NCBI RefSeq assembly: GCF_014641075.1
Contig: NZ_BMHP01000001.1
Span: forward strand, 1,820,171-1,852,170
DNA from: Paenibacillus nasutitermitis
GTDB lineage: Bacteria; Bacillota; Bacilli; Paenibacillales; Paenibacillaceae
Direction of reading: 5' to 3'
Length of the DNA stretch: 32,000 nucleotides
The notes below the pieces were generated by a model. That model ran no database searches and was not told the DNA's origin. It was given only the letters and a program-made list of their open reading frames with translations. Below, piece after piece: positions 1-32,000 of the stretch. Each line of letters starts with the position of its first letter. The first letter of the stretch is position 1. Position numbers and translations under genes: made by a program.

Positions 1-932
1 AATCCATCAAGGTCGGCAATCAGCATTATCGCGTATTGAAAATCGGGAATCCGAATCATTTGACGATTTACAGCAGCAACGGGAGTCAATATAAGGTTGC
101 AAGCCAACAGCTGCTCAGCAATATCTCGGCCGAAATCGGAATGCTGCAGCGACTGGAATACATCCTGCTGTTCGGTGGCATCGCCGGGCTTGTGATTGCG
201 GTTGCAGCGGGGTATTATTTGGCCAACCGGGCGCTGATTCCCATACGGCTGTCACTGGACAAGCAGCAGCAGTTTGTTTCCGATGCTTCTCATGAACTGC
301 GAACCCCGTTATCCGTCATTCAGGCTCATACGGAGCTTCTGCTGCGGCATCCCGAGCACACCATCGAGCAGGACAGCAAACATATTTCCACGGTTCTGCA
401 GGAGGCCAGACGAATGAGTAAGCTGGTCAGCGGGTTGCTGACTTTAGCCCGTTCAGACTCGAACCAGCTGGAGCTTGAGATTAAATCCGTCCAGTTGGAC
501 CAGATCGTTCAGGAAAGTGTACGGAAGATGCAGATGCTGGCGGAGCTCAAGGACATTATTGTGCAAACGGAAATTGACTCGTCAATTCCAATGAATGCGG
601 ATGAGGAACGGCTCCATCAGCTGCTCGTGACATTGCTGGACAATGCCATAAAATATACACCTGAGGGCGGACTTGTCCGTGTTGTATGCCGGAAGCTCGC
701 CCATTCCGTTCTATTGGAGGTGGAAGACACGGGAATCGGCATAGCGCCTGATAACCTCCAGCATATCTTTGACCGTTTCTACCGCGGCGATAAAGCACGT
801 ACCCGGCAGGAGGGCGGTTCAGGCCTGGGACTGGCCATAGCCAAATGGATCGTTGAGCAGCATCAAGGCAAAATCAGAGTGGAGAGCAAGCTGTCCATAG
901 GGACGCGTATTTTTATCACACTGCCGATTTAA
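1..932 (+). CDS. Sensor histidine kinase (HisKA/HATPase_c), 5'-truncated by the window edge
   Basis: The frame of listed ORF 36..932 stays open back to nt 3, so the gene starts upstream of the window. TM segment LLFGGIAGLVIAVAAGYYLA, H-box SHELRTPL, N-box LLDNAIKYT, G-boxes DTGIGI and GGSGLGLAI. Confidence 0.9.
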   Translation, partial: SIKVGNQHYRVLKIGNPNHLTIYSSNGSQYKVASQQLLSNISAEIGMLQRLEYILLFGGIAGLVIAVAAGYYLANRALIPIRLSLDKQQQFVSDASHELRTPLSVIQAHTELLLRHPEHTIEQDSKHISTVLQEARRMSKLVSGLLTLARSDSNQLELEIKSVQLDQIVQESVRKMQMLAELKDIIVQTEIDSSIPMNADEERLHQLLVTLLDNAIKYTPEGGLVRVVCRKLAHSVLLEVEDTGIGIAPDNLQHIFDRFYRGDKARTRQEGGSGLGLAIAKWIVEQHQGKIRVESKLSIGTRIFITLPI

Positions 933-945
933 AGTGGTTTGAGGG

Positions 946-972
946 CCGGGGACTTGTGTCTCCGGTTTTTTT
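946..972 (+). terminator. Rho-independent terminator after the kinase gene
   Basis: CCGGGGAC / GTCTCCGG 8-bp stem (one G-U pair), loop TTGT, followed by T7 (966-972). Confidence 0.75.
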
Positions 973-975
973 ATG

Positions 976-1031
976 TCCTTTTCAGCGTTGTTTAAGCTTC
1001 CTTTCAGCATCTCTAACGGATTTCTAAGAAT
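976..1031 (+). promoter_or_regulatory. Candidate regulated promoter of the ABC operon: direct repeats TCCTTTTCAGC (976-986) and TCCTTTCAGC (999-1008), then a -10-like TAAGAAT (1025-1031)
   Basis: Two near-identical 10-11-nt direct repeats with their TTCAGC cores 22 bp apart (two helical turns). The distal-to-proximal layout ends in TTCAGC-N16/17-TAAGAAT. It lies between the kinase terminator and the next gene. Confidence 0.35.
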
Positions 1032-1049
1032 CTGCTGGCATACTGGGCA

Positions 1050-2552
1050 ATGAATCTACTAATGTCTGAAGGGATGATGAAATTGTCTGCAAAATGGGGC
1101 AGGAAATCGGGTTTACTGATCGGGACGCTGCTTGTAACGGTTGCGATGTCAGCTTGTTCGCCGATAGGAGGCAAGAAAGACAAAGCGGGGTTGAACACAT
1201 TGGAACGGGAGGATTCGGGAACGCTGAAGGTTGCTTATTTCAATGAACAAAGCTTTTTAATGCAATACGGAAACGCCTTTCAAGCGATGTTTCCCAACAT
1301 TGCGTTGGAGGTCGTTTCAACCGAGTCTGTGTTCATCGCTGAGGATCCGGCAGCGGAGATGGAGAAGCTTGTGGATGAGCAGCAGCCGGATGTCATGTAC
1401 TTGACCGAAGAGCAATATTCCGTATTGGCGGGGAAAGGCAAGCTGTATGACCTGGATGCTGTCGTGAAGAAGGATGAATTCGACCTTGCGGGTTACCATG
1501 CTGCAGTAATCGATTTGCTGAAAGCACGCGGAGGCGGCAAGCTTTACGGCTTAAGTCCAAATTTCGGCAGTCAGGCACTCTATTATAATAAAGATTTGTT
1601 TGATAAGAATGGGATTCCTTTTCCGACGGATGGGATGAGCTGGGAGGAAGTTATTCAACTGGCATCCAGGTTTCCCGTTAAGAAAGACGGCGACGATGTC
1701 ATGAACGGCCTCTTCCAGTCTTCCCAGACCGCTGACTCGTTCGAGCTGATTCGTTCGATCGGAGAAGCCAAAGGGCTTCAGTATGCAGATACGGATGCGA
1801 AGACGTTATCGATCCAGACACCGGAATGGAAATCCATCTTCCAGATGGTTATCGAGGGATACAAAACGGGCAGTATTTCGATGCCGGCCGAAGGCGACAG
1901 CAAGAGCGGAGGTTTGATGATGCGAGAGATGGGCGGTGCTTCCACAGTCAGCATCGGCCCGGATTCGATGAGGTTTATGTCCGGCCAGGCTGCGATGACG
2001 ATCGATGGACCCATGATTATGAGCTTCTTGGGCATGAAAGGCAGCGGCGGTATGATGACGAAAGCAGCCACAGCCTCCAAAGACGGGAAGGTGATGGAAA
2101 GTCCGTTTAAAGATATTAACTGGGATGTTGTCAGCGTACCGGTTGATCCCACTCAGCCTGACGTATCCGGAGGCATGAGTCTGGAGAGTGTATTCTCTAT
2201 CAATGCCTCTTCCAAAAGCCTGCCCGCTGCATGGGAGTTAATCAAGTATGTGAACGGTGAGCAGTTGGCCAAAACCAATGCCATGTCTTCCCCGTCTTTA
2301 TCAGCCCGTACCGCATTCAAGAAACAATTGGACGACAAAAATATCGATGCTTTCTATGCACTTGGGGCGAATCAACAGAGCTTGCTGCAGGTGCTGCCGG
2401 AAGGTTTCGAAAATTCGTTCGCAAAATTGGCATCCGGGGAAATTAAAAAGGTCGTCGAAGGAGGACAATCGATTGACGACGCATTGGGTAAGCTCCAATC
2501 GCAGGGGCAGCAGCTGCTGACGCAATCGATCATGAATGCGGAGCAGGACTAA
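1050..2552 (+). CDS. Extracellular solute-binding-protein-like lipoprotein (ABC SBP family 1-like)
   Basis: Signal peptide plus lipobox LLVTVAMSAC. SBP-like core (YGLSPNFGSQALYYNKDLFDKNGIPFP..MSWEEV). Its stop overlaps the next start (TAATG at 2550-2554). The exact start is uncertain (ATG 1050, 1062, 1074 or 1077). Confidence 0.75.
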   Translation: MNLLMSEGMMKLSAKWGRKSGLLIGTLLVTVAMSACSPIGGKKDKAGLNTLEREDSGTLKVAYFNEQSFLMQYGNAFQAMFPNIALEVVSTESVFIAEDPAAEMEKLVDEQQPDVMYLTEEQYSVLAGKGKLYDLDAVVKKDEFDLAGYHAAVIDLLKARGGGKLYGLSPNFGSQALYYNKDLFDKNGIPFPTDGMSWEEVIQLASRFPVKKDGDDVMNGLFQSSQTADSFELIRSIGEAKGLQYADTDAKTLSIQTPEWKSIFQMVIEGYKTGSISMPAEGDSKSGGLMMREMGGASTVSIGPDSMRFMSGQAAMTIDGPMIMSFLGMKGSGGMMTKAATASKDGKVMESPFKDINWDVVSVPVDPTQPDVSGGMSLESVFSINASSKSLPAAWELIKYVNGEQLAKTNAMSSPSLSARTAFKKQLDDKNIDAFYALGANQQSLLQVLPEGFENSFAKLASGEIKKVVEGGQSIDDALGKLQSQGQQLLTQSIMNAEQD

Positions 2553-3307
2553 TGACAATTCTTCATTCTGTTAAACCGCCGATACAAGACATGGCAGCGC
2601 CCGAAGCCGGGGCTGTTCTGAAAAGCGAAGGAGCTTCGTTTCTCCAGGTGAATGACGTTCGCAAAAGCTTTATGTCCGGCAGCCGGAAAATCGAAGTGTT
2701 GAAAGGGATTGGGCTGTCGATTGCACCCTCTAAGCTCACCATGTTAAGGGGACGGTCCGGCTCGGGAAAAACAACACTGCTCAATTTGCTCGGAGGACTC
2801 GACCGGCCCACGGAAGGCGAAATCTATTTCCGCGGGCGGCCGCTCCATGCCTGGAGTGACAAGCAGCTGACCACAGTCAGACGACAAGAGATCGGGTTCA
2901 TATTCCAATCCTTCGCGCTGCTGCCCTTGCTTACCGCATGGGAGAATGTTGAACTTTCCTTGCGTCTGGCCGGCATTCCGCGAGCGGAATGGAAAGAGCG
3001 GGTCGGCCGCTGCCTGGAGCTTGTCGGCCTGACAAAACGGGCGTTTCACCACCCATCCGAGCTGTCCGGAGGCGAGCAGCAGAGGGTGGCGATCGCCAAG
3101 GGCATTGCCCACAAGCCAAAGCTTCTGCTTGCAGATGAGCCAACCGCTGAGCTGGATACGCAGATGGCGGCACGGATTATCGCGGTTTTCCGGGATATTA
3201 TCGAGGCCGAACAAACGGCAATTTGTATGACGACACATGATTCTACATTATGGGGGGCGGCAGACGTTGTATACCAGATGGCCGATGGTACGCTTGTACC
3301 AGAATAA
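2552..3307 (+). CDS. ABC transporter ATP-binding protein (MacB/LolD/FtsE-like), ATPase 1
   Basis: Walker A GRSGSGKTT, signature LSGGEQQRVAIA, Walker B LLLADEPT, H-loop TTHD. Confidence 0.9.
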   Translation: MTILHSVKPPIQDMAAPEAGAVLKSEGASFLQVNDVRKSFMSGSRKIEVLKGIGLSIAPSKLTMLRGRSGSGKTTLLNLLGGLDRPTEGEIYFRGRPLHAWSDKQLTTVRRQEIGFIFQSFALLPLLTAWENVELSLRLAGIPRAEWKERVGRCLELVGLTKRAFHHPSELSGGEQQRVAIAKGIAHKPKLLLADEPTAELDTQMAARIIAVFRDIIEAEQTAICMTTHDSTLWGAADVVYQMADGTLVPE

Positions 3308-4328
3308 ATGTAGGGCCTCCGGAGTCAGGCTGCTGCTGGCCGCAGTATGCCTTTCGCTATTGGCCGGGTGCTCCTTGCTTCCCCAGGAGGAAGAGCCGGA
3401 AAAGATGCCTGATATCCGGATACCGAAAATCTCCCAAAAGGCGGAATACCCGGTTAAACGAAGCACGTTGGAGCTGAAGGTGAGCGGAGCCGGAAAGCTG
3501 ATGTCGAAGCGGGAGGAGAATCTATTGTTTACGGTAGGCAATCTCCGGATTGCAGAAGTATATGTGAAAGCAGGCGACACGGTAAAAAAAGGGCAGCTGC
3601 TGGCCTCTCTGGATACGGGCGATATTGAAAGCCAAATCCGCCGTAAAGAGGTGGAATCGGAGAAATTCCAGCTTGATATGAAGGACTCCTTGCGCATATC
3701 GGATGAAGGAAATGCGGTAATGTCCCGGAAGCAGCAGCTGGACATTGCCTTATTGAAGGAGGAGCTTGCCGATTTGCGCAGCAAGCTCAATGGTACGAAG
3801 CTGGTAGCGCCATTCGCCGGGACCATCGTCAGTTTTACGGCGGAGAAAGGCGATAATACGATAGGTTACGAAAAAATCGGGCAGATCGCAGACATAAACT
3901 CGTTAATCGTCGCCGTGCAATTCAGTTCCAGCGATCTTGAAAAAATCGCCCCGGGGATGGAATCCATGGTCGGCATCAATGCCGCCGGTGATTATGCAGG
4001 TTCGCTAAAACGGCTTCCGCTGACTACGGAAGAGCCGAAGGATGGCGAGAAATCGCTGGATCTCTATACGCTGATCGACCTGCCCAAGCTGCCTGCCGGT
4101 GCCGCCAATGGGACGCCGCTCACCGCTTCGGTTATTGTGGAGCGCCGCAAAGATGTATTGACTATCCCGCTTGCAGCATTGCGGAAGCAGAACAGTCGCA
4201 ACTATGTGCTTGTATCCAATGCGGATGGCAGCAAAGGCGAGGTGGATGTGGAAATCGGTGTACAGACCTCGACGGAGGTGGAAATTATTAAAGGGCTGGA
4301 GGAAGGCCAGAAGGTCGTGGGGAAATAA
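3285..4328 (+). CDS. Membrane-fusion / periplasmic-adaptor (HlyD/MacA/YknX-like) lipoprotein
   Basis: Lipobox LSLLAGC when started at ATG 3285 (the listed ORF starts at 3237). Lipoyl-like hairpin (VKAGDTVKKGQLLASLD ... LVAPFAGTIV), a coiled-coil stretch and a C-terminal beta domain. Its stop overlaps the next start (TAATG at 4326-4330). Confidence 0.8.
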   Translation: MVRLYQNKCRASGVRLLLAAVCLSLLAGCSLLPQEEEPEKMPDIRIPKISQKAEYPVKRSTLELKVSGAGKLMSKREENLLFTVGNLRIAEVYVKAGDTVKKGQLLASLDTGDIESQIRRKEVESEKFQLDMKDSLRISDEGNAVMSRKQQLDIALLKEELADLRSKLNGTKLVAPFAGTIVSFTAEKGDNTIGYEKIGQIADINSLIVAVQFSSSDLEKIAPGMESMVGINAAGDYAGSLKRLPLTTEEPKDGEKSLDLYTLIDLPKLPAGAANGTPLTASVIVERRKDVLTIPLAALRKQNSRNYVLVSNADGSKGEVDVEIGVQTSTEVEIIKGLEEGQKVVGK

Positions 4329-7117
4329 TGCGGATTATGATCTATCTGGTTCTGAAAAGCTGGCAGAACCGCTGGTATACAATAGGTACGCTGCTTGGTC
4401 TGACTGTTGCGGTAGCGTTTGCCATGAGTATCCCGATGTACGCGGATGGCACGCTCAAGAGACTCGTCGCGCAGTCGCTCGCGGAAGAAACAAAAGGACT
4501 GCCTCCCGCTTCGCTTTATATGAAATATCAGTCCGCAGGAAGTGCAGAGACCGATATGGAAGGGCTCGAGGAAGTAAACCAGTGGATCAATGGCGAGCTT
4601 CCCGGAAGAATCGGATTCCCCAAGCTGGCATCCTCAAGCAAGATAAGCCTGCCGGTATCTGCCGTTCGGCCCGCTCTTGCCGGCAAGGACGGTTCCAGCC
4701 GACTGGTGCGTATGGAGCTTGCCTTCCAGAGCGGAATTACCGAGGGGGCGGATCTGGTTGAGGGAAAGCTGCCGCGGGATGGGATCCAGGGCGGCGTTAT
4801 TGAAGCTATGGTTCTGAGCGAGACGTTGACCCGCTACGGCTGGAAGACGGGAGACAGCTTCTATTACAGCGCCAAAGACAGCGACGGCAAAACAAAGAAG
4901 CTGATTGTTCAGATTGTGGGTACATACAAGCTGAAGGATGACACCGATTTGAGCTGGGCCATTGACGGAAAGGATAGTCTGGCCGACCTGTTTGTTGTCA
5001 ACCGCAAGACCATGACGGATACGCTGCTCAAGGACAACAAGCTTGCTCTGGATTCTGCCGGCTGGTTTGCGGCATTCGATTTACAGAATATACGCATCAG
5101 CGATTTGTCATCGCTCATCGGAGAACTGCAGCGGCTGGAGATCAACCTCCATCAAATGCTGGAGAATACAAAAGTGAATCTGACATTTATCGATATGCTG
5201 GGTGATTTCCAGCAGCAGAGCTTGCTGCTTCAGGCGATGCTGTTCGCGCTTGCCGCACCGGTCCTGGCGATGGTGCTGTATTATATTACGCTTAACGCAC
5301 AGCAATCGCTTGCCAGGCAGCGAAGCGATATCGCTGTGCTCCACAGCCGCGGCTCCAGTCCGCGGCAAATTATTTGGCTGTATTCCATTGAAGCGCTTCT
5401 GCTCGGCGGCGCGGCACTGCTCCTCGGACTTGGCCTCGCCTGGTGGATGGCCAAGACGATCGGCTCCTCGAGCGGGTTTCTTTCGTTTGTTGGCCGCAAA
5501 TCGATCCCTGTCGGGTGGAACAAAACCTCTTGGTTGTTCGGGATCTCCGCCGCGGCGCTTGCGGTCATCGCAACGATAGCACCGGTCCGGGCTTATGCCG
5601 GAACGTCAATCGTAGAGCATACGCAGCTGCGGGAAAAAGCCGGCAGACCGCCGTTCTGGCAGCGGCTGTATCTGGATGTCGCGCTGCTGGCATTGTCTGC
5701 GGCAGGCTGGTACATGCTCAATGCCGGGATTATCGCCACTGTCAGCACTAGCGGCGTCGCAGCGGAGATGCAGCCGGCGATTTTTATTGTTCCGGCCTTG
5801 TTCATTTTCGCTGGTGGACTGTTGTGCTTGCGTCTGTTCCCGCTGCTGCTCCGTTTCTGGAATAGGCTCACGAAGAATCGCATGCCGGTTCCGGTCTATT
5901 TAACCTTCACCCAGTTGTCCCGTTCGGCCGTATCGTTCTTTCCCCTGATGATTCTGCTCATTCTCACCATTGGGCTGGGTGTTTATAATGCATCAGCCGC
6001 GAGGACAATGGATGTGAATGCCTCTGACCGCACGAATTACCGGTATGGCAGCGATGTCGTACTGAAATCGGCATGGGAAGGCGTTCAGGACGAGAATGAC
6101 GAGAACAAGATCTATTATACCGAACCTTCCTGGCAAGCCTTTGACAAGCTGGATGGAGTGAAAGGCGCGGCAAGGGTCATGAAGACGACAGGCAAAGTTG
6201 AAATTAGCGGTAAAAATGCCGGCAGCGGGCAGCTCATCGGGATCGATAATGCCGCTTTTGCCAAAACGGCATGGTTACGCGAGGATTTGAATCCGTATCA
6301 TTTCTACGAATATCTTGACGCGCTGGGAACTGCGGAGCAGGCGGTACTGGTATCGGAGAAATTCGCTAAGCAAAATGGACTAAAAGAAGGCGACCCGCTG
6401 CGCATACTGATCGGTTACGATCATGTCGCCGTAGATTTCGTCGTGGTAGGCATCGTCAGCTACTGGCCGAGCTTATATCCGGATACGTCGCCGTTCTTCG
6501 TGGCCAATCTGGATTATATCTATCAGCAAATCGAGAAGATTCCGTACGAGGTATGGCTGAATCTGGAAGAAAACGCAAAGCTCGCCCCGGTGCTTGCGAA
6601 GCTGGCAGAGCGCGGCGTCGCGGTGACCAGCGTGGACGATGCGCGCAGCGAGCTCATCGAACGGCGGAATCATCCCGCTCAGGGCGGCGTGTTCGGGATT
6701 CTCAGCCTCGGATTCATCATCTCACTGCTGGTTTCGCTGCTCGGCTATCTGATTTTCTGGTTCTTCACCTTGTCGCGCAGAAGTGTCCAGCTCGGTATTC
6801 TGAGGGCAATGGGACTAACGGGCGGACAAGTAACCGGCATGCTGCTGCTTGAGCAGCTGTTCACGACCGGGTTGTCGGTTGTCTCCGGAATTGGTCTGGG
6901 CACATTCGCCAGCCGCCTGTTTCTGCCGTTTCTGCAGGGCGGAAGCGCTCTTGGGTCGCAGCAGGTACCGCCGTTCCGGATTGTGTTCGATGCTGCGGAT
7001 ACGATGAAGCTGTATATCGCAACGGGCATTATGCTGGCGGCCGGTGCCAGCTTGCTTATCCTCAAGCTGAGGCGCTTGCGCATTACACAGGCTGTCAAGC
7101 TTGGAGAAGAACGGTAG
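4328..7117 (+). CDS. Large ABC permease with two FtsX/MacB-type domains (929 aa)
   Basis: Two FtsX-type blocks, ~aa 300-420 (RQRSDIAVLHSRGSSPRQIIWLY) and ~aa 790-929 (RRSVQLGILRAMGLTGGQVTGML). Each is preceded by a large non-hydrophobic region. Confidence 0.85.
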   Translation: MRIMIYLVLKSWQNRWYTIGTLLGLTVAVAFAMSIPMYADGTLKRLVAQSLAEETKGLPPASLYMKYQSAGSAETDMEGLEEVNQWINGELPGRIGFPKLASSSKISLPVSAVRPALAGKDGSSRLVRMELAFQSGITEGADLVEGKLPRDGIQGGVIEAMVLSETLTRYGWKTGDSFYYSAKDSDGKTKKLIVQIVGTYKLKDDTDLSWAIDGKDSLADLFVVNRKTMTDTLLKDNKLALDSAGWFAAFDLQNIRISDLSSLIGELQRLEINLHQMLENTKVNLTFIDMLGDFQQQSLLLQAMLFALAAPVLAMVLYYITLNAQQSLARQRSDIAVLHSRGSSPRQIIWLYSIEALLLGGAALLLGLGLAWWMAKTIGSSSGFLSFVGRKSIPVGWNKTSWLFGISAAALAVIATIAPVRAYAGTSIVEHTQLREKAGRPPFWQRLYLDVALLALSAAGWYMLNAGIIATVSTSGVAAEMQPAIFIVPALFIFAGGLLCLRLFPLLLRFWNRLTKNRMPVPVYLTFTQLSRSAVSFFPLMILLILTIGLGVYNASAARTMDVNASDRTNYRYGSDVVLKSAWEGVQDENDENKIYYTEPSWQAFDKLDGVKGAARVMKTTGKVEISGKNAGSGQLIGIDNAAFAKTAWLREDLNPYHFYEYLDALGTAEQAVLVSEKFAKQNGLKEGDPLRILIGYDHVAVDFVVVGIVSYWPSLYPDTSPFFVANLDYIYQQIEKIPYEVWLNLEENAKLAPVLAKLAERGVAVTSVDDARSELIERRNHPAQGGVFGILSLGFIISLLVSLLGYLIFWFFTLSRRSVQLGILRAMGLTGGQVTGMLLLEQLFTTGLSVVSGIGLGTFASRLFLPFLQGGSALGSQQVPPFRIVFDAADTMKLYIATGIMLAAGASLLILKLRRLRITQAVKLGEER

Positions 7118-7139
7118 AGAGTATGAGGAGGGCCCCGCA

Positions 7140-8060
7140 ATGATCCATTGTGAAGGACTGATGAAAATTTATAAGACCGATGATATCGAGGTCGTTGCCC
7201 TGCAGGGCTTGAACCTGACAGTCAAACAGGGAGAAATGATGGCGATCATCGGCAACAGCGGCAGCGGGAAATCGACTCTGCTCAATATTCTCGGCGGTCT
7301 TGACAGACCTTCGGCAGGTACGGCGCTTGTGGGCAAATGGGATCTGCTGAAGATGACGAAGGAGCAGCTAATTGAATACAAGCGCGGAACCGTCGGCTTT
7401 ATTTGGCAAAACAATGGCCGGAATCTTGTTCCCTACCTGACGTCTCTTCAGAACGTCGAACTGCCGATGCTTATTCAGGGCAAAGCGGACAGGTCCTATG
7501 CCAAGCAGCTGCTGGCTGCAGTCGGACTTGAGCATCGCTTGGGCAGCCGCTTAACGCAGCTTAGCGGAGGCGAGCAGCAGAGGGTCGCAATCGCCATTTC
7601 CCTGGCAAACCGCCCTCAGCTTGTGCTTGCCGATGAACCGACTGGGTCAGTTGACAGCGCCACGGGAGAGCAGATTCTTGATATATTCCGCCGCCTTAAT
7701 CAGGATATGGGTGTGACGATTGTCATTGTCACGCATGACCTCTCCGTCGCGGACAAGGTAGACCGGGTTATTGCCATTCGGGACGGCATGACCAGCACAG
7801 AGTGGGTCAAGCGCAGCGCAGGCGAAGCTTCCGGGGATGGACATGTTGAAGAGTCCTCCCAAGATTCCGGGAATGCTCTATTCGGTTCGCATCATGAGGA
7901 ATTCGTTGTTATCGATCGCGCGGGCCGTCTGCAAATTCCCAAAGCGTATCTGGAAGCGATGAACGTCAGCGGCAAAGCGGTGCTTGAATTTGACGGCAAG
8001 CGGGTCACAATCGGCCCGCCCGAAGAAGATGCGGTTCGGTCCGAACCAACCGAAACGTGA
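7140..8060 (+). CDS. ABC transporter ATP-binding protein, ATPase 2, with a ~90-aa C-terminal extension
   Basis: RBS GAGGAGGG 7 nt before ATG 7140. Walker A GNSGSGKST, signature LSGGEQQRVAIA, Walker B VLADEPT. The tail contains VVIDRAGRLQIPKAYLEAMNVSGKAVLEFDGKRVTIGP. Confidence 0.9.
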   Translation: MIHCEGLMKIYKTDDIEVVALQGLNLTVKQGEMMAIIGNSGSGKSTLLNILGGLDRPSAGTALVGKWDLLKMTKEQLIEYKRGTVGFIWQNNGRNLVPYLTSLQNVELPMLIQGKADRSYAKQLLAAVGLEHRLGSRLTQLSGGEQQRVAIAISLANRPQLVLADEPTGSVDSATGEQILDIFRRLNQDMGVTIVIVTHDLSVADKVDRVIAIRDGMTSTEWVKRSAGEASGDGHVEESSQDSGNALFGSHHEEFVVIDRAGRLQIPKAYLEAMNVSGKAVLEFDGKRVTIGPPEEDAVRSEPTET

Positions 8061-8545
8061 GCGGACAAATGGAACAGGCAGCGGTGAATCTGGATGAACT
8101 ATATGCGGCACACTCCGCTTATTTGAACAAATATATGTATAAATTGACACGCGATCGGGAGGATGCAGCCGATCTAGTGCAGGATATTTTCCTGAAATTA
8201 TGCCTGCAGGGAAGTCTGCCGGATCATCCGAAAGCATGGCTTTCCCAGACCGGCTACCGGCTGTTCATCGATCAGTGGCGCCGCAAGCAGCGTTTGAGCC
8301 AGCTCCAGCTGGAGAAAGCTTACTGCAATATTGCCGCCCCGGAACAAGCCGCTCTTGATAGGGAATTCGAGAGATATGTAGATCGGCTGCTTTTGCGCCT
8401 CAATCCACGGATGCGTACTGCTTTATATCTGCGAATATACAGGCATTCCAGCTATGAAGAAATTGCCCGGATGCTAGATTGTTCGCAGAATACGGTCAAA
8501 ACCTTCATCCGGCGAGGCAAAGCGCAATTGTCCAAGTGGCTGTGA
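8057..8545 (+). CDS. ECF-type RNA polymerase sigma-70 family factor
   Basis: Region 2 (DREDAADLVQDIFLKL ... FIDQWRRKQR) and region 4 HTH (SYEEIARMLDCSQNTVKTFIRRGKAQL). The GTG start overlaps the stop of ATPase 2 (GTGA at 8057-8060). Confidence 0.85.
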   Translation: MSGQMEQAAVNLDELYAAHSAYLNKYMYKLTRDREDAADLVQDIFLKLCLQGSLPDHPKAWLSQTGYRLFIDQWRRKQRLSQLQLEKAYCNIAAPEQAALDREFERYVDRLLLRLNPRMRTALYLRIYRHSSYEEIARMLDCSQNTVKTFIRRGKAQLSKWL

Positions 8546-8715
8546 GGATGAACGACTGCAAGCTCCGTTACCGTCAGTTTACGTCCCAGAGTGGATGGGC
8601 GTATCAGAGATTCATTTTACCAGTTTGCAGGAGAAATGGAGTTCATAGGAGAATCTACAGACAATCAGTCATTAGACAAAAGGAAACAGAAGTATATAGA
8701 GGAAGGAGTCTCCAA

Positions 8716-9375
8716 GTGAACCGACATATAAGAGGCGTTATTTTAGAGGGGTATTCAAACGCTGGAAAAACGTCAGTTTTGAAAGCATTAAAGCTGCTGC
8801 TTGCAGAGGATGAGTCAGCAGAGCGCAGTATTATTGTTCTGAGCGAACATTACTCCCAAGTGTTAAACAATGTTCACGGTAATTTCCAACAGTTAGATCG
8901 CGATGAGCATCTTGTCTTATTACAGGAGCGTGTCGGGATGCTGCGTAAATTAAATGAATGGGCCAATTATTTGGGGCCGGATGCGTCGAGGGGATCAAGA
9001 GGAATATTTTTTATATTGGAAAGATTTCATTTAAATCATAGAGTTGCATTTCCCACTGCATCTTCAAATGATATAAAATCACTCGAAAATGAATTGGTCA
9101 AACTGGGAGCTCAGTGTGTATTATTAACGGTGTCGCCGGAAATTGTTGAGCAGCGAATGCAAAGCCGATCATCTCAGGAATGGACTAACATAACGCGAGA
9201 AGAAATTACGAAAGCAGCAGATGAGTTTATACATACGCAATCAGAATTGTATAAACAGTCTCTTCAATCTGACGTCCCTACTATAGAAATAAATACGGAT
9301 GCTAAAGACTGGGTTTCCTACGCAAACAAAATAATGGCGGTATTAAACGAAACAGAGAAATTCTCAAACTTATGA
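8716..9375 (+). CDS. P-loop NTPase, nucleoside/nucleotide-kinase-like, function unknown
   Basis: Strong RBS GGAAGGAG 7 nt upstream of GTG 8716. Walker A in VILEGYSNAGKTS. The listed ORF start 8479 adds an Arg-rich, non-protein-like 79-aa extension that overlaps the sigma gene. Confidence 0.6.
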   Translation: MNRHIRGVILEGYSNAGKTSVLKALKLLLAEDESAERSIIVLSEHYSQVLNNVHGNFQQLDRDEHLVLLQERVGMLRKLNEWANYLGPDASRGSRGIFFILERFHLNHRVAFPTASSNDIKSLENELVKLGAQCVLLTVSPEIVEQRMQSRSSQEWTNITREEITKAADEFIHTQSELYKQSLQSDVPTIEINTDAKDWVSYANKIMAVLNETEKFSNL

Positions 9376-9392
9376 AAGTGAAATTCATAACC

Positions 9393-9430
9393 AGAACGTG
9401 GGGATCATTGGCCCGCGTTCTTTGCTTTTG
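9393..9430 (+). terminator. Probable rho-independent terminator
   Basis: AGAACGTGGG / CCCGCGTTCT stem (one G-U pair), 9-nt loop, T-rich tail TTGCTTTTGG. Confidence 0.5.
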
Positions 9431-9540
9431 GCAGCAGAGTCAGTAAGCAGCGAAGAAGAATGAATTTCCAAAAAAGTGATCGATTTTACGTGGAATAGAT
9501 TGTATATTCTAATAAGATCAACAAATGATCAGCGACAGGA

Positions 9541-10170
9541 GTGTTAGCCATATATGTCCCCAGCGCTTACCAAATGAAGGATAGAGACACCATTTTGGAC
9601 TTTATCGAAGAGAATAGCTTTGGCACACTTGTATCGAAAACAAACAGATTAACCGCAACACATCTTCCTTTTCTGCTGCAGCGTGAGGGGGGTGAGATCT
9701 ATCTCTACAGCCATATGGCAAAAGCAAACCCGCAATGGAACGAGTTGAACGGGGAGGTGCTCGTGATCTTCTCCGGGCCTCAAAGCTATATCTCTCCTTC
9801 CTGGTATGCGGAAAAAGAAGTGCCGACGTGGAATTATACCGCAGTCCATCTCTATGGCGAATTTCATCTGATAAACGAGAGAGAAGGGCTTCTTGACATC
9901 CTCACCCGGACTGTCGACCGTTATGAAAGCAGCTTTGCTGTTCCCTGGAGTTTAAATGAGGTAAGTGAAGAATATGTCAATCAGCTTGCCAGACATATTG
10001 TTGGCTTCCGGATTGATATCACGCATTACGAGGCTGCATGGAAGCTTCACCAGGATTATTCGGTCCACACTCAAAAGGGCGTCATTAAGGCACTCGAGAA
10101 CCGCCATGATGAAAACTCCCGTAAAATAGCGGGCTTGATGAAACGACACAATAACATATCGGACAATTAA
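9541..10170 (+). CDS. paiB: PaiB-family FMN-binding negative transcriptional regulator
   Basis: N-terminus IYVPSAYQMKDRDTILDFIEENSFGTLVS and the overall length are typical of PaiB. The start codon is unclear because GTG 9541 overlaps the only SD-like AGGAG (9537-9541). Confidence 0.7.
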   Translation: MLAIYVPSAYQMKDRDTILDFIEENSFGTLVSKTNRLTATHLPFLLQREGGEIYLYSHMAKANPQWNELNGEVLVIFSGPQSYISPSWYAEKEVPTWNYTAVHLYGEFHLINEREGLLDILTRTVDRYESSFAVPWSLNEVSEEYVNQLARHIVGFRIDITHYEAAWKLHQDYSVHTQKGVIKALENRHDENSRKIAGLMKRHNNISDN

Positions 10171-10279
10171 TGCCGCGCATACTGAGGAGGAAGAAGGGAA
10201 TTCCGCAGTTTTTTTCTACGACGGCACAATTATCTAACAGGAATTTCCTTTCGTCTGTCAAATACATAAGGGAGAAGAC

Positions 10280-11860
10280 TTGAACAGGAGTGCTCCCCCT
10301 ATGCTTTCTAAAAATCGCCTCGGCGCTGGACCAAAAGTTTATTTCAGACCCGAAATCAAAAACTGTCCGCATTGCGAGAAAAAATTAGTGCGTTCGCACA
10401 ACGCATGGAACAAAAAAATCTCTACCTTGACCGGCGTCATTCACGCATGGAGCATGGCTTATACATGTCCCAACGAAAGCTGCTCATACGCCAGCATTAC
10501 CTATAAATCAGCAGAAGCAGAAGCGCTAAGCATGAAGCATTCTTCGTACGGCTATGACGTCCTCTGTCTCGTTGGCGAGTTGCGCTTCAAGCAACATCGC
10601 ACCTGCAAAGAAATTGCAGACGCGTTGAATGAACGTGGCATCGTAACCAGCGAACGATACGCGCAAACGCTGTACGAACGTTATCAAGCGCTGTTGGCCG
10701 CCAGCCTCGACGATCATGTCAGACAAAGTTTGGCAGAGACCACGGCGCAAAACGGCGGAATCATCCTTTCCATGGACGGCGTCCAACCCGAGAAGGGGAA
10801 CGAGATATTCTATGTCATTCGTGAGGTATTCAGCGGCACGATTCTGGCGGCTCGGAACATGAAGAGCGGAGCGGCAGCCGAACTGCGTACGCTGATCGAT
10901 CCCATTATCGATATGGGGTATCCCATCGTAGGCATTGTAAGCGACGGACAGGTTTCCATCCGGCAGGCATTCGAATCACTCTTGCCTGACGTGCCGTATC
11001 AGTACTGCCAGTACCATTACTTGAAAGATATTGCCAAGCCTGTCGTGGATGCGGATCGAAAGCTCAAAATGGAACTGAAAAAGAGCATGCGCGGCCTGCG
11101 GGATGTGGAACGAAAAATCGAGCAGGCTGAGAAAAAGGCAACGGAAGCTTCACAAGCAAACGCAGATGCGAATCCTGACTCTTCAAGCGCCGCAGCGGAA
11201 ACAACCGTGCTCGCAGAAACGCAGGTGGCGAAGGGATATGTGGCCGCTGTCCGCGCGTTGCTTCTGGAAGATGGTGAACCACCGCTTGATCTACCGGGCA
11301 TGATGGTCTACGAACGTGCCCAAGCCATACAGGCGTCGCTTGCGCGATGCTTGACTAAAAAAAGAGCCTCATCTGCTCCAGAGTCTGGTCAGAATTTTCA
11401 GTAAACTTGGCGATCAGGCCTCGCGCTATGAAGCCGTAGCCCGCTGGACGAAGCCTGTTGCCCATATTGCGGCAGCCTTGGAACCAGACGAAGACAAGAC
11501 CAGCGAAACCGTTGAATGGGAAATGACCCACGTATTGTACTGGCTCAAACAGACCTATACGGAAGAGAACGATTCCGTTATGGTCAACAATGTGACCAAC
11601 TATTCCCGCGGGTTCTGGAAAGGGCTGTTTACCTGTTACGATCATTATTTCATCCCGCGAACGAATAACGATCTGGAACAATTTTTTCGCCGAACTGTCA
11701 TCGCCGAATCACGGGCCTTCGTAACTGGAACAGCTACATCGTTCGAAACGGAGAAATGGTTGTACTTGTGGACGATGCGCTTCGACAAAAACACGTCATC
11801 GCCCGTTTGCGAACTGTGAGCTATGAAACGTGTACGCAGCGTAAGTCTCACTGTTCTTAG
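10280..11860 (+). pseudogene. DDE transposase (family not assignable by eye) with an N-terminal Zn-finger, disrupted by two frameshifts
   Basis: CPHCEKK...CPNESC zinc motif, D-containing blocks LSMDGVQPEKG and IVSDGQVSIRQA, conserved PRTNNDLEQFFRR...RRITG. Protein-like sequence runs in frame 2 (10280-11363), frame 0 (11352-11693) and frame 2 again (11690-11860). The switches fall at the A7 run 11357-11363 and near 11688-11696. Confidence 0.75.
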
Positions 11861-12565
11861 CCAAACTAACAAGCAGACGAGCTACTTTACTGCATAATTT
11901 CATGATGGACTTCATCTTCTTTAGCTTCTTTACCTCAACATTGTAACGGTGCAAAGCCCGGATTTCTGGATTCCTCATGACCATACACATCATCATGAGA
12001 TAGAGAAAATGACGCAGACGCGGCCAACCTCGTTTGCTTAGCACCATCTTTCCTCGCCACTTCTCCGAACTGGCCTCAGCTAGGTTCAAACCGGCATGTC
12101 GCAGCAACGCATTTCCGTGCGAATAGCCACTTAGATCACCGGCATCACCGAGTACACCAGCTAGGCTTGTCGCACTGACGCCTCGTATTTCAAGCAGCTT
12201 CTGCGCGTAGGGAATGCGTTCCAGAATGAGATGGAGCTCGCGTTCAATCTGTTCCAATTGGCGCTGGGCTAGGTCGTATTCTTCAAGCAATTGCCCAAGA
12301 TGAAGCTTGTAAGCATGAAGTGCTTTGGTGGTTCCAACACTCGATTTTGCAAGGAGGTGCTGAGTAGATCCTGAATCCAATTTTCGAATAGTGTGAACCC
12401 TTCACGATGGTTACCAAACTCGAGCGGAGTGCCAAGCGCAATGCCACGAAAGCTGACGGCGCGAGCCACATGGACTTCCTGCGCGATGTCAACACCAACG
12501 ACCAGGTGATGAACGGTAATGTTTTCAATCCGTTGATTTTGCTTGTCCTGTGCTTTAAAATTCAT
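11796..12565 (-). pseudogene. IS110-family transposase, frameshifted and internally deleted
   Basis: The N-terminal DEDD-type start (HHLVVGVDIAQEVHVARAV...GFTLFENWIQ, ORF 12269-12565) and the C-terminal Transposase_20-like part (LLEIRGVSATSLAGVLGDAGDLSGY...SKRGWPRLRHFLY, ORF 11796-12380) lie in different frames. The total of ~256 codons compares with ~340-400 for intact family members, and the central catalytic block is absent. Confidence 0.8.
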
Positions 12566-12790
12566 AGTAGAGCGACCTCCTGATAGCCGGGAGCGGTCTC
12601 TTTTTTAATTATTTGCGGGTTACAGGCTATACGATATAAACCGTATAAGAATGAAGAAGCTGCCGGCAAGATCGGCGGCTTCATTACGTTGCGTGCCCAG
12701 AGGCACGCATTCACTAACCGGTGAGGGAGGGGCCAAGCCTCCGCGTAGCTAGGATACTTACGTATAGAGCCTATCATTACTTTTACCTAT
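11796..12790 (-). mobile_element. IS110-family element remnant (borders approximate) abutting the 3' end of the other transposase gene
   Basis: Transposase remnant plus a ~215-nt structured non-coding region 5' of it. The 3' end overlaps the convergent transposase ORF within 11796-11860. Confidence 0.6.
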
Positions 12791-12881
12791 CTTCACCATA
12801 AAGGATCCGTATTGGCCTTTTCTACTAATTCTCATTACTATGAAGGAACACCGGTGATTTATTTTTGATAGGAGATTTTTT

Positions 12882-13535
12882 ATGAAATGGCTTCAAAGAT
12901 CTGGATCAGGGGTATTATTCGTTGTTGTACTCGCCCTATTTTCTACCTGGCTCGGTTCCTTAATGCCTGTAATAGGCGGTCCAGTATTTGGTATACTCCT
13001 GGACGTTATGATCAACAATACGGTAGGCAAACCGAAGTGTTTTCAAGCGGGCATCCAGTTTAGTTCAAAAAATGTGCTGCATTGGTCCATTATTGCGCTT
13101 GGCTGCGGGCTAAGCTTGACGCAGGTATGGCAGACGGGCTCGGAATCTTTTTCACTGAAGATGGTCAGTTTAGCTGCTTCTTTCCTCGCGGCTTACGGGT
13201 TCGGTCGGCTGCTGAACATCCCGGATAGACTAAAAACATTGATCGGAGCTGGAACAGGCATCTGCGGCGGTTCCGCTATTGCTGCCGTATCGCCGATTAT
13301 CGAGGCCGAAGAAATCGAGATTGCCTACGCGATTTCGACTATATTTTTGTTCAACATTGCGGCGGTTCTTCTGTTCCCCTCGCTCGGCCATTGGTTTAAC
13401 ATGTCCGACGAAGCCTTTGGTTTATTAGCCGGAACTGCGATCAACGATACCTCGTCAGTAGTGGCCGCTGGTTACATTTATAGCAATGACGCCGGAAATT
13501 ACGCTACCATTGTCAAAGATAGCCAATACAGATGA
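12882..13535 (+). pseudogene. YeiH/UPF0324-family (putative sulfate exporter family) membrane protein, 3'-truncated
   Basis: Family-typical blocks LIGAGTGICGGSAIAAVSPII and LAGTAINDTSSVVAAG. The family is ~330-350 aa. Here the family-like sequence stops at ~aa 210 (...NYATIVK) and the frame ends 7 codons later. Confidence 0.65.
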
Positions 13536-13923
13536 AATTGCTCAAGCCGTCCATGCCAACGAGCTCGGAATCGGACTGGTGGAAGGAAATGTCGAATGTC
13601 GGGATATTCTGGTCACTCCCCCGTTTATGGAGGATGAAATGGTTTTGGTCGCACCTCGCAATCATCCGTTAAGCTTGCAAAGGATAATTGAACCGGGAGA
13701 GCTGCAAGACCAGGTTTGGGTATTCAGAGAAAATGGCTTCGTTACACGGGCATTTAGCGATCAATTTATCGGGGAGCTGGGCCTTTGCATCAAACGCTCC
13801 TTTGGCTCTACGTTTCATCGAGGTATCGTGAAATTGTTTATCTTGCATGAGAAACACATCCAAAGCCCGCCACCCGCTGGTTATCATACCAGTGAGTGGC
13901 GGTTTTTTCATTTGCGTGAATGA
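13486..13923 (+). pseudogene. Internal fragment of a LysR-family regulator (substrate-binding domain only)
   Basis: ELGIGLVEG...FMEDEMVLVAPRNHPL...VWVFRENGFVTRAF matches the LysR co-inducer domain. There is no N-terminal HTH. LysR-like sequence is lost after ...KRSFGST (~13815). A terminator hairpin lies inside the nominal ORF. Confidence 0.6.
13867..13908 (+). terminator. Rho-independent terminator-like hairpin
   Basis: 14-nt arms CCGCCACCCGCTGG / CCAGTGAGTGGCGG (2 mismatches), loop TTATCATA, then T6. Confidence 0.55.
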
Positions 13924-14008
13924 TAACTAACTGTAGACACGGGCCAAATCAATTTTATATTATTCGTATATCCGTATATAATGGACGAAAACTCGTAGGA
14001 GGCCAATT

Positions 14009-14191
14009 ATGGATGCAATGTCAGTGAAAGAGGCATCAGAAAAATGGGGTATCTCAGAGCGTCGCGTTCAAAAGCTCTGTGAAGAAGACCGTATCCCCGG
14101 CGTGGTACGCTTTGGGCACTCTTGGGCAATGCCCAAAGATGCGGAAAAGCCACCTGATGGACGATTGAAATTTGAACGAAAAAAATCTTAA
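14009..14191 (+). CDS. Small helix-turn-helix DNA-binding protein (MerR/excisionase-like HTH)
   Basis: RBS GTAGGAGG. SVKEASEKWGISERRVQKLCEEDRIPG is a typical HTH_17/MerR-like motif. TATAAT at 13977-13982 lies upstream. Confidence 0.7.
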   Translation: MDAMSVKEASEKWGISERRVQKLCEEDRIPGVVRFGHSWAMPKDAEKPPDGRLKFERKKS

Positions 14192-14193
14192 AT

Positions 14194-14226
14194 CTACAGT
14201 CAAACTACAGATTACTATGCTATCTT
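14194..14226 (+). promoter_or_regulatory. Candidate vanR-vanS promoter with two phased CTACAG repeats (putative VanR boxes)
   Basis: CTACAG at 14194 and 14205 (11-bp phasing), 7 nt, then TGC-TATCTT (extended -10-like, 14218-14226). The geometry is the same as at 16876-16930. Confidence 0.6.
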
Positions 14227-14244
14227 TTTTCAGGAGGGATATTT

Positions 14245-14910
14245 ATGGGCGTACGAATTCTGCTTGTCGAGGATGACGAGCATATATGTAATACCGTCAA
14301 AACCTTTTTAAGAGAAGCCGGATATAAAGTAGACGCCTGCCTAGATGGTAGCGAAGCGCATAAAAACTTTTATGATAATGTTTACCAACTTGTCATTCTC
14401 GACATCATGCTGCCTGGTATAAGCGGTCACGAGCTTTTACGGGAGTTCCGCAAGATTAACAATACCCCTATTCTGATGATGACCGCGCTTTCCGATGATG
14501 AGAATCAAATCAAGGCGTTTGACGCGGAAGCGGATGATTATGTGACAAAGCCGTTCAAGATTCAGCTTCTGTTGAAACGTGTGGAAGCCCTGCTCCGGCG
14601 AAGCGGCGCGTTGGCAAAGGAAGTCTGCTGCGGCAAGCTGACGCTTTTGCCGGAAGATTTCAAGGTGGTTTATGAAAACAGGGAGTTGCCCTTGACAATC
14701 AAAGAATTTGAAATCCTTATGCTATTGGTTCAGAACAGGGGTAGGATGGTATCTCATGAAATTATCTTATCCCGCATATGGGGCTATGACTTTGATGGTG
14801 ATGGCAGCACAGTGCATACCCACATCAAAAACCTGCGAGCGAAATTACCGGATAATATTATCAAGACTGTTCGTGGCATAGGTTACCGAGTGGAGGAAGA
14901 AATGACATGA
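14245..14910 (+). CDS. vanR: OmpR-family response regulator VanR (VanR-B-like)
   Basis: Receiver domain (LVILDIMLPG, ADDYVTKPF) and winged helix (TVHTHIKNLRAKL...RGIGYR). Long stretches match my recollection of VanR-B (ILLVEDD.HICNTV, TPILMMTALSDDENQI.AFDAEADDYVTKPFK, LLKRVEALLRRSGALAKE). Confidence 0.9.
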   Translation: MGVRILLVEDDEHICNTVKTFLREAGYKVDACLDGSEAHKNFYDNVYQLVILDIMLPGISGHELLREFRKINNTPILMMTALSDDENQIKAFDAEADDYVTKPFKIQLLLKRVEALLRRSGALAKEVCCGKLTLLPEDFKVVYENRELPLTIKEFEILMLLVQNRGRMVSHEIILSRIWGYDFDGDGSTVHTHIKNLRAKLPDNIIKTVRGIGYRVEEEMT

Positions 14911-16247
14911 AAAATAGAGGAATCTTTTTCAAGGTATTCATTTATACAATAATTTTCTCGATACTGTTGGTTGGCGTGACGGCAGCCCTGCTATCTACAC
15001 AGATTATCTCCTATTTCTCACGTGTTCGATTGCAGGAAATCACCAGCACCTATCAGAGTATCGTTATCCAGTCGAAAGGTGAAAATGACATCACAGAAGT
15101 GGCGAGGCAGTTCTACGAAAAGAACCAGTCCTTGCAATTCTACATCAAGGACATGGAAGGACACATTGTTTACGCAACACCCGAAGCTGAAACATCCGGC
15201 ATCGAAAGCGGCGCACCACCTTACAGTAGCACAATAATGTTGCGTATGGATAATGATTATTTACTTTATGTGCTAAAAAGTGACCTTATCGCGATGGACT
15301 ACGATAAGTGGATTGTGCAAGCCCTCGTAGTGTTGTCCGCCATGCTTGCTGTCTGCGTCATAAGCACGTTTGTCTTTGCAAGGCAGATAACAAGACCAAT
15401 CAAAACTCTGGCGGATGCTACGAATAAGATGGCTAATCTCGAAGCAGTCCCACCACTGCCGGAGCGCAGTGATGAACTTGGTGCATTAGCCCGAGATGTT
15501 CATTCTATGTACAGCAAGTTGAAAGAAACCATATCCAAATTAGAGGACGAAATTCTGCGGGAGCGTGAATTGGAGGAAACACAGCGATATTTCTTCTCGG
15601 CGGCTTCCCATGAACTCAAAACGCCTATCGCAGCCACAAGCGTCTTGTTGGAGGGAATGCTTGAAAATGTAGGCGATTACAAAGACCACCCCAAATACCT
15701 GCGCGAATGCGTGAAGATGATGGACGCGCAGAGCAAAATTATTTCTGAAATACTGGAAATTGTTAATCTGAACAAAGGGAAAATCGTACCCGTTCCTGAA
15801 AGGCTGGACATAAGACATATAGTTGCTGACATACTTCCTGACTTTCAGATATTGGCTGAGGCAAACGGTCAGCGTATTGTTACGGACATTCCTGACGGAG
15901 AGGCCTGCCTTGCCGACCATAAAATGCTCCAAAAGGCGCTTTCCAACATCATTTTGAATGCGGTGCAGAACACGCCCAATGGCGGTGAGATTCGGATATG
16001 GAGTGAACCTGTGGCAAATCAATACCGCCTTTGCATACTAAACACAGGGGCAAGGATTGACGATGCCGTGTTGCCGAAGCTGTTTGACCCATTCTACCGT
16101 GTAGATAAGGTGCGGAGCCGGAAAGACAGGCGAAGCGGCTTGGGACTGACTATTGTGAGGAAAATGCTGGAGTCAATAAATGTTGATTTCGCTTTCGAAA
16201 ACGCCCCTGACGGCGTTCTGTTTTGGATGAACTTGCCGAAGGCGTAA
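14907..16247 (+). CDS. vanS: Sensor histidine kinase VanS
   Basis: ATGA overlap with vanR. Two TM segments flank a ~110-aa extracytoplasmic loop. H-box SHELKTPI, N-box ILNAVQNTP, G-box RSGLGLTIV. At 446 aa it is the same size class as VanS-B. Confidence 0.85.
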   Translation: MKNRGIFFKVFIYTIIFSILLVGVTAALLSTQIISYFSRVRLQEITSTYQSIVIQSKGENDITEVARQFYEKNQSLQFYIKDMEGHIVYATPEAETSGIESGAPPYSSTIMLRMDNDYLLYVLKSDLIAMDYDKWIVQALVVLSAMLAVCVISTFVFARQITRPIKTLADATNKMANLEAVPPLPERSDELGALARDVHSMYSKLKETISKLEDEILRERELEETQRYFFSAASHELKTPIAATSVLLEGMLENVGDYKDHPKYLRECVKMMDAQSKIISEILEIVNLNKGKIVPVPERLDIRHIVADILPDFQILAEANGQRIVTDIPDGEACLADHKMLQKALSNIILNAVQNTPNGGEIRIWSEPVANQYRLCILNTGARIDDAVLPKLFDPFYRVDKVRSRKDRRSGLGLTIVRKMLESINVDFAFENAPDGVLFWMNLPKA

Positions 16248-16272
16248 AAGCGACTATACGAGGAGATAAATA

Positions 16273-16806
16273 ATGAAACCAGAAAAGCGAAACACACTTA
16301 CAATCGCGTTGTTCGTAGTATATATACTGCTGCAAGTAGGAATTATCCTCTTTAAACTGCCGTTTTATTCCGAAAAATTATCAGACGGAATACGAGTAAT
16401 TAACCTGATTCCATTTCAGGAGTCTTTCGATGAAAACGGAGTTTTAATCTTGCGTGAAATTATTGATAATATACTTCTTTTTATACCGCTCGGCATCTAT
16501 ATCTGTATGCTAAAAAACGAATGGCCTTTCATGAAAAAAGTCCTTCCAATTTTCAGCTTAACTTTAGTGTTTGAAGTCATACAATTCATTTTTGCGATTG
16601 GAAGAAGTGATATTACTGATGTACTCGGCAACACGCTTGGAGGGGTAATCGGCATTGGCATTTATGCTTTATTGTTCAGAATTTTCAAAAACAGGACTTT
16701 TAGGATTATAAATATACTTGCCTTGGTAGTAACAATTTGCGTAGTAGCGCGTTTCGCCCATCTGTTTTACCTCAGCCATTTTGTCATGAAGCGTCTGCAT
16801 CCCTGA
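16273..16806 (+). CDS. vanZ: VanZ-family membrane protein
   Basis: 177 aa with 4-5 TM segments. VanZ-like blocks NLIPF, NILLFIPLGIY, EVIQFIF..GRSDITDVLGNTLGGVIG. It starts 25 nt after the vanS stop with RBS GAGGAG. Confidence 0.8.
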   Translation: MKPEKRNTLTIALFVVYILLQVGIILFKLPFYSEKLSDGIRVINLIPFQESFDENGVLILREIIDNILLFIPLGIYICMLKNEWPFMKKVLPIFSLTLVFEVIQFIFAIGRSDITDVLGNTLGGVIGIGIYALLFRIFKNRTFRIINILALVVTICVVARFAHLFYLSHFVMKRLHP

Positions 16807-16832
16807 TGTTAGCGACCATACCTTTTCACTTT

Positions 16833-16864
16833 GACCGACAGGGTTATTCCTGCCGGTCTTTTTT
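16833..16864 (+). terminator. Rho-independent terminator after the vanZ-like gene
   Basis: GACCGACAGG / CCTGCCGGTC 10-bp stem (1 mismatch), loop GTTATT, T6. Confidence 0.7.
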
Positions 16865-16875
16865 ATTTCTCTCCG

Positions 16876-16930
16876 CTACAGACAAACTACAGGTTGGCTA
16901 CAGGGAAAATACAGATTGCTTTGCAATAAT
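16876..16930 (+). promoter_or_regulatory. Candidate resistance-operon promoter with four 11-bp-phased (C)TACAG repeats (putative VanR boxes)
   Basis: CTACAG at 16876, 16887 and 16898, and aTACAG at 16909. Then 7 nt and TGC-AATAAT (16922-16930). The distal pair CTACAGaCAAACTACAG differs by 1 nt from CTACAGtCAAACTACAG at 14194-14210. Confidence 0.65.
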
Positions 16931-16987
16931 ATCAGCATGACAACACGCAAATACCTGTTTTATGCCATATGAAGGAGGACTACTATA

Positions 16988-18025
16988 GTGAAAATGAAAA
17001 AGCTAATCGCACTCGTTTTAGCGCTTTTTCTCGTGCTTTTCCTCGCTGCTTGCAACAGCAGCACGACCACGCCGCCCTCGTCGGCAGCAGCCATTTCGCC
17101 GACGAACACAGAACTGCCTGCTAATTCGCTACAAGGAGATGCAGGTTCCACCCACACAGAGGACATTGAAAACATTTCGGTAGATATTATGGCAACAAAC
17201 GCCTATGTACTAAATGTTGATACCAATTCTGTTCTCTATCAGAAAAACAGCGATAAGCATATAGCTCCGGCAAGCACAGCCAAAATGCTTACAGCTTTAA
17301 CAGCCTTAGATTATTGCTCCCTTGATGATACGATTACAGTTGGCTCGGAGATAGACCTGATTGCCTCTGATTCTTCCAGAGCATGGCTTAGTAATGGGGA
17401 TACGATGACGGTCAGACAACTTTTAGTCGCTTTGTTGCTTCCCTCCGGCAATGACGCTGCGTACACACTTGCTGTTAATGCGGGGAAAAGGATAGCCGGT
17501 GAAGATGGCCTTGGAGCGCAGCAGGCTGTTAAAGTGTTTGTCGATGCGATGAATCAAAAAGCAAAAAAAGTTGGAGCAACTTCTTCCAATTTTATAGCCC
17601 CTGACGGCTACGATGCGGACGGGCAGTACACAACCGCTTTTGACCTTGCGCAGATAGCAAAAGTGTGTTTAGGCAATAATGCTCTGTCTGAAATTATGGG
17701 CAGTTACAAGATATATGATACATGGATGAATGGGCGGGAAGTTACTTATCGCAATACTAACGAGTTGATAAACCCTGATAGCCAATACTATTATTCCAAT
17801 GCTATCGGACTTAAAACCGGCACTACCGGGGATGCTGGTTCCTGCCTTGTTTCAGCGGCTGACATAAATGGACAAACATATATTTGTGTTGTCATGGGTT
17901 CCTCTGCGGGTATCAGATTTTCGGACTGCCTAACTGTTTTTAGTGCAATAGACCCGACAATATCCCTGCCCCAAGAAAACAATGCTACCCCTTCTGCTGC
18001 TCCCAGCGGACTGAGGAGGCGTTGA
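16988..18025 (+). CDS. Serine-type D-Ala-D-Ala carboxypeptidase (peptidase S11, low-MW PBP) lipoprotein in the vanY position
   Basis: RBS GAAGGAGG 9 nt before GTG 16988. Lipobox LFLAAC. Active-site triad of motifs SxxK (ASTAKML), SxN (PSGND) and KTG (LKTGTT). Confidence 0.85.
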   Translation: MKMKKLIALVLALFLVLFLAACNSSTTTPPSSAAAISPTNTELPANSLQGDAGSTHTEDIENISVDIMATNAYVLNVDTNSVLYQKNSDKHIAPASTAKMLTALTALDYCSLDDTITVGSEIDLIASDSSRAWLSNGDTMTVRQLLVALLLPSGNDAAYTLAVNAGKRIAGEDGLGAQQAVKVFVDAMNQKAKKVGATSSNFIAPDGYDADGQYTTAFDLAQIAKVCLGNNALSEIMGSYKIYDTWMNGREVTYRNTNELINPDSQYYYSNAIGLKTGTTGDAGSCLVSAADINGQTYICVVMGSSAGIRFSDCLTVFSAIDPTISLPQENNATPSAAPSGLRRR

Positions 18026-18063
18026 ATGGTGACTTTTAATGAAATGGAAAGACTGGTGTAACT

Positions 18064-18891
18064 ATGAGAAGAAAAAGACTAACGCAATTATTTCCATTCC
18101 TGCTACCGGTCAGGGTAATGCAACGGAAGATGTGTTTTTATACCGGTATGCGGCTTGATGGCCTTCGCTATGCGGGAACCATTGACGAGTCGCAGCTTCC
18201 TTACAAGATCTTTGAAGCGGGCTGCGCATTATACAATAGCAATACCGGCTTCGATATGATGTATCAGGAAAATAAAGTGTTTAACCTGAAGCTGGCGGCA
18301 AAGACACTGAGCGGTCTTTTGATAAGACCGGGTGAAACCTTTTCCTTTTGGCGGCTAGTTCGCCATGCGGATAAGCATATTCCCTATAAAGACGGTCTTA
18401 CAGTGGTAAATGGAAAACTCACCACCATGTCTGGTGGCGGTATGTGTCAAATGAGCAATCTGCTGTTTTGGATGTTCCTGCACACGCCGCTGATGGTCAC
18501 CGAGCGGAGCGGCCACAATGTCAAGGAGTTTCCCGAACCAAACAGTGACGAGATCAAAGGGGTGGACGCAACAATCTCCGAGGGATGGATTGACTTAAAG
18601 GCGCGAAACGATACCGATTGCACCTATCAAATTTCAGTGGCGTTCGATAATGAAAACATCATAGGAACTGTGTTCGTAGACAAACGACCCCAAGTGCTGT
18701 ACAAAGTCACAAACGGCAGCACCGAGTATTTCCGCGAAAGCGGCGAGATTTATGAATACGTCAAGGTTGAGAGAGCGGAAATTAACGCGGACACCAGTGA
18801 AATAACAGGGCAAAAGCTGCTCTACACCAACAAATGTAAAATCTGCTACCCTCTGCTGGATAACGCAGAAATCAAGGAGGCGAAAAATTGA
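18064..18891 (+). CDS. vanW: VanW-family protein
   Basis: At 275 aa it is the same length as VanW of the vanB operon. Long recalled matches (KRLTQ.FPFLLP, FDM.YQENKVFNLKLAAKTL.GLLIRP.ETFSFWRLVRHAD, GKLTTMSGGGMCQMSNLLFW, EFPEPNSDEIKGVDATISEGWIDLK). Confidence 0.85.
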   Translation: MRRKRLTQLFPFLLPVRVMQRKMCFYTGMRLDGLRYAGTIDESQLPYKIFEAGCALYNSNTGFDMMYQENKVFNLKLAAKTLSGLLIRPGETFSFWRLVRHADKHIPYKDGLTVVNGKLTTMSGGGMCQMSNLLFWMFLHTPLMVTERSGHNVKEFPEPNSDEIKGVDATISEGWIDLKARNDTDCTYQISVAFDNENIIGTVFVDKRPQVLYKVTNGSTEYFRESGEIYEYVKVERAEINADTSEITGQKLLYTNKCKICYPLLDNAEIKEAKN

Positions 18892-19859
18892 TGAACAACA
18901 TTGGAATTACCGTTTATGGTTGCGAGCAAGATGAGGCGGATGTGTTCCGCAGACTGTCACCTCGCTTTGGCGTCATGCCTACTATTATTAGCGACGCCGT
19001 ATCAGAAACCAATGCTATATCAGCCCCCTGCAATCAATGTATCAGTGTGAGCCACAAATCTGTGGTTTCCGCCTCTATTCTTCTTGCGCTGAAGAGAGCC
19101 GGCGTGAAATATATCTCTACCCGAAGCATCGGCTGCAATCATATCGATACAACTGCTGCTAAGAGAATGGTTATCGCTATCGGCAATGTGACGTATTCGC
19201 CGAATAGCGTTGCTGATTTTACCCTAATGCTGATGCTTATGGCGATACGCAACGCGAAGTCCATTGTACGCTCTGTGGAAAAACATGATTTCAGGCTGGA
19301 TAGCGTCCGCGGCAAGGTACTGCGCGACATGACAGTCGGCGTGCTGGGAACTGGTCAAATAGGCCAAGCGGTTATTGAGCGGCTGCGGGCATTTGGATGT
19401 CGTGTGCTGGCTTATGATCGCGGCCAGAAAATAACGGCAGACTATGTTCCGCTTGACGAGTTGCTGCGAAACAGCGATATTGTTACGCTTCATGTGCCGC
19501 TGGGTGCGGATACGCATCATATCATCGGTCACGAACAAATAAGGGGAATGAAGCAAGGCGCGTTTATTATCAATACAGGACGTGGAGCGCTTATAGATAC
19601 CGATGCGCTTATTAAAGCATTGGAAAACGGAAAACTGGGCGGGGCCGCATTGGATGTATTGGAGGGAGAGGAAGGGCTATTCTACTTTGATTGCACACAA
19701 AAATCAATTGATAATCCATTTTTACTGAAACTTCAAAGGATGCCGAACGTGATCATCACGCCGCATACGGCTTATTATACCGAACAGGCGTTGAGTGATA
19801 CCGTTGAAAATACAATTAAAAACTGTTTGGACTTTGAAAGGAGCCTAGCGCATGGATAA
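18891..19859 (+). CDS. vanH: D-lactate (D-2-hydroxyacid) dehydrogenase VanH
   Basis: RBS AAGGAGG, with ATG 18891 overlapping the vanW stop. NAD fold GVLGTGQIGQAV, catalytic region TGRGALID...PHTAYYT. Strong recalled similarity to VanH-B. Confidence 0.9.
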   Translation: MNNIGITVYGCEQDEADVFRRLSPRFGVMPTIISDAVSETNAISAPCNQCISVSHKSVVSASILLALKRAGVKYISTRSIGCNHIDTTAAKRMVIAIGNVTYSPNSVADFTLMLMLMAIRNAKSIVRSVEKHDFRLDSVRGKVLRDMTVGVLGTGQIGQAVIERLRAFGCRVLAYDRGQKITADYVPLDELLRNSDIVTLHVPLGADTHHIIGHEQIRGMKQGAFIINTGRGALIDTDALIKALENGKLGGAALDVLEGEEGLFYFDCTQKSIDNPFLLKLQRMPNVIITPHTAYYTEQALSDTVENTIKNCLDFERSLAHG

Positions 19860-20883
19860 AGTAAAAGTTGCAATCCTGTTTGGCGGTTGTTCGGAGGAGC
19901 ATGATGTGTCGGTCAAATCCGCAATGGAGATCGCCGCTAACCTGGACACCGAAAAATACGAGCCGTTATACATCGGCATTACGAAATTCGGTGTTTGGAA
20001 AATGTGCGAAAAACCTGGCCCGGAATGGGAAAACGGCAATGGCTGTTCAGCCGTGCTCTCTCCGGATAAAAAAACGCACGGATTGCTTGTTCTAAAAAAC
20101 AATTCATATGAAATCCACCATGTTGATGTCGCATTTCCGGTTTTGCACGGCAAGTCGGGTGAAGATGGAGCGATACAAGGTCTGTTTGAATTGTCCGGTA
20201 TCCCCTATGTGGGCTGCGATATTCAAAGCTCCGCGATTTGTATGGACAAGTCGCTGGCCTACATCATGGCGAAAAACGCCGGCATCGCGACTCCCGAATT
20301 TTGGGTTATCCATGAAGACGACAGGGCAGCAACAGATGCGTTTACCTATCCTGTTTTTGTTAAGCCGGCGCGTTCAGGTTCATCCTTTGGCGTGACAAAA
20401 GTGGGTGGTGCGGACGAATTGGAGGCCGCGATTGAAGCGGCCAGTCAATATGATAGCAAAATCTTAATCGAGCAGGCTGTTGTCGGCTGTGAGGTCGGTT
20501 GTGCCGTGATGGGCAACCGTTCCGAGTTGATTGCCGGCGAGGTGGACCAAATTAGGCTAACGCACGGTCTCTTTCGCATTCATCAGGAGGCCGAGCCGGA
20601 AAAAGGCTCCGAAAACGCGGTTATAACCGTTCCCGCACACCTTTCGGCAGAGGAGCGAGGACGGATACGGGAGTTTGCAAAACAAATCTATAAGGCGCTC
20701 GGCTGTAGAGGTCTTTCCCGCATTGATATTTTTTTACAAGATAACGGCCGCATCGTGCTTAACGAAGTCAATACGTTGCCCGGGTTCACGTCATACAGCC
20801 GTTATCCCCGGATGATGGCAGCTGCAGGCATAACGCTTCCCGAACTGATTGACCGCCTGATCGTACTCGCGTTAAAGGGGTGA
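19852..20883 (+). CDS. D-alanine--D-lactate ligase (VanA/VanB/VanF clade)
   Basis: 8-nt overlap with vanH. Blocks KVAILFGGCSEEHDVSVKSA, GEDGAIQGLFELSGIPYVGCDIQSSAICMDKS, FRIHQE.EPEKGSENA, LNEVNTLPGFTSYSRYPRMMAAAGI.LPELIDRLIVLALKG. The His in FRIHQE corresponds to VanA His244, associated with D-Lac specificity. Confidence 0.92.
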   Translation: MDKVKVAILFGGCSEEHDVSVKSAMEIAANLDTEKYEPLYIGITKFGVWKMCEKPGPEWENGNGCSAVLSPDKKTHGLLVLKNNSYEIHHVDVAFPVLHGKSGEDGAIQGLFELSGIPYVGCDIQSSAICMDKSLAYIMAKNAGIATPEFWVIHEDDRAATDAFTYPVFVKPARSGSSFGVTKVGGADELEAAIEAASQYDSKILIEQAVVGCEVGCAVMGNRSELIAGEVDQIRLTHGLFRIHQEAEPEKGSENAVITVPAHLSAEERGRIREFAKQIYKALGCRGLSRIDIFLQDNGRIVLNEVNTLPGFTSYSRYPRMMAAAGITLPELIDRLIVLALKG

Positions 20884-20888
20884 TAAGC

Positions 20889-21497
20889 ATGGAAAAGGGA
20901 TTTGTATTTGTAGATGAAATATTGCACGGTGTTCGCTGGGACGCCAAATATGCGACATGGGACAATTTCACGGGAAAACCAGTAGACGGATATGAGGTCA
21001 ATCGCATAGTGGGAACACTTGCCTTAGCCCTTGCGCTGTTGGAGGCGCAGAAGCAAGCGGAGGCTCTTGGGTACGGTTTGCTGTTATTGGACGGGTATCG
21101 GCCCAAACGTGCGGTAGATTGCTTCCTGCATTGGTCCGAACAACCGGAAGACAACCTCACAAAAGAAAGATACTATCCGAATATCGAGCGAACCGAGATG
21201 TTTGCAAAGGGATATATAGCGTCACAATCAAGTCATAGTCGCGGAAGTGCTATTGATCTTACGCTTTACCACTTAGATACGGGTGAGCTTGTTTCCATGG
21301 GAGGAAGCTTCGATTTTATGGATGAGCGTTCACACCATGGGGCAAAAGGGATTGCAAGCATGGAAGCGCAAAATCGCAGACTTTTGCGTTCCATCATGGA
21401 AAACAGTGGGTTCGAACCATATAGCTTCGAATGGTGGCACTATGTATTAAGAGACGAACCATACCCCAATAGCTATTTTGATTTCCCTGTTTTATAG
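20889..21497 (+). CDS. vanX: D-Ala-D-Ala dipeptidase VanX
   Basis: RBS AAGGGG. HGVRWDAKYATWDNFTGKPVDGYEVNRIVGT, Zn-site region SSHSRGSAIDLT and EWWHY. Confidence 0.92.
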   Translation: MEKGFVFVDEILHGVRWDAKYATWDNFTGKPVDGYEVNRIVGTLALALALLEAQKQAEALGYGLLLLDGYRPKRAVDCFLHWSEQPEDNLTKERYYPNIERTEMFAKGYIASQSSHSRGSAIDLTLYHLDTGELVSMGGSFDFMDERSHHGAKGIASMEAQNRRLLRSIMENSGFEPYSFEWWHYVLRDEPYPNSYFDFPVL

Positions 21498-21621
21498 CGA
21501 ATACTCCTGATTTTCTAAATATGCTTGTTCATGTTCAGCACAATGCCGCCCGCCAAATTCGTACCAATGGCTGTCAGAGAGTAGAATTATCGATATTAGC
21601 TGCGGGACGGAGAGATAGGCC

Positions 21622-22311
21622 ATGAACTTGCAAAAGAAAAATTACGAAATCATTACGGACGAGCTCCGGCGCATCATCGAAGCGGGACTGATCAAGCCGA
21701 ACGAGAAGCTCGCTACGATTGATCAATTGGCGGCGCAGTACCGCGTCGGACGGTCGACGGTGCGCGAGGCGCTCAGCCATCTGAAGGCGCTCGGTCTCGT
21801 CGAATCGCGGCAAGGCGGCGGCACCTACGTCAAGAAGCCAGGGCTCGAGCCGCAGGCGGTGCTGGAATCGCTGCAGACGTCGAACGCCGAACTGTCGCAG
21901 CTGCTTCAGGTGCGCAAGATCCTTGAGGTCGGCGCGGCGGAGCTTGCAGCCAAACACCGCATCGCCGAAGACGTCGAAGAGCTCGGCAAAATCATCGGAC
22001 AAATGCGGGACGCCGTCGGCAACGAGGAGATCAGCCAGATCTACGATACGAACTTTCACCTCGCTATCGCTAGGGCATCCGGCAACGCGATTCTGGAAAC
22101 GATCATGACGCACATTTCTGCGGCGATGTTCCGCACCGTTAAGGATAGCCGCAGACTGTGGCTCTATAGCGGGAAGGATGCGGCCGGCAAGCTGTTCGAG
22201 GAGCACAAGAAGCTGTTCGAAGCGATCCGCGACGGAGATTCGAAGACGGCGGTCTCGACGATGGCGAAGCATATCGCTCAAGTCGAGAACGCTCTGCAGT
22301 CGGTTAAATGA
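21622..22311 (+). CDS. GntR-family (FadR/FCD subfamily) transcriptional regulator
   Basis: N-terminal wHTH (LATIDQLAAQYRVGRSTVREALSHLKALGLVESRQGGGTYV) and an all-helical FCD-type C-terminal domain. Confidence 0.85.
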   Translation: MNLQKKNYEIITDELRRIIEAGLIKPNEKLATIDQLAAQYRVGRSTVREALSHLKALGLVESRQGGGTYVKKPGLEPQAVLESLQTSNAELSQLLQVRKILEVGAAELAAKHRIAEDVEELGKIIGQMRDAVGNEEISQIYDTNFHLAIARASGNAILETIMTHISAAMFRTVKDSRRLWLYSGKDAAGKLFEEHKKLFEAIRDGDSKTAVSTMAKHIAQVENALQSVK

Positions 22312-22523
22312 ATGGATAAACGCCTACTTGCTGCAGACGCGTCTGCTCTTAGCAAAAATCTCGATGAGAAACAAAAAAATCAAGTTTTAAGACAAATTAT
22401 TATGGAAGGTCGCCATTACGGCGTACTAATTCCGAATTGCAATTTCAGTTGAAGGCAACTAAAAATGGAAAACGGCAAAACTGTCGAAAGGCAGTGACGC
22501 AATGCCTCGGATCTTCTCACTGT

Positions 22524-22739
22524 TCAAGTGATGACCGCCGGGTTATCCGAGGCAGAATGTTCCATTCCCGACAGCACTATTTCCACGATCCGCTCCGGTA
22601 GCGATTTATCAAGCGATTCTCCCCAAAAAACGGCACGCATATAAAGAACCCCGATGAGAGATTCCAATATCAACCGATGGTACGTGGAAAAAACCTGAAA
22701 ATGATCCTTGCTCTCATTGTCTCGTTTGTTAGTCCTTAT
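22524..22739 (-). pseudogene. Possible C-terminal remnant of a TetR-family regulator (no start codon, no HTH)
   Basis: Hand translation of the minus strand gives ...HFQVFSTYHRLILESLIGVLYMRAVFWGESLDKSLPERIVEIVLSGMEHSASDNPAVIT*, helical and TetR C-domain-like. It is bounded upstream by an in-frame TAA. Confidence 0.3.
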
Positions 22740-22986
22740 TTACTTGAGTGTTGCAAAAATCTTGTTGTCGACAAAATCGAGGTAATGCCAGGATTTTAGA
22801 AGCTTCGTCGAATGACTTAATAGAAAGAGGACATCCGACTTTAATGGAGAAAATGTCGAGCCATTTTTTTGAGAATCAAAAGTGGCATATCCTTCAAATA
22901 ACAAATTGTGGTATCGGAACAGGCGGATAACCTTTATAATCTATTTAAGCCGAATGGCATGATTCGAATATAAGTTAGGAGAGTGA

Positions 22987-24027
22987 ATGGAAATGGTTGA
23001 AAACAAAAAGCTTCGTGGAGCTGTAATCGGTTACGGTGGCGCTTTCAATATGGGCAAACATCACGGGATTCAAATGATGAATGCGGGAATTGATTTTGTC
23101 GCGGCGTGCGATATGGATGCCGATAGAATGGAACAAGCCAAAGCGGATTTTCCGGGTATCCGGACTTATCTCAGCGTTGATGATTTGCTTCGTGAGCCCG
23201 ATATCGACCTTGTTACAGTCATTACTCCTCATAATACACATGCTCCGCTCGCCGAGCAGATCATTAACAGCGGCAAACACTGCATCTTGGAGAAACCGAT
23301 GTGCATAAAGGCGCAGGATGCTGATCGTCTTGTCCATCTGGCGCAGCAAAAGGGCGTGATGCTCTCCGTATTCCACAACCGCCGGTGGGATGGCTGGTAT
23401 CTGACGGTTAAGGACTTGATCGACAAAGATATCCTCGGTGATATTTTTCAAGTGGAAATGTATATGGGCGGATACGACAAACCCGGACCATGGTGGCGTT
23501 CGATCAAAGAAGTATCCGGCGGCGTCTTCTACGACTGGGGCGCGCATTATATCGATTACCTGCTTGGCATCGTTCCTGGCAAAATCAAGTCGGTCCGCGG
23601 ATATGTTCATAACCGGGTCTGGCATGAGATAACCAATGAAGACCATATCGACAGCCATATCGAGTTTGAAAGCGGCGCGGTCGCCCATATCGAAATCTCA
23701 ACCATTGCCTATGCGGGAAAAGCAGCCATGCGCATCCTCGGAACAAAAGGCGCAGTCGTAGACACGAGCTTGTGGGATGGCAAAATAACTTTATTCACTG
23801 ACATCAATGGCGTTAAAGTGGAGTCGGACATCAATTGCATGAAAGACAGCCATGATGCCTATTATCAAAATATCGCAGCTCATTTGTACAGAGGCGAGGA
23901 ACTGATTGTCAAGCCGGAGGAAGCGCGGCGGATTATCGCAATTCTAGAAACAACGGAGCATTCCGCAGCTGCAGGCAGGGAATTGGAGCTTCCTTATGAG
24001 AACATAGATGTCCTGAAGGCCAATTAA
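22987..24027 (+). CDS. Gfo/Idh/MocA-family NAD(P)-dependent oxidoreductase
   Basis: N-terminal Rossmann region (LRGAVIGYGGAFNMGKHH), EKP motif (CILEKPMC), and a C-terminal alpha/beta domain. Confidence 0.85.
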   Translation: MEMVENKKLRGAVIGYGGAFNMGKHHGIQMMNAGIDFVAACDMDADRMEQAKADFPGIRTYLSVDDLLREPDIDLVTVITPHNTHAPLAEQIINSGKHCILEKPMCIKAQDADRLVHLAQQKGVMLSVFHNRRWDGWYLTVKDLIDKDILGDIFQVEMYMGGYDKPGPWWRSIKEVSGGVFYDWGAHYIDYLLGIVPGKIKSVRGYVHNRVWHEITNEDHIDSHIEFESGAVAHIEISTIAYAGKAAMRILGTKGAVVDTSLWDGKITLFTDINGVKVESDINCMKDSHDAYYQNIAAHLYRGEELIVKPEEARRIIAILETTEHSAAAGRELELPYENIDVLKAN

Positions 24028-24151
24028 TGTATTGTACGGGACAATCTTGCAAGCTGAAGCATAAATTCGGGTGAATTTCCGTGATTGATTGCTCTGGTCA
24101 GCTGAAATCATTGCTTTTCATAATTCATGTTAAAGGAAGTGCATATCTACA

Positions 24152-25027
24152 ATGGTACAAGTAGAATTGGTTCTGGATGCAAAAGCAACGCTCGGCGAGG
24201 GTCCCAGTTGGGATGCGGACAAAGGTATGCTCTACTGGGTGGATATTCTGGAGTCCCGTGTTCATTCTTTTCACCCGGGGGAAGGTACAAACCATACGTA
24301 TGATATCGGTCAATATGCAGGGGCAGTCGTTCCTGACCGCAAGAACGGCTTTGTCCTTGCGGCGATAAATGGTTTTTTTCGGTACAATCCCGAAGGCAAC
24401 CAGCTTGAACCGATCTCAGACCCGGAAGCGGGAATGCCAGATAACCGGTTTAACGATGGCAAATGCGATGCCAAAGGGAGATTCTGGGCAGGCACAATGG
24501 GGATGATGGATCAAAATGCGGCAGGCGCTCTCTATCGCCTGGACCCGGATCTCAAAGTGGAGCAGAAAATGACAGGTATCACATGCTCAAACGGCATCAC
24601 TTGGAGTCCGGATCATACGAAGATGTATTATATCGATTCACCGACCAGGAAAGTCATGGAGTATGAATTTGACCTGATTACCGGGGAGCTGGGAGCAAGC
24701 CGCATTGCCGTTGAGATTCCCGAAGGTGAAGGAGTGCCGGATGGGATGACGAGCGATGTGGAAGGCATGATTTGGGTCGCTCAGTGGGACGGTTACTGTG
24801 TGTCGCGTTATAATCCGCATACCGGAGAACGCCTGCTGAAGGTGGATATTCCCGCGTCCCGAGTGACGTCCTGCGTTTTTGGCGGCGAAAATATGGACGA
24901 ATTGTACATAACTAGCGCAAGAACAGGCTTATCTGAAGAAGAGCTGCAGCGGTATCCTTTGTCAGGCGGAATTTTCAAGCTGCGGCCGGGCGTCCAGGGA
25001 CTCCCCAGCTACCCGTTTGGAGGGTAA
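24152..25027 (+). CDS. SMP-30/gluconolactonase/LRE-family protein
   Basis: LGEGPSWD...LYWVDI, RFNDGKCD, SNGITWSPD, PDGMTSD. These are typical six-bladed propeller lactonase motifs. Confidence 0.85.
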   Translation: MVQVELVLDAKATLGEGPSWDADKGMLYWVDILESRVHSFHPGEGTNHTYDIGQYAGAVVPDRKNGFVLAAINGFFRYNPEGNQLEPISDPEAGMPDNRFNDGKCDAKGRFWAGTMGMMDQNAAGALYRLDPDLKVEQKMTGITCSNGITWSPDHTKMYYIDSPTRKVMEYEFDLITGELGASRIAVEIPEGEGVPDGMTSDVEGMIWVAQWDGYCVSRYNPHTGERLLKVDIPASRVTSCVFGGENMDELYITSARTGLSEEELQRYPLSGGIFKLRPGVQGLPSYPFGG

Positions 25028-25046
25028 TTTTTTTTATATACCCGAG

Positions 25047-25074
25047 ACTGCACCATAGCGGTGCAGTTTTTTTT
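25047..25074 (+). terminator. Rho-independent terminator
   Basis: ACTGCACC / GGTGCAGT 8-bp stem, 5-nt loop, T8. Confidence 0.8.
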
Positions 25075-25384
25075 ATGCTCAATCAAATAACAATCCAAAC
25101 GGAGTTGATAGTGCGTCAAGCGAAGAAGTCATGGATACGTGCCGATATTAAGTCGCCAGCGGGGATGCAGGGCATTTTGTTATAGAAGATAATGAGCCCG
25201 GCATATTTATGAATCCCTGGAATTTGAAAGTATGAATGAGATGATCATACAGATTTAACGGTTTGGTTAAACTATGAAGGAGGAGACGATGAAAAAAAAA
25301 TGAACTCCATCGGCTACTTTTTCCGTATACCTATTGTCGGGTTATAATACTTACTTATTTTGGTTGCAAAGGGGAGAGGGCAAG

Positions 25385-26161
25385 TTGGAGTCATTGTGGT
25401 TGGAATATGCATGGGCACTGCTAATTCTTATCGGTTTGGAAGGATTGTTATCAGCTGACAATGCGCTCGTATTGGCAGTCATTGCGAAGCATTTACCGGA
25501 GGATCAAAAGAAGAGGGCCATTAATTACGGGATCATTATGGCTTTTGTTTTCCGCTTCGCCGCTCTCTTTGCGATATCATTTATTGCGAACGTCTGGCAA
25601 ATACAGGCGATCGGAGCAGCTTACCTTTTATATCTCGGGTTAAAGCACATTATCAAAGCGCGTTTCGGCAAGGAAAACGAAAACATCCGCAAGGACTTAA
25701 AGAAAGAGGCTGCAGGAAAAGGCTTCTGGCCAACCGTGGGAAAGCTCGCTCTTGCAGATCTTGCTTTTGCGATTGATTCCATTCTTGCTGCAGTCGCTCT
25801 GGCATTGGGTCTTCCGGATTCACCGCTTGCTGATTTCGGCGGTATGGACGGCGGGAAATTCTTGATTGTCCTGCTTGGCGGAATCGCCGGGCTCGTCCTG
25901 ATCAAATTTGCGGCCACATGGTTTGTAAAGCTTCTTGCTCAGCGGCCAGCTCTCGAGACAACGGCCTATGCGATCGTGGCATGGGTTGGCGTGAAACTCG
26001 CTATTATTACGTTGTCCCATGAAGATATTGGCGTGTTAGCTCATGATTTCCCGCATGGCGCTGTTTGGACCACGATCTTCTATGCTGTGCTGGTTGCAAT
26101 AGCCCTGCTCGGTTGGTTTGCACCTTCGAATAAAAAACATACTCAGACGGATACCATTTAG
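25385..26161 (+). CDS. TerC-family integral membrane protein (YkoY/YceF-like)
   Basis: RBS AAAGGGGAGAGGG before TTG 25385. LIGLEGLLSADNALVLAV and LADLAFAIDSILAAVAL are the TerC-family duplicated motifs. The listed start 25334 adds 17 unlikely residues. Confidence 0.8.
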   Translation: MESLWLEYAWALLILIGLEGLLSADNALVLAVIAKHLPEDQKKRAINYGIIMAFVFRFAALFAISFIANVWQIQAIGAAYLLYLGLKHIIKARFGKENENIRKDLKKEAAGKGFWPTVGKLALADLAFAIDSILAAVALALGLPDSPLADFGGMDGGKFLIVLLGGIAGLVLIKFAATWFVKLLAQRPALETTAYAIVAWVGVKLAIITLSHEDIGVLAHDFPHGAVWTTIFYAVLVAIALLGWFAPSNKKHTQTDTI

Positions 26162-26186
26162 ATTCGACACTCAAAAGCTGATAGGC

Positions 26187-26216
26187 GGCCATCCCTTAGG
26201 GATGGCCATATTTTTG
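26187..26216. terminator. Bidirectional terminator between convergent genes
   Basis: Perfect 9-bp stem GGCCATCCC / GGGATGGCC, loop TTA, T-rich 3' side (ATATTTTTGTT). Confidence 0.75.
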
Positions 26217-26225
26217 TTGAGTGAG

Positions 26226-26657
26226 TCACTTCGGATATAATTTTGTAAGCGCCTCACGCTGCGGCTCGCGAATATGGATGACCGGACGGATTGCCTTGGC
26301 TTTCTGCTCAGCTTCTTCGATGGTTCGAGCCAGTCCCAGCTCAATTAAGGTTCCGACAGCAACAGCACCTGTTCTGCCTTTCCCCCCGCCACAATGAAAA
26401 CCCACTCTTTTGCCGCTATGATAAGCATCGACGACATGGCTGATCGCTTGATGAAACAGGACATCCTGAGGCGTATCGGTGTTATCGCCCAGAGGAACCA
26501 CAATCTTTGTCGCTTTTTCATCCGAATGATCTATTTCCGAAGCTTCTCCACGTAAATCTACGATAATCTCACATTTAGCATCTTCAATCATGTGCGGCAC
26601 ATCGTCTGCGCCTCCGAAATAAATACGATCCTGGATAAGGGCTTGATAATTGGACAT
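26226..26657 (-). CDS. Cysteine-dependent protein phosphatase (dual-specificity / PTP-like)
   Basis: Signature HCGGGKGRTG (HCX5R[S/T]). 143 aa. RBS GGGAGA upstream on the minus strand. Confidence 0.8.
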   Translation of the reverse strand: MSNYQALIQDRIYFGGADDVPHMIEDAKCEIIVDLRGEASEIDHSDEKATKIVVPLGDNTDTPQDVLFHQAISHVVDAYHSGKRVGFHCGGGKGRTGAVAVGTLIELGLARTIEEAEQKAKAIRPVIHIREPQREALTKLYPK

Positions 26658-26932
26658 GTTTTTAATCTCCCATCGATTGGTTTAATGACTAGTAGCAGCT
26701 GTTTACAGCGTGGTTGGGTAACGGCATCCGCCAATTCGGATACTGCCCGATCCGGGGAATATCCGCATTTTTTAATCATACCGGAATAACCTCCCGGATA
26801 AACGGTTTTTCTAAACTTTATGCAGGGAAATGGACAGGTTGTGGGAAACTGGCGATCAGAATAGTGACAGAAACGACGGGGTTTGATATTCTGTCCCAAA
26901 ATGGTTCATTATCGGACTTGGGAGTGATTATT

Positions 26933-27538
26933 GTGGACAAGAATCAGATATCAACCCGGTCAAAGCAAATAATTGCTGCTGTTAACCATCTGCTAACAGG
27001 ACGTACGACTCCATTGGTTATGTCCCTGGATGGAGGGAGCGGCGCAGGCAAATCCACGCTTGCTGCTGAATTGGCTTCGGTATTGGAAGCAGCAGTCATT
27101 TCATGTGATGATTTCTTCGACGCATCGATCTCTGACGAAGAATGGGACACCTGCACAGCGGAGCAAAAATGTCTTCGTTGTATCGACTGGGAGCGGCTGC
27201 GGAAGGAAGCCTTAACCCCGTTAATTGCTGGACGGGAAGCACGGTATCATCCATTTTCTTTCACTTCGGGAAACGGGGTAGCAGCTAGCCTGGTTACCAA
27301 AAATCCGGCACCCGTCATTATTCTGGACGGCATCTACAGCTCGCTTCCCGTGCTATCGGATGTGGTTCATTTTACCGTTCTTGTGGATGTGACTCCCGAA
27401 ATCCGGCGAGAGAGGCATAATCTCAGAGAAGGCAGCAGCGATGCGGCTTGGCATCTCCGGTGGGATTCAGCAGAGGATTATTATTTCTCAACCATACGTC
27501 CGCCAGCTTTATTTGATTTAGTCGTTACTAACCAGTAA
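26933..27538 (+). CDS. P-loop kinase (uridine kinase / AAA-like family)
   Basis: SD GGAG 8 nt before GTG 26933. Walker A LDGGSGAGKSTLA, Walker B-like VIILDGIY. The listed start 26714 adds a non-protein-like extension across the divergent intergenic region. Confidence 0.65.
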   Translation: MDKNQISTRSKQIIAAVNHLLTGRTTPLVMSLDGGSGAGKSTLAAELASVLEAAVISCDDFFDASISDEEWDTCTAEQKCLRCIDWERLRKEALTPLIAGREARYHPFSFTSGNGVAASLVTKNPAPVIILDGIYSSLPVLSDVVHFTVLVDVTPEIRRERHNLREGSSDAAWHLRWDSAEDYYFSTIRPPALFDLVVTNQ

Positions 27539-27587
27539 ACGATATCAGGCTTGTAAAAAAAAGTCTTTATTTTGCCGTCTATCTAGA

Positions 27588-27602
27588 TTATAATAATTAT
27601 AA
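27588..27602. promoter_or_regulatory. Perfect PerR-box (Fur-family 7-1-7 operator) TTATAATAATTATAA overlapping a TATAAT hexamer
   Basis: Read directly at 27588-27602. It matches the B. subtilis PerR consensus TTATAATNATTATAA at 14 of 14 specified positions. It lies 125 nt upstream of the P-type ATPase start. Confidence 0.7.
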
Positions 27603-27726
27603 ATAAGATGAAATCCAGCAACAAAATAGAATGATGTTTAACATGCTGCTCCTTAACGGGGGCAGCTTGTGCCATTTTAAGGGAGTTAATAATGGGACTC
27701 ATTCTCAATAGGAAGGAGAGATCATC

Positions 27727-29700
27727 ATGAGTTCTTTATTTCAATCAACTAAAGGCTGCGCGAAGCAGCAGAATATTCACCCCACCCCAACAATGGAACA
27801 GGATAATGAAAATTGGCTCAAACGCAACGGTGAAGGCGCTGCAGCCCTGGGAAGCGGGGTCTTAATCGCTGCGGCATGGGGTCTTGGAGATGAATTTCAT
27901 CTTTGGTCGATCCTTATTTATTGTCTTGCGTTTGCAGTTGGGGGGTATGTGAAGGCTAAAGAAGGCTTGCATACTCTATTCGTGGATCGCGATCTGGATG
28001 TCAATCTGCTGATGATTGTCGCAGCCATCGGCGCAGCCAGTATCGGGTACTGGACCGAAGGGGCGGTGCTGATCTTTATTTTCTCCCTGAGCGGAGCGCT
28101 CGAGACCTATACAATGGATCGAAGCAGCCGCGACATCTCATCCTTGATGGGGTTGAAGCCGGAATCCGCCGTTCTGATCACAGACGGTGTGGAGACTTTG
28201 GTAGCCATTGAAGAGTTGACGGTAGGCGACATCGTATTGGTTAAGCCGGGAGAGCGGATTCCATCAGACGGACGGGTGCTGGAAGGATCATCCGCCGTTA
28301 ATCAGTCCTCCATTACGGGTGAATCGATTCCGGTTGACAAAGAACCGAACGATGAGGTTTATGCGGGGACTTTGAACGGTCAAGGTGCATTGTTCGTTGA
28401 AGTCAGCCAGCCGAGTGAATCCACGCTTTTTGCCAAAATCATCCGTCTAGTCCAGGAAGCGCAGAGCGAGAAGCCTGCGTCCCAATTGTTTATGGAACGA
28501 TTTGAACGTCTATATGCGAGAATAATCATTTCCCTGACCGTTTTTCTGATTATTGTCCCGCCATTTGTTTTCCACTGGTCATGGAATGACGCCTTCTACA
28601 AAGCAATGGTATTTCTGGTCGTCGCTTCGCCTTGCGCGCTGGTCGCATCCATTATGCCCGCCATGCTGTCGGCCATATCCAGCAGTGCGAGAAAGGGTCT
28701 TCTGTTCAAAGGAGGCGCGCATCTAGAGAATCTGGGAGGAATCAAGGCGATTGCTTTTGACAAAACAGGAACACTGACAGCCGGGAATCCGGTGGTAACG
28801 GATGTCTATTCCTATCAGGGGTACGATGAAGCCGTCATACTGAAAATCGCTGCTTCGATGGAAAGTCTATCCGAGCATCCGCTGGCCCAAGCGATCGTTC
28901 TTGAAGCGCAAAGTAGAGAACTTAAGCTTGAACGCCCAACTGACTTTCAGGCGCATACAGGCTGGGGAATCGAAGCAAAATGGAACGGGGAATTGTGGAA
29001 AATCGGTAAACCTGCTTTTCTGGATGACTGTTTCCGGACGCCGGAATTGTCGACTTTGCTTGACAGATTGGAACGCGAGGGAAAAACAGTAACGATTATG
29101 CATAATTCGCAGGGAATTGCCGGCGTGATCGCGCTGCGCGACAAAATCCGCAGTGAAGCCAAGCATGCCGTTGCTTTGCTTAAAGAGTTGGGCGTTCACG
29201 TCGTCATGTTGACAGGAGACCGGATGCAAACGGCGCAGGCCATCGCCAAAGAGCTGGATATTGACACCGTTTATGCCGATTTGCTGCCCGAGGATAAAGT
29301 GAGCCGGATCAGAGAGCTGAAACAGACCTACGGAAATATTGCGATGGTCGGGGACGGAATCAATGACGCTCCCGCTCTGGCGATTGCGAACGTGGGGATC
29401 GCAATGGGAGCGGCAGGGAGCGACGCGGCGCTCGAGACTGCTGACCTGGTATTGATGAATGACGATACAGGATTGATTGCAGAAGCGATTGTACTGGGGA
29501 AGCGCGCGAAAACCATTATTAAACAAAACCTTATTTTTGCGATGAGTGTGATAATCCTCTTGATCATAACCAATTTTGTGAAGGGCGTCTCGCTTCCTCT
29601 TGGCGTGGTTGGGCATGAAGGGAGTACGATTCTGGTCATCCTTAACGGACTGCGTTTATTGCGTCAACGAAAAATAATTCCGGCCCAAAGGAGCCATTAA
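27727..29700 (+). CDS. P1B-4-type heavy-metal (Fe2+/Co2+/Zn2+) exporting P-type ATPase (PfeT/ZosA-like)
   Basis: RBS GGAAGGAG. There is no N-terminal CxxC metal-binding domain. TM4 SPC motif (VVASPCALV), DKTGTLT, TGDR, GDGINDAPAL, and TM6 HEGST. Confidence 0.9.
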   Translation: MSSLFQSTKGCAKQQNIHPTPTMEQDNENWLKRNGEGAAALGSGVLIAAAWGLGDEFHLWSILIYCLAFAVGGYVKAKEGLHTLFVDRDLDVNLLMIVAAIGAASIGYWTEGAVLIFIFSLSGALETYTMDRSSRDISSLMGLKPESAVLITDGVETLVAIEELTVGDIVLVKPGERIPSDGRVLEGSSAVNQSSITGESIPVDKEPNDEVYAGTLNGQGALFVEVSQPSESTLFAKIIRLVQEAQSEKPASQLFMERFERLYARIIISLTVFLIIVPPFVFHWSWNDAFYKAMVFLVVASPCALVASIMPAMLSAISSSARKGLLFKGGAHLENLGGIKAIAFDKTGTLTAGNPVVTDVYSYQGYDEAVILKIAASMESLSEHPLAQAIVLEAQSRELKLERPTDFQAHTGWGIEAKWNGELWKIGKPAFLDDCFRTPELSTLLDRLEREGKTVTIMHNSQGIAGVIALRDKIRSEAKHAVALLKELGVHVVMLTGDRMQTAQAIAKELDIDTVYADLLPEDKVSRIRELKQTYGNIAMVGDGINDAPALAIANVGIAMGAAGSDAALETADLVLMNDDTGLIAEAIVLGKRAKTIIKQNLIFAMSVIILLIITNFVKGVSLPLGVVGHEGSTILVILNGLRLLRQRKIIPAQRSH

Positions 29701-29710
29701 AACGATTCTA

Positions 29711-29741
29711 ACAGGACAGCCGGACAAGGCTGTCCTGTTTG
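29711..29741 (+). terminator. Rho-independent terminator
   Basis: Perfect 11-bp stem ACAGGACAGCC / GGCTGTCCTGT, loop GGACAA, then TTTG. Confidence 0.75.
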
Positions 29742-29818
29742 TCATTCATTCCGCTATCTTGCCTGATCGATAAAATTAAAAATCCCGCGGGCGCGGATCA
29801 TTTATTTGACAATACTGA

Positions 29819-29846
29819 TTGATAATTTAAGAAAAAGCGATATAAT
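29819..29846 (+). promoter_or_regulatory. Near-consensus sigma-A promoter TTGATA-N16-TATAAT
   Basis: TTGATA at 29819-29824 and TATAAT at 29841-29846. An additional TTGACA sits at 29806-29811. Confidence 0.6.
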
Positions 29847-29899
29847 AGTGAGTGATAATGATTATCGTTATTGCAAACTACAGGCAAGGGGTTTTGAAA

Positions 29900-30085
29900 A
29901 TGACTGTTCTGCTGCCGATTATGACCATGATCCTCGTTCTTCTTGGAGCATGTTGTCTTTTTATCTCGATGGATAATCATAAGAGGAAGAGCCTTCTGCA
30001 ACGAAACAGGAATCGGAACCCGAAGGAATTTCCGGTATTATCCACGAACCAATTAGAAGCACCCGGAAGCATTTTCCGCGAATAG
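29900..30085 (+). CDS. Small hydrophobic-N / basic-C protein (61 aa), possible membrane peptide or lipoprotein
   Basis: SD AAGGGG before ATG 29900. MTVLLPIMTMILVLLGACCLF is followed by HKRKSLLQRNRNRNPKE. The gene has its own promoter and terminator. Confidence 0.4.
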   Translation: MTVLLPIMTMILVLLGACCLFISMDNHKRKSLLQRNRNRNPKEFPVLSTNQLEAPGSIFRE

Positions 30086-30119
30086 ATTGGATGGAACAAC
30101 GAAATAAGAATTAATAAGG

Positions 30120-30151
30120 AGCGGATTACAATTTAATCGCTTCTTTTTTTT
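30120..30151 (+). terminator. Rho-independent terminator
   Basis: AGCG(G)ATTA / TAATCGCT stem with one bulge, followed by a T8-containing tract. Confidence 0.6.
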
Positions 30152-30245
30152 ACCCTTGCAAATTTCGTCGGCAAGATCACGTACAAACACAGAGTGAAAT
30201 CTGCTGAAGAACGAAAACCAATTTGACGATAATAGGGGATACATA

Positions 30246-31271
30246 ATGAACCCAATACCTTCTCTATTAGAATTGAAAAAATTGACGGAGAGACTGCAGC
30301 TGGGCGAGATAATTGGCGTACCGGAATCGATTTCCGGCGGTTTTCTGCATCGCATGTATGCGGTTGAAACCACACTTGGGAAATATGCGATTAAAGCATT
30401 AAACCCTCAAATCATGCAAAGGCCCGAAGCGATGCAGAACTTTCTCAACTCCGAGCATATTGCAACAATTGCAGCCAATCATACACCTGCTCTTCCAGCC
30501 AAAATCATTGATGGAACGCCTATCCATGAAATGGACAATCAATTCTATCTCGTGTTCAATTGGGCCGACGGTGAAAGTTTAAAACCTGATCAAATCAACA
30601 ACGATCACTGTGAGCAAATAGGAACGATTCTTGCTGTAATACATAAGACGGATTTTTCGGAAATAGCCCTGAGGAATTACGGCTCTGGTCATTCTTCACT
30701 AACAGATTGGAATGTCCATTTAAGAAAAGGGCAAGAAAACAATACAGATTGGGTTAATCCGCTGCAGGAAATCATCGATAAGCTGTATGAATGGAATGCT
30801 CAAGCTAACAAATCAGCAGAAATACTGACTTCGGAGACCGTAATAAGCCACCGGGATCTGGATCCGAAAAATGTCTTGTGGTGCCGGGATAATCCCATCC
30901 TTATAGATTGGGAGGCGGCTGGTTTAATAAATCCTATGCAAGATTTATTGGAAACGGCGATTTACTGGTCCGAAAATGAAACAGGAAGCATGGACAAAAA
31001 AAGATTTTTGGCTTTTATAGATGGATATAAAAAGCTTTATGGTACTCTTCAAGCCAATTGGAGATTAGTTTTGGAAAGTGGATTTTCAGGGAAATTGGGT
31101 TGGCTGGACTATAATTTAAAACGTTCTTTAGGGATGGAATGTTCTGATGAAGACGAGCAGCAAATGGGAACTAATCAAGTAAACGAAACCATTCATGCGA
31201 TCAAACGTTATGCGGATATGATTCCTGAATTAGAGAGTTGGATGCATCTTATTCAATTAAATGAGTATTAG
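30246..31271 (+). CDS. Aminoglycoside-phosphotransferase-fold (APH/ChoK-family) kinase, substrate unknown
   Basis: Catalytic loop HRDLDPKNVLW (HxDxxxxN), metal-binding IDWE, N-lobe lysine region KYAIKAL. Confidence 0.75.
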   Translation: MNPIPSLLELKKLTERLQLGEIIGVPESISGGFLHRMYAVETTLGKYAIKALNPQIMQRPEAMQNFLNSEHIATIAANHTPALPAKIIDGTPIHEMDNQFYLVFNWADGESLKPDQINNDHCEQIGTILAVIHKTDFSEIALRNYGSGHSSLTDWNVHLRKGQENNTDWVNPLQEIIDKLYEWNAQANKSAEILTSETVISHRDLDPKNVLWCRDNPILIDWEAAGLINPMQDLLETAIYWSENETGSMDKKRFLAFIDGYKKLYGTLQANWRLVLESGFSGKLGWLDYNLKRSLGMECSDEDEQQMGTNQVNETIHAIKRYADMIPELESWMHLIQLNEY

Positions 31272-31360
31272 CAGGTATGAAGTGGACGAAATAGAATAGT
31301 TAACATGGCAATTTATTTAAGCATGGCACTATACGACCCGGATTTCACCAGGAAGGATGT

Positions 31361-32000
31361 ATGAACGTGGAAAATGATCGTAACTGGGCAGGCAATTACA
31401 GGTACAGCGCTTCGGAATTCCATGCCCCCGAAAATGTGGAACAAATTCAGGAACAGGTTTCCCGCAGCAATCGGATCAAAGTGCTTGGCACGCGCCATTC
31501 CTTTAATGGAATCGCTGACTCGGTAGGGATCCTGCTGTCACTCGAGAAGCTAAATCGGGTGATTGCATTGGATCGTACGCATAACAAGGTCACCATCGAA
31601 GGCGGAATCCACTACGGGGACCTATGCCATTATCTTCACCATAACGGCTATGCGCTGCATAACTTGGCTTCCCTGCCGCATATTTCCGTTGCTGGTGCTT
31701 GCGCGACAGCTTCTCACGGTTCCGGTGACCGCAGTGGCAATCTGGCCACGGCGGTTCATGCTCTGGAAGTCGTTAAAGGCGACGGGGAGGTTATCCAGTT
31801 CTCCCGCGACCAGCAAGACGGAATTTTCGATGGAGCCGTTGTTGGACTCGGAGGGCTGGGGGTAATCACGAGTCTGACCTTGGATGTGATCCCGGACTTT
31901 CAGATGGCGCAATATGTCTATGACAGCTTGCCGCTCGCTCTTCTTAAAGAGCACTTTAACGATATTTTCTCAGACAGCTACAGCGTCAGTCTCTTCACGG
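31361..32000 (+). CDS. FAD-linked oxidase, alditol/xylitol oxidase or D-arabinono-1,4-lactone oxidase family, 3'-truncated by the window edge
   Basis: The gene is absent from the ORF track because it has no stop in the window. Hand translation from ATG 31361 (SD GGAAGG) gives MNVENDRNWAGNYRYSA...VLGTRHSFNGIAD...LASLPHISVAGACATASHGSG...GLGGLGVITSLTLDV with no stop through nt 32000. It closely parallels the remembered Streptomyces alditol oxidase N-terminus. Confidence 0.8.
   Translation, partial: MNVENDRNWAGNYRYSASEFHAPENVEQIQEQVSRSNRIKVLGTRHSFNGIADSVGILLSLEKLNRVIALDRTHNKVTIEGGIHYGDLCHYLHHNGYALHNLASLPHISVAGACATASHGSGDRSGNLATAVHALEVVKGDGEVIQFSRDQQDGIFDGAVVGLGGLGVITSLTLDVIPDFQMAQYVYDSLPLALLKEHFNDIFSDSYSVSLFT

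Follow-up and report, generated by a model that had tools for sequence, protein, structure and literature searches.

The window, a stretch of 32,000 nucleotides from Paenibacillus nasutitermitis, carries at 1050-8545 six closely spaced genes for a solute-binding protein (SBP)-like lipoprotein, a first ABC ATPase (ATPase 1), a membrane-fusion protein (MFP), a permease, a second ABC ATPase (ATPase 2) and an ECF sigma factor. An earlier note on this DNA had described a seven-gene module; the module is real, but the gene number was wrong. The identities assigned there (SBP, two ATPases, MFP, double-FtsX permease and ECF sigma) hold by domain calls. The features of the locus are:

1-932, plus strand: sensor histidine kinase (436 aa; HisKA and HATPase_c), 3' two-thirds of the gene
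946-972, plus strand: terminator-like intrinsic hairpin read from the sequence (CCGGGGAC, loop TTGT, GTCTCCGG, then T7)
979-1044, plus strand: predicted operon promoter between kinase and operon, with phased repeats and a -10-like CATACT
1050-2552, plus strand (start probably 1074-1083): SBP-like lipoprotein, about 490-500 aa (SBP_bac_8 6e-15, SBP_bac_1 1e-12)
2552-3307, plus strand: ATPase 1, 251 aa, LolD/MacB-type (ABC_tran 1e-32, LolD 4e-62)
3285-4328, plus strand: membrane-fusion (periplasmic adaptor) lipoprotein, 347 aa (TIGR01730 RND_mfp, HlyD_D23, HlyD_3)
4328-7117, plus strand: fused double FtsX/MacB-type permease, 929 aa (two FtsX stretches and MacB_PCD)
7140-8060, plus strand: ATPase 2, 306 aa (ABC_tran 3e-30, LolD 2e-63)
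7881-8021, plus strand: C-terminal tail of ATPase 2, a predicted swapped-hairpin domain of AbrB/MazE/MraZ type, from tail homologues, a tail profile and the AF2 model
8057-8545, plus strand: ECF sigma factor, 162 aa (GTG 8057) or 158 aa (ATG 8069), with sigma2 and sigma4 and without extension

All of the gene junctions given in the earlier note were reproduced from the ORF coordinates and the sequence. The SBP stop overlaps the ATPase 1 start in a TAATG at 2550-2554, and the MFP stop overlaps the permease start in a TAATG at 4326-4330. The MFP start, ATG 3285, creates a 23-nt overlap with ATPase 1 and must lie within that gene because there is no in-frame start past 3307. Between the permease and the ATG of ATPase 2 at 7140 lies a 22-nt gap (7118-7139) with the Shine-Dalgarno sequence GAGGAGGG. 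The sigma GTG at 8057 overlaps the ATPase 2 stop TGA (8058-8060), and database gene calls instead begin sigma at ATG 8069, 8 nt past that stop. One start assigned previously, the SBP ATG at 1050, did not hold up, as this codon is not conserved and coincides with the predicted transcription start; the true SBP start more likely lies at 1074-1083, behind GAAGGGATGA.

The block of regulator, kinase, SBP, ATPase 1, MFP, permease and ATPase 2 is kept in 22 loci of the window's type (A-type), which span Paenibacillus, Cohnella and 'Bacillus' FJAT-28004. Synteny, proposed earlier as a check on the module, was thus found to be conserved, which favours the module, and as it holds in 22 or more loci the arrangement is not due to chance. 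The P. nasutitermitis genome itself has three paralogous copies of the module, all of them encoding the two ATPase types and the tail, and a permease homologue occurs in 241 of 301 Paenibacillaceae genomes, the window's own included. Both ATPase types were also present in all six loci sampled from other Bacillota families. On these comparisons, the core of ATPase 1, MFP, fused permease and tailed ATPase 2 is a conserved family.

With 36-41% identity, the two ATPases are distinct proteins, and each retains its Walker A/B, Q-loop, signature and H-loop motifs intact. Phylogenetic analysis placed them in separate clades with the same internal order (support of 100/100 for ATPase 1 and 96/97 for ATPase 2), and both types were found together in every homologous module examined. 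Because the two co-occur and form parallel clades, we infer, soundly in our view, that the motor is a heterodimer seated on a fused permease that is pseudo-heterodimeric, in line with what the earlier note had proposed from the presence of two different ATPases. In ATPase 2, a canonical nucleotide-binding domain (NBD) is followed by a linker that is acidic and disordered and by a C-terminal AbrB/MazE/MraZ-like domain. The nearest folds to its AF2 model (mean pLDDT 76) are the NBDs of MJ0796, MacB, YbbA and LolD, and also BceA and FtsE, with the tail left uncovered by any of the MJ0796, MacB, YbbA or LolD NBD matches. Within the model of whole ATPase 2, the tail has a pLDDT of 78-88 and a beta-beta-alpha-beta-beta order (strands 252-258, a two-residue strand 264-265, helix 268-273, strands 281-284 and 289-292). 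By itself, the window's tail gave a weak MraZ match below the cut-off (E 0.009). When the tails of 75 homologues were scanned together with the query (n=76), PF04014 was matched in 30 (best 2.6e-9) and MraZ in 21, one above cut-off; a profile built from the tail retrieved the three ATPase 2 paralogues of the genome, followed by two true PF04014 proteins.

The permease matches PF02687 (FtsX, 2e-18) in two stretches and PF12704 (MacB_PCD, 1.7e-7). Its hydropathy profile shows a TM segment, a large loop and three TM segments, a pattern that occurs twice, with about ten TM segments overall (19-37, 299-317, 348-366, 402-420, 451-469, about 477-508, 534-552, 791-809, 851-869 and 894-912) and extracytoplasmic domains of about 260 aa between TM1 and TM2 and about 240 aa between TM7 and TM8. 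The locus thus displays two features of a type VII ABC system, an FtsX-type four-TM unit with a MacB-like (Porter/Sabre) domain between the first two helices, and NBDs of the LolD/MacB/FtsE subfamily. A phmmer search of PDB sequences (E<=0.01) returned LolC as the sole match to the permease and no match to YbbP; the ten-TM topology with ectodomains at TM1-2 and TM7-8 agrees with the description of YbbP (PMC12646458). The closest known system is E. coli YbbAP-TesA (PDB 9GE6-9GE8; PMC12646458), which likewise has a single fused 10-TM permease with MacB-like ectodomains at these two positions and NBDs as separate subunits, with YbbA being matched by the ATPase 2 fold. Type VII systems work with an extracytoplasmic partner protein (PMC12646458), and in YbbAP-TesA the partner on the ectodomains defines function. 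The two systems differ in that YbbP takes two copies of one ATPase, whereas here there are two co-evolving ATPase genes, one of them AbrB-tailed; in that the partners here are adaptor and SBP-like lipoproteins rather than an esterase; and in the monoderm host, the attached two-component system and the ECF sigma of the present locus.

Both extracytoplasmic proteins carry a lipobox, LLAGC in the MFP and AMSAC in the SBP. The MFP scores 98.2 bits for RND_mfp (cut-off 94.9) and 3e-22 for MacA, and its gene was found in every homologous locus whose fetched DNA extended to that side. The SBP matches to SBP_bac_8 and SBP_bac_1 exceed the cut-offs (6e-15 and 1.3e-12), and its nearest solved relatives in a PDB search are sugar and oligosaccharide binding proteins. 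The SBP is a conserved partner of the module, encoded upstream in the A-type loci and in a variant set (A'), and downstream in a widespread paralogous form (B-type). Its membership of sugar-binding families, together with the two or three tandem SBP genes seen in some homologous loci (L051, L058 and L063), as in multi-substrate importers, could suggest that an oligosaccharide-like solute is taken up through an unconventional FtsX-type membrane unit. We regard such uptake as highly improbable, since no importer is known to have the MacB/FtsX fold and its members lack a transmembrane substrate path (PMC5985334, PMC12646458). Furthermore, the adaptor lipoprotein is always there, domain calls in the operon found no BPD_transp-type importer permease, leaving the FtsX-type permease as the only membrane unit, and a further paralogous form (C-type) does without an SBP gene. 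To our knowledge, an SBP as partner of characterised type VII systems is without precedent, and any role for it in such a machine is a guess.

Upstream of the operon, the kinase gene starts 378 nt outside the window and is itself overlapped at its start by a gene for an OmpR-type response regulator (Response_reg and Trans_reg_C). The hydropathy profile of the kinase shows a 145-aa extracytoplasmic domain between two TM segments. Of the 22 A-type loci, 21 have this regulator/kinase pair 5' of the operon; the contig of the remaining locus ends before that point. The earlier reader had left the kinase unconnected to the operon, its partner regulator being beyond the window. Within the intergenic region, the T-run at the position of the 946-972 hairpin is kept in related loci, and the hairpin is missing from the output of a simple terminator scan. 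Five direct repeats with 11-bp phasing follow at 979-1033 (TTTCAGCGTT, TTTAAGCTTC, TTTCAGCATC, TCTAACGGAT and TTCTAAGAAT), with the CATACT at 1039-1044. In an ungapped alignment of the 22 loci most repeat columns are 90-100% conserved, and the consensus is identical in the 14 loci with a sigma gene and the 8 without. It is this conservation that marks CATACT as the putative -10 and the repeats as candidate regulator sites.

The ECF sigma is supported by Sigma70_r2 (1.9e-10), Sigma70_r4_2 (1e-13) and TIGR02937 (74.7 bits against a cut-off of 42.9), with no match to Sigma70 r3 in the domain scan. It is present in 10 of 18 orthologous loci and missing from the other 8, and where present it invariably follows ATPase 2 directly. 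Orthologues occur in 10 of 301 genomes of the family, none of them away from the locus, and a collection of 5.8 billion proteins contains only 30 homologues at E<=1e-8. As the earlier note had observed, no anti-sigma gene adjoins sigma: 8545-8716 holds just one 42-aa ORF that has neither TM segments nor a Cys motif, and the downstream DNA is not conserved, with no conserved downstream gene across loci. Domain scans likewise detected no anti-sigma-domain-like sequence in any of the operon proteins.

That the operon might serve antimicrobial detoxification, in the manner of YknWXYZ, SpMacAB or Bce, with sigma and SBP as passengers and a cognate anti-sigma encoded elsewhere, was considered, as Gram-positive MFP and MacB-type systems protect against peptides (PMC5985334) and Bce modules likewise have a two-component system beside an ABC system of the FtsX type. 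B. subtilis YknWXYZ and S. pneumoniae Spr0693-0695 also combine an MFP, a MacB/FtsX-type permease and a LolD-like ATPase in a monoderm, but they have a homodimerising 4-TM permease and one ATPase type, and lack an SBP, an AbrB-like tail and a sigma. BceRS-BceAB shares the adjacent two-component system, the 10-TM FtsX-type permease and the layout of two NBDs to one permease. The defining Bce features nevertheless fail here: BceB has a single ectodomain (TM7-8), and BceS, which relies on the transporter for sensing, has none, whereas the kinase of the present locus has a large ectodomain and the permease has two, and the locus also carries an MFP, an SBP and two ATPase genes. As the SBP is kept across subfamilies it is not incidental, the sigma orthologues never stray from the locus, and no separate anti-sigma candidate was seen there; we therefore consider detoxification with passengers unlikely.

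A more direct coupling, in which the ABC machine itself, for example through the AbrB-like tail of ATPase 2, acts as the anti-sigma and releases sigma upon a change in transport cycle or substrate load, is favoured by the missing anti-sigma gene, by the constant position of sigma and by the presence on ATPase 2 of an additional domain of protein- or DNA-binding type. The tight spacing of sigma and ATPase 2 (a 4-nt overlap or 8-nt gap) is preserved among orthologues and is compatible with a stoichiometric partnership as well. The A' loci have a second, unrelated ECF sigma at the equivalent position, which hints at a transporter link more specific than mere co-expression, and ECF groups with an ABC transporter context, such as ECF257, are listed in reviews as mechanistically open. 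ECF257 is also another candidate group for the sigma described here. Against this coupling, the tail is equally conserved where there is no sigma at all (B-type and C-type paralogues, modules of other families and the 8 A-type loci, out of 18, that lack sigma), arguing against the earlier suggestion that the tail contacts sigma; no anti-sigma-like sequence was detected in the operon proteins; and a dedicated two-component system and promoter offer simpler control. The proposal in the earlier note that transport or mechanotransmission controls sigma thus fares poorly given the OmpR-type regulator and the kinase, with its 145-aa ectodomain, that precede the operon, the shared promoter and the absence of sigma from 8 of 18 loci, and we judge it quite unlikely.

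Instead, because sigma is optional and its presence or absence leaves the promoter unchanged, sigma probably serves the two-component system as a second tier of output and is not under the control of the transporter. The simplest explanation for the missing anti-sigma is the two-component system encoded just upstream. A point against this reading is that autoregulation is usual among ECF sigma factors and that the analysis identified no ECF-type promoter. ECF39 SigE-CseBC and the predicted ECF234 systems similarly have no anti-sigma and an OmpR-type regulator and kinase nearby (PMC7826278, PMC8999054). ECF234 is restricted to Firmicutes and lacks an anti-sigma; its gene neighbourhood includes a two-component system as well as an ABC transporter, and its regulation is predicted to be transcriptional (PMC7826278, PMC8999054). 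Matched by description only, the present locus agrees with ECF234 in its Firmicutes host, lack of an anti-sigma, two-component system with a DNA-binding regulator and nearby ABC transporter. The ECF234 representative is APQ59451.1 from P. polymyxa, and no P. polymyxa protein is among the approximately 29 close homologues (51% identity or more) of our sigma. Unlike the ECF39 and ECF234 systems, sigma here is an optional last cistron of a transporter operon.

Taken together, we think it reasonably probable that the locus, one member of a conserved family of monoderm bacteria, encodes a two-ATPase envelope machine of the type VII (MacB/FtsX-fold) class that is activated by a two-component system and whose response is extended by sigma. 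The fused permease, with its YbbP-like topology, would present two non-equivalent docking sites, which would be filled by the two different ATPases, ATPase 2 bearing its AbrB/MazE-like tail in the cytoplasm. Outside the membrane, the two large ectodomains may cooperate with the MFP and the sugar-type SBP-like lipoprotein. By analogy with other type VII systems, ATP-driven mechanotransmission would act on a target in the outer leaflet or wall zone rather than on a cytoplasmic solute. Our best guess for the substrate is an envelope compound, either glycan-bearing or amphiphilic, or else an antimicrobial, which the SBP-like partner and the adaptor conduit might receive or deliver. The kinase would sense through its extracytoplasmic domain, and the phosphorylated regulator would bind the five phased repeats and activate the promoter, switching on the operon. 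Sigma, as its last cistron, would be produced only when the operon is on, would need no anti-sigma and could carry the two-component response to a second regulon, a cascade for which the S. coelicolor sigE system (ECF39) offers a working precedent and ECF234 a predicted one. Our analysis confirms that the operon is real and conserved, and that it encodes an uncharacterised machine of the cell envelope, powered by ATP, with two different motor proteins.

The co-directional block of forward-strand genes proposed in the earlier note, an envelope module whose transporter might be coupled to sigma factor activity, was confirmed from the ORF list and by reading the sequence at each junction. This gave six genes rather than the seven originally counted, and every domain that had been named was borne out by Pfam and NCBIfam.

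1050-2552, + strand: sugar-type binding (SBP-like) lipoprotein, first gene of the block
2552-3307, + strand: ABC ATPase 1 (ATP1); TAATG is common to the SBP stop and the ATP1 start
3285-4328, + strand: adaptor (membrane-fusion, MFP) lipoprotein; 23-nt overlap with ATP1, with no in-frame start after 3307
4328-7117, + strand: permease of 929 aa; TAATG is common to the MFP stop and the permease start
7140-8060, + strand: ABC ATPase 2 (ATP2), after a 22-nt gap from the permease that contains GAGGAGGG
8057-8545, + strand: ECF sigma factor; GTG 8057 overlaps the ATP2 stop TGA at 8058-8060

Lipoboxes are present in both lipoproteins, and database gene calls begin the sigma factor at ATG 8069 instead of GTG 8057. 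Permeases closely related to that of the window (66-79% identity) were found in Paenibacillus, Cohnella and 'Bacillus' sp. FJAT-28004. A check of synteny, as the earlier note had suggested, showed 22 such window-type (A-type) loci to share one gene order: regulator, kinase, SBP, ATP1, MFP, permease, ATP2.

The first two genes in this order form a two-component system that had previously been overlooked. The window begins within the sensor kinase gene, whose full product in its genome context is 436 aa long with a 145-aa extracytoplasmic domain between two TM segments, and the gene of an OmpR-type response regulator (Response_reg and Trans_reg_C domains) overlaps the start of the kinase gene. 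Between the kinase gene and the operon, the 85-nt stretch 3' of a hairpin aligns without gaps across the 22 loci.

946-972: hairpin followed by a T7 run, 3' of the kinase gene
979-1033: five 11-bp-phased repeats, with the consensus TTTCAGC, TTTAAGC, TTTCAGC, TCTAAC, TTCTAAG in the 22-locus alignment
1039-1044: CATACT, 3' of the phased repeats

Judged from sequence, this arrangement of repeats and CATACT is as would be expected of a promoter controlled by an OmpR/PhoB-type activator. ATG 1050 is not conserved and coincides with the predicted start of transcription, which makes 1074-1083 the probable start of the SBP gene. Control of the operon promoter by the ECF sigma factor itself was considered and rejected, because alignment of the loci showed the promoter to be identical in those with and without the sigma gene; the operon is therefore not driven by sigma.

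To our knowledge, the characterised type VII ABC (MacB/FtsX-fold) machines, namely MacB, LolCDE, FtsEX, BceAB, HrtAB and YbbAP, each use two copies of one ATPase. The biology of such a machine is set by the extracytoplasmic partner that it moves. In the window both ATP1 and ATP2 have an intact Walker A, Q-loop, signature, Walker B with catalytic Glu, and H-loop. In a maximum-likelihood tree built from 30 ATPases of these modules and three outgroups, an ATP1 clade (support 100/100) separated from an ATP2 clade (96/97), and the internal order is the same in both: C-type modules, then other families, then the related subfamily A', B-type and A-type. This shared order argues that the ATPase duplication predates the subfamilies and that both lineages then diversified in step. 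With two 4-TM units joined by a pair of linker helices, the permease is a pseudo-heterodimer; one ectodomain lies between TM1 and TM2 and the other between TM7 and TM8, the same topology as in YbbP (PMC12646458). YbbP, BceB and other solved type VII systems carry one ATPase in two copies (PMC12646458, PMC5985334), whereas the window family encodes two different ones; a literature search for two-ATPase MacB systems gave nothing relevant. From the intact motifs, the parallel clades and the pseudo-heterodimeric permease taken together, we naturally infer that ATP1 and ATP2 would form an obligate heterodimer.

Permease homologues were found in 241 of 301 sampled Paenibacillaceae genomes (about 80%), mostly of the B-type, with the window type present in 18. 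Besides the window copy, the genome of P. nasutitermitis itself encodes two further paralogous modules, at C2:1055525-1062540 and C2:1517058-1522640.

B-type module: ATP1, MFP, permease, ATP2, SBP; permease 46% identical to that of the window
C-type module: ATP1, MFP, permease, ATP2; permease 30% identical

Conserved pyrE/pyrF-like genes (identified by N-terminal sequence only) are situated within a few kb of the B-type copy, and its flanks gave no functional clue. Among approximately 247 genomes of the phylum that belong to other families, six have a full-length homologue, and all six loci encode both an ATP1-type and an ATP2-type ATPase. Some homologous loci have SBP-like lipoprotein genes in tandem, two or three of them, beside the MFP and permease genes (L063:9893-14032, L051:4176-7300 and L058:2106-5119), an arrangement that resembles multi-substrate importers. 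An importer role for the module is unlikely, since the fold and the adaptor argue against import. The sugar-type SBP, together with the multiple SBP genes of some loci, suggests that the ligand may be glycan-containing.

The C-terminus of ATP2 consists of an acidic, poorly conserved linker followed by a conserved domain of approximately 47 aa (the tail), which is also present on the ATP2-type proteins of the six other-family loci. Searched alone, the tail gave only a weak match to MraZ. When 1.8 billion representatives were searched exhaustively, 78 matches were returned, and those checked in Pfam lay on ABC ATPase C-termini or short fragments, apart from two spurious matches to FG-GAP repeat proteins. 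When 75 tail homologues and the query were scanned, 30 of the 76 sequences matched PF04014 (MazE/SpoVT-AbrB) and 21 matched MraZ, and in the P. nasutitermitis genome a tail profile retrieved the three ATP2 paralogues and then two true PF04014 proteins. An AF2 model of ATP2 built from 86 sequences (pLDDT 76 overall, 78-88 in the tail) places the tail elements in the order beta-beta-alpha-beta-beta. The 50 best Foldseek matches to the whole model were all NBDs, none of them reaching into the tail, and a literature search found no description of ABC ATPases that bear an AbrB-type domain. In Cohnella cholangitidis (L006:10855-11759), ATP2 was called as a 273-aa protein with the tail readable only in another frame, which is a linker frameshift or sequencing error.

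Orthologues of the window sigma factor (E-values of 1e-51 or better) were identified in 10 of the 301 genomes, in each case directly after a window-type ATP2. In the remaining eight window-type loci the sigma gene is absent, nor do their genomes encode an orthologue at another position. Its closest paralogue in its own genome (32% identity) has a putative anti-sigma gene of its own downstream. The DNA 3' of the window sigma gene varies between genomes; in the window, the only ORF within the 171 nt that follow it is 42 aa long and lacks both TM segments and a Cys motif, and no terminator was seen before the next gene.

8716-9375: P-loop gene, its start most likely GTG 8716 behind AGGAAGGAG; weak AAA_18 and dTMP-kinase-like matches
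9541-10170: FMN_bind_2 protein gene, 3' of the operon

The DNA of these two genes has a lower G+C content (0.41-0.48 versus 0.50-0.56). Neither gene is conserved beside sigma in relatives, and on this ground the downstream P-loop ORF was rejected as a regulator of sigma. Further along, a 374-aa ORF at 10280-11404 has weak transposase matches only (IS256, IS66, ISKra4).

A different ECF sigma factor of approximately 200 aa, extending about 45 aa past sigma4, occupies the same slot after ATP2 in loci of the A' subfamily, whose permeases are 42-44% identical to that of the window and which also have a two-component system upstream.

L059:4526-5152, - strand: A' ECF sigma, after ATP2
L060:4556-5170, - strand: A' ECF sigma, after ATP2
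L061:4595-5194, - strand: A' ECF sigma, after ATP2

A cluster look-up of the A' sigmas placed them in P. roseus, P. tarimensis and one further Paenibacillaceae bacterium. BLAST of the A' sigma against that of the window found no similarity, and a family-wide search assigned it to a large ECF family of many contexts, present in 168 of the 301 genomes. One genome, probably of Cohnella type, encodes both kinds: its window-type sigma gene is followed directly by a convergent gene for an ECF sigma of the A' family (G111:C4:283183-283746, + strand).

These unrelated sigma factors in the same slot of two subfamilies would reflect repeated recruitment to a docking site if the ABC machine acted as the missing anti-sigma, sequestering sigma at the transporter, for example through the AbrB-like tail, and releasing it according to the ATPase cycle. 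The overlap of the sigma and ATP2 genes, by which sigma would be made in step with ATP2, also fits this explanation. However, the tail and the entire machine are widespread without any sigma, which weakens the idea of a transporter-gated sigma, and we regard it as improbable; if true, it would represent a new mode of ECF sigma regulation by transport flux.

Among published ECF groups, ECF234 is a Firmicutes-only group without an anti-sigma, found with an ABC transporter and a two-component system whose regulator has a DNA-binding domain, and the two-component system was proposed to control transcription (PMC7826278). A later review gives a P. polymyxa protein as the ECF234 representative and describes ABC transporters and AAA ATPases in the context of ECF257 (PMC8999054). 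The window locus fits these published contexts, and both are candidate groups for its sigma. Only 30 homologues of the window sigma were found at E<=1e-8 in a collection of 5.8 billion proteins, and no P. polymyxa protein was among them.

We therefore favour, with reasonable but not strong confidence, the reading that the locus encodes a two-component-controlled type VII ABC envelope machine of an uncharacterised family, in which a heterodimeric ATPase motor would drive the fused permease together with the adaptor and an SBP-like partner. The two-component system would control the operon, and sigma would be an optional second-tier output whose activity tracks its own synthesis. Copies that combine two-component control with an ECF sigma lacking an anti-sigma would offer a compact, testable case of a two-component-to-ECF cascade or, if there is no such cascade, would show transporter-dependent control of sigma. 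The family would add three features to the type VII ABC systems: a fused permease served by an obligate pair of unlike ATPases, an AbrB-like cytoplasmic domain carried by one of the two, and a partner lipoprotein of the sugar-binding type. With a copy in approximately 80% of sampled Paenibacillaceae genomes and in other Bacillota, it is a considerable gap in our view of the monoderm envelope.

Follow-up and report, generated by a model that had tools for sequence, protein, structure and literature searches.

Does a group of van-like genes on the chromosome of Paenibacillus nasutitermitis CGMCC 1.15178 provide an intact route to D-Ala-D-Lac, how would it be controlled, and is its arrangement new? 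This species is a soil and termite bacterium, and Paenibacillus has long been regarded as a reservoir of van genes. We have analyzed a window of 32,000 nucleotides, in which the ORF list places nine open reading frames, all on the + strand, spanning 14009-21497. Their order is HTH, vanR, vanS, vanZ, terminator, S11 carboxypeptidase, vanW, vanH, D-Ala-D-Lac ligase and vanX, and both gene order and coordinates are as described in an earlier note made from the letters alone. That note also supposed an environmental Paenibacillus host, in agreement with a ligase and flanking ABC permease that are 100% identical to P. nasutitermitis proteins. Families were called from Pfam and NCBIfam profile scores set against the family cut-offs, and the assignments are far beyond chance. 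The features are as follows.

14009..14191, +, small HTH_17 (excisionase/MerR-like) DNA-binding protein, 60 aa (Pfam HTH_17, E=4e-6)
14194..14210, +, VanR box (putative) at the regulatory promoter P_R, with CTACAG twice at a spacing of 11 bp
14245..14910, +, vanR, OmpR-family response regulator of VanR-B type (Pfam Response_reg and Trans_reg_C)
14907..16247, +, vanS, sensor histidine kinase of VanS-B type (Pfam HAMP/HisKA/HATPase_c)
16273..16806, +, vanZ-family membrane protein, 177 aa (Pfam VanZ, E=5e-23)
16833..16858, +, intrinsic terminator after vanZ, GACCGACAGG-loop-CCTGCCGGTC, then T6
16876..16914, +, VanR boxes (putative) at the resistance promoter P_Y, with (C/A)TACAG four times, phased by 11 bp
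16988..18025, +, S11 serine DD-carboxypeptidase, a VanY-D-like penicillin-binding protein (Pfam Peptidase_S11, E=3e-41)
18064..18891, +, vanW accessory protein (NCBIfam vanW-gen 444 bits, above the cut-off of 365)
18888..19859, +, vanH, D-lactate dehydrogenase, pyruvate to D-lactate (NCBIfam vanH_gen 591, >540)
19852..20883, +, D-alanine--(R)-lactate ligase (NCBIfam D_ala_D_lac equivalog 654 bits, cut-off 550)
20880..21497, +, vanX, Zn D-Ala-D-Ala dipeptidase (NCBIfam dipept_VanX 369, >320)
21622..22311, +, GntR/FCD-family regulator (Pfam GntR and FCD)

The eight van ORFs are all full length with the expected catalytic motifs, and together they make up an intact gene cluster for predicted D-Ala-D-Lac resistance, probably inducible by vancomycin. 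The order fits none of the classical vanA, vanB, vanD or vanF operons, as the note had it, and no protein of the cluster reaches a type-specific NCBIfam cut-off. The arrangement has already been catalogued for the same strain, and the locus is a confirmation with small corrections, not a discovery.

The resistance enzymes

The ligase has FRIHQE, including His244, at residues 241-246, which is also the position of this motif in VanA, and its best PDB match is VanA (1E4E) over the full length. It scores 691 against the VanA-specific profile (cut-off 775) and 581 bits against that of VanD (cut-off 700), and is nearer VanA than VanD. The ligase belongs to the VanA clade, yet it is not VanA. VanX contains SHSRGSAID and EWWH. 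The three core enzymes had been judged intact, and with NCBIfam scores above cut-off and the quoted motifs located this judgment stands.

The S11 protein is a predicted lipoprotein, with a signal peptide and lipobox LAAC22, in which the SxxK, SxN and KTG motifs are present as STAK96, SGN153 and KTG276. Among solved structures the Streptomyces K15 DD-transpeptidase (1ES4/1SKF) is its best match. The S11 protein is 61-64% identical to named VanY-D proteins over ~79% of its length, 75% to the P. thiaminolyticus protein and 84% to that of Logan contig L016, and scores 408 bits with the NCBIfam vanY_of_D profile, under the cut-off of 625. No M15-type VanY was found in the window by tblastn with VanY-A and VanY-B (E>0.5), and the S11 enzyme is the sole carboxypeptidase of the cluster; the earlier reading of it as PBP-type was right. 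VanW is 76% identical to VanW-B, scoring 500 with the vanW-B profile (cut-off 610), and we found no solved structural homolog for it. In the tree of Kardos et al. 2024 (PMC11273654) the VanW proteins of P. mendelii and P. nasutitermitis lie in the stem. Profiles and identities thus confirm the described mix of vanB-type vanW, upstream vanZ and PBP-type (S11, VanY-D-like) carboxypeptidase.

Regulation and the predicted pathway

VanR has its Asp53 within LVILDIMLPG, and is 80% identical to VanR-B, compared with 35% to VanR-A; its vanR-B score is 417 bits (cut-off 480). Its frame overlaps that of vanS by 4 nt. In VanS a hydropathy scan places transmembrane segments at 4-37 and 133-161 around an external loop of ~95 aa, followed by HAMP, HisKA (His233) and HATPase domains in that order. 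The kinase scores 600 bits with HK_VanS_B (cut-off 920) and is 60% identical to VanS-B versus 24% to VanS-A; because it is just 60% identical to VanS-B, its inducer specificity is uncertain. VanZ, with five hydrophobic segments, is encoded by the closing gene of the regulatory transcript. Its identity to VanZ-A is only 38%, but reaches 78-81% with the VanZ proteins encoded in R-S-Z modules that lack a ligase (B. toyonensis plasmid p356 and L016). The HTH_17 gene, lying 5' of the P_R boxes, is a conserved upstream neighbor of vanR, and orthologs occupy this site also in P. mendelii (92%), L016 (67%) and authentic or clostridial vanB loci (50%).

The hairpin behind vanZ has a minimum free energy of -15.4 kcal/mol (z=-4.7), with none of 200 shuffled sequences equally stable, and with its T-run is a real terminator, as had been proposed. 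It is kept in all relatives, and is also found after vanS-B in the vanB operon. It closes a first unit, vanR-vanS-vanZ; the second comprises the S11 carboxypeptidase, vanW, vanH, ligase and vanX, translationally coupled through overlapping frames (4 nt at vanW/vanH, 8 nt at vanH/ligase and 4 nt at ligase/vanX).

A search of the window with the VanR-box pattern gave three matches, where 0.01 was expected. The P_R box precedes the vanR start codon by 35 bp. It occurs at the equivalent place in five related loci (L001, L016, L018, L019 and L015) as well as in authentic vanB (L020/L006); none of the vanA-type loci compared has it. The P_Y repeats are followed by a -10-like element, CAATAAT. The region 16830-16934 is 83% identical to the DNA that precedes vanY-B in the vanB operon of E. 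faecium, whereas flanking coding DNA is just 72-74% identical. Assignment of the (C/A)TACAG repeats as putative VanR boxes rests on this conservation and on position. Terminator and repeats recur in authentic vanB, and vanA loci lack them. Since they are shared with vanB, the terminator and the phased repeats before vanR and the S11 gene predict two-promoter regulation in the VanB style.

By homology, the VanS-B-type kinase with its large extracellular loop would sense vancomycin-class drugs and phosphorylate VanR, and VanR~P would bind the repeats to activate both promoters. VanH would then make D-lactate, the ligase would form D-Ala-D-Lac, and VanX would degrade D-Ala-D-Ala. Residual precursors ending in D-Ala would be trimmed outside the membrane by the lipoprotein S11 PBP-type carboxypeptidase, expected by analogy with VanY-D to be penicillin-sensitive, while VanZ may add teicoplanin tolerance.

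The cluster could instead be cryptic, intact in sequence and carried as a neutral passenger that is unexpressed or insufficient for resistance. No phenotype is reported for the strain, and we found no expression, MIC or precursor data for it in the literature. Related loci have decayed, the ligase-less L016 and L017 retaining only a 5' remnant of vanW; Clostridium sp. M3/9 has an interrupted vanZ/vanY in the literature, and an insertion sequence and gene remnants adjoin the island. Against this stand the full-length van ORFs with their motifs, and the conserved promoter boxes, terminator and ribosome-binding sites. Moreover, near-identical intact copies are present in a second species, which argues for purifying selection. 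We therefore regard a silent cluster as unlikely.

Origin of the locus

Compared with an authentic vanB locus (L020), amino acid identities are R 80, S 60, W 76, H 71, ligase 73 and X 78%; with authentic vanA (L021) they are R 35, S 24, Z 38, H 81, ligase 83 and X 79%. By these values the locus is a mosaic, VanB-like in VanR, VanS and VanW and of the VanA clade in VanH, ligase and VanX. Nucleotide similarity to vanA-type loci (83-89%) sets in with the start codon of vanH (18886-18889) and ends at 21491-21526, and the R-S-Z block is 79% identical to the ligase-less module on p356. The ligase phylogeny that the earlier note called for is consistent with this: in quick neighbor-joining trees of few taxa, drawn without VanD and VanM references and, for VanH and VanX, without VanF, the three core enzymes fall within the VanA clade. 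The closest relatives of the ligase (87-88% identity) are in R(A-type)-S(A-type)-H-A-X-gntR loci. The gntR gene, compositionally distinct (GC3 0.77), is a conserved downstream neighbor of VanA-clade vanHAX in Paenibacillus, directly 3' of vanX in L002, L022 and L023 and near it in L014 and L001.

The region is thus very probably a glycopeptide-resistance island of the chromosome that has been exchanged horizontally, a mosaic of modules with the wiring of a vanB operon. In its making, a VanA-clade vanHAX-gntR block, which in Paenibacillus and Brevibacillus normally follows VanA-type vanRS, would have been attached where vanW meets vanH to a Bacillales front end of the form HTH-R(B-type)-S(B-type)-Z-S11-W. 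The island extends over about 13803-22398, with remnants of IS110 and other genes immediately upstream, and no terminal repeats or mobility genes delimiting it were found. In P. mendelii the island is 96-97% identical in nucleotides within unrelated flanks, and its van proteins are 91-98% identical to those in the window, while the ortholog of the flanking ABC permease reaches only 75%. With that single flanking protein as genomic baseline, we infer horizontal exchange of the island.

The differences in similarity from gene to gene might alternatively reflect unequal evolutionary rates in an ancestral, vertically inherited Paenibacillus operon. The order R-S-Z-S11-(W)-H-ligase-X is found in four Paenibacillus species, and the recurrence of gntR behind vanX at several loci of this genus could point to a chromosomal site of long standing. 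Yet the P. mendelii comparison speaks against vertical descent, and the abrupt rise in identity at the vanH start codon is a recombination signature. The ligase and VanH trees (VanA clade versus a separate branch, with the ligase in the VanF clade) conflict with those of R, Z and S11, and the van genes are lower in GC than gntR and the upstream flank. Vertical inheritance is very unlikely. Assembly of a chimera from vanB-like and vanA-like loci, suggested by the mosaic similarity pattern only, is for practical purposes refuted by the co-linear, independent P. mendelii CCM 4839 assembly and the same order in the complete P. thiaminolyticus genome (CP114031); the frames that overlap across the vanW/vanH junction also speak against it.

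Comparison with published and known systems

The novelty implied by the earlier note fails. A genome survey (Yushchuk et al. 2022, Genes 13:1960, PMC9689679) lists this strain and locus as 'vanRSZYWHAX' (Fig. 3u; NZ_BMHP01000001, vanR IEY46_RS07825 through vanX RS07860), with the same gene content, order and transposase/pseudogene neighbors. Compared by eye, its supplementary ligase sequence is exactly that of the window, and its VanH differs by one N-terminal residue, extra in the TTG-start call. That the arrangement might already be a named van type, as the note allowed, is essentially the case, although it is catalogued and not a lettered type. The survey labels the carboxypeptidase 'VanY M15' in its table and gives only two Bacilli strains as carriers of a DacC-like VanY-D; we reject that label for this Peptidase_S11, VanY-D-like gene. 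By locus-tag order, its four other 'vanRSZYWHAX' strains appear to be R-S-W-H-A-X-...-Y-Z. The promoter boxes and VanB/VanA mosaic are not described there; our additions to the entry are the S11 type, mosaic make-up, two HAX lineages, regulatory DNA and horizontal exchange.

The vanB operon (vanR_B-S_B-Y_B-W-H_B-B-X_B; Tn1549-type, E. faecium and gut Clostridia) has the same type of two-component system (80/60%), vanW (76%), small upstream HTH gene (50%), terminator, boxes at both promoters and two transcription units. It differs in that the window has an extra vanZ behind vanS, an S11 enzyme in place of M15 VanY-B, and VanA-clade H, ligase and X (ligase 73% to VanB, 83% to VanA); no window protein reaches a VanB-specific NCBIfam cut-off.

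With vanA, taken as Tn1546 (vanR-S-H-A-X-Y-Z) and the VanA-like Paenibacillus/Brevibacillus RSHAX(YZ/gntR) loci, the likeness lies in vanH-ligase-vanX (81/83/79% in amino acids and 83% in nucleotides to Tn1546; 87-89% in nucleotides to Brevibacillus sp. VP and P. alkalitolerans) and in the downstream gntR of L002, L022 and L023. In contrast, the window's regulators are of unrelated type (35/24%), its ligase is below the VanA cut-off, M15 vanY is lacking, vanW is present, and vanZ is upstream and only 38% identical.

The vanD operon (vanR_D-S_D-Y_D-H_D-D-X_D) shares a related PBP-type S11 carboxypeptidase between vanS and vanH; the window differs in having vanZ, vanW, VanB-type regulators, a ligase nearer VanA and an S11 protein under the VanY-D cut-off.

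P. thiaminolyticus CP114031 (R-S-Z-S11-W-H-ligase-X) has the same order, and P. physcomitrellae (R-S-Z-S11-H-ligase-X) the same without W, both with the promoter and terminator architecture of the window. They share the R-S-Z-S11 front end (R 76-83%, S11 67-75%, W 83%), but in the neighbor-joining trees their ligases join VanF, and their VanH and VanX lie apart from the VanA clade (71-76% to those of the window). On this evidence there is one front end with two HAX lineages, VanA-clade in P. nasutitermitis and VanF-clade in P. thiaminolyticus and P. physcomitrellae, so that the same front end precedes different HAX cassettes.

Gene content, regulatory DNA and predicted function

The cluster comprises nine open reading frames, all on the forward strand:

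14009-14191, +, HTH protein
14245-14910, +, response regulator (vanR, R); best NCBIfam match vanR-B
14907-16247, +, histidine kinase (vanS, S); best NCBIfam match HK_VanS_B
16273-16806, +, vanZ (Z)
16988-18025, +, Peptidase_S11 carboxypeptidase (S11); Pfam Peptidase_S11 E = 3e-41, best NCBIfam model VanY-D
18064-18891, +, vanW (W); generic NCBIfam VanW model above its curated cut-off
18888-19859, +, vanH (H); NCBIfam vanH_gen 591, cut-off 540
19852-20883, +, D-Ala-D-Lac ligase; NCBIfam D_ala_D_lac equivalog 654 bits, cut-off 550
20880-21497, +, vanX (X); NCBIfam dipept_VanX 369, cut-off 320

In NCBIfam and Pfam scans the ligase, VanH, VanX and VanW pass the generic NCBIfam cut-offs, and a linked VanR/VanS pair is present with complete domains (417 bits for vanR-B and 600 bits for HK_VanS_B). 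The genes for VanH and VanX adjoin that of the ligase, and all three reading frames overlap. The ligase contains FRIHQE at residues 241-246, the same as VanA, with the omega-loop histidine at the position of VanA His244, and its top match in the PDB is 1E4E. Thus the genes provide what is expected of a generic D-Ala-D-Lac van cluster, that is a ligase with the histidine, adjacent VanH and VanX, and linked VanR and VanS. The zinc-binding and catalytic motifs SHSRGSAID and EWWH are present in VanX, and the S11 enzyme has the motifs STAK, SGN and KTG together with the lipoprotein signal LAAC. VanS has an external loop of ~95 residues between two transmembrane segments. No solved homolog of VanW was found.

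An earlier note, made from the sequence alone, described nine reading frames with their order, families, motifs and a terminator, and this description is accurate on every count: reading frames, NCBIfam and Pfam assignments, motifs and hairpin all agree. It was also right to call the carboxypeptidase PBP-type. The sole gene intervening between vanZ and vanW is a Peptidase_S11, and tblastn with VanY-A and VanY-B across the whole window gave no match to an M15 enzyme.

Folding places a hairpin after vanZ at 16833-16858, followed by a run of T (-15.4 kcal/mol, z = -4.7). This terminator is a weak call in a simple terminator scan, and a longer stable hairpin on folding. The strongest direct-repeat family of the region is CTACAG-N5-CTACAG, which occurs at two sites, each followed by a -10-like element, near 14217 and 16927 respectively:

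14194-14210, putative VanR box of the predicted regulatory promoter P_R; two repeats in the HTH-vanR intergenic region
16876-16914, putative VanR boxes of the predicted resistance promoter P_Y; four 11-bp-phased repeats downstream of the terminator and ahead of the S11 start codon

In P. mendelii, P. thiaminolyticus, P. physcomitrellae and the Logan contigs, the initial resistance gene is likewise preceded by a terminator, four repeats and CATAAT. This layout is found again after vanZ in Bacillus toyonensis, and before vanY-B in authentic and clostridial vanB, and in all those loci there is a two-repeat site upstream of vanR. The vanA-type loci compared have no CTACAG repeat boxes. Over 16830-16934 the window shares 83% identity with the vanB sequence that precedes vanY-B, more than neighbouring coding DNA does. 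Because of their position, phase and conservation we take the repeats as candidate VanR boxes; reviews describe P_RB and P_YB as activated by VanR-B. VanB-type regulatory DNA (the terminator plus phased boxes) is conserved across Bacillus R-S-Z modules, Paenibacillus clusters and enterococcal vanB alike.

The genes form two units split by the terminator, with frames overlapping within each unit and catalytic motifs intact. Glycopeptide would be sensed by the VanS-B-like kinase, resulting in phosphorylation of VanR, and phosphorylated VanR bound to the repeats would switch on vanR-vanS-vanZ and S11-vanW-vanH-ligase-vanX. D-Ala-D-Lac would take the place of D-Ala-D-Ala through the action of VanH, the ligase and VanX, the S11 lipoprotein would trim remaining pentapeptide ends outside the membrane, and VanZ may confer teicoplanin tolerance. 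The S11 enzyme should be penicillin sensitive by analogy with VanY-D, which the title of Reynolds 2001, as cited in PMC9689679, describes as a penicillin-binding protein. The functional, inducible D-Ala-D-Lac pathway predicted in the earlier note is reasonable on the basis of the sequence; a literature search found no phenotype report on inducible resistance of the strain.

Relatives and mosaic structure

The cluster of P. mendelii CCM 4839 is co-linear with that of the window, with 96-97% nucleotide identity across 13803-21521. P. thiaminolyticus CP114031 has the order R-S-Z-S11-W-H-ligase-X, its eight proteins being 56-83% identical in amino acid sequence, and P. physcomitrellae has the same order minus vanW. 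Two Logan contigs (DRR272104 and DRR272056) carry HTH-R-S-Z-S11 without vanH-ligase-vanX (HAX). These could have originated as a stand-alone ancestral R-S-Z-S11 module, but their DNA aligns to window 18064-18251, the initial ~190 nt of vanW. Such a remnant makes secondary loss likelier than an ancestral ligase-less state, and suggests that W-HAX was deleted from these contigs. We can reject an assembly chimera, since the order is common to independent assemblies, and self-resistance of a glycopeptide producer, as the window has no biosynthetic genes.

We compared the proteins one by one with those of authentic vanB from an E. faecium plasmid and authentic vanA from p5753cA.

Amino acid identity of the window proteins to vanB and vanA types
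Protein; vanB type; vanA type
VanR; 80%; 35%
VanS; 60%; 24%
VanW; 76%; not present
VanH; 71%; 81%
Ligase; 73%; 83%
VanX; 78%; 79%
VanZ; not present; 38%

At the DNA level the likeness to vanA-type loci starts at the vanH start codon (18886-18889) and extends through vanX, with identity over vanH-vanX ranging from 83% (Tn1546-type) to 87-89% (Brevibacillus sp. VP and P. alkalitolerans). R-S-Z is 79% identical in nucleotide sequence to a ligase-less R-S-Z module in the B. toyonensis plasmid p356 (locus L015, 4021-6864). From these comparisons we place the junction in the window at the vanW/vanH boundary. Base composition agrees with a mosaic structure: the GC content is 37% in vanZ, 45-51% in the other van genes and 58.6% in gntR, and GC3 is 0.77 in gntR versus 0.39-0.56 in the van genes.

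In the B. toyonensis module the terminator and P_Y repeat boxes are kept after vanZ and are followed by an unrelated hypothetical gene, with an IS4 transposase upstream. The GntR/FCD gene of the window (21622-22311) is compositionally unlike the van genes, yet a homolog lies directly after vanX in three VanA-type Paenibacillus loci (L002, L022 and L023).

Besides that of P. mendelii, the closest relatives of the ligase (87-88%) are all in VanA-type R-S-H-A-X loci, often with a GntR/FCD regulator on their 3' side as in the window. In quick neighbor-joining trees the window ligase and VanH belong to the VanA clade, and the position of VanX is less clear. P. thiaminolyticus and P. physcomitrellae have ligases of the VanF clade in these trees, with their VanH and VanX grouping apart. 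The front end (the HTH-R-S-Z-S11-W half) is shared but the HAX clades are different, and the front end has therefore been joined to at least two HAX lineages. This is a clear example of the exchange of vanHAX cassettes behind a fixed regulatory front end, and supports a modular assembly of clinical van operons in soil Bacillales.

A wider evolutionary reading can be offered only tentatively, and we consider it rather unlikely. HTH-VanR(B-type)-VanS(B-type)-[VanZ]-terminator-P_Y boxes-[carboxypeptidase]-VanW would serve as an expression platform conserved in Bacillales, with different vanHAX cassettes exchanged downstream of it, the window as a living intermediate, S11 as the ancestral partner and the M15 VanY-B as a later replacement. 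The window and P. mendelii have a VanA-clade cassette, P. thiaminolyticus and P. physcomitrellae a VanF-clade one, and clostridia and enterococci that of VanB. If true, the window would document a soil-Bacillales origin of the regulatory half of the clinical vanB operon.

The island and its flanks

The stretch in common with P. mendelii covers 13803-21521 and 21565-22398, the latter including gntR, and the flanks are unrelated. The van proteins of the two species are 91-98% identical, compared with 75% for the ortholog of a flanking ABC permease (929 aa). In homology searches this permease and the ligase of the window were each 100% identical to a P. nasutitermitis protein. The high identity of the van proteins against that of the permease, together with the unrelated flanks, suggests that the island was recently exchanged by horizontal transfer, with a single flanking gene as the genomic baseline. 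We found no convincing repeats, inverted or direct, at the ends of the island, and no recombinase that delimits it. Three gene remnants lie directly upstream:

11796-12565, -, IS110-family transposase pseudogene split over two overlapping reading frames, upstream of the island
12882-13535, YeiH-like PF03601 membrane protein, C-terminally truncated, upstream of the island
13486-13923, LysR substrate-domain fragment, directly upstream of the island

Together, these remnants at 11796-13923 look like the scar of an insertion or deletion.

Other features were observed around the island. Between vanX and gntR (L001 11670-13753) the P. mendelii locus additionally encodes a MurG-like GT28 glycosyltransferase (12083-13150) and contains a ~440-nt duplicate of the vanX 3' end (13314-13753), both absent from the window. 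A c-di-GMP-I riboswitch (RF01051, 22464-22550, +; 59.9 bits versus a gathering score of 35) lies just beyond the stretch shared with P. mendelii, 5' of a GFO/IDH/MocA oxidoreductase gene (22987-24027). Upstream, 36-9375 encodes a histidine kinase fragment, a solute-binding protein, an ECF sigma factor and a MacB-type ABC exporter set consisting of an ATPase, an HlyD-like adaptor, the 929-aa FtsX permease and a second ATPase. The GC content falls to 41% at 8500-10000.

Published listing and comparison with named van types

The earlier note implied that the gene order was novel. The order R-S-Z-(S11)-W-H-ligase-X is real and non-classical, but it has been published for the same strain and locus, catalogued as a 'vanRSZYWHAX' arrangement by Yushchuk et al. 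2022 (PMC9689679), and is therefore already known. In their supplementary table IEY46_RS07825 is R, 07830 is S, 07835 is VanZ, 07840 is 'VanY M15', 07845 is VanW and 07850-07860 are H, A and X; the table has two further entries upstream of the cluster, a transposase and a pseudogene of one. Strain, locus and order all agree with ours, but Y is labelled M15 there and is S11 here. Compared by eye, the window ligase is exactly their supplementary ligase, and the window VanH is theirs with one additional N-terminal residue from a TTG-start call. In the VanW tree of Kardos et al. 2024 (PMC11273654), the proteins of P. mendelii and P. nasutitermitis lie in the stem; the authors also report that basal vanW carriers have ligases from several clades. 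As a discovery the cluster is little, and the idea of a Paenibacillus reservoir is standard.

From its sequence, the gene labelled M15 in PMC9689679 is S11/VanY-D-like, and the label appears to be wrong. The same label was given to IEX46_RS11810 of P. physcomitrellae, and is apparently also wrong, as the gene between vanZ and vanH (BMHF01000007; locus L019, 8001-9083) is PF00768. The text of PMC9689679 gives DacC-like VanY-D in only two Bacilli strains; the correction changes this published figure for how rare VanY-D-type enzymes are in Bacilli, and predicts a penicillin-sensitive carboxypeptidase step. Judged on locus-tag order only, the other four 'vanRSZYWHAX' strains look like R-S-W-H-A-X-...-Y-Z. 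To the published catalogue we add the S11 correction, a per-gene mosaic map, the conserved layout of VanB-type promoters and terminator, and evidence that cassettes were exchanged and the island transferred horizontally.

The window proteins reach no type-specific NCBIfam cut-off for VanA, VanB, VanD, VanF, VanM, VanR-B, VanS-B, VanW-B or VanY-D. Against vanA (Tn1546), the ligase scores 691 where 775 is required and VanH 649 in the A-group where 700 is required, and VanR and VanS have just 35% and 24% identity to the VanA type. The vanA order is R-S-H-A-X-Y-Z with an M15 VanY; that of the window differs, and has no M15 VanY. An S11-kind carboxypeptidase between vanS and vanH is common to vanD and the window (Pfam E = 3e-41), but the scores are below cut-off for VanY-D (408 versus 625) and VanD (581 versus 700), and the window carries vanW and vanZ, both lacking in vanD. 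The VanF score (600 versus 750) also falls short of vanF, the order of which is Y_F(M15)-Z_F-H_F-F-X_F; the ligase is 73% identical to the P. larvae VanF cluster representative, and a neighbor-joining tree places it in the VanA clade, outside the VanF clade. For vanB (R-S-Y-W-H-B-X with an M15 VanY-B) the scores are again below cut-off for VanR-B (417 versus 480), VanS-B (600 versus 920), VanW-B (500 versus 610) and VanB (617 versus 750), the window carboxypeptidase is S11, and vanZ is additional. Like vanB, the window has matching (C/A)TACAG-N5-(C/A)TACAG boxes and a terminator at equivalent positions, consistent with the two promoters of that type.

Follow-up and report, generated by a model that had tools for sequence, protein, structure and literature searches.

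A CTACAG direct-repeat pair ahead of vanR in Paenibacillus nasutitermitis as the predicted counterpart of the VanR-B site at enterococcal PRB

Results

The van cluster and its two promoters

The DNA studied here, hereafter the window, is a stretch of 32,000 nucleotides from Paenibacillus nasutitermitis that carries van genes in the order vanRSZYWHAX. This gene order has been catalogued in P. nasutitermitis and a few other Bacilli, in a study that leaves promoters and binding sites undiscussed, both terms having zero occurrences (PMC9689679). The features concerned are listed below by their positions in the window.

14009 to 14191, + strand: HTH gene of 60 amino acids, HTH_17 or excisionase-like (Pfam HTH_17, 27.4 bits; TIGR01764, weak)
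14174 to 14193, + strand: A-rich tract GAACGAAAAAAATCTTAAAT over the end of the HTH reading frame, from the anchored alignment of 37 loci
14194 to 14199, + strand: distal CTACAG hexamer of the predicted VanR box, among the high-information columns in 37 loci
14205 to 14210, + strand: promoter-proximal CTACAG hexamer, 11 bp from the distal one and followed by a conserved ATT
14218 to 14226, + strand: extended -10 of vanR, TGC (14218-14220) and TATCTT (14221-14226), in the same register as at the resistance promoter of the window and at PRB and PYB of Tn1549
14232 to 14237, + strand: Shine-Dalgarno sequence AGGAGG of vanR, read from the sequence
14245 to 14910, + strand: vanR, VanR-B-type response regulator of 221 amino acids and presumed binder of the box (NCBIfam vanR-B, 416.7 bits)
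14907 to 16247, + strand: vanS, VanS-B-type histidine kinase of 446 amino acids (HK_VanS_B, 600 bits)
16273 to 16806, + strand: vanZ-like gene, the last of the regulatory transcription unit (vanZ-A, 80 bits)
16833 to 16866, + strand: strong intrinsic terminator between the regulatory and resistance units, stem GACCGACAGG / CCTGCCGGTC and a T-run
16876 to 16914, + strand: four hexamers in 11-bp phase between the vanZ terminator and vanY, CTACAG at 16876, 16887 and 16898 and ATACAG at 16909
16922 to 16930, + strand: extended -10 of the resistance promoter, TGC and AATAAT, in the same register to the proximal hexamer as at vanR
16988 to 21497, + strand: resistance genes, from open reading frames and NCBIfam, namely:
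16988 to 18025: vanY, PBP / VanY-D type
18064 to 18891: vanW
18888 to 19859: vanH
19852 to 20883: D-Ala-D-Lac ligase, nearest to VanA
20880 to 21497: vanX

The regulator had been described in the original prediction as a member of the OmpR/PhoB family, and it can be placed more closely as VanR-B type. Its score of 416.7 bits lies below the exact-type cut-off of 480 set by NCBI for the vanR-B model, though this is the best model for the protein; the VanR-A model gives only 113.9 bits.

Ahead of vanR, the sequence reads as two CTACAG hexamers (14194-14199 and 14205-14210) with starts 11 bp apart and the spacer TCAAA between them. ATTACTA follows, then TGC, giving a gap of 10 nt (14211-14220) from the box to TATCTT. 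No hexamer resembling TTGACA occurs where the -35 of this promoter would be (approximately 14198-14203, which reads AGTCAA), and TATCTT, which agrees with TATAAT at four of six positions, is a weak -10 dependent on the TGn. The box thus lies over the -35 position and ends about 10 bp before the -10, a class II or pho-box-like layout. This is what the original prediction meant by the classical arrangement for an OmpR/PhoB-family activator, and on rereading the sequence its coordinates and spacings for the repeats, the -10 and vanR are all correct. The distances that it gave, 3 nt after the HTH stop codon (TAA, 14189-14191) and 19 nt before vanR, hold as differences between positions, and correspond to 2 intervening bases and to the 18 that separate the end of the -10 at 14226 from the vanR ATG at 14245.

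Transcription of vanR is predicted to start 6-8 nt past the -10, at approximately 14232-14234, which is on the Shine-Dalgarno sequence itself and leaves a leader of about 12 nt. Such a leader is unusually short, yet the distance from the -10 to GGAGG is retained in Tn1549 and in nearly all relatives in our 37-locus alignment. Hence, the short leader appears to be a trait of the family rather than a defect of this locus. RNA structure is not indicated in 14160-14250: the predicted fold is no better than those of shuffled sequences (z -0.18), with no stable hairpin, and no Rfam family matches this interval, the single sub-threshold match being on the vanZ terminator.

The arrangement recurs between vanZ and vanY. 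When the vanR promoter (P_R) and the resistance promoter (P_Y) are anchored on the proximal hexamer, both run in the order hexamer, 7 nt, TGC, -10 hexamer. The four hexamers of P_Y are read as two predicted VanR dimer sites. There is one hexamer pair at the regulatory promoter and there are two at the resistance promoter, in each case ending 10 nt ahead of the hexamer of the extended -10.

Comparison with the enterococcal vanB operon

VanR of the window is 80% identical and 92% similar to VanR-B of pMG2200/Tn1549 in a gapless alignment of 218 residues. The stretch GDGSTVHTHIKNLRAKLP is identical in the two proteins, and the C-terminal DNA-binding region is nearly so, including the residues that flank the predicted recognition helix. 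The promoters correspond as well. PRB of Tn1549 has CTACAG-GGAAA-CTACAG, 7 nt, TGT and TATCTT before vanRB, followed by a short leader, GGAGG and ATG, and from the start of the proximal hexamer to the -10 there are 16 nt at both PRB and the vanR promoter of the window. PYB has three CTACAG and one GTACAG in 11-bp phase, 7 nt, TGC and CATAAT before vanYB. The alignment with Tn1549-type vanB operons proposed in the original prediction therefore finds the motif in the same place (CTACAG-N5-CTACAG, 7 nt, TGT, TATCTT). The single site that it gave for the regulatory promoter likewise fits, as Tn1549 and the window both have one hexamer pair there and two pairs at the resistance promoter. Given this common layout, the two promoters of the window can be regarded as orthologues of PRB and PYB. 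On these grounds the CTACAG pair is the predicted Paenibacillus counterpart of the VanR-B site at PRB, and an ordinary new example of a known switch.

The two systems are not the same in every respect. The spacer is TCAAA here and GGAAA in Tn1549, and the base before the distal hexamer is T here and A there. An intact HTH gene abuts the box in the window, whereas Tn1549 retains only a relic of approximately 45 nt. The regulatory transcription unit of the window also includes vanZ, unlike that of Tn1549 vanB, and its resistance genes are VanA-like and VanY-D-like rather than of VanB type. Furthermore, the cluster of the window lies on the chromosome of a soil/termite Paenibacillus, that of Tn1549 on a conjugative transposon. 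The terminator hairpin ahead of the resistance promoter, GACCGACAGG ... CCTGCCGGTC with its T-run, is almost base-for-base common to the window (16833-16866) and Tn1549 on pMG2200 (L001:9030-9062); it follows vanZ in Paenibacillus and vanS in Tn1549.

Conservation of the box among VanR-B-type loci

A VanR scan of one genome per species returned 53 loci, and the 40 in which VanR is at least 58% identical were examined for the box. In most of these it lies about 50 nt before the vanR start. The loci include members of Paenibacillus, Brevibacillus, Desulforamulus, Marasmitruncus, Hungatella, Lacrimispora, Oscillospiraceae, Peptococcaceae and Coriobacteriales, and the same arrangement is found on a Bacillus thuringiensis plasmid. 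Box and -10 together are retained in 37 distinct VanR-B-type loci from Paenibacillus, the Bacillus plasmid, Clostridia and Coriobacteriales. Absence of the motif from homologous clusters, which the original prediction had named as grounds for its own rejection, is thus not what is observed. Within 90 nt of the presumed vanR start, the box is absent from six VanR-B-like loci (L021, L025, L030, L038, L039 and L044).

The consensus of the 37 loci is aAaCTACAGg.AAAcTACAGATTgCt.tg.TATc.TT. Its columns of highest information are those of the two TACAG cores, of the AAA and AGATT that respectively precede and follow the proximal core, and of the -10 (TAT..TT). Conservation is strongest at the proximal hexamer, which is retained even in three loci where VanR is 63-65% identical (L034-L036). 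A subset of 27 loci gives pairwise identities of 0.96 (hexamers), 0.57 (third codon positions in vanR) and 0.28 (DNA 26-60 nt further upstream); as these loci were chosen for having the box, the value of 0.96 is inflated and just the contrast with the flanks is informative. A scan for phased hexamers found two at vanR; past vanS/vanZ, 2.0-2.8 kb downstream, there were four in most cases and two or three in some. All are on the coding strand and none on the opposite strand.

The B. thuringiensis plasmid pH3-552 (L002, 7948-10640) carries a VanB-type vanR-vanS-vanZ set, with a VanR that is 84% identical and the box before vanR; a CTACAG pair follows vanZ at 10628, and the next genes encode DUF4879 and DUF3472 proteins, with no vanHAX. 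It resembles an orphan sensor module of the VanB type that drives other genes. One Clostridia MAG locus (L042:5992 and 6959; L018:6091) has, downstream of vanS, two separate arrays of four hexamers at a distance of about 1 kb from each other, which suggests two VanR-controlled promoters within the resistance part.

A probable pho-box-style site for autoactivation by VanR

In a pho box, two direct repeats with 11-bp periodicity take the place of the -35 hexamer, and 10 bp separate their end from the -10. The vanR site resembles that of E. coli in having 11-bp direct repeats in place of the -35, and an OmpR/PhoB-family regulator that forms a dimer on phosphorylation. It differs in the repeat itself (CTACAG here, CTGTCAT there), in its extended -10 and in a regulon that is apparently confined to van genes. 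If a start 7 nt past the -10 is assumed, the hexamer pair of the window is centred near -31/-32, and at P_Y one pair is offset from the other by 22 bp. Depardieu, Courvalin and Kolb (Mol Microbiol, 2005) reportedly found VanRB at one site centred at -32.5 in PRB and at two, centred at -33.5 and -55.5, in PYB; the computed centres fit these positions.

Published work on the enterococcal protein points the same way. VanRB binds its own promoter PRB as well as PYB, with an affinity that is increased by phosphorylation (PMC4405338), and VanR has been classed with PhoB among the activators that contact sigma from a box overlapping the -35 (PMC3335776; PMC4482077, both citing Depardieu et al. 2005). 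The supplements of an Enterococcus dRNA-seq atlas, searched by vanRB/vanYB locus tags, gave no start site for vanRB (PMC7724050).

We consider it highly probable (roughly 0.9) that the CTACAG pair is a pho-box-style activator site over the -35, through which phospho-VanR would autoactivate vanR-vanS-vanZ. Head-to-tail repeats of 11 bp, the missing -35, the gap of 10 nt and a cognate OmpR/PhoB-type regulator together point to a single site for a VanR~P dimer. Its two winged-helix domains would lie head-to-tail on the direct repeats, on a single face of the DNA and separated by one helical turn. The box would stand in for the missing -35 hexamer, and the pho-box geometry, with the repeats over that position and 10 nt to the extended -10, suggests that VanR~P would act through sigma region 4, recruiting or stabilising RNA polymerase by class II activation. 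The outcome would be positive autoregulation of vanR-vanS-vanZ, while the doubled site at 16876-16914 would switch on vanY, vanW, vanH, the ligase gene and vanX in a cooperative, switch-like induction. Basal VanRS would probably be supplied by read-through from the HTH gene, whose promoter looks constitutive. Binding, start site, sigma contact and read-through are in this scheme what we infer from the layout.

The upstream HTH gene and alternative readings of the box

The 60-residue HTH gene has sigma-70-like promoter-like sites of its own at 13934-13982. As no terminator was found between this gene and vanR, it is the likely source of basal vanRS read-through. This fits E. faecalis V583, in which a long transcript begun far upstream ends with vanRB-vanSB (PMC4408782). 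An inverted CTACAG (13931-13936, - strand) overlaps the -35-like TAGACA of the HTH promoter and recurs in the near-identical P. mendelii locus; this single copy is absent from the Peptococcaceae orthologue and is probably due to chance.

Among approximately 40 loci that keep the box, an intact HTH orthologue adjoins vanR in only two (L009 and L015), elsewhere being reduced to a relic. The A-rich tract over the end of its reading frame (14174-14193) is moderately conserved even where that frame is destroyed. It lies at about -40 to -60, which is where an UP element would be, and similarity between the window and the P. jilunlii locus (L010) starts precisely at this tract. From sequence comparison, the tract is a candidate for either an UP-like element or a plain relic of ancestry. 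In Tn1549 on pMG2200 (L001:6895-6947), the stretch of 45-50 nt that precedes the PRB box is homologous to the 3' end of the HTH gene (window 14145-14193) that adjoins the box in loci of Paenibacillus and Clostridia; beyond this stretch, in the upstream direction, similarity is lost. The vanB operon seems, then, to have kept the remnant of an ancestral junction between the HTH gene and vanR. About 1 kb upstream of vanRB, Tn1549 encodes a full-length HTH homologue with 50% identity (L001:5873-6058).

These observations can be extended to a larger module, in which the A-rich tract and the HTH gene would count among the ancestral, functional components of the VanB-type regulatory unit, and enterococcal vanB, with its 45-nt relic, a derived form. 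The tract could then be UP-like, and the HTH gene could serve as a read-through feeder or as a VanU-like third regulator. We regard this extension as doubtful.

It is in our estimate quite unlikely that VanR binds the box while vanRS are transcribed mainly from the HTH promoter, with VanR modulating read-through in a roadblock or anti-termination-like manner, or with some other -10 in use. The absence of a terminator between the HTH gene and vanR, a predicted start that would fall on the Shine-Dalgarno sequence and the long transcript of V583 all speak for such an arrangement. However, TGn and TAT..T are conserved at a fixed 10 nt from the box in 37 loci, and many loci keep the box and -10 yet have lost the HTH gene and its promoter. 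The alternative -10, TACTAT (14213-14218), is unconserved and too near the box, just 2 nt away. Moreover, the same unit of box and -10 occurs at the resistance promoter, where initiation must be independent because a terminator lies ahead of it.

The repeats might instead be the operator of the small HTH protein itself, acting as a VanU-like third regulator, rather than that of VanR. The first hexamer begins 3 nt past the HTH stop codon, the vanG cluster encodes a small HTH repressor upstream of vanRS (PMC4405338), and the HTH_17 homologue of Tn1549 is present upstream of vanRB. We nevertheless hold this to be very unlikely, since the box is kept in some 40 loci of which just two have the HTH gene intact and adjacent, while its occurrence goes with that of VanR-B-type regulators and it is also present at the resistance promoter. 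An 11-bp head-to-tail repeat arrangement is the signature of OmpR/PhoB proteins and not of a small HTH dimer, and VanRB binding at PRB has been published (PMC4405338).

Restriction of the motif to the van cluster

Within the 32-kb window, exact CTACAG-N5-CTACAG occurs three times (14194, 16876 and 16887), with a one-mismatch copy at 16898. These four matches all fall in the two van intergenic regions; the remaining matches in the window have 2-3 mismatches. By our arithmetic, about 0.004 exact matches would be expected for 12 fixed bases in 64 kb, counting both strands. In the genome as a whole (8.29 Mb in 33 contigs), the more specific TACAG-N6-TACAGAT is found exactly twice, at P_R and P_Y, and a reversed control pattern is found at zero sites. 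The looser CTACAG-N5-MTACAG has six matches, four of them from the two van promoters, against a chance expectation of about two. The two others (C2:1503462, between DEAD-box helicase and YitT-family genes, and C3:513519) are without the ATT/TGn/-10 register, their number is at chance level, and we do not count them as regulon members. As the specific pattern is confined to the two van promoters, the VanR regulon of this genome appears to be limited to the van cluster.

Evenly sampled, 301 genomes from this family include 18 with the 19-nt pattern, and the reversed control gives about 11 matches. Approximately half of the matches look random, having non-AAA spacers, and the others have box-like spacers. 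Two other genomes of this sample have pairs of matches 2.7 kb apart on one strand, as here.

A chance repeat without function might draw on these random-looking matches in other Paenibacillaceae, where the reversed control gives about half as many as the real pattern, and on a mild over-representation of the lone CTACAG in the window (12 against 6.3 expected), but such a reading is effectively refuted by exact phased pairs that occur solely at two van promoters in 8.29 Mb and by a position, orientation and register to the -10 that are conserved from Paenibacillus through Enterococcus to Coriobacteriales.

Discussion

The CTACAG pair at vanR can be assigned, by its sequence context, to the PRB-type VanR-B boxes, a kind that is already known. 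It consists of 11-bp direct (C/A)TACAG repeats, is orthologous to the element of Tn1549, has a VanR-B-type gene downstream and is doubled at the resistance promoter. The sites of VanR-A (PR and PH of Tn1546) and of VanRG (PYG) are alike in being more numerous at the resistance promoter than at the regulatory promoter, which has one, and in a binding that is enhanced by phosphorylation; unlike the present box, they contain a 12-bp motif, (T/C)CGTANGAAA(T/A)T, upstream of the -35 (PMC4405338). VanR-A is only distantly related to the VanR studied here.

Little new biology is added by this example, the modest gain being a family-wide consensus and a conserved layout of two plus four hexamers. Across Bacilli, Clostridia and Coriobacteriales, the VanB-type wiring moves intact with vanRS-B. 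In this wiring, the regulatory promoter would have a single VanR dimer site and the resistance promoter a pair of them, with 10 nt to the extended -10 at both. The wiring persists where it is attached to enzyme genes of a different type, such as those for the VanA-like ligase and the VanY-D-type carboxypeptidase of the window. The consensus aAaCTACAGg.AAAcTACAGATT together with TGnTATc.TT can be used to annotate VanB-type inducible promoters in environmental van clusters, and it predicts that such clusters would be inducible by vancomycin through the switch that operates in clinical vanB.

Follow-up and report, generated by a model that had tools for sequence, protein, structure and literature searches.

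The window, by which we mean the whole stretch of 32,000 nucleotides from Paenibacillus nasutitermitis that was analyzed, harbors a van gene cluster of the following composition, preceded by a small open reading frame:

14009..14191, + strand: small helix-turn-helix (HTH) ORF, 60 aa (Pfam HTH_17, E = 4e-6)
14245..14910, + strand: vanR, VanR-B-type response regulator of the OmpR/PhoB family (NCBIfam vanR-B, 416.7 bits, allele cut-off 480, E = 1.7e-125)
14907..16247, + strand: vanS, VanS-B-type sensor histidine kinase (NCBIfam HK_VanS_B, 600 bits)
16273..16806, + strand: vanZ-like gene, last of the regulatory operon (NCBIfam vanZ-A, E = 1.7e-22, below cut-off)
16988..18025, + strand: penicillin-binding-protein-type (VanY-D-like) D,D-carboxypeptidase (NCBIfam vanY_of_D, 407.7 bits versus a cut-off of 625)
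18064..18891, + strand: vanW (NCBIfam vanW-gen, 443.8 bits versus a cut-off of 365)
18888..19859, + strand: vanH, D-lactate dehydrogenase (NCBIfam vanH_gen, 591 bits versus a cut-off of 540)
19852..20883, + strand: D-Ala-D-Lac ligase (NCBIfam D_ala_D_lac, 654.5 bits versus a cut-off of 550)
20880..21497, + strand: vanX, D-Ala-D-Ala dipeptidase (NCBIfam dipept_VanX, 368.8 bits versus a cut-off of 320)

The best NCBIfam match of the window VanR is vanR-B, and the protein is 80% identical to VanRB of Enterococcus faecalis, with an identical recognition helix (STVHTHIKNLRAKLP). Since its score lies below the allele cut-off, it is assigned to the VanR-B family and not as a VanR-B allele. The R-S-Z gene order of the regulatory operon is kept in many loci. 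The predicted induced operon begins with the VanY-D-like carboxypeptidase gene. The ligase is closest to VanA (690.9 against a cut-off of 775) and falls under every named-allele cut-off; its VanB score of 616.8 does not reach the VanB allele threshold of 750. Because the ligase stays under the VanB cut-off and the carboxypeptidase is VanY-D-like, not VanY-B, the regulatory module is of the vanB type, whereas the cluster is not a vanB genotype. The carboxypeptidase gene also differs from its homologue in Paenibacillus mendelii by an indel or repeat (window 17121-17164 versus L003:8911-8949) near the N-terminal linker, after a lipoprotein-like signal peptide, and the tblastn match extends over 1035 nt in the window versus 1116 nt in the P. 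mendelii locus (L003).

Promoter and terminator features were assigned within the cluster as follows:

14194..14210, + strand: two-box site CTACAGtcaaaCTACAG of the vanR promoter (PR), one predicted VanR dimer site (direct reading, scans, homology to vanB PRB)
14218-14226, + strand: extended -10 of PR, TGcTATCTT = TGCTATCTT (direct reading, family consensus TACAGATTgct.tg.TATc.TT)
16833..16864, + strand: predicted intrinsic terminator ending the vanR-S-Z transcript, stem GACCGACAGG / CCTGCCGGTC followed by T6 (fold, homology to vanB)
16876..16914, + strand: four (C/A)TACAG boxes, two predicted dimer sites for phospho-VanR (VanR~P) spanning the -35 region of PY, the resistance promoter (direct reading, pattern scans, homology to vanB PYB)
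16922-16930, + strand: extended -10 of PY, TGcAATAAT = TGCAATAAT (direct reading, family consensus)

Positions 16876-16930 of the window read cTACAGacaaacTACAGgttggcTACAGggaaaaTACAGattgcttTGCAATAAT. CTACAG occurs at 16876-16881, 16887-16892 and 16898-16903, and ATACAG at 16909-16914, with a start-to-start spacing of exactly 11 bp; a repeat search resolves this stretch into a tandem of two 22-nt units with 82% identity to each other. Single TACAG words are common in the window (37 copies on the + strand). The pair TACAG-N6-TACAG with at most one mismatch was found four times in the 32 kb on both strands, versus 0.76 expected, and these matches are confined to PY and the vanR promoter on either strand. 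The four-box pattern, with three mismatches allowed, matched once in the window versus 0.00 in 100 shuffles.

The last TACAG of PY is followed by 7 nt (ATTGCTT), then by TGC and the hexamer at 16925-16930. The -35 position is occupied by AGGGAA (16902-16907), with 2 of 6 positions in common with TTGACA, and across PY and PR the best -35 match is 2-3 of 6. A scan for sigma-70 promoters returned no complete promoter at the PY array, and a constitutive sigma-70 promoter was rejected there because the scan gives no -35/-10 pair. A promoter that has no usable -35 is as expected for activator-dependent transcription. The start of PY is predicted near A16937, relative to which the boxes span roughly -60 to -23. 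A further candidate, ATGCCA-16-TATAGT at 16962-16989, was discarded because it overlaps the ribosome-binding site and start codon and thus cannot serve the carboxypeptidase gene. Likewise, an RNA element was rejected as the reading of the repeats, as no Rfam family was found within 16807-16987 and the boxes also lie upstream of the -10.

The sequence upstream of vanR is CTACAGtcaaaCTACAGattactaTGCTATCTT, with CTACAG boxes starting at 14194 and 14205 (14194-14199 and 14205-14210). Here the last TACAG is followed by the 7 nt ATTACTA, then by TGC and the hexamer, and 10 nt separate the last box from the -10 hexamer in PY, in PR and in the family consensus. The intergenic hairpin at 16833-16864, with six U behind it, has a folding energy of -15.4 kcal/mol (z = -4.66); its stem is homologous to the vanB terminator and is kept together with the array across loci. 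The regulatory and resistance operons are therefore separated by a predicted intrinsic terminator, which is the vanB-type layout. An earlier note on this DNA had proposed four (C)TACAG repeats starting at 16876, 16887, 16898 and 16909, placed directly after a terminator at 16833-16864, a distal pair differing from the vanR pair at a single position, and the same distance from the last repeat to the -10 at both promoters. Direct reading gave the same coordinates and the same geometry, the distal pair CTACAGaCAAACTACAG and the vanR pair CTACAGtCAAACTACAG do differ at one base, and the hairpin with its T-run lies where it had been placed.

The small HTH ORF stops 2 nt before the first PR box, with no terminator in between, and the promoter scan placed a sigma-70-like promoter, TTTATA-17-TATAAT, ahead of it at 13954-13982. 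Homologues occur at the same position in the P. mendelii locus and in L010 and L014, several Clostridia loci included. The ORF could supply basal read-through transcription into vanRS; alternatively, it could be an excisionase-like remnant of a mobile element.

The window region is about 74% identical at the nucleotide level to enterococcal vanB clusters, and we compared its promoters with those of E. faecalis pMG2200. There, PRB reads CTACAGggaaaCTACAGactgttaTGtTATCTT; the DNA upstream of vanYB reads GACCGACAGG..CCTGCCGGTC-T7 and then CTACAGgaaaaCTACAGactggCTACAGggaaagTACAGatgcgctTGcCATAAT, and the vanSB-vanYB spacer is GACCGACAGGtataacCCTGCCGGTC-T7-gctgCTACAGgaaaaCTACAGactggCTACAGggaaagTACAGatgcgctTGcCATAAT. 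Both systems have two TACAG boxes before vanR and four before the resistance operon, 11 bp apart, 10 nt from the last box to the hexamer of a TGn-extended -10, the same terminator stem directly upstream of the four boxes, a regulator with the same recognition helix, and the gene order vanR-vanS ... vanY-vanW-vanH-ligase-vanX. The presence of the same elements in the same order indicates that the window promoters are orthologues of PRB and PYB, and, together with the 80% identity of VanR to VanRB, it bears out the earlier note in its parallel between the two-plus-four boxes and vanB. The systems differ in that the window adds a vanZ-like gene to the regulatory operon, encodes a carboxypeptidase of the penicillin-binding-protein (VanY-D-like) type instead of VanY-B, and has a ligase nearer to VanA than to VanB. 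In addition, the -10 of PY is AATAAT in the window versus CATAAT (TGcCATAAT) at PYB, the gap from the terminator T-run to the first box is 11 nt versus 5 nt, and the host is Paenibacillus-like, not Enterococcus or a Tn1549 carrier.

Depardieu, Courvalin and Kolb are said to have described in 2005 the VanRB sites of the vanB promoters PRB and PYB (Tn1549/Tn5382), with footprints reportedly centered at about -32.5 at PRB and at about -33.5 and -55.5 at PYB. The distance of 22 bp between the two PYB centers agrees with the 22-bp tandem unit of the window. With a start at 16937, the 22-bp units of PY center nearer -28 and -50; the offset from the vanB values may reflect another start point or another definition of the sites.

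The arrangement also resembles two other known systems. The VanA-type VanR of Tn1546 likewise has one site at the regulatory promoter PR and two at the resistance promoter PH, and is an OmpR/PhoB-family activator whose affinity rises on phosphorylation, but its sites are of a 12-bp consensus type, (T/C)CGTANGAAA(T/A)T, and lie upstream of the -35 (PMC4405338). The pho boxes of PhoB are direct repeats with an 11-bp period that stand in place of the -35, about 10 bp upstream of the -10, with extra tandem boxes at some promoters and an activator that contacts sigma (PMC3335776 and established knowledge); the box sequence, regulon and signal are different. VanR homologues carry Trans_reg_C (PF00486) and Response_reg (PF00072) domains and the repeats adjoin the -10, as in class-II activation of the OmpR/PhoB type.

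To assess conservation, we retrieved 80 genomic loci through an alignment of VanR-B-like proteins. The close set comprises 46 loci, each from one genome, in which VanR is at least 73% identical to that of the window (514 kb in total). Of the 45 close loci that could be tested for it, 40 have a two-box array some 50 bp ahead of the vanR start, and an array of at least three boxes follows vanS or vanZ in 24 of 36 testable loci. Elsewhere in the close set only four arrays were found, each adjoining van-type genes. The remaining 12 of the 36 loci have no array of three or more boxes after vanS, and the array on the resistance side is thus not universal. The consensus is CTACAGAcAAACTACAG.ttggcTACAGggaaAaTACAGATTG..ttGccATAAT for the resistance promoter and CTACAGg.AAAcTACAGATTgct.tg.TATc.TT for the vanR promoter. 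Across loci, there is little or no variation in the boxes, the -10 and the terminator stem, whereas the inter-box spacers and the leader vary.

The van cluster of P. mendelii CCM 4839 is almost the same as that of the window, with 96-98% identity at the nucleotide level from window position 13803 onward; upstream of 13803 no similarity to this cluster was found. Immediately upstream of the boundary are a minus-strand fragment of an IS110-family transposase gene (11796-12380) and, at 12882-13923, ORFs that resemble YeiH and LysR and are truncated. The abrupt start of similarity, together with the transposase fragment and the truncated ORFs, suggests that the van module was inserted at this locus by horizontal transfer.

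The organization of the module is not constant among the related loci. Nine of them, mostly from Paenibacillus (L004, L008, L012, L018, L019, L026, L028, L059 and L060), have vanR-vanS (plus vanZ) behind a two-box promoter, and neither a four-box array nor van enzyme genes occur downstream of them; behind the conserved terminator of L004 lie unrelated genes (PAP2, YdeI-like). These loci look like orphan sensor/vanZ modules. Other loci contain two separate box arrays (L023 at 4318 and 4988; L066 at 7993 and 8960; L017 at 6957 and 9806), for example one before vanZ and one before a vanY-like gene. In L035, an array lies on the minus strand, starting at 2671 or 1367 depending on the scan, and a vanY-like gene is also on that strand. 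The double arrays and the array on the opposite strand indicate that the number of VanR-dependent transcription units varies between clusters.

The sequence of the boxes changes with the regulator. Sister regulators that are 55-63% identical to the window VanR have the helix IHAS(I/M)KKLR in place of VHTHIKNLR, and their loci (L045-L049, L051, L054-L057, L061-L065) carry GTTAGAT-N4-GTTAGAT boxes, which keep the 11-bp phase and the spacing to the -10. These GTTAGAT arrays occupy the corresponding places, some 50 bp ahead of the regulator gene and directly behind the kinase gene. Three loci whose regulators are 62-64% identical (L040-L042) have an intermediate TTCAG/TACAG form. This co-variation of box and helix across sequenced loci is the strongest computational evidence for the boxes as the putative recognition element of the regulator.

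The genes behind the boxes, on the other hand, vary. The first gene after the four-box array may encode a VanY-D-type or VanY-B-type carboxypeptidase, vanW, vanH, vanZ, or an FtsX-permease/ABC-ATPase system, which indicates that the array travels with the regulator and not with the cargo. An assignment of the boxes to the structural genes was rejected on the example of Brevibacillus laterosporus (L002), where vanW, vanH, the ligase and vanX are 78-83% identical to those of the window, the regulatory pair is VanR-A/VanS-Pt, and an array scan of the locus found no TACAG array. In several Clostridia and Paenibacillus, FtsX-permease and ABC-ATPase genes follow the vanS/vanZ box array instead of van ligase genes (L006:8615-12367; also L010, L014, L032, L039, L045-L047, L049, L051 and L065), and such targets occur in both the TACAG and the GTTAGAT subfamilies. 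It is conceivable, although we hold this only tentatively, that the box array and the extended -10 constitute a portable promoter cassette that travels with VanRS-B-family genes, co-evolves with the recognition helix and is coupled to varied cargo. TACAG would then pair with VHTHIKNLR, and GTTAGAT with IHAS(I/M)KKLR.

The conservation of the boxes, their orthology to vanB and their co-variation with the type of regulator together support their reading as VanR sites, and with it the view of the earlier note that the resistance genes form a separately induced unit. We consider it highly probable that the VanR-B-type regulator, encoded 2 kb upstream, recognizes the four (C)TACAG boxes and that these drive a separate, glycopeptide-inducible resistance operon; on this basis we infer binding, the start site, induction and cooperativity between the PY sites. 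In the proposed mechanism, each pair of boxes spaced by 11 bp would form one head-to-tail dimer site for VanR~P in the manner of OmpR/PhoB, with two adjacent dimer sites at PY and one, for autoregulation, at PR. VanS would sense the glycopeptide and the level of VanR~P would rise; VanR~P would then fill the sites in place of the missing -35 and recruit RNA polymerase to the extended -10 through a class-II contact with sigma, with transcription starting near 16937. A single transcript would cover the carboxypeptidase gene, vanW, vanH, the ligase gene and vanX, and the terminator at 16833-16864 would insulate this operon from the autoregulated vanR-vanS-vanZ transcript.

The literature on related systems is in line with these steps. 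A review (PMC10424368, citing Depardieu 2005) describes PYB as fully dependent on phospho-VanR and PRB as leaky. The VanR box overlaps the -35, as with PhoB, and contact with sigma has been predicted (PMC3335776); both VanR and VanRB bind both of their own promoters, and phosphorylation raises their affinity (PMC4405338, PMC8541618). In Bacillus subtilis, a PvanYB fragment from -215 to +65 is vancomycin-inducible through VanRS-B (PMC3968067). A phylogenetic survey noted VanR-B-type regulators in Paenibacillus, with promoters outside its scope (PMC11273654). Our search of the literature for CTACAG in connection with VanR returned only a primer sequence. The mechanism and the motif are already known from vanB, and the window adds an example rather than a principle.

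We also weighed other explanations of the repeats. They could be the product of chance, or a non-functional tandem duplication (22 bp x 2) of intergenic DNA, since the array can be described as two 22-nt tandem units and TACAG is a frequent word on the + strand of the window. We regard this as hardly credible, because shuffled sequences yielded zero four-box matches and dozens of divergent genomes have the same arrays at the same positions between variable spacers. It is somewhat less implausible, and still very improbable, that another protein binds the boxes, such as the product of the HTH ORF at 14009-14191 or a host regulator. The HTH_17 ORF does end just before the first PR box and is kept in several loci. 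However, no adjacent HTH homologue was detected in many of the array-bearing loci (for example, L001 and L013), and the box sequence changes with the recognition helix of VanR. Moreover, direct repeats 11 bp apart are the signature of OmpR/PhoB-type regulators, whereas small HTH proteins usually bind palindromes.

A different possibility accepts the boxes as VanR sites and places the main source of expression elsewhere, in read-through from PR past a leaky terminator, with the array serving as an operator, a roadblock or a fine-tuner. PRB is reported to be leaky, and a mutation that destroys the vanRS-B terminator leads to expression of the resistance genes by read-through, both according to PMC10424368 (citing San Millan 2009 for the mutation); unphosphorylated VanR also binds DNA (PMC8541618, PMC4405338). 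The same review states that the wild-type vanB terminator blocks read-through expression. In the window the terminator is strong (-15.4 kcal/mol with U6) and is conserved along with the array, and both promoters keep the extended -10 a constant 10 nt behind the last box. We therefore judge predominant read-through to be unlikely and retain transcription from PY as the preferred reading, with some leakage through the terminator possible alongside it.

Outside the van cluster, the only Rfam match in the window is a c-di-GMP-I riboswitch aptamer (RF01051; 22464-22550, + strand; 59.9 bits, E = 1.7e-9), which follows a GntR-family gene and precedes a gene pair for an oxidoreductase and a gluconolactonase. 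Upstream of the van island, positions 36-9375 (+ strand) encode a histidine kinase, a solute-binding protein, two ABC ATPases, an HlyD-like adaptor, a MacB/FtsX-type permease (929 aa) and an ECF-type sigma factor. The window scan found no TACAG arrays in this gene run, which appears unrelated to the box array.

For this locus, these results permit a confident annotation of the resistance genes as a predicted VanRS-B-type, glycopeptide-inducible operon with a promoter of its own, and, by analogy with vanB, constitutive expression would be expected to arise from mutation of the terminator or of vanS. The signature of two plus four TACAG boxes is conserved broadly enough to be used as a simple marker, at the sequence level, of VanR-B-type regulons in genomic and metagenomic data, and it exposes targets beyond the van ligase operons, namely FtsX/ABC transporters. 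If the array is indeed a portable cassette, then the window would represent a Paenibacillus reservoir form that combines vanB-type sensing with a VanA/F-like enzyme core and a VanD-type carboxypeptidase, and the ancestral output of the family may be a transporter rather than the remodelling of the cell wall.
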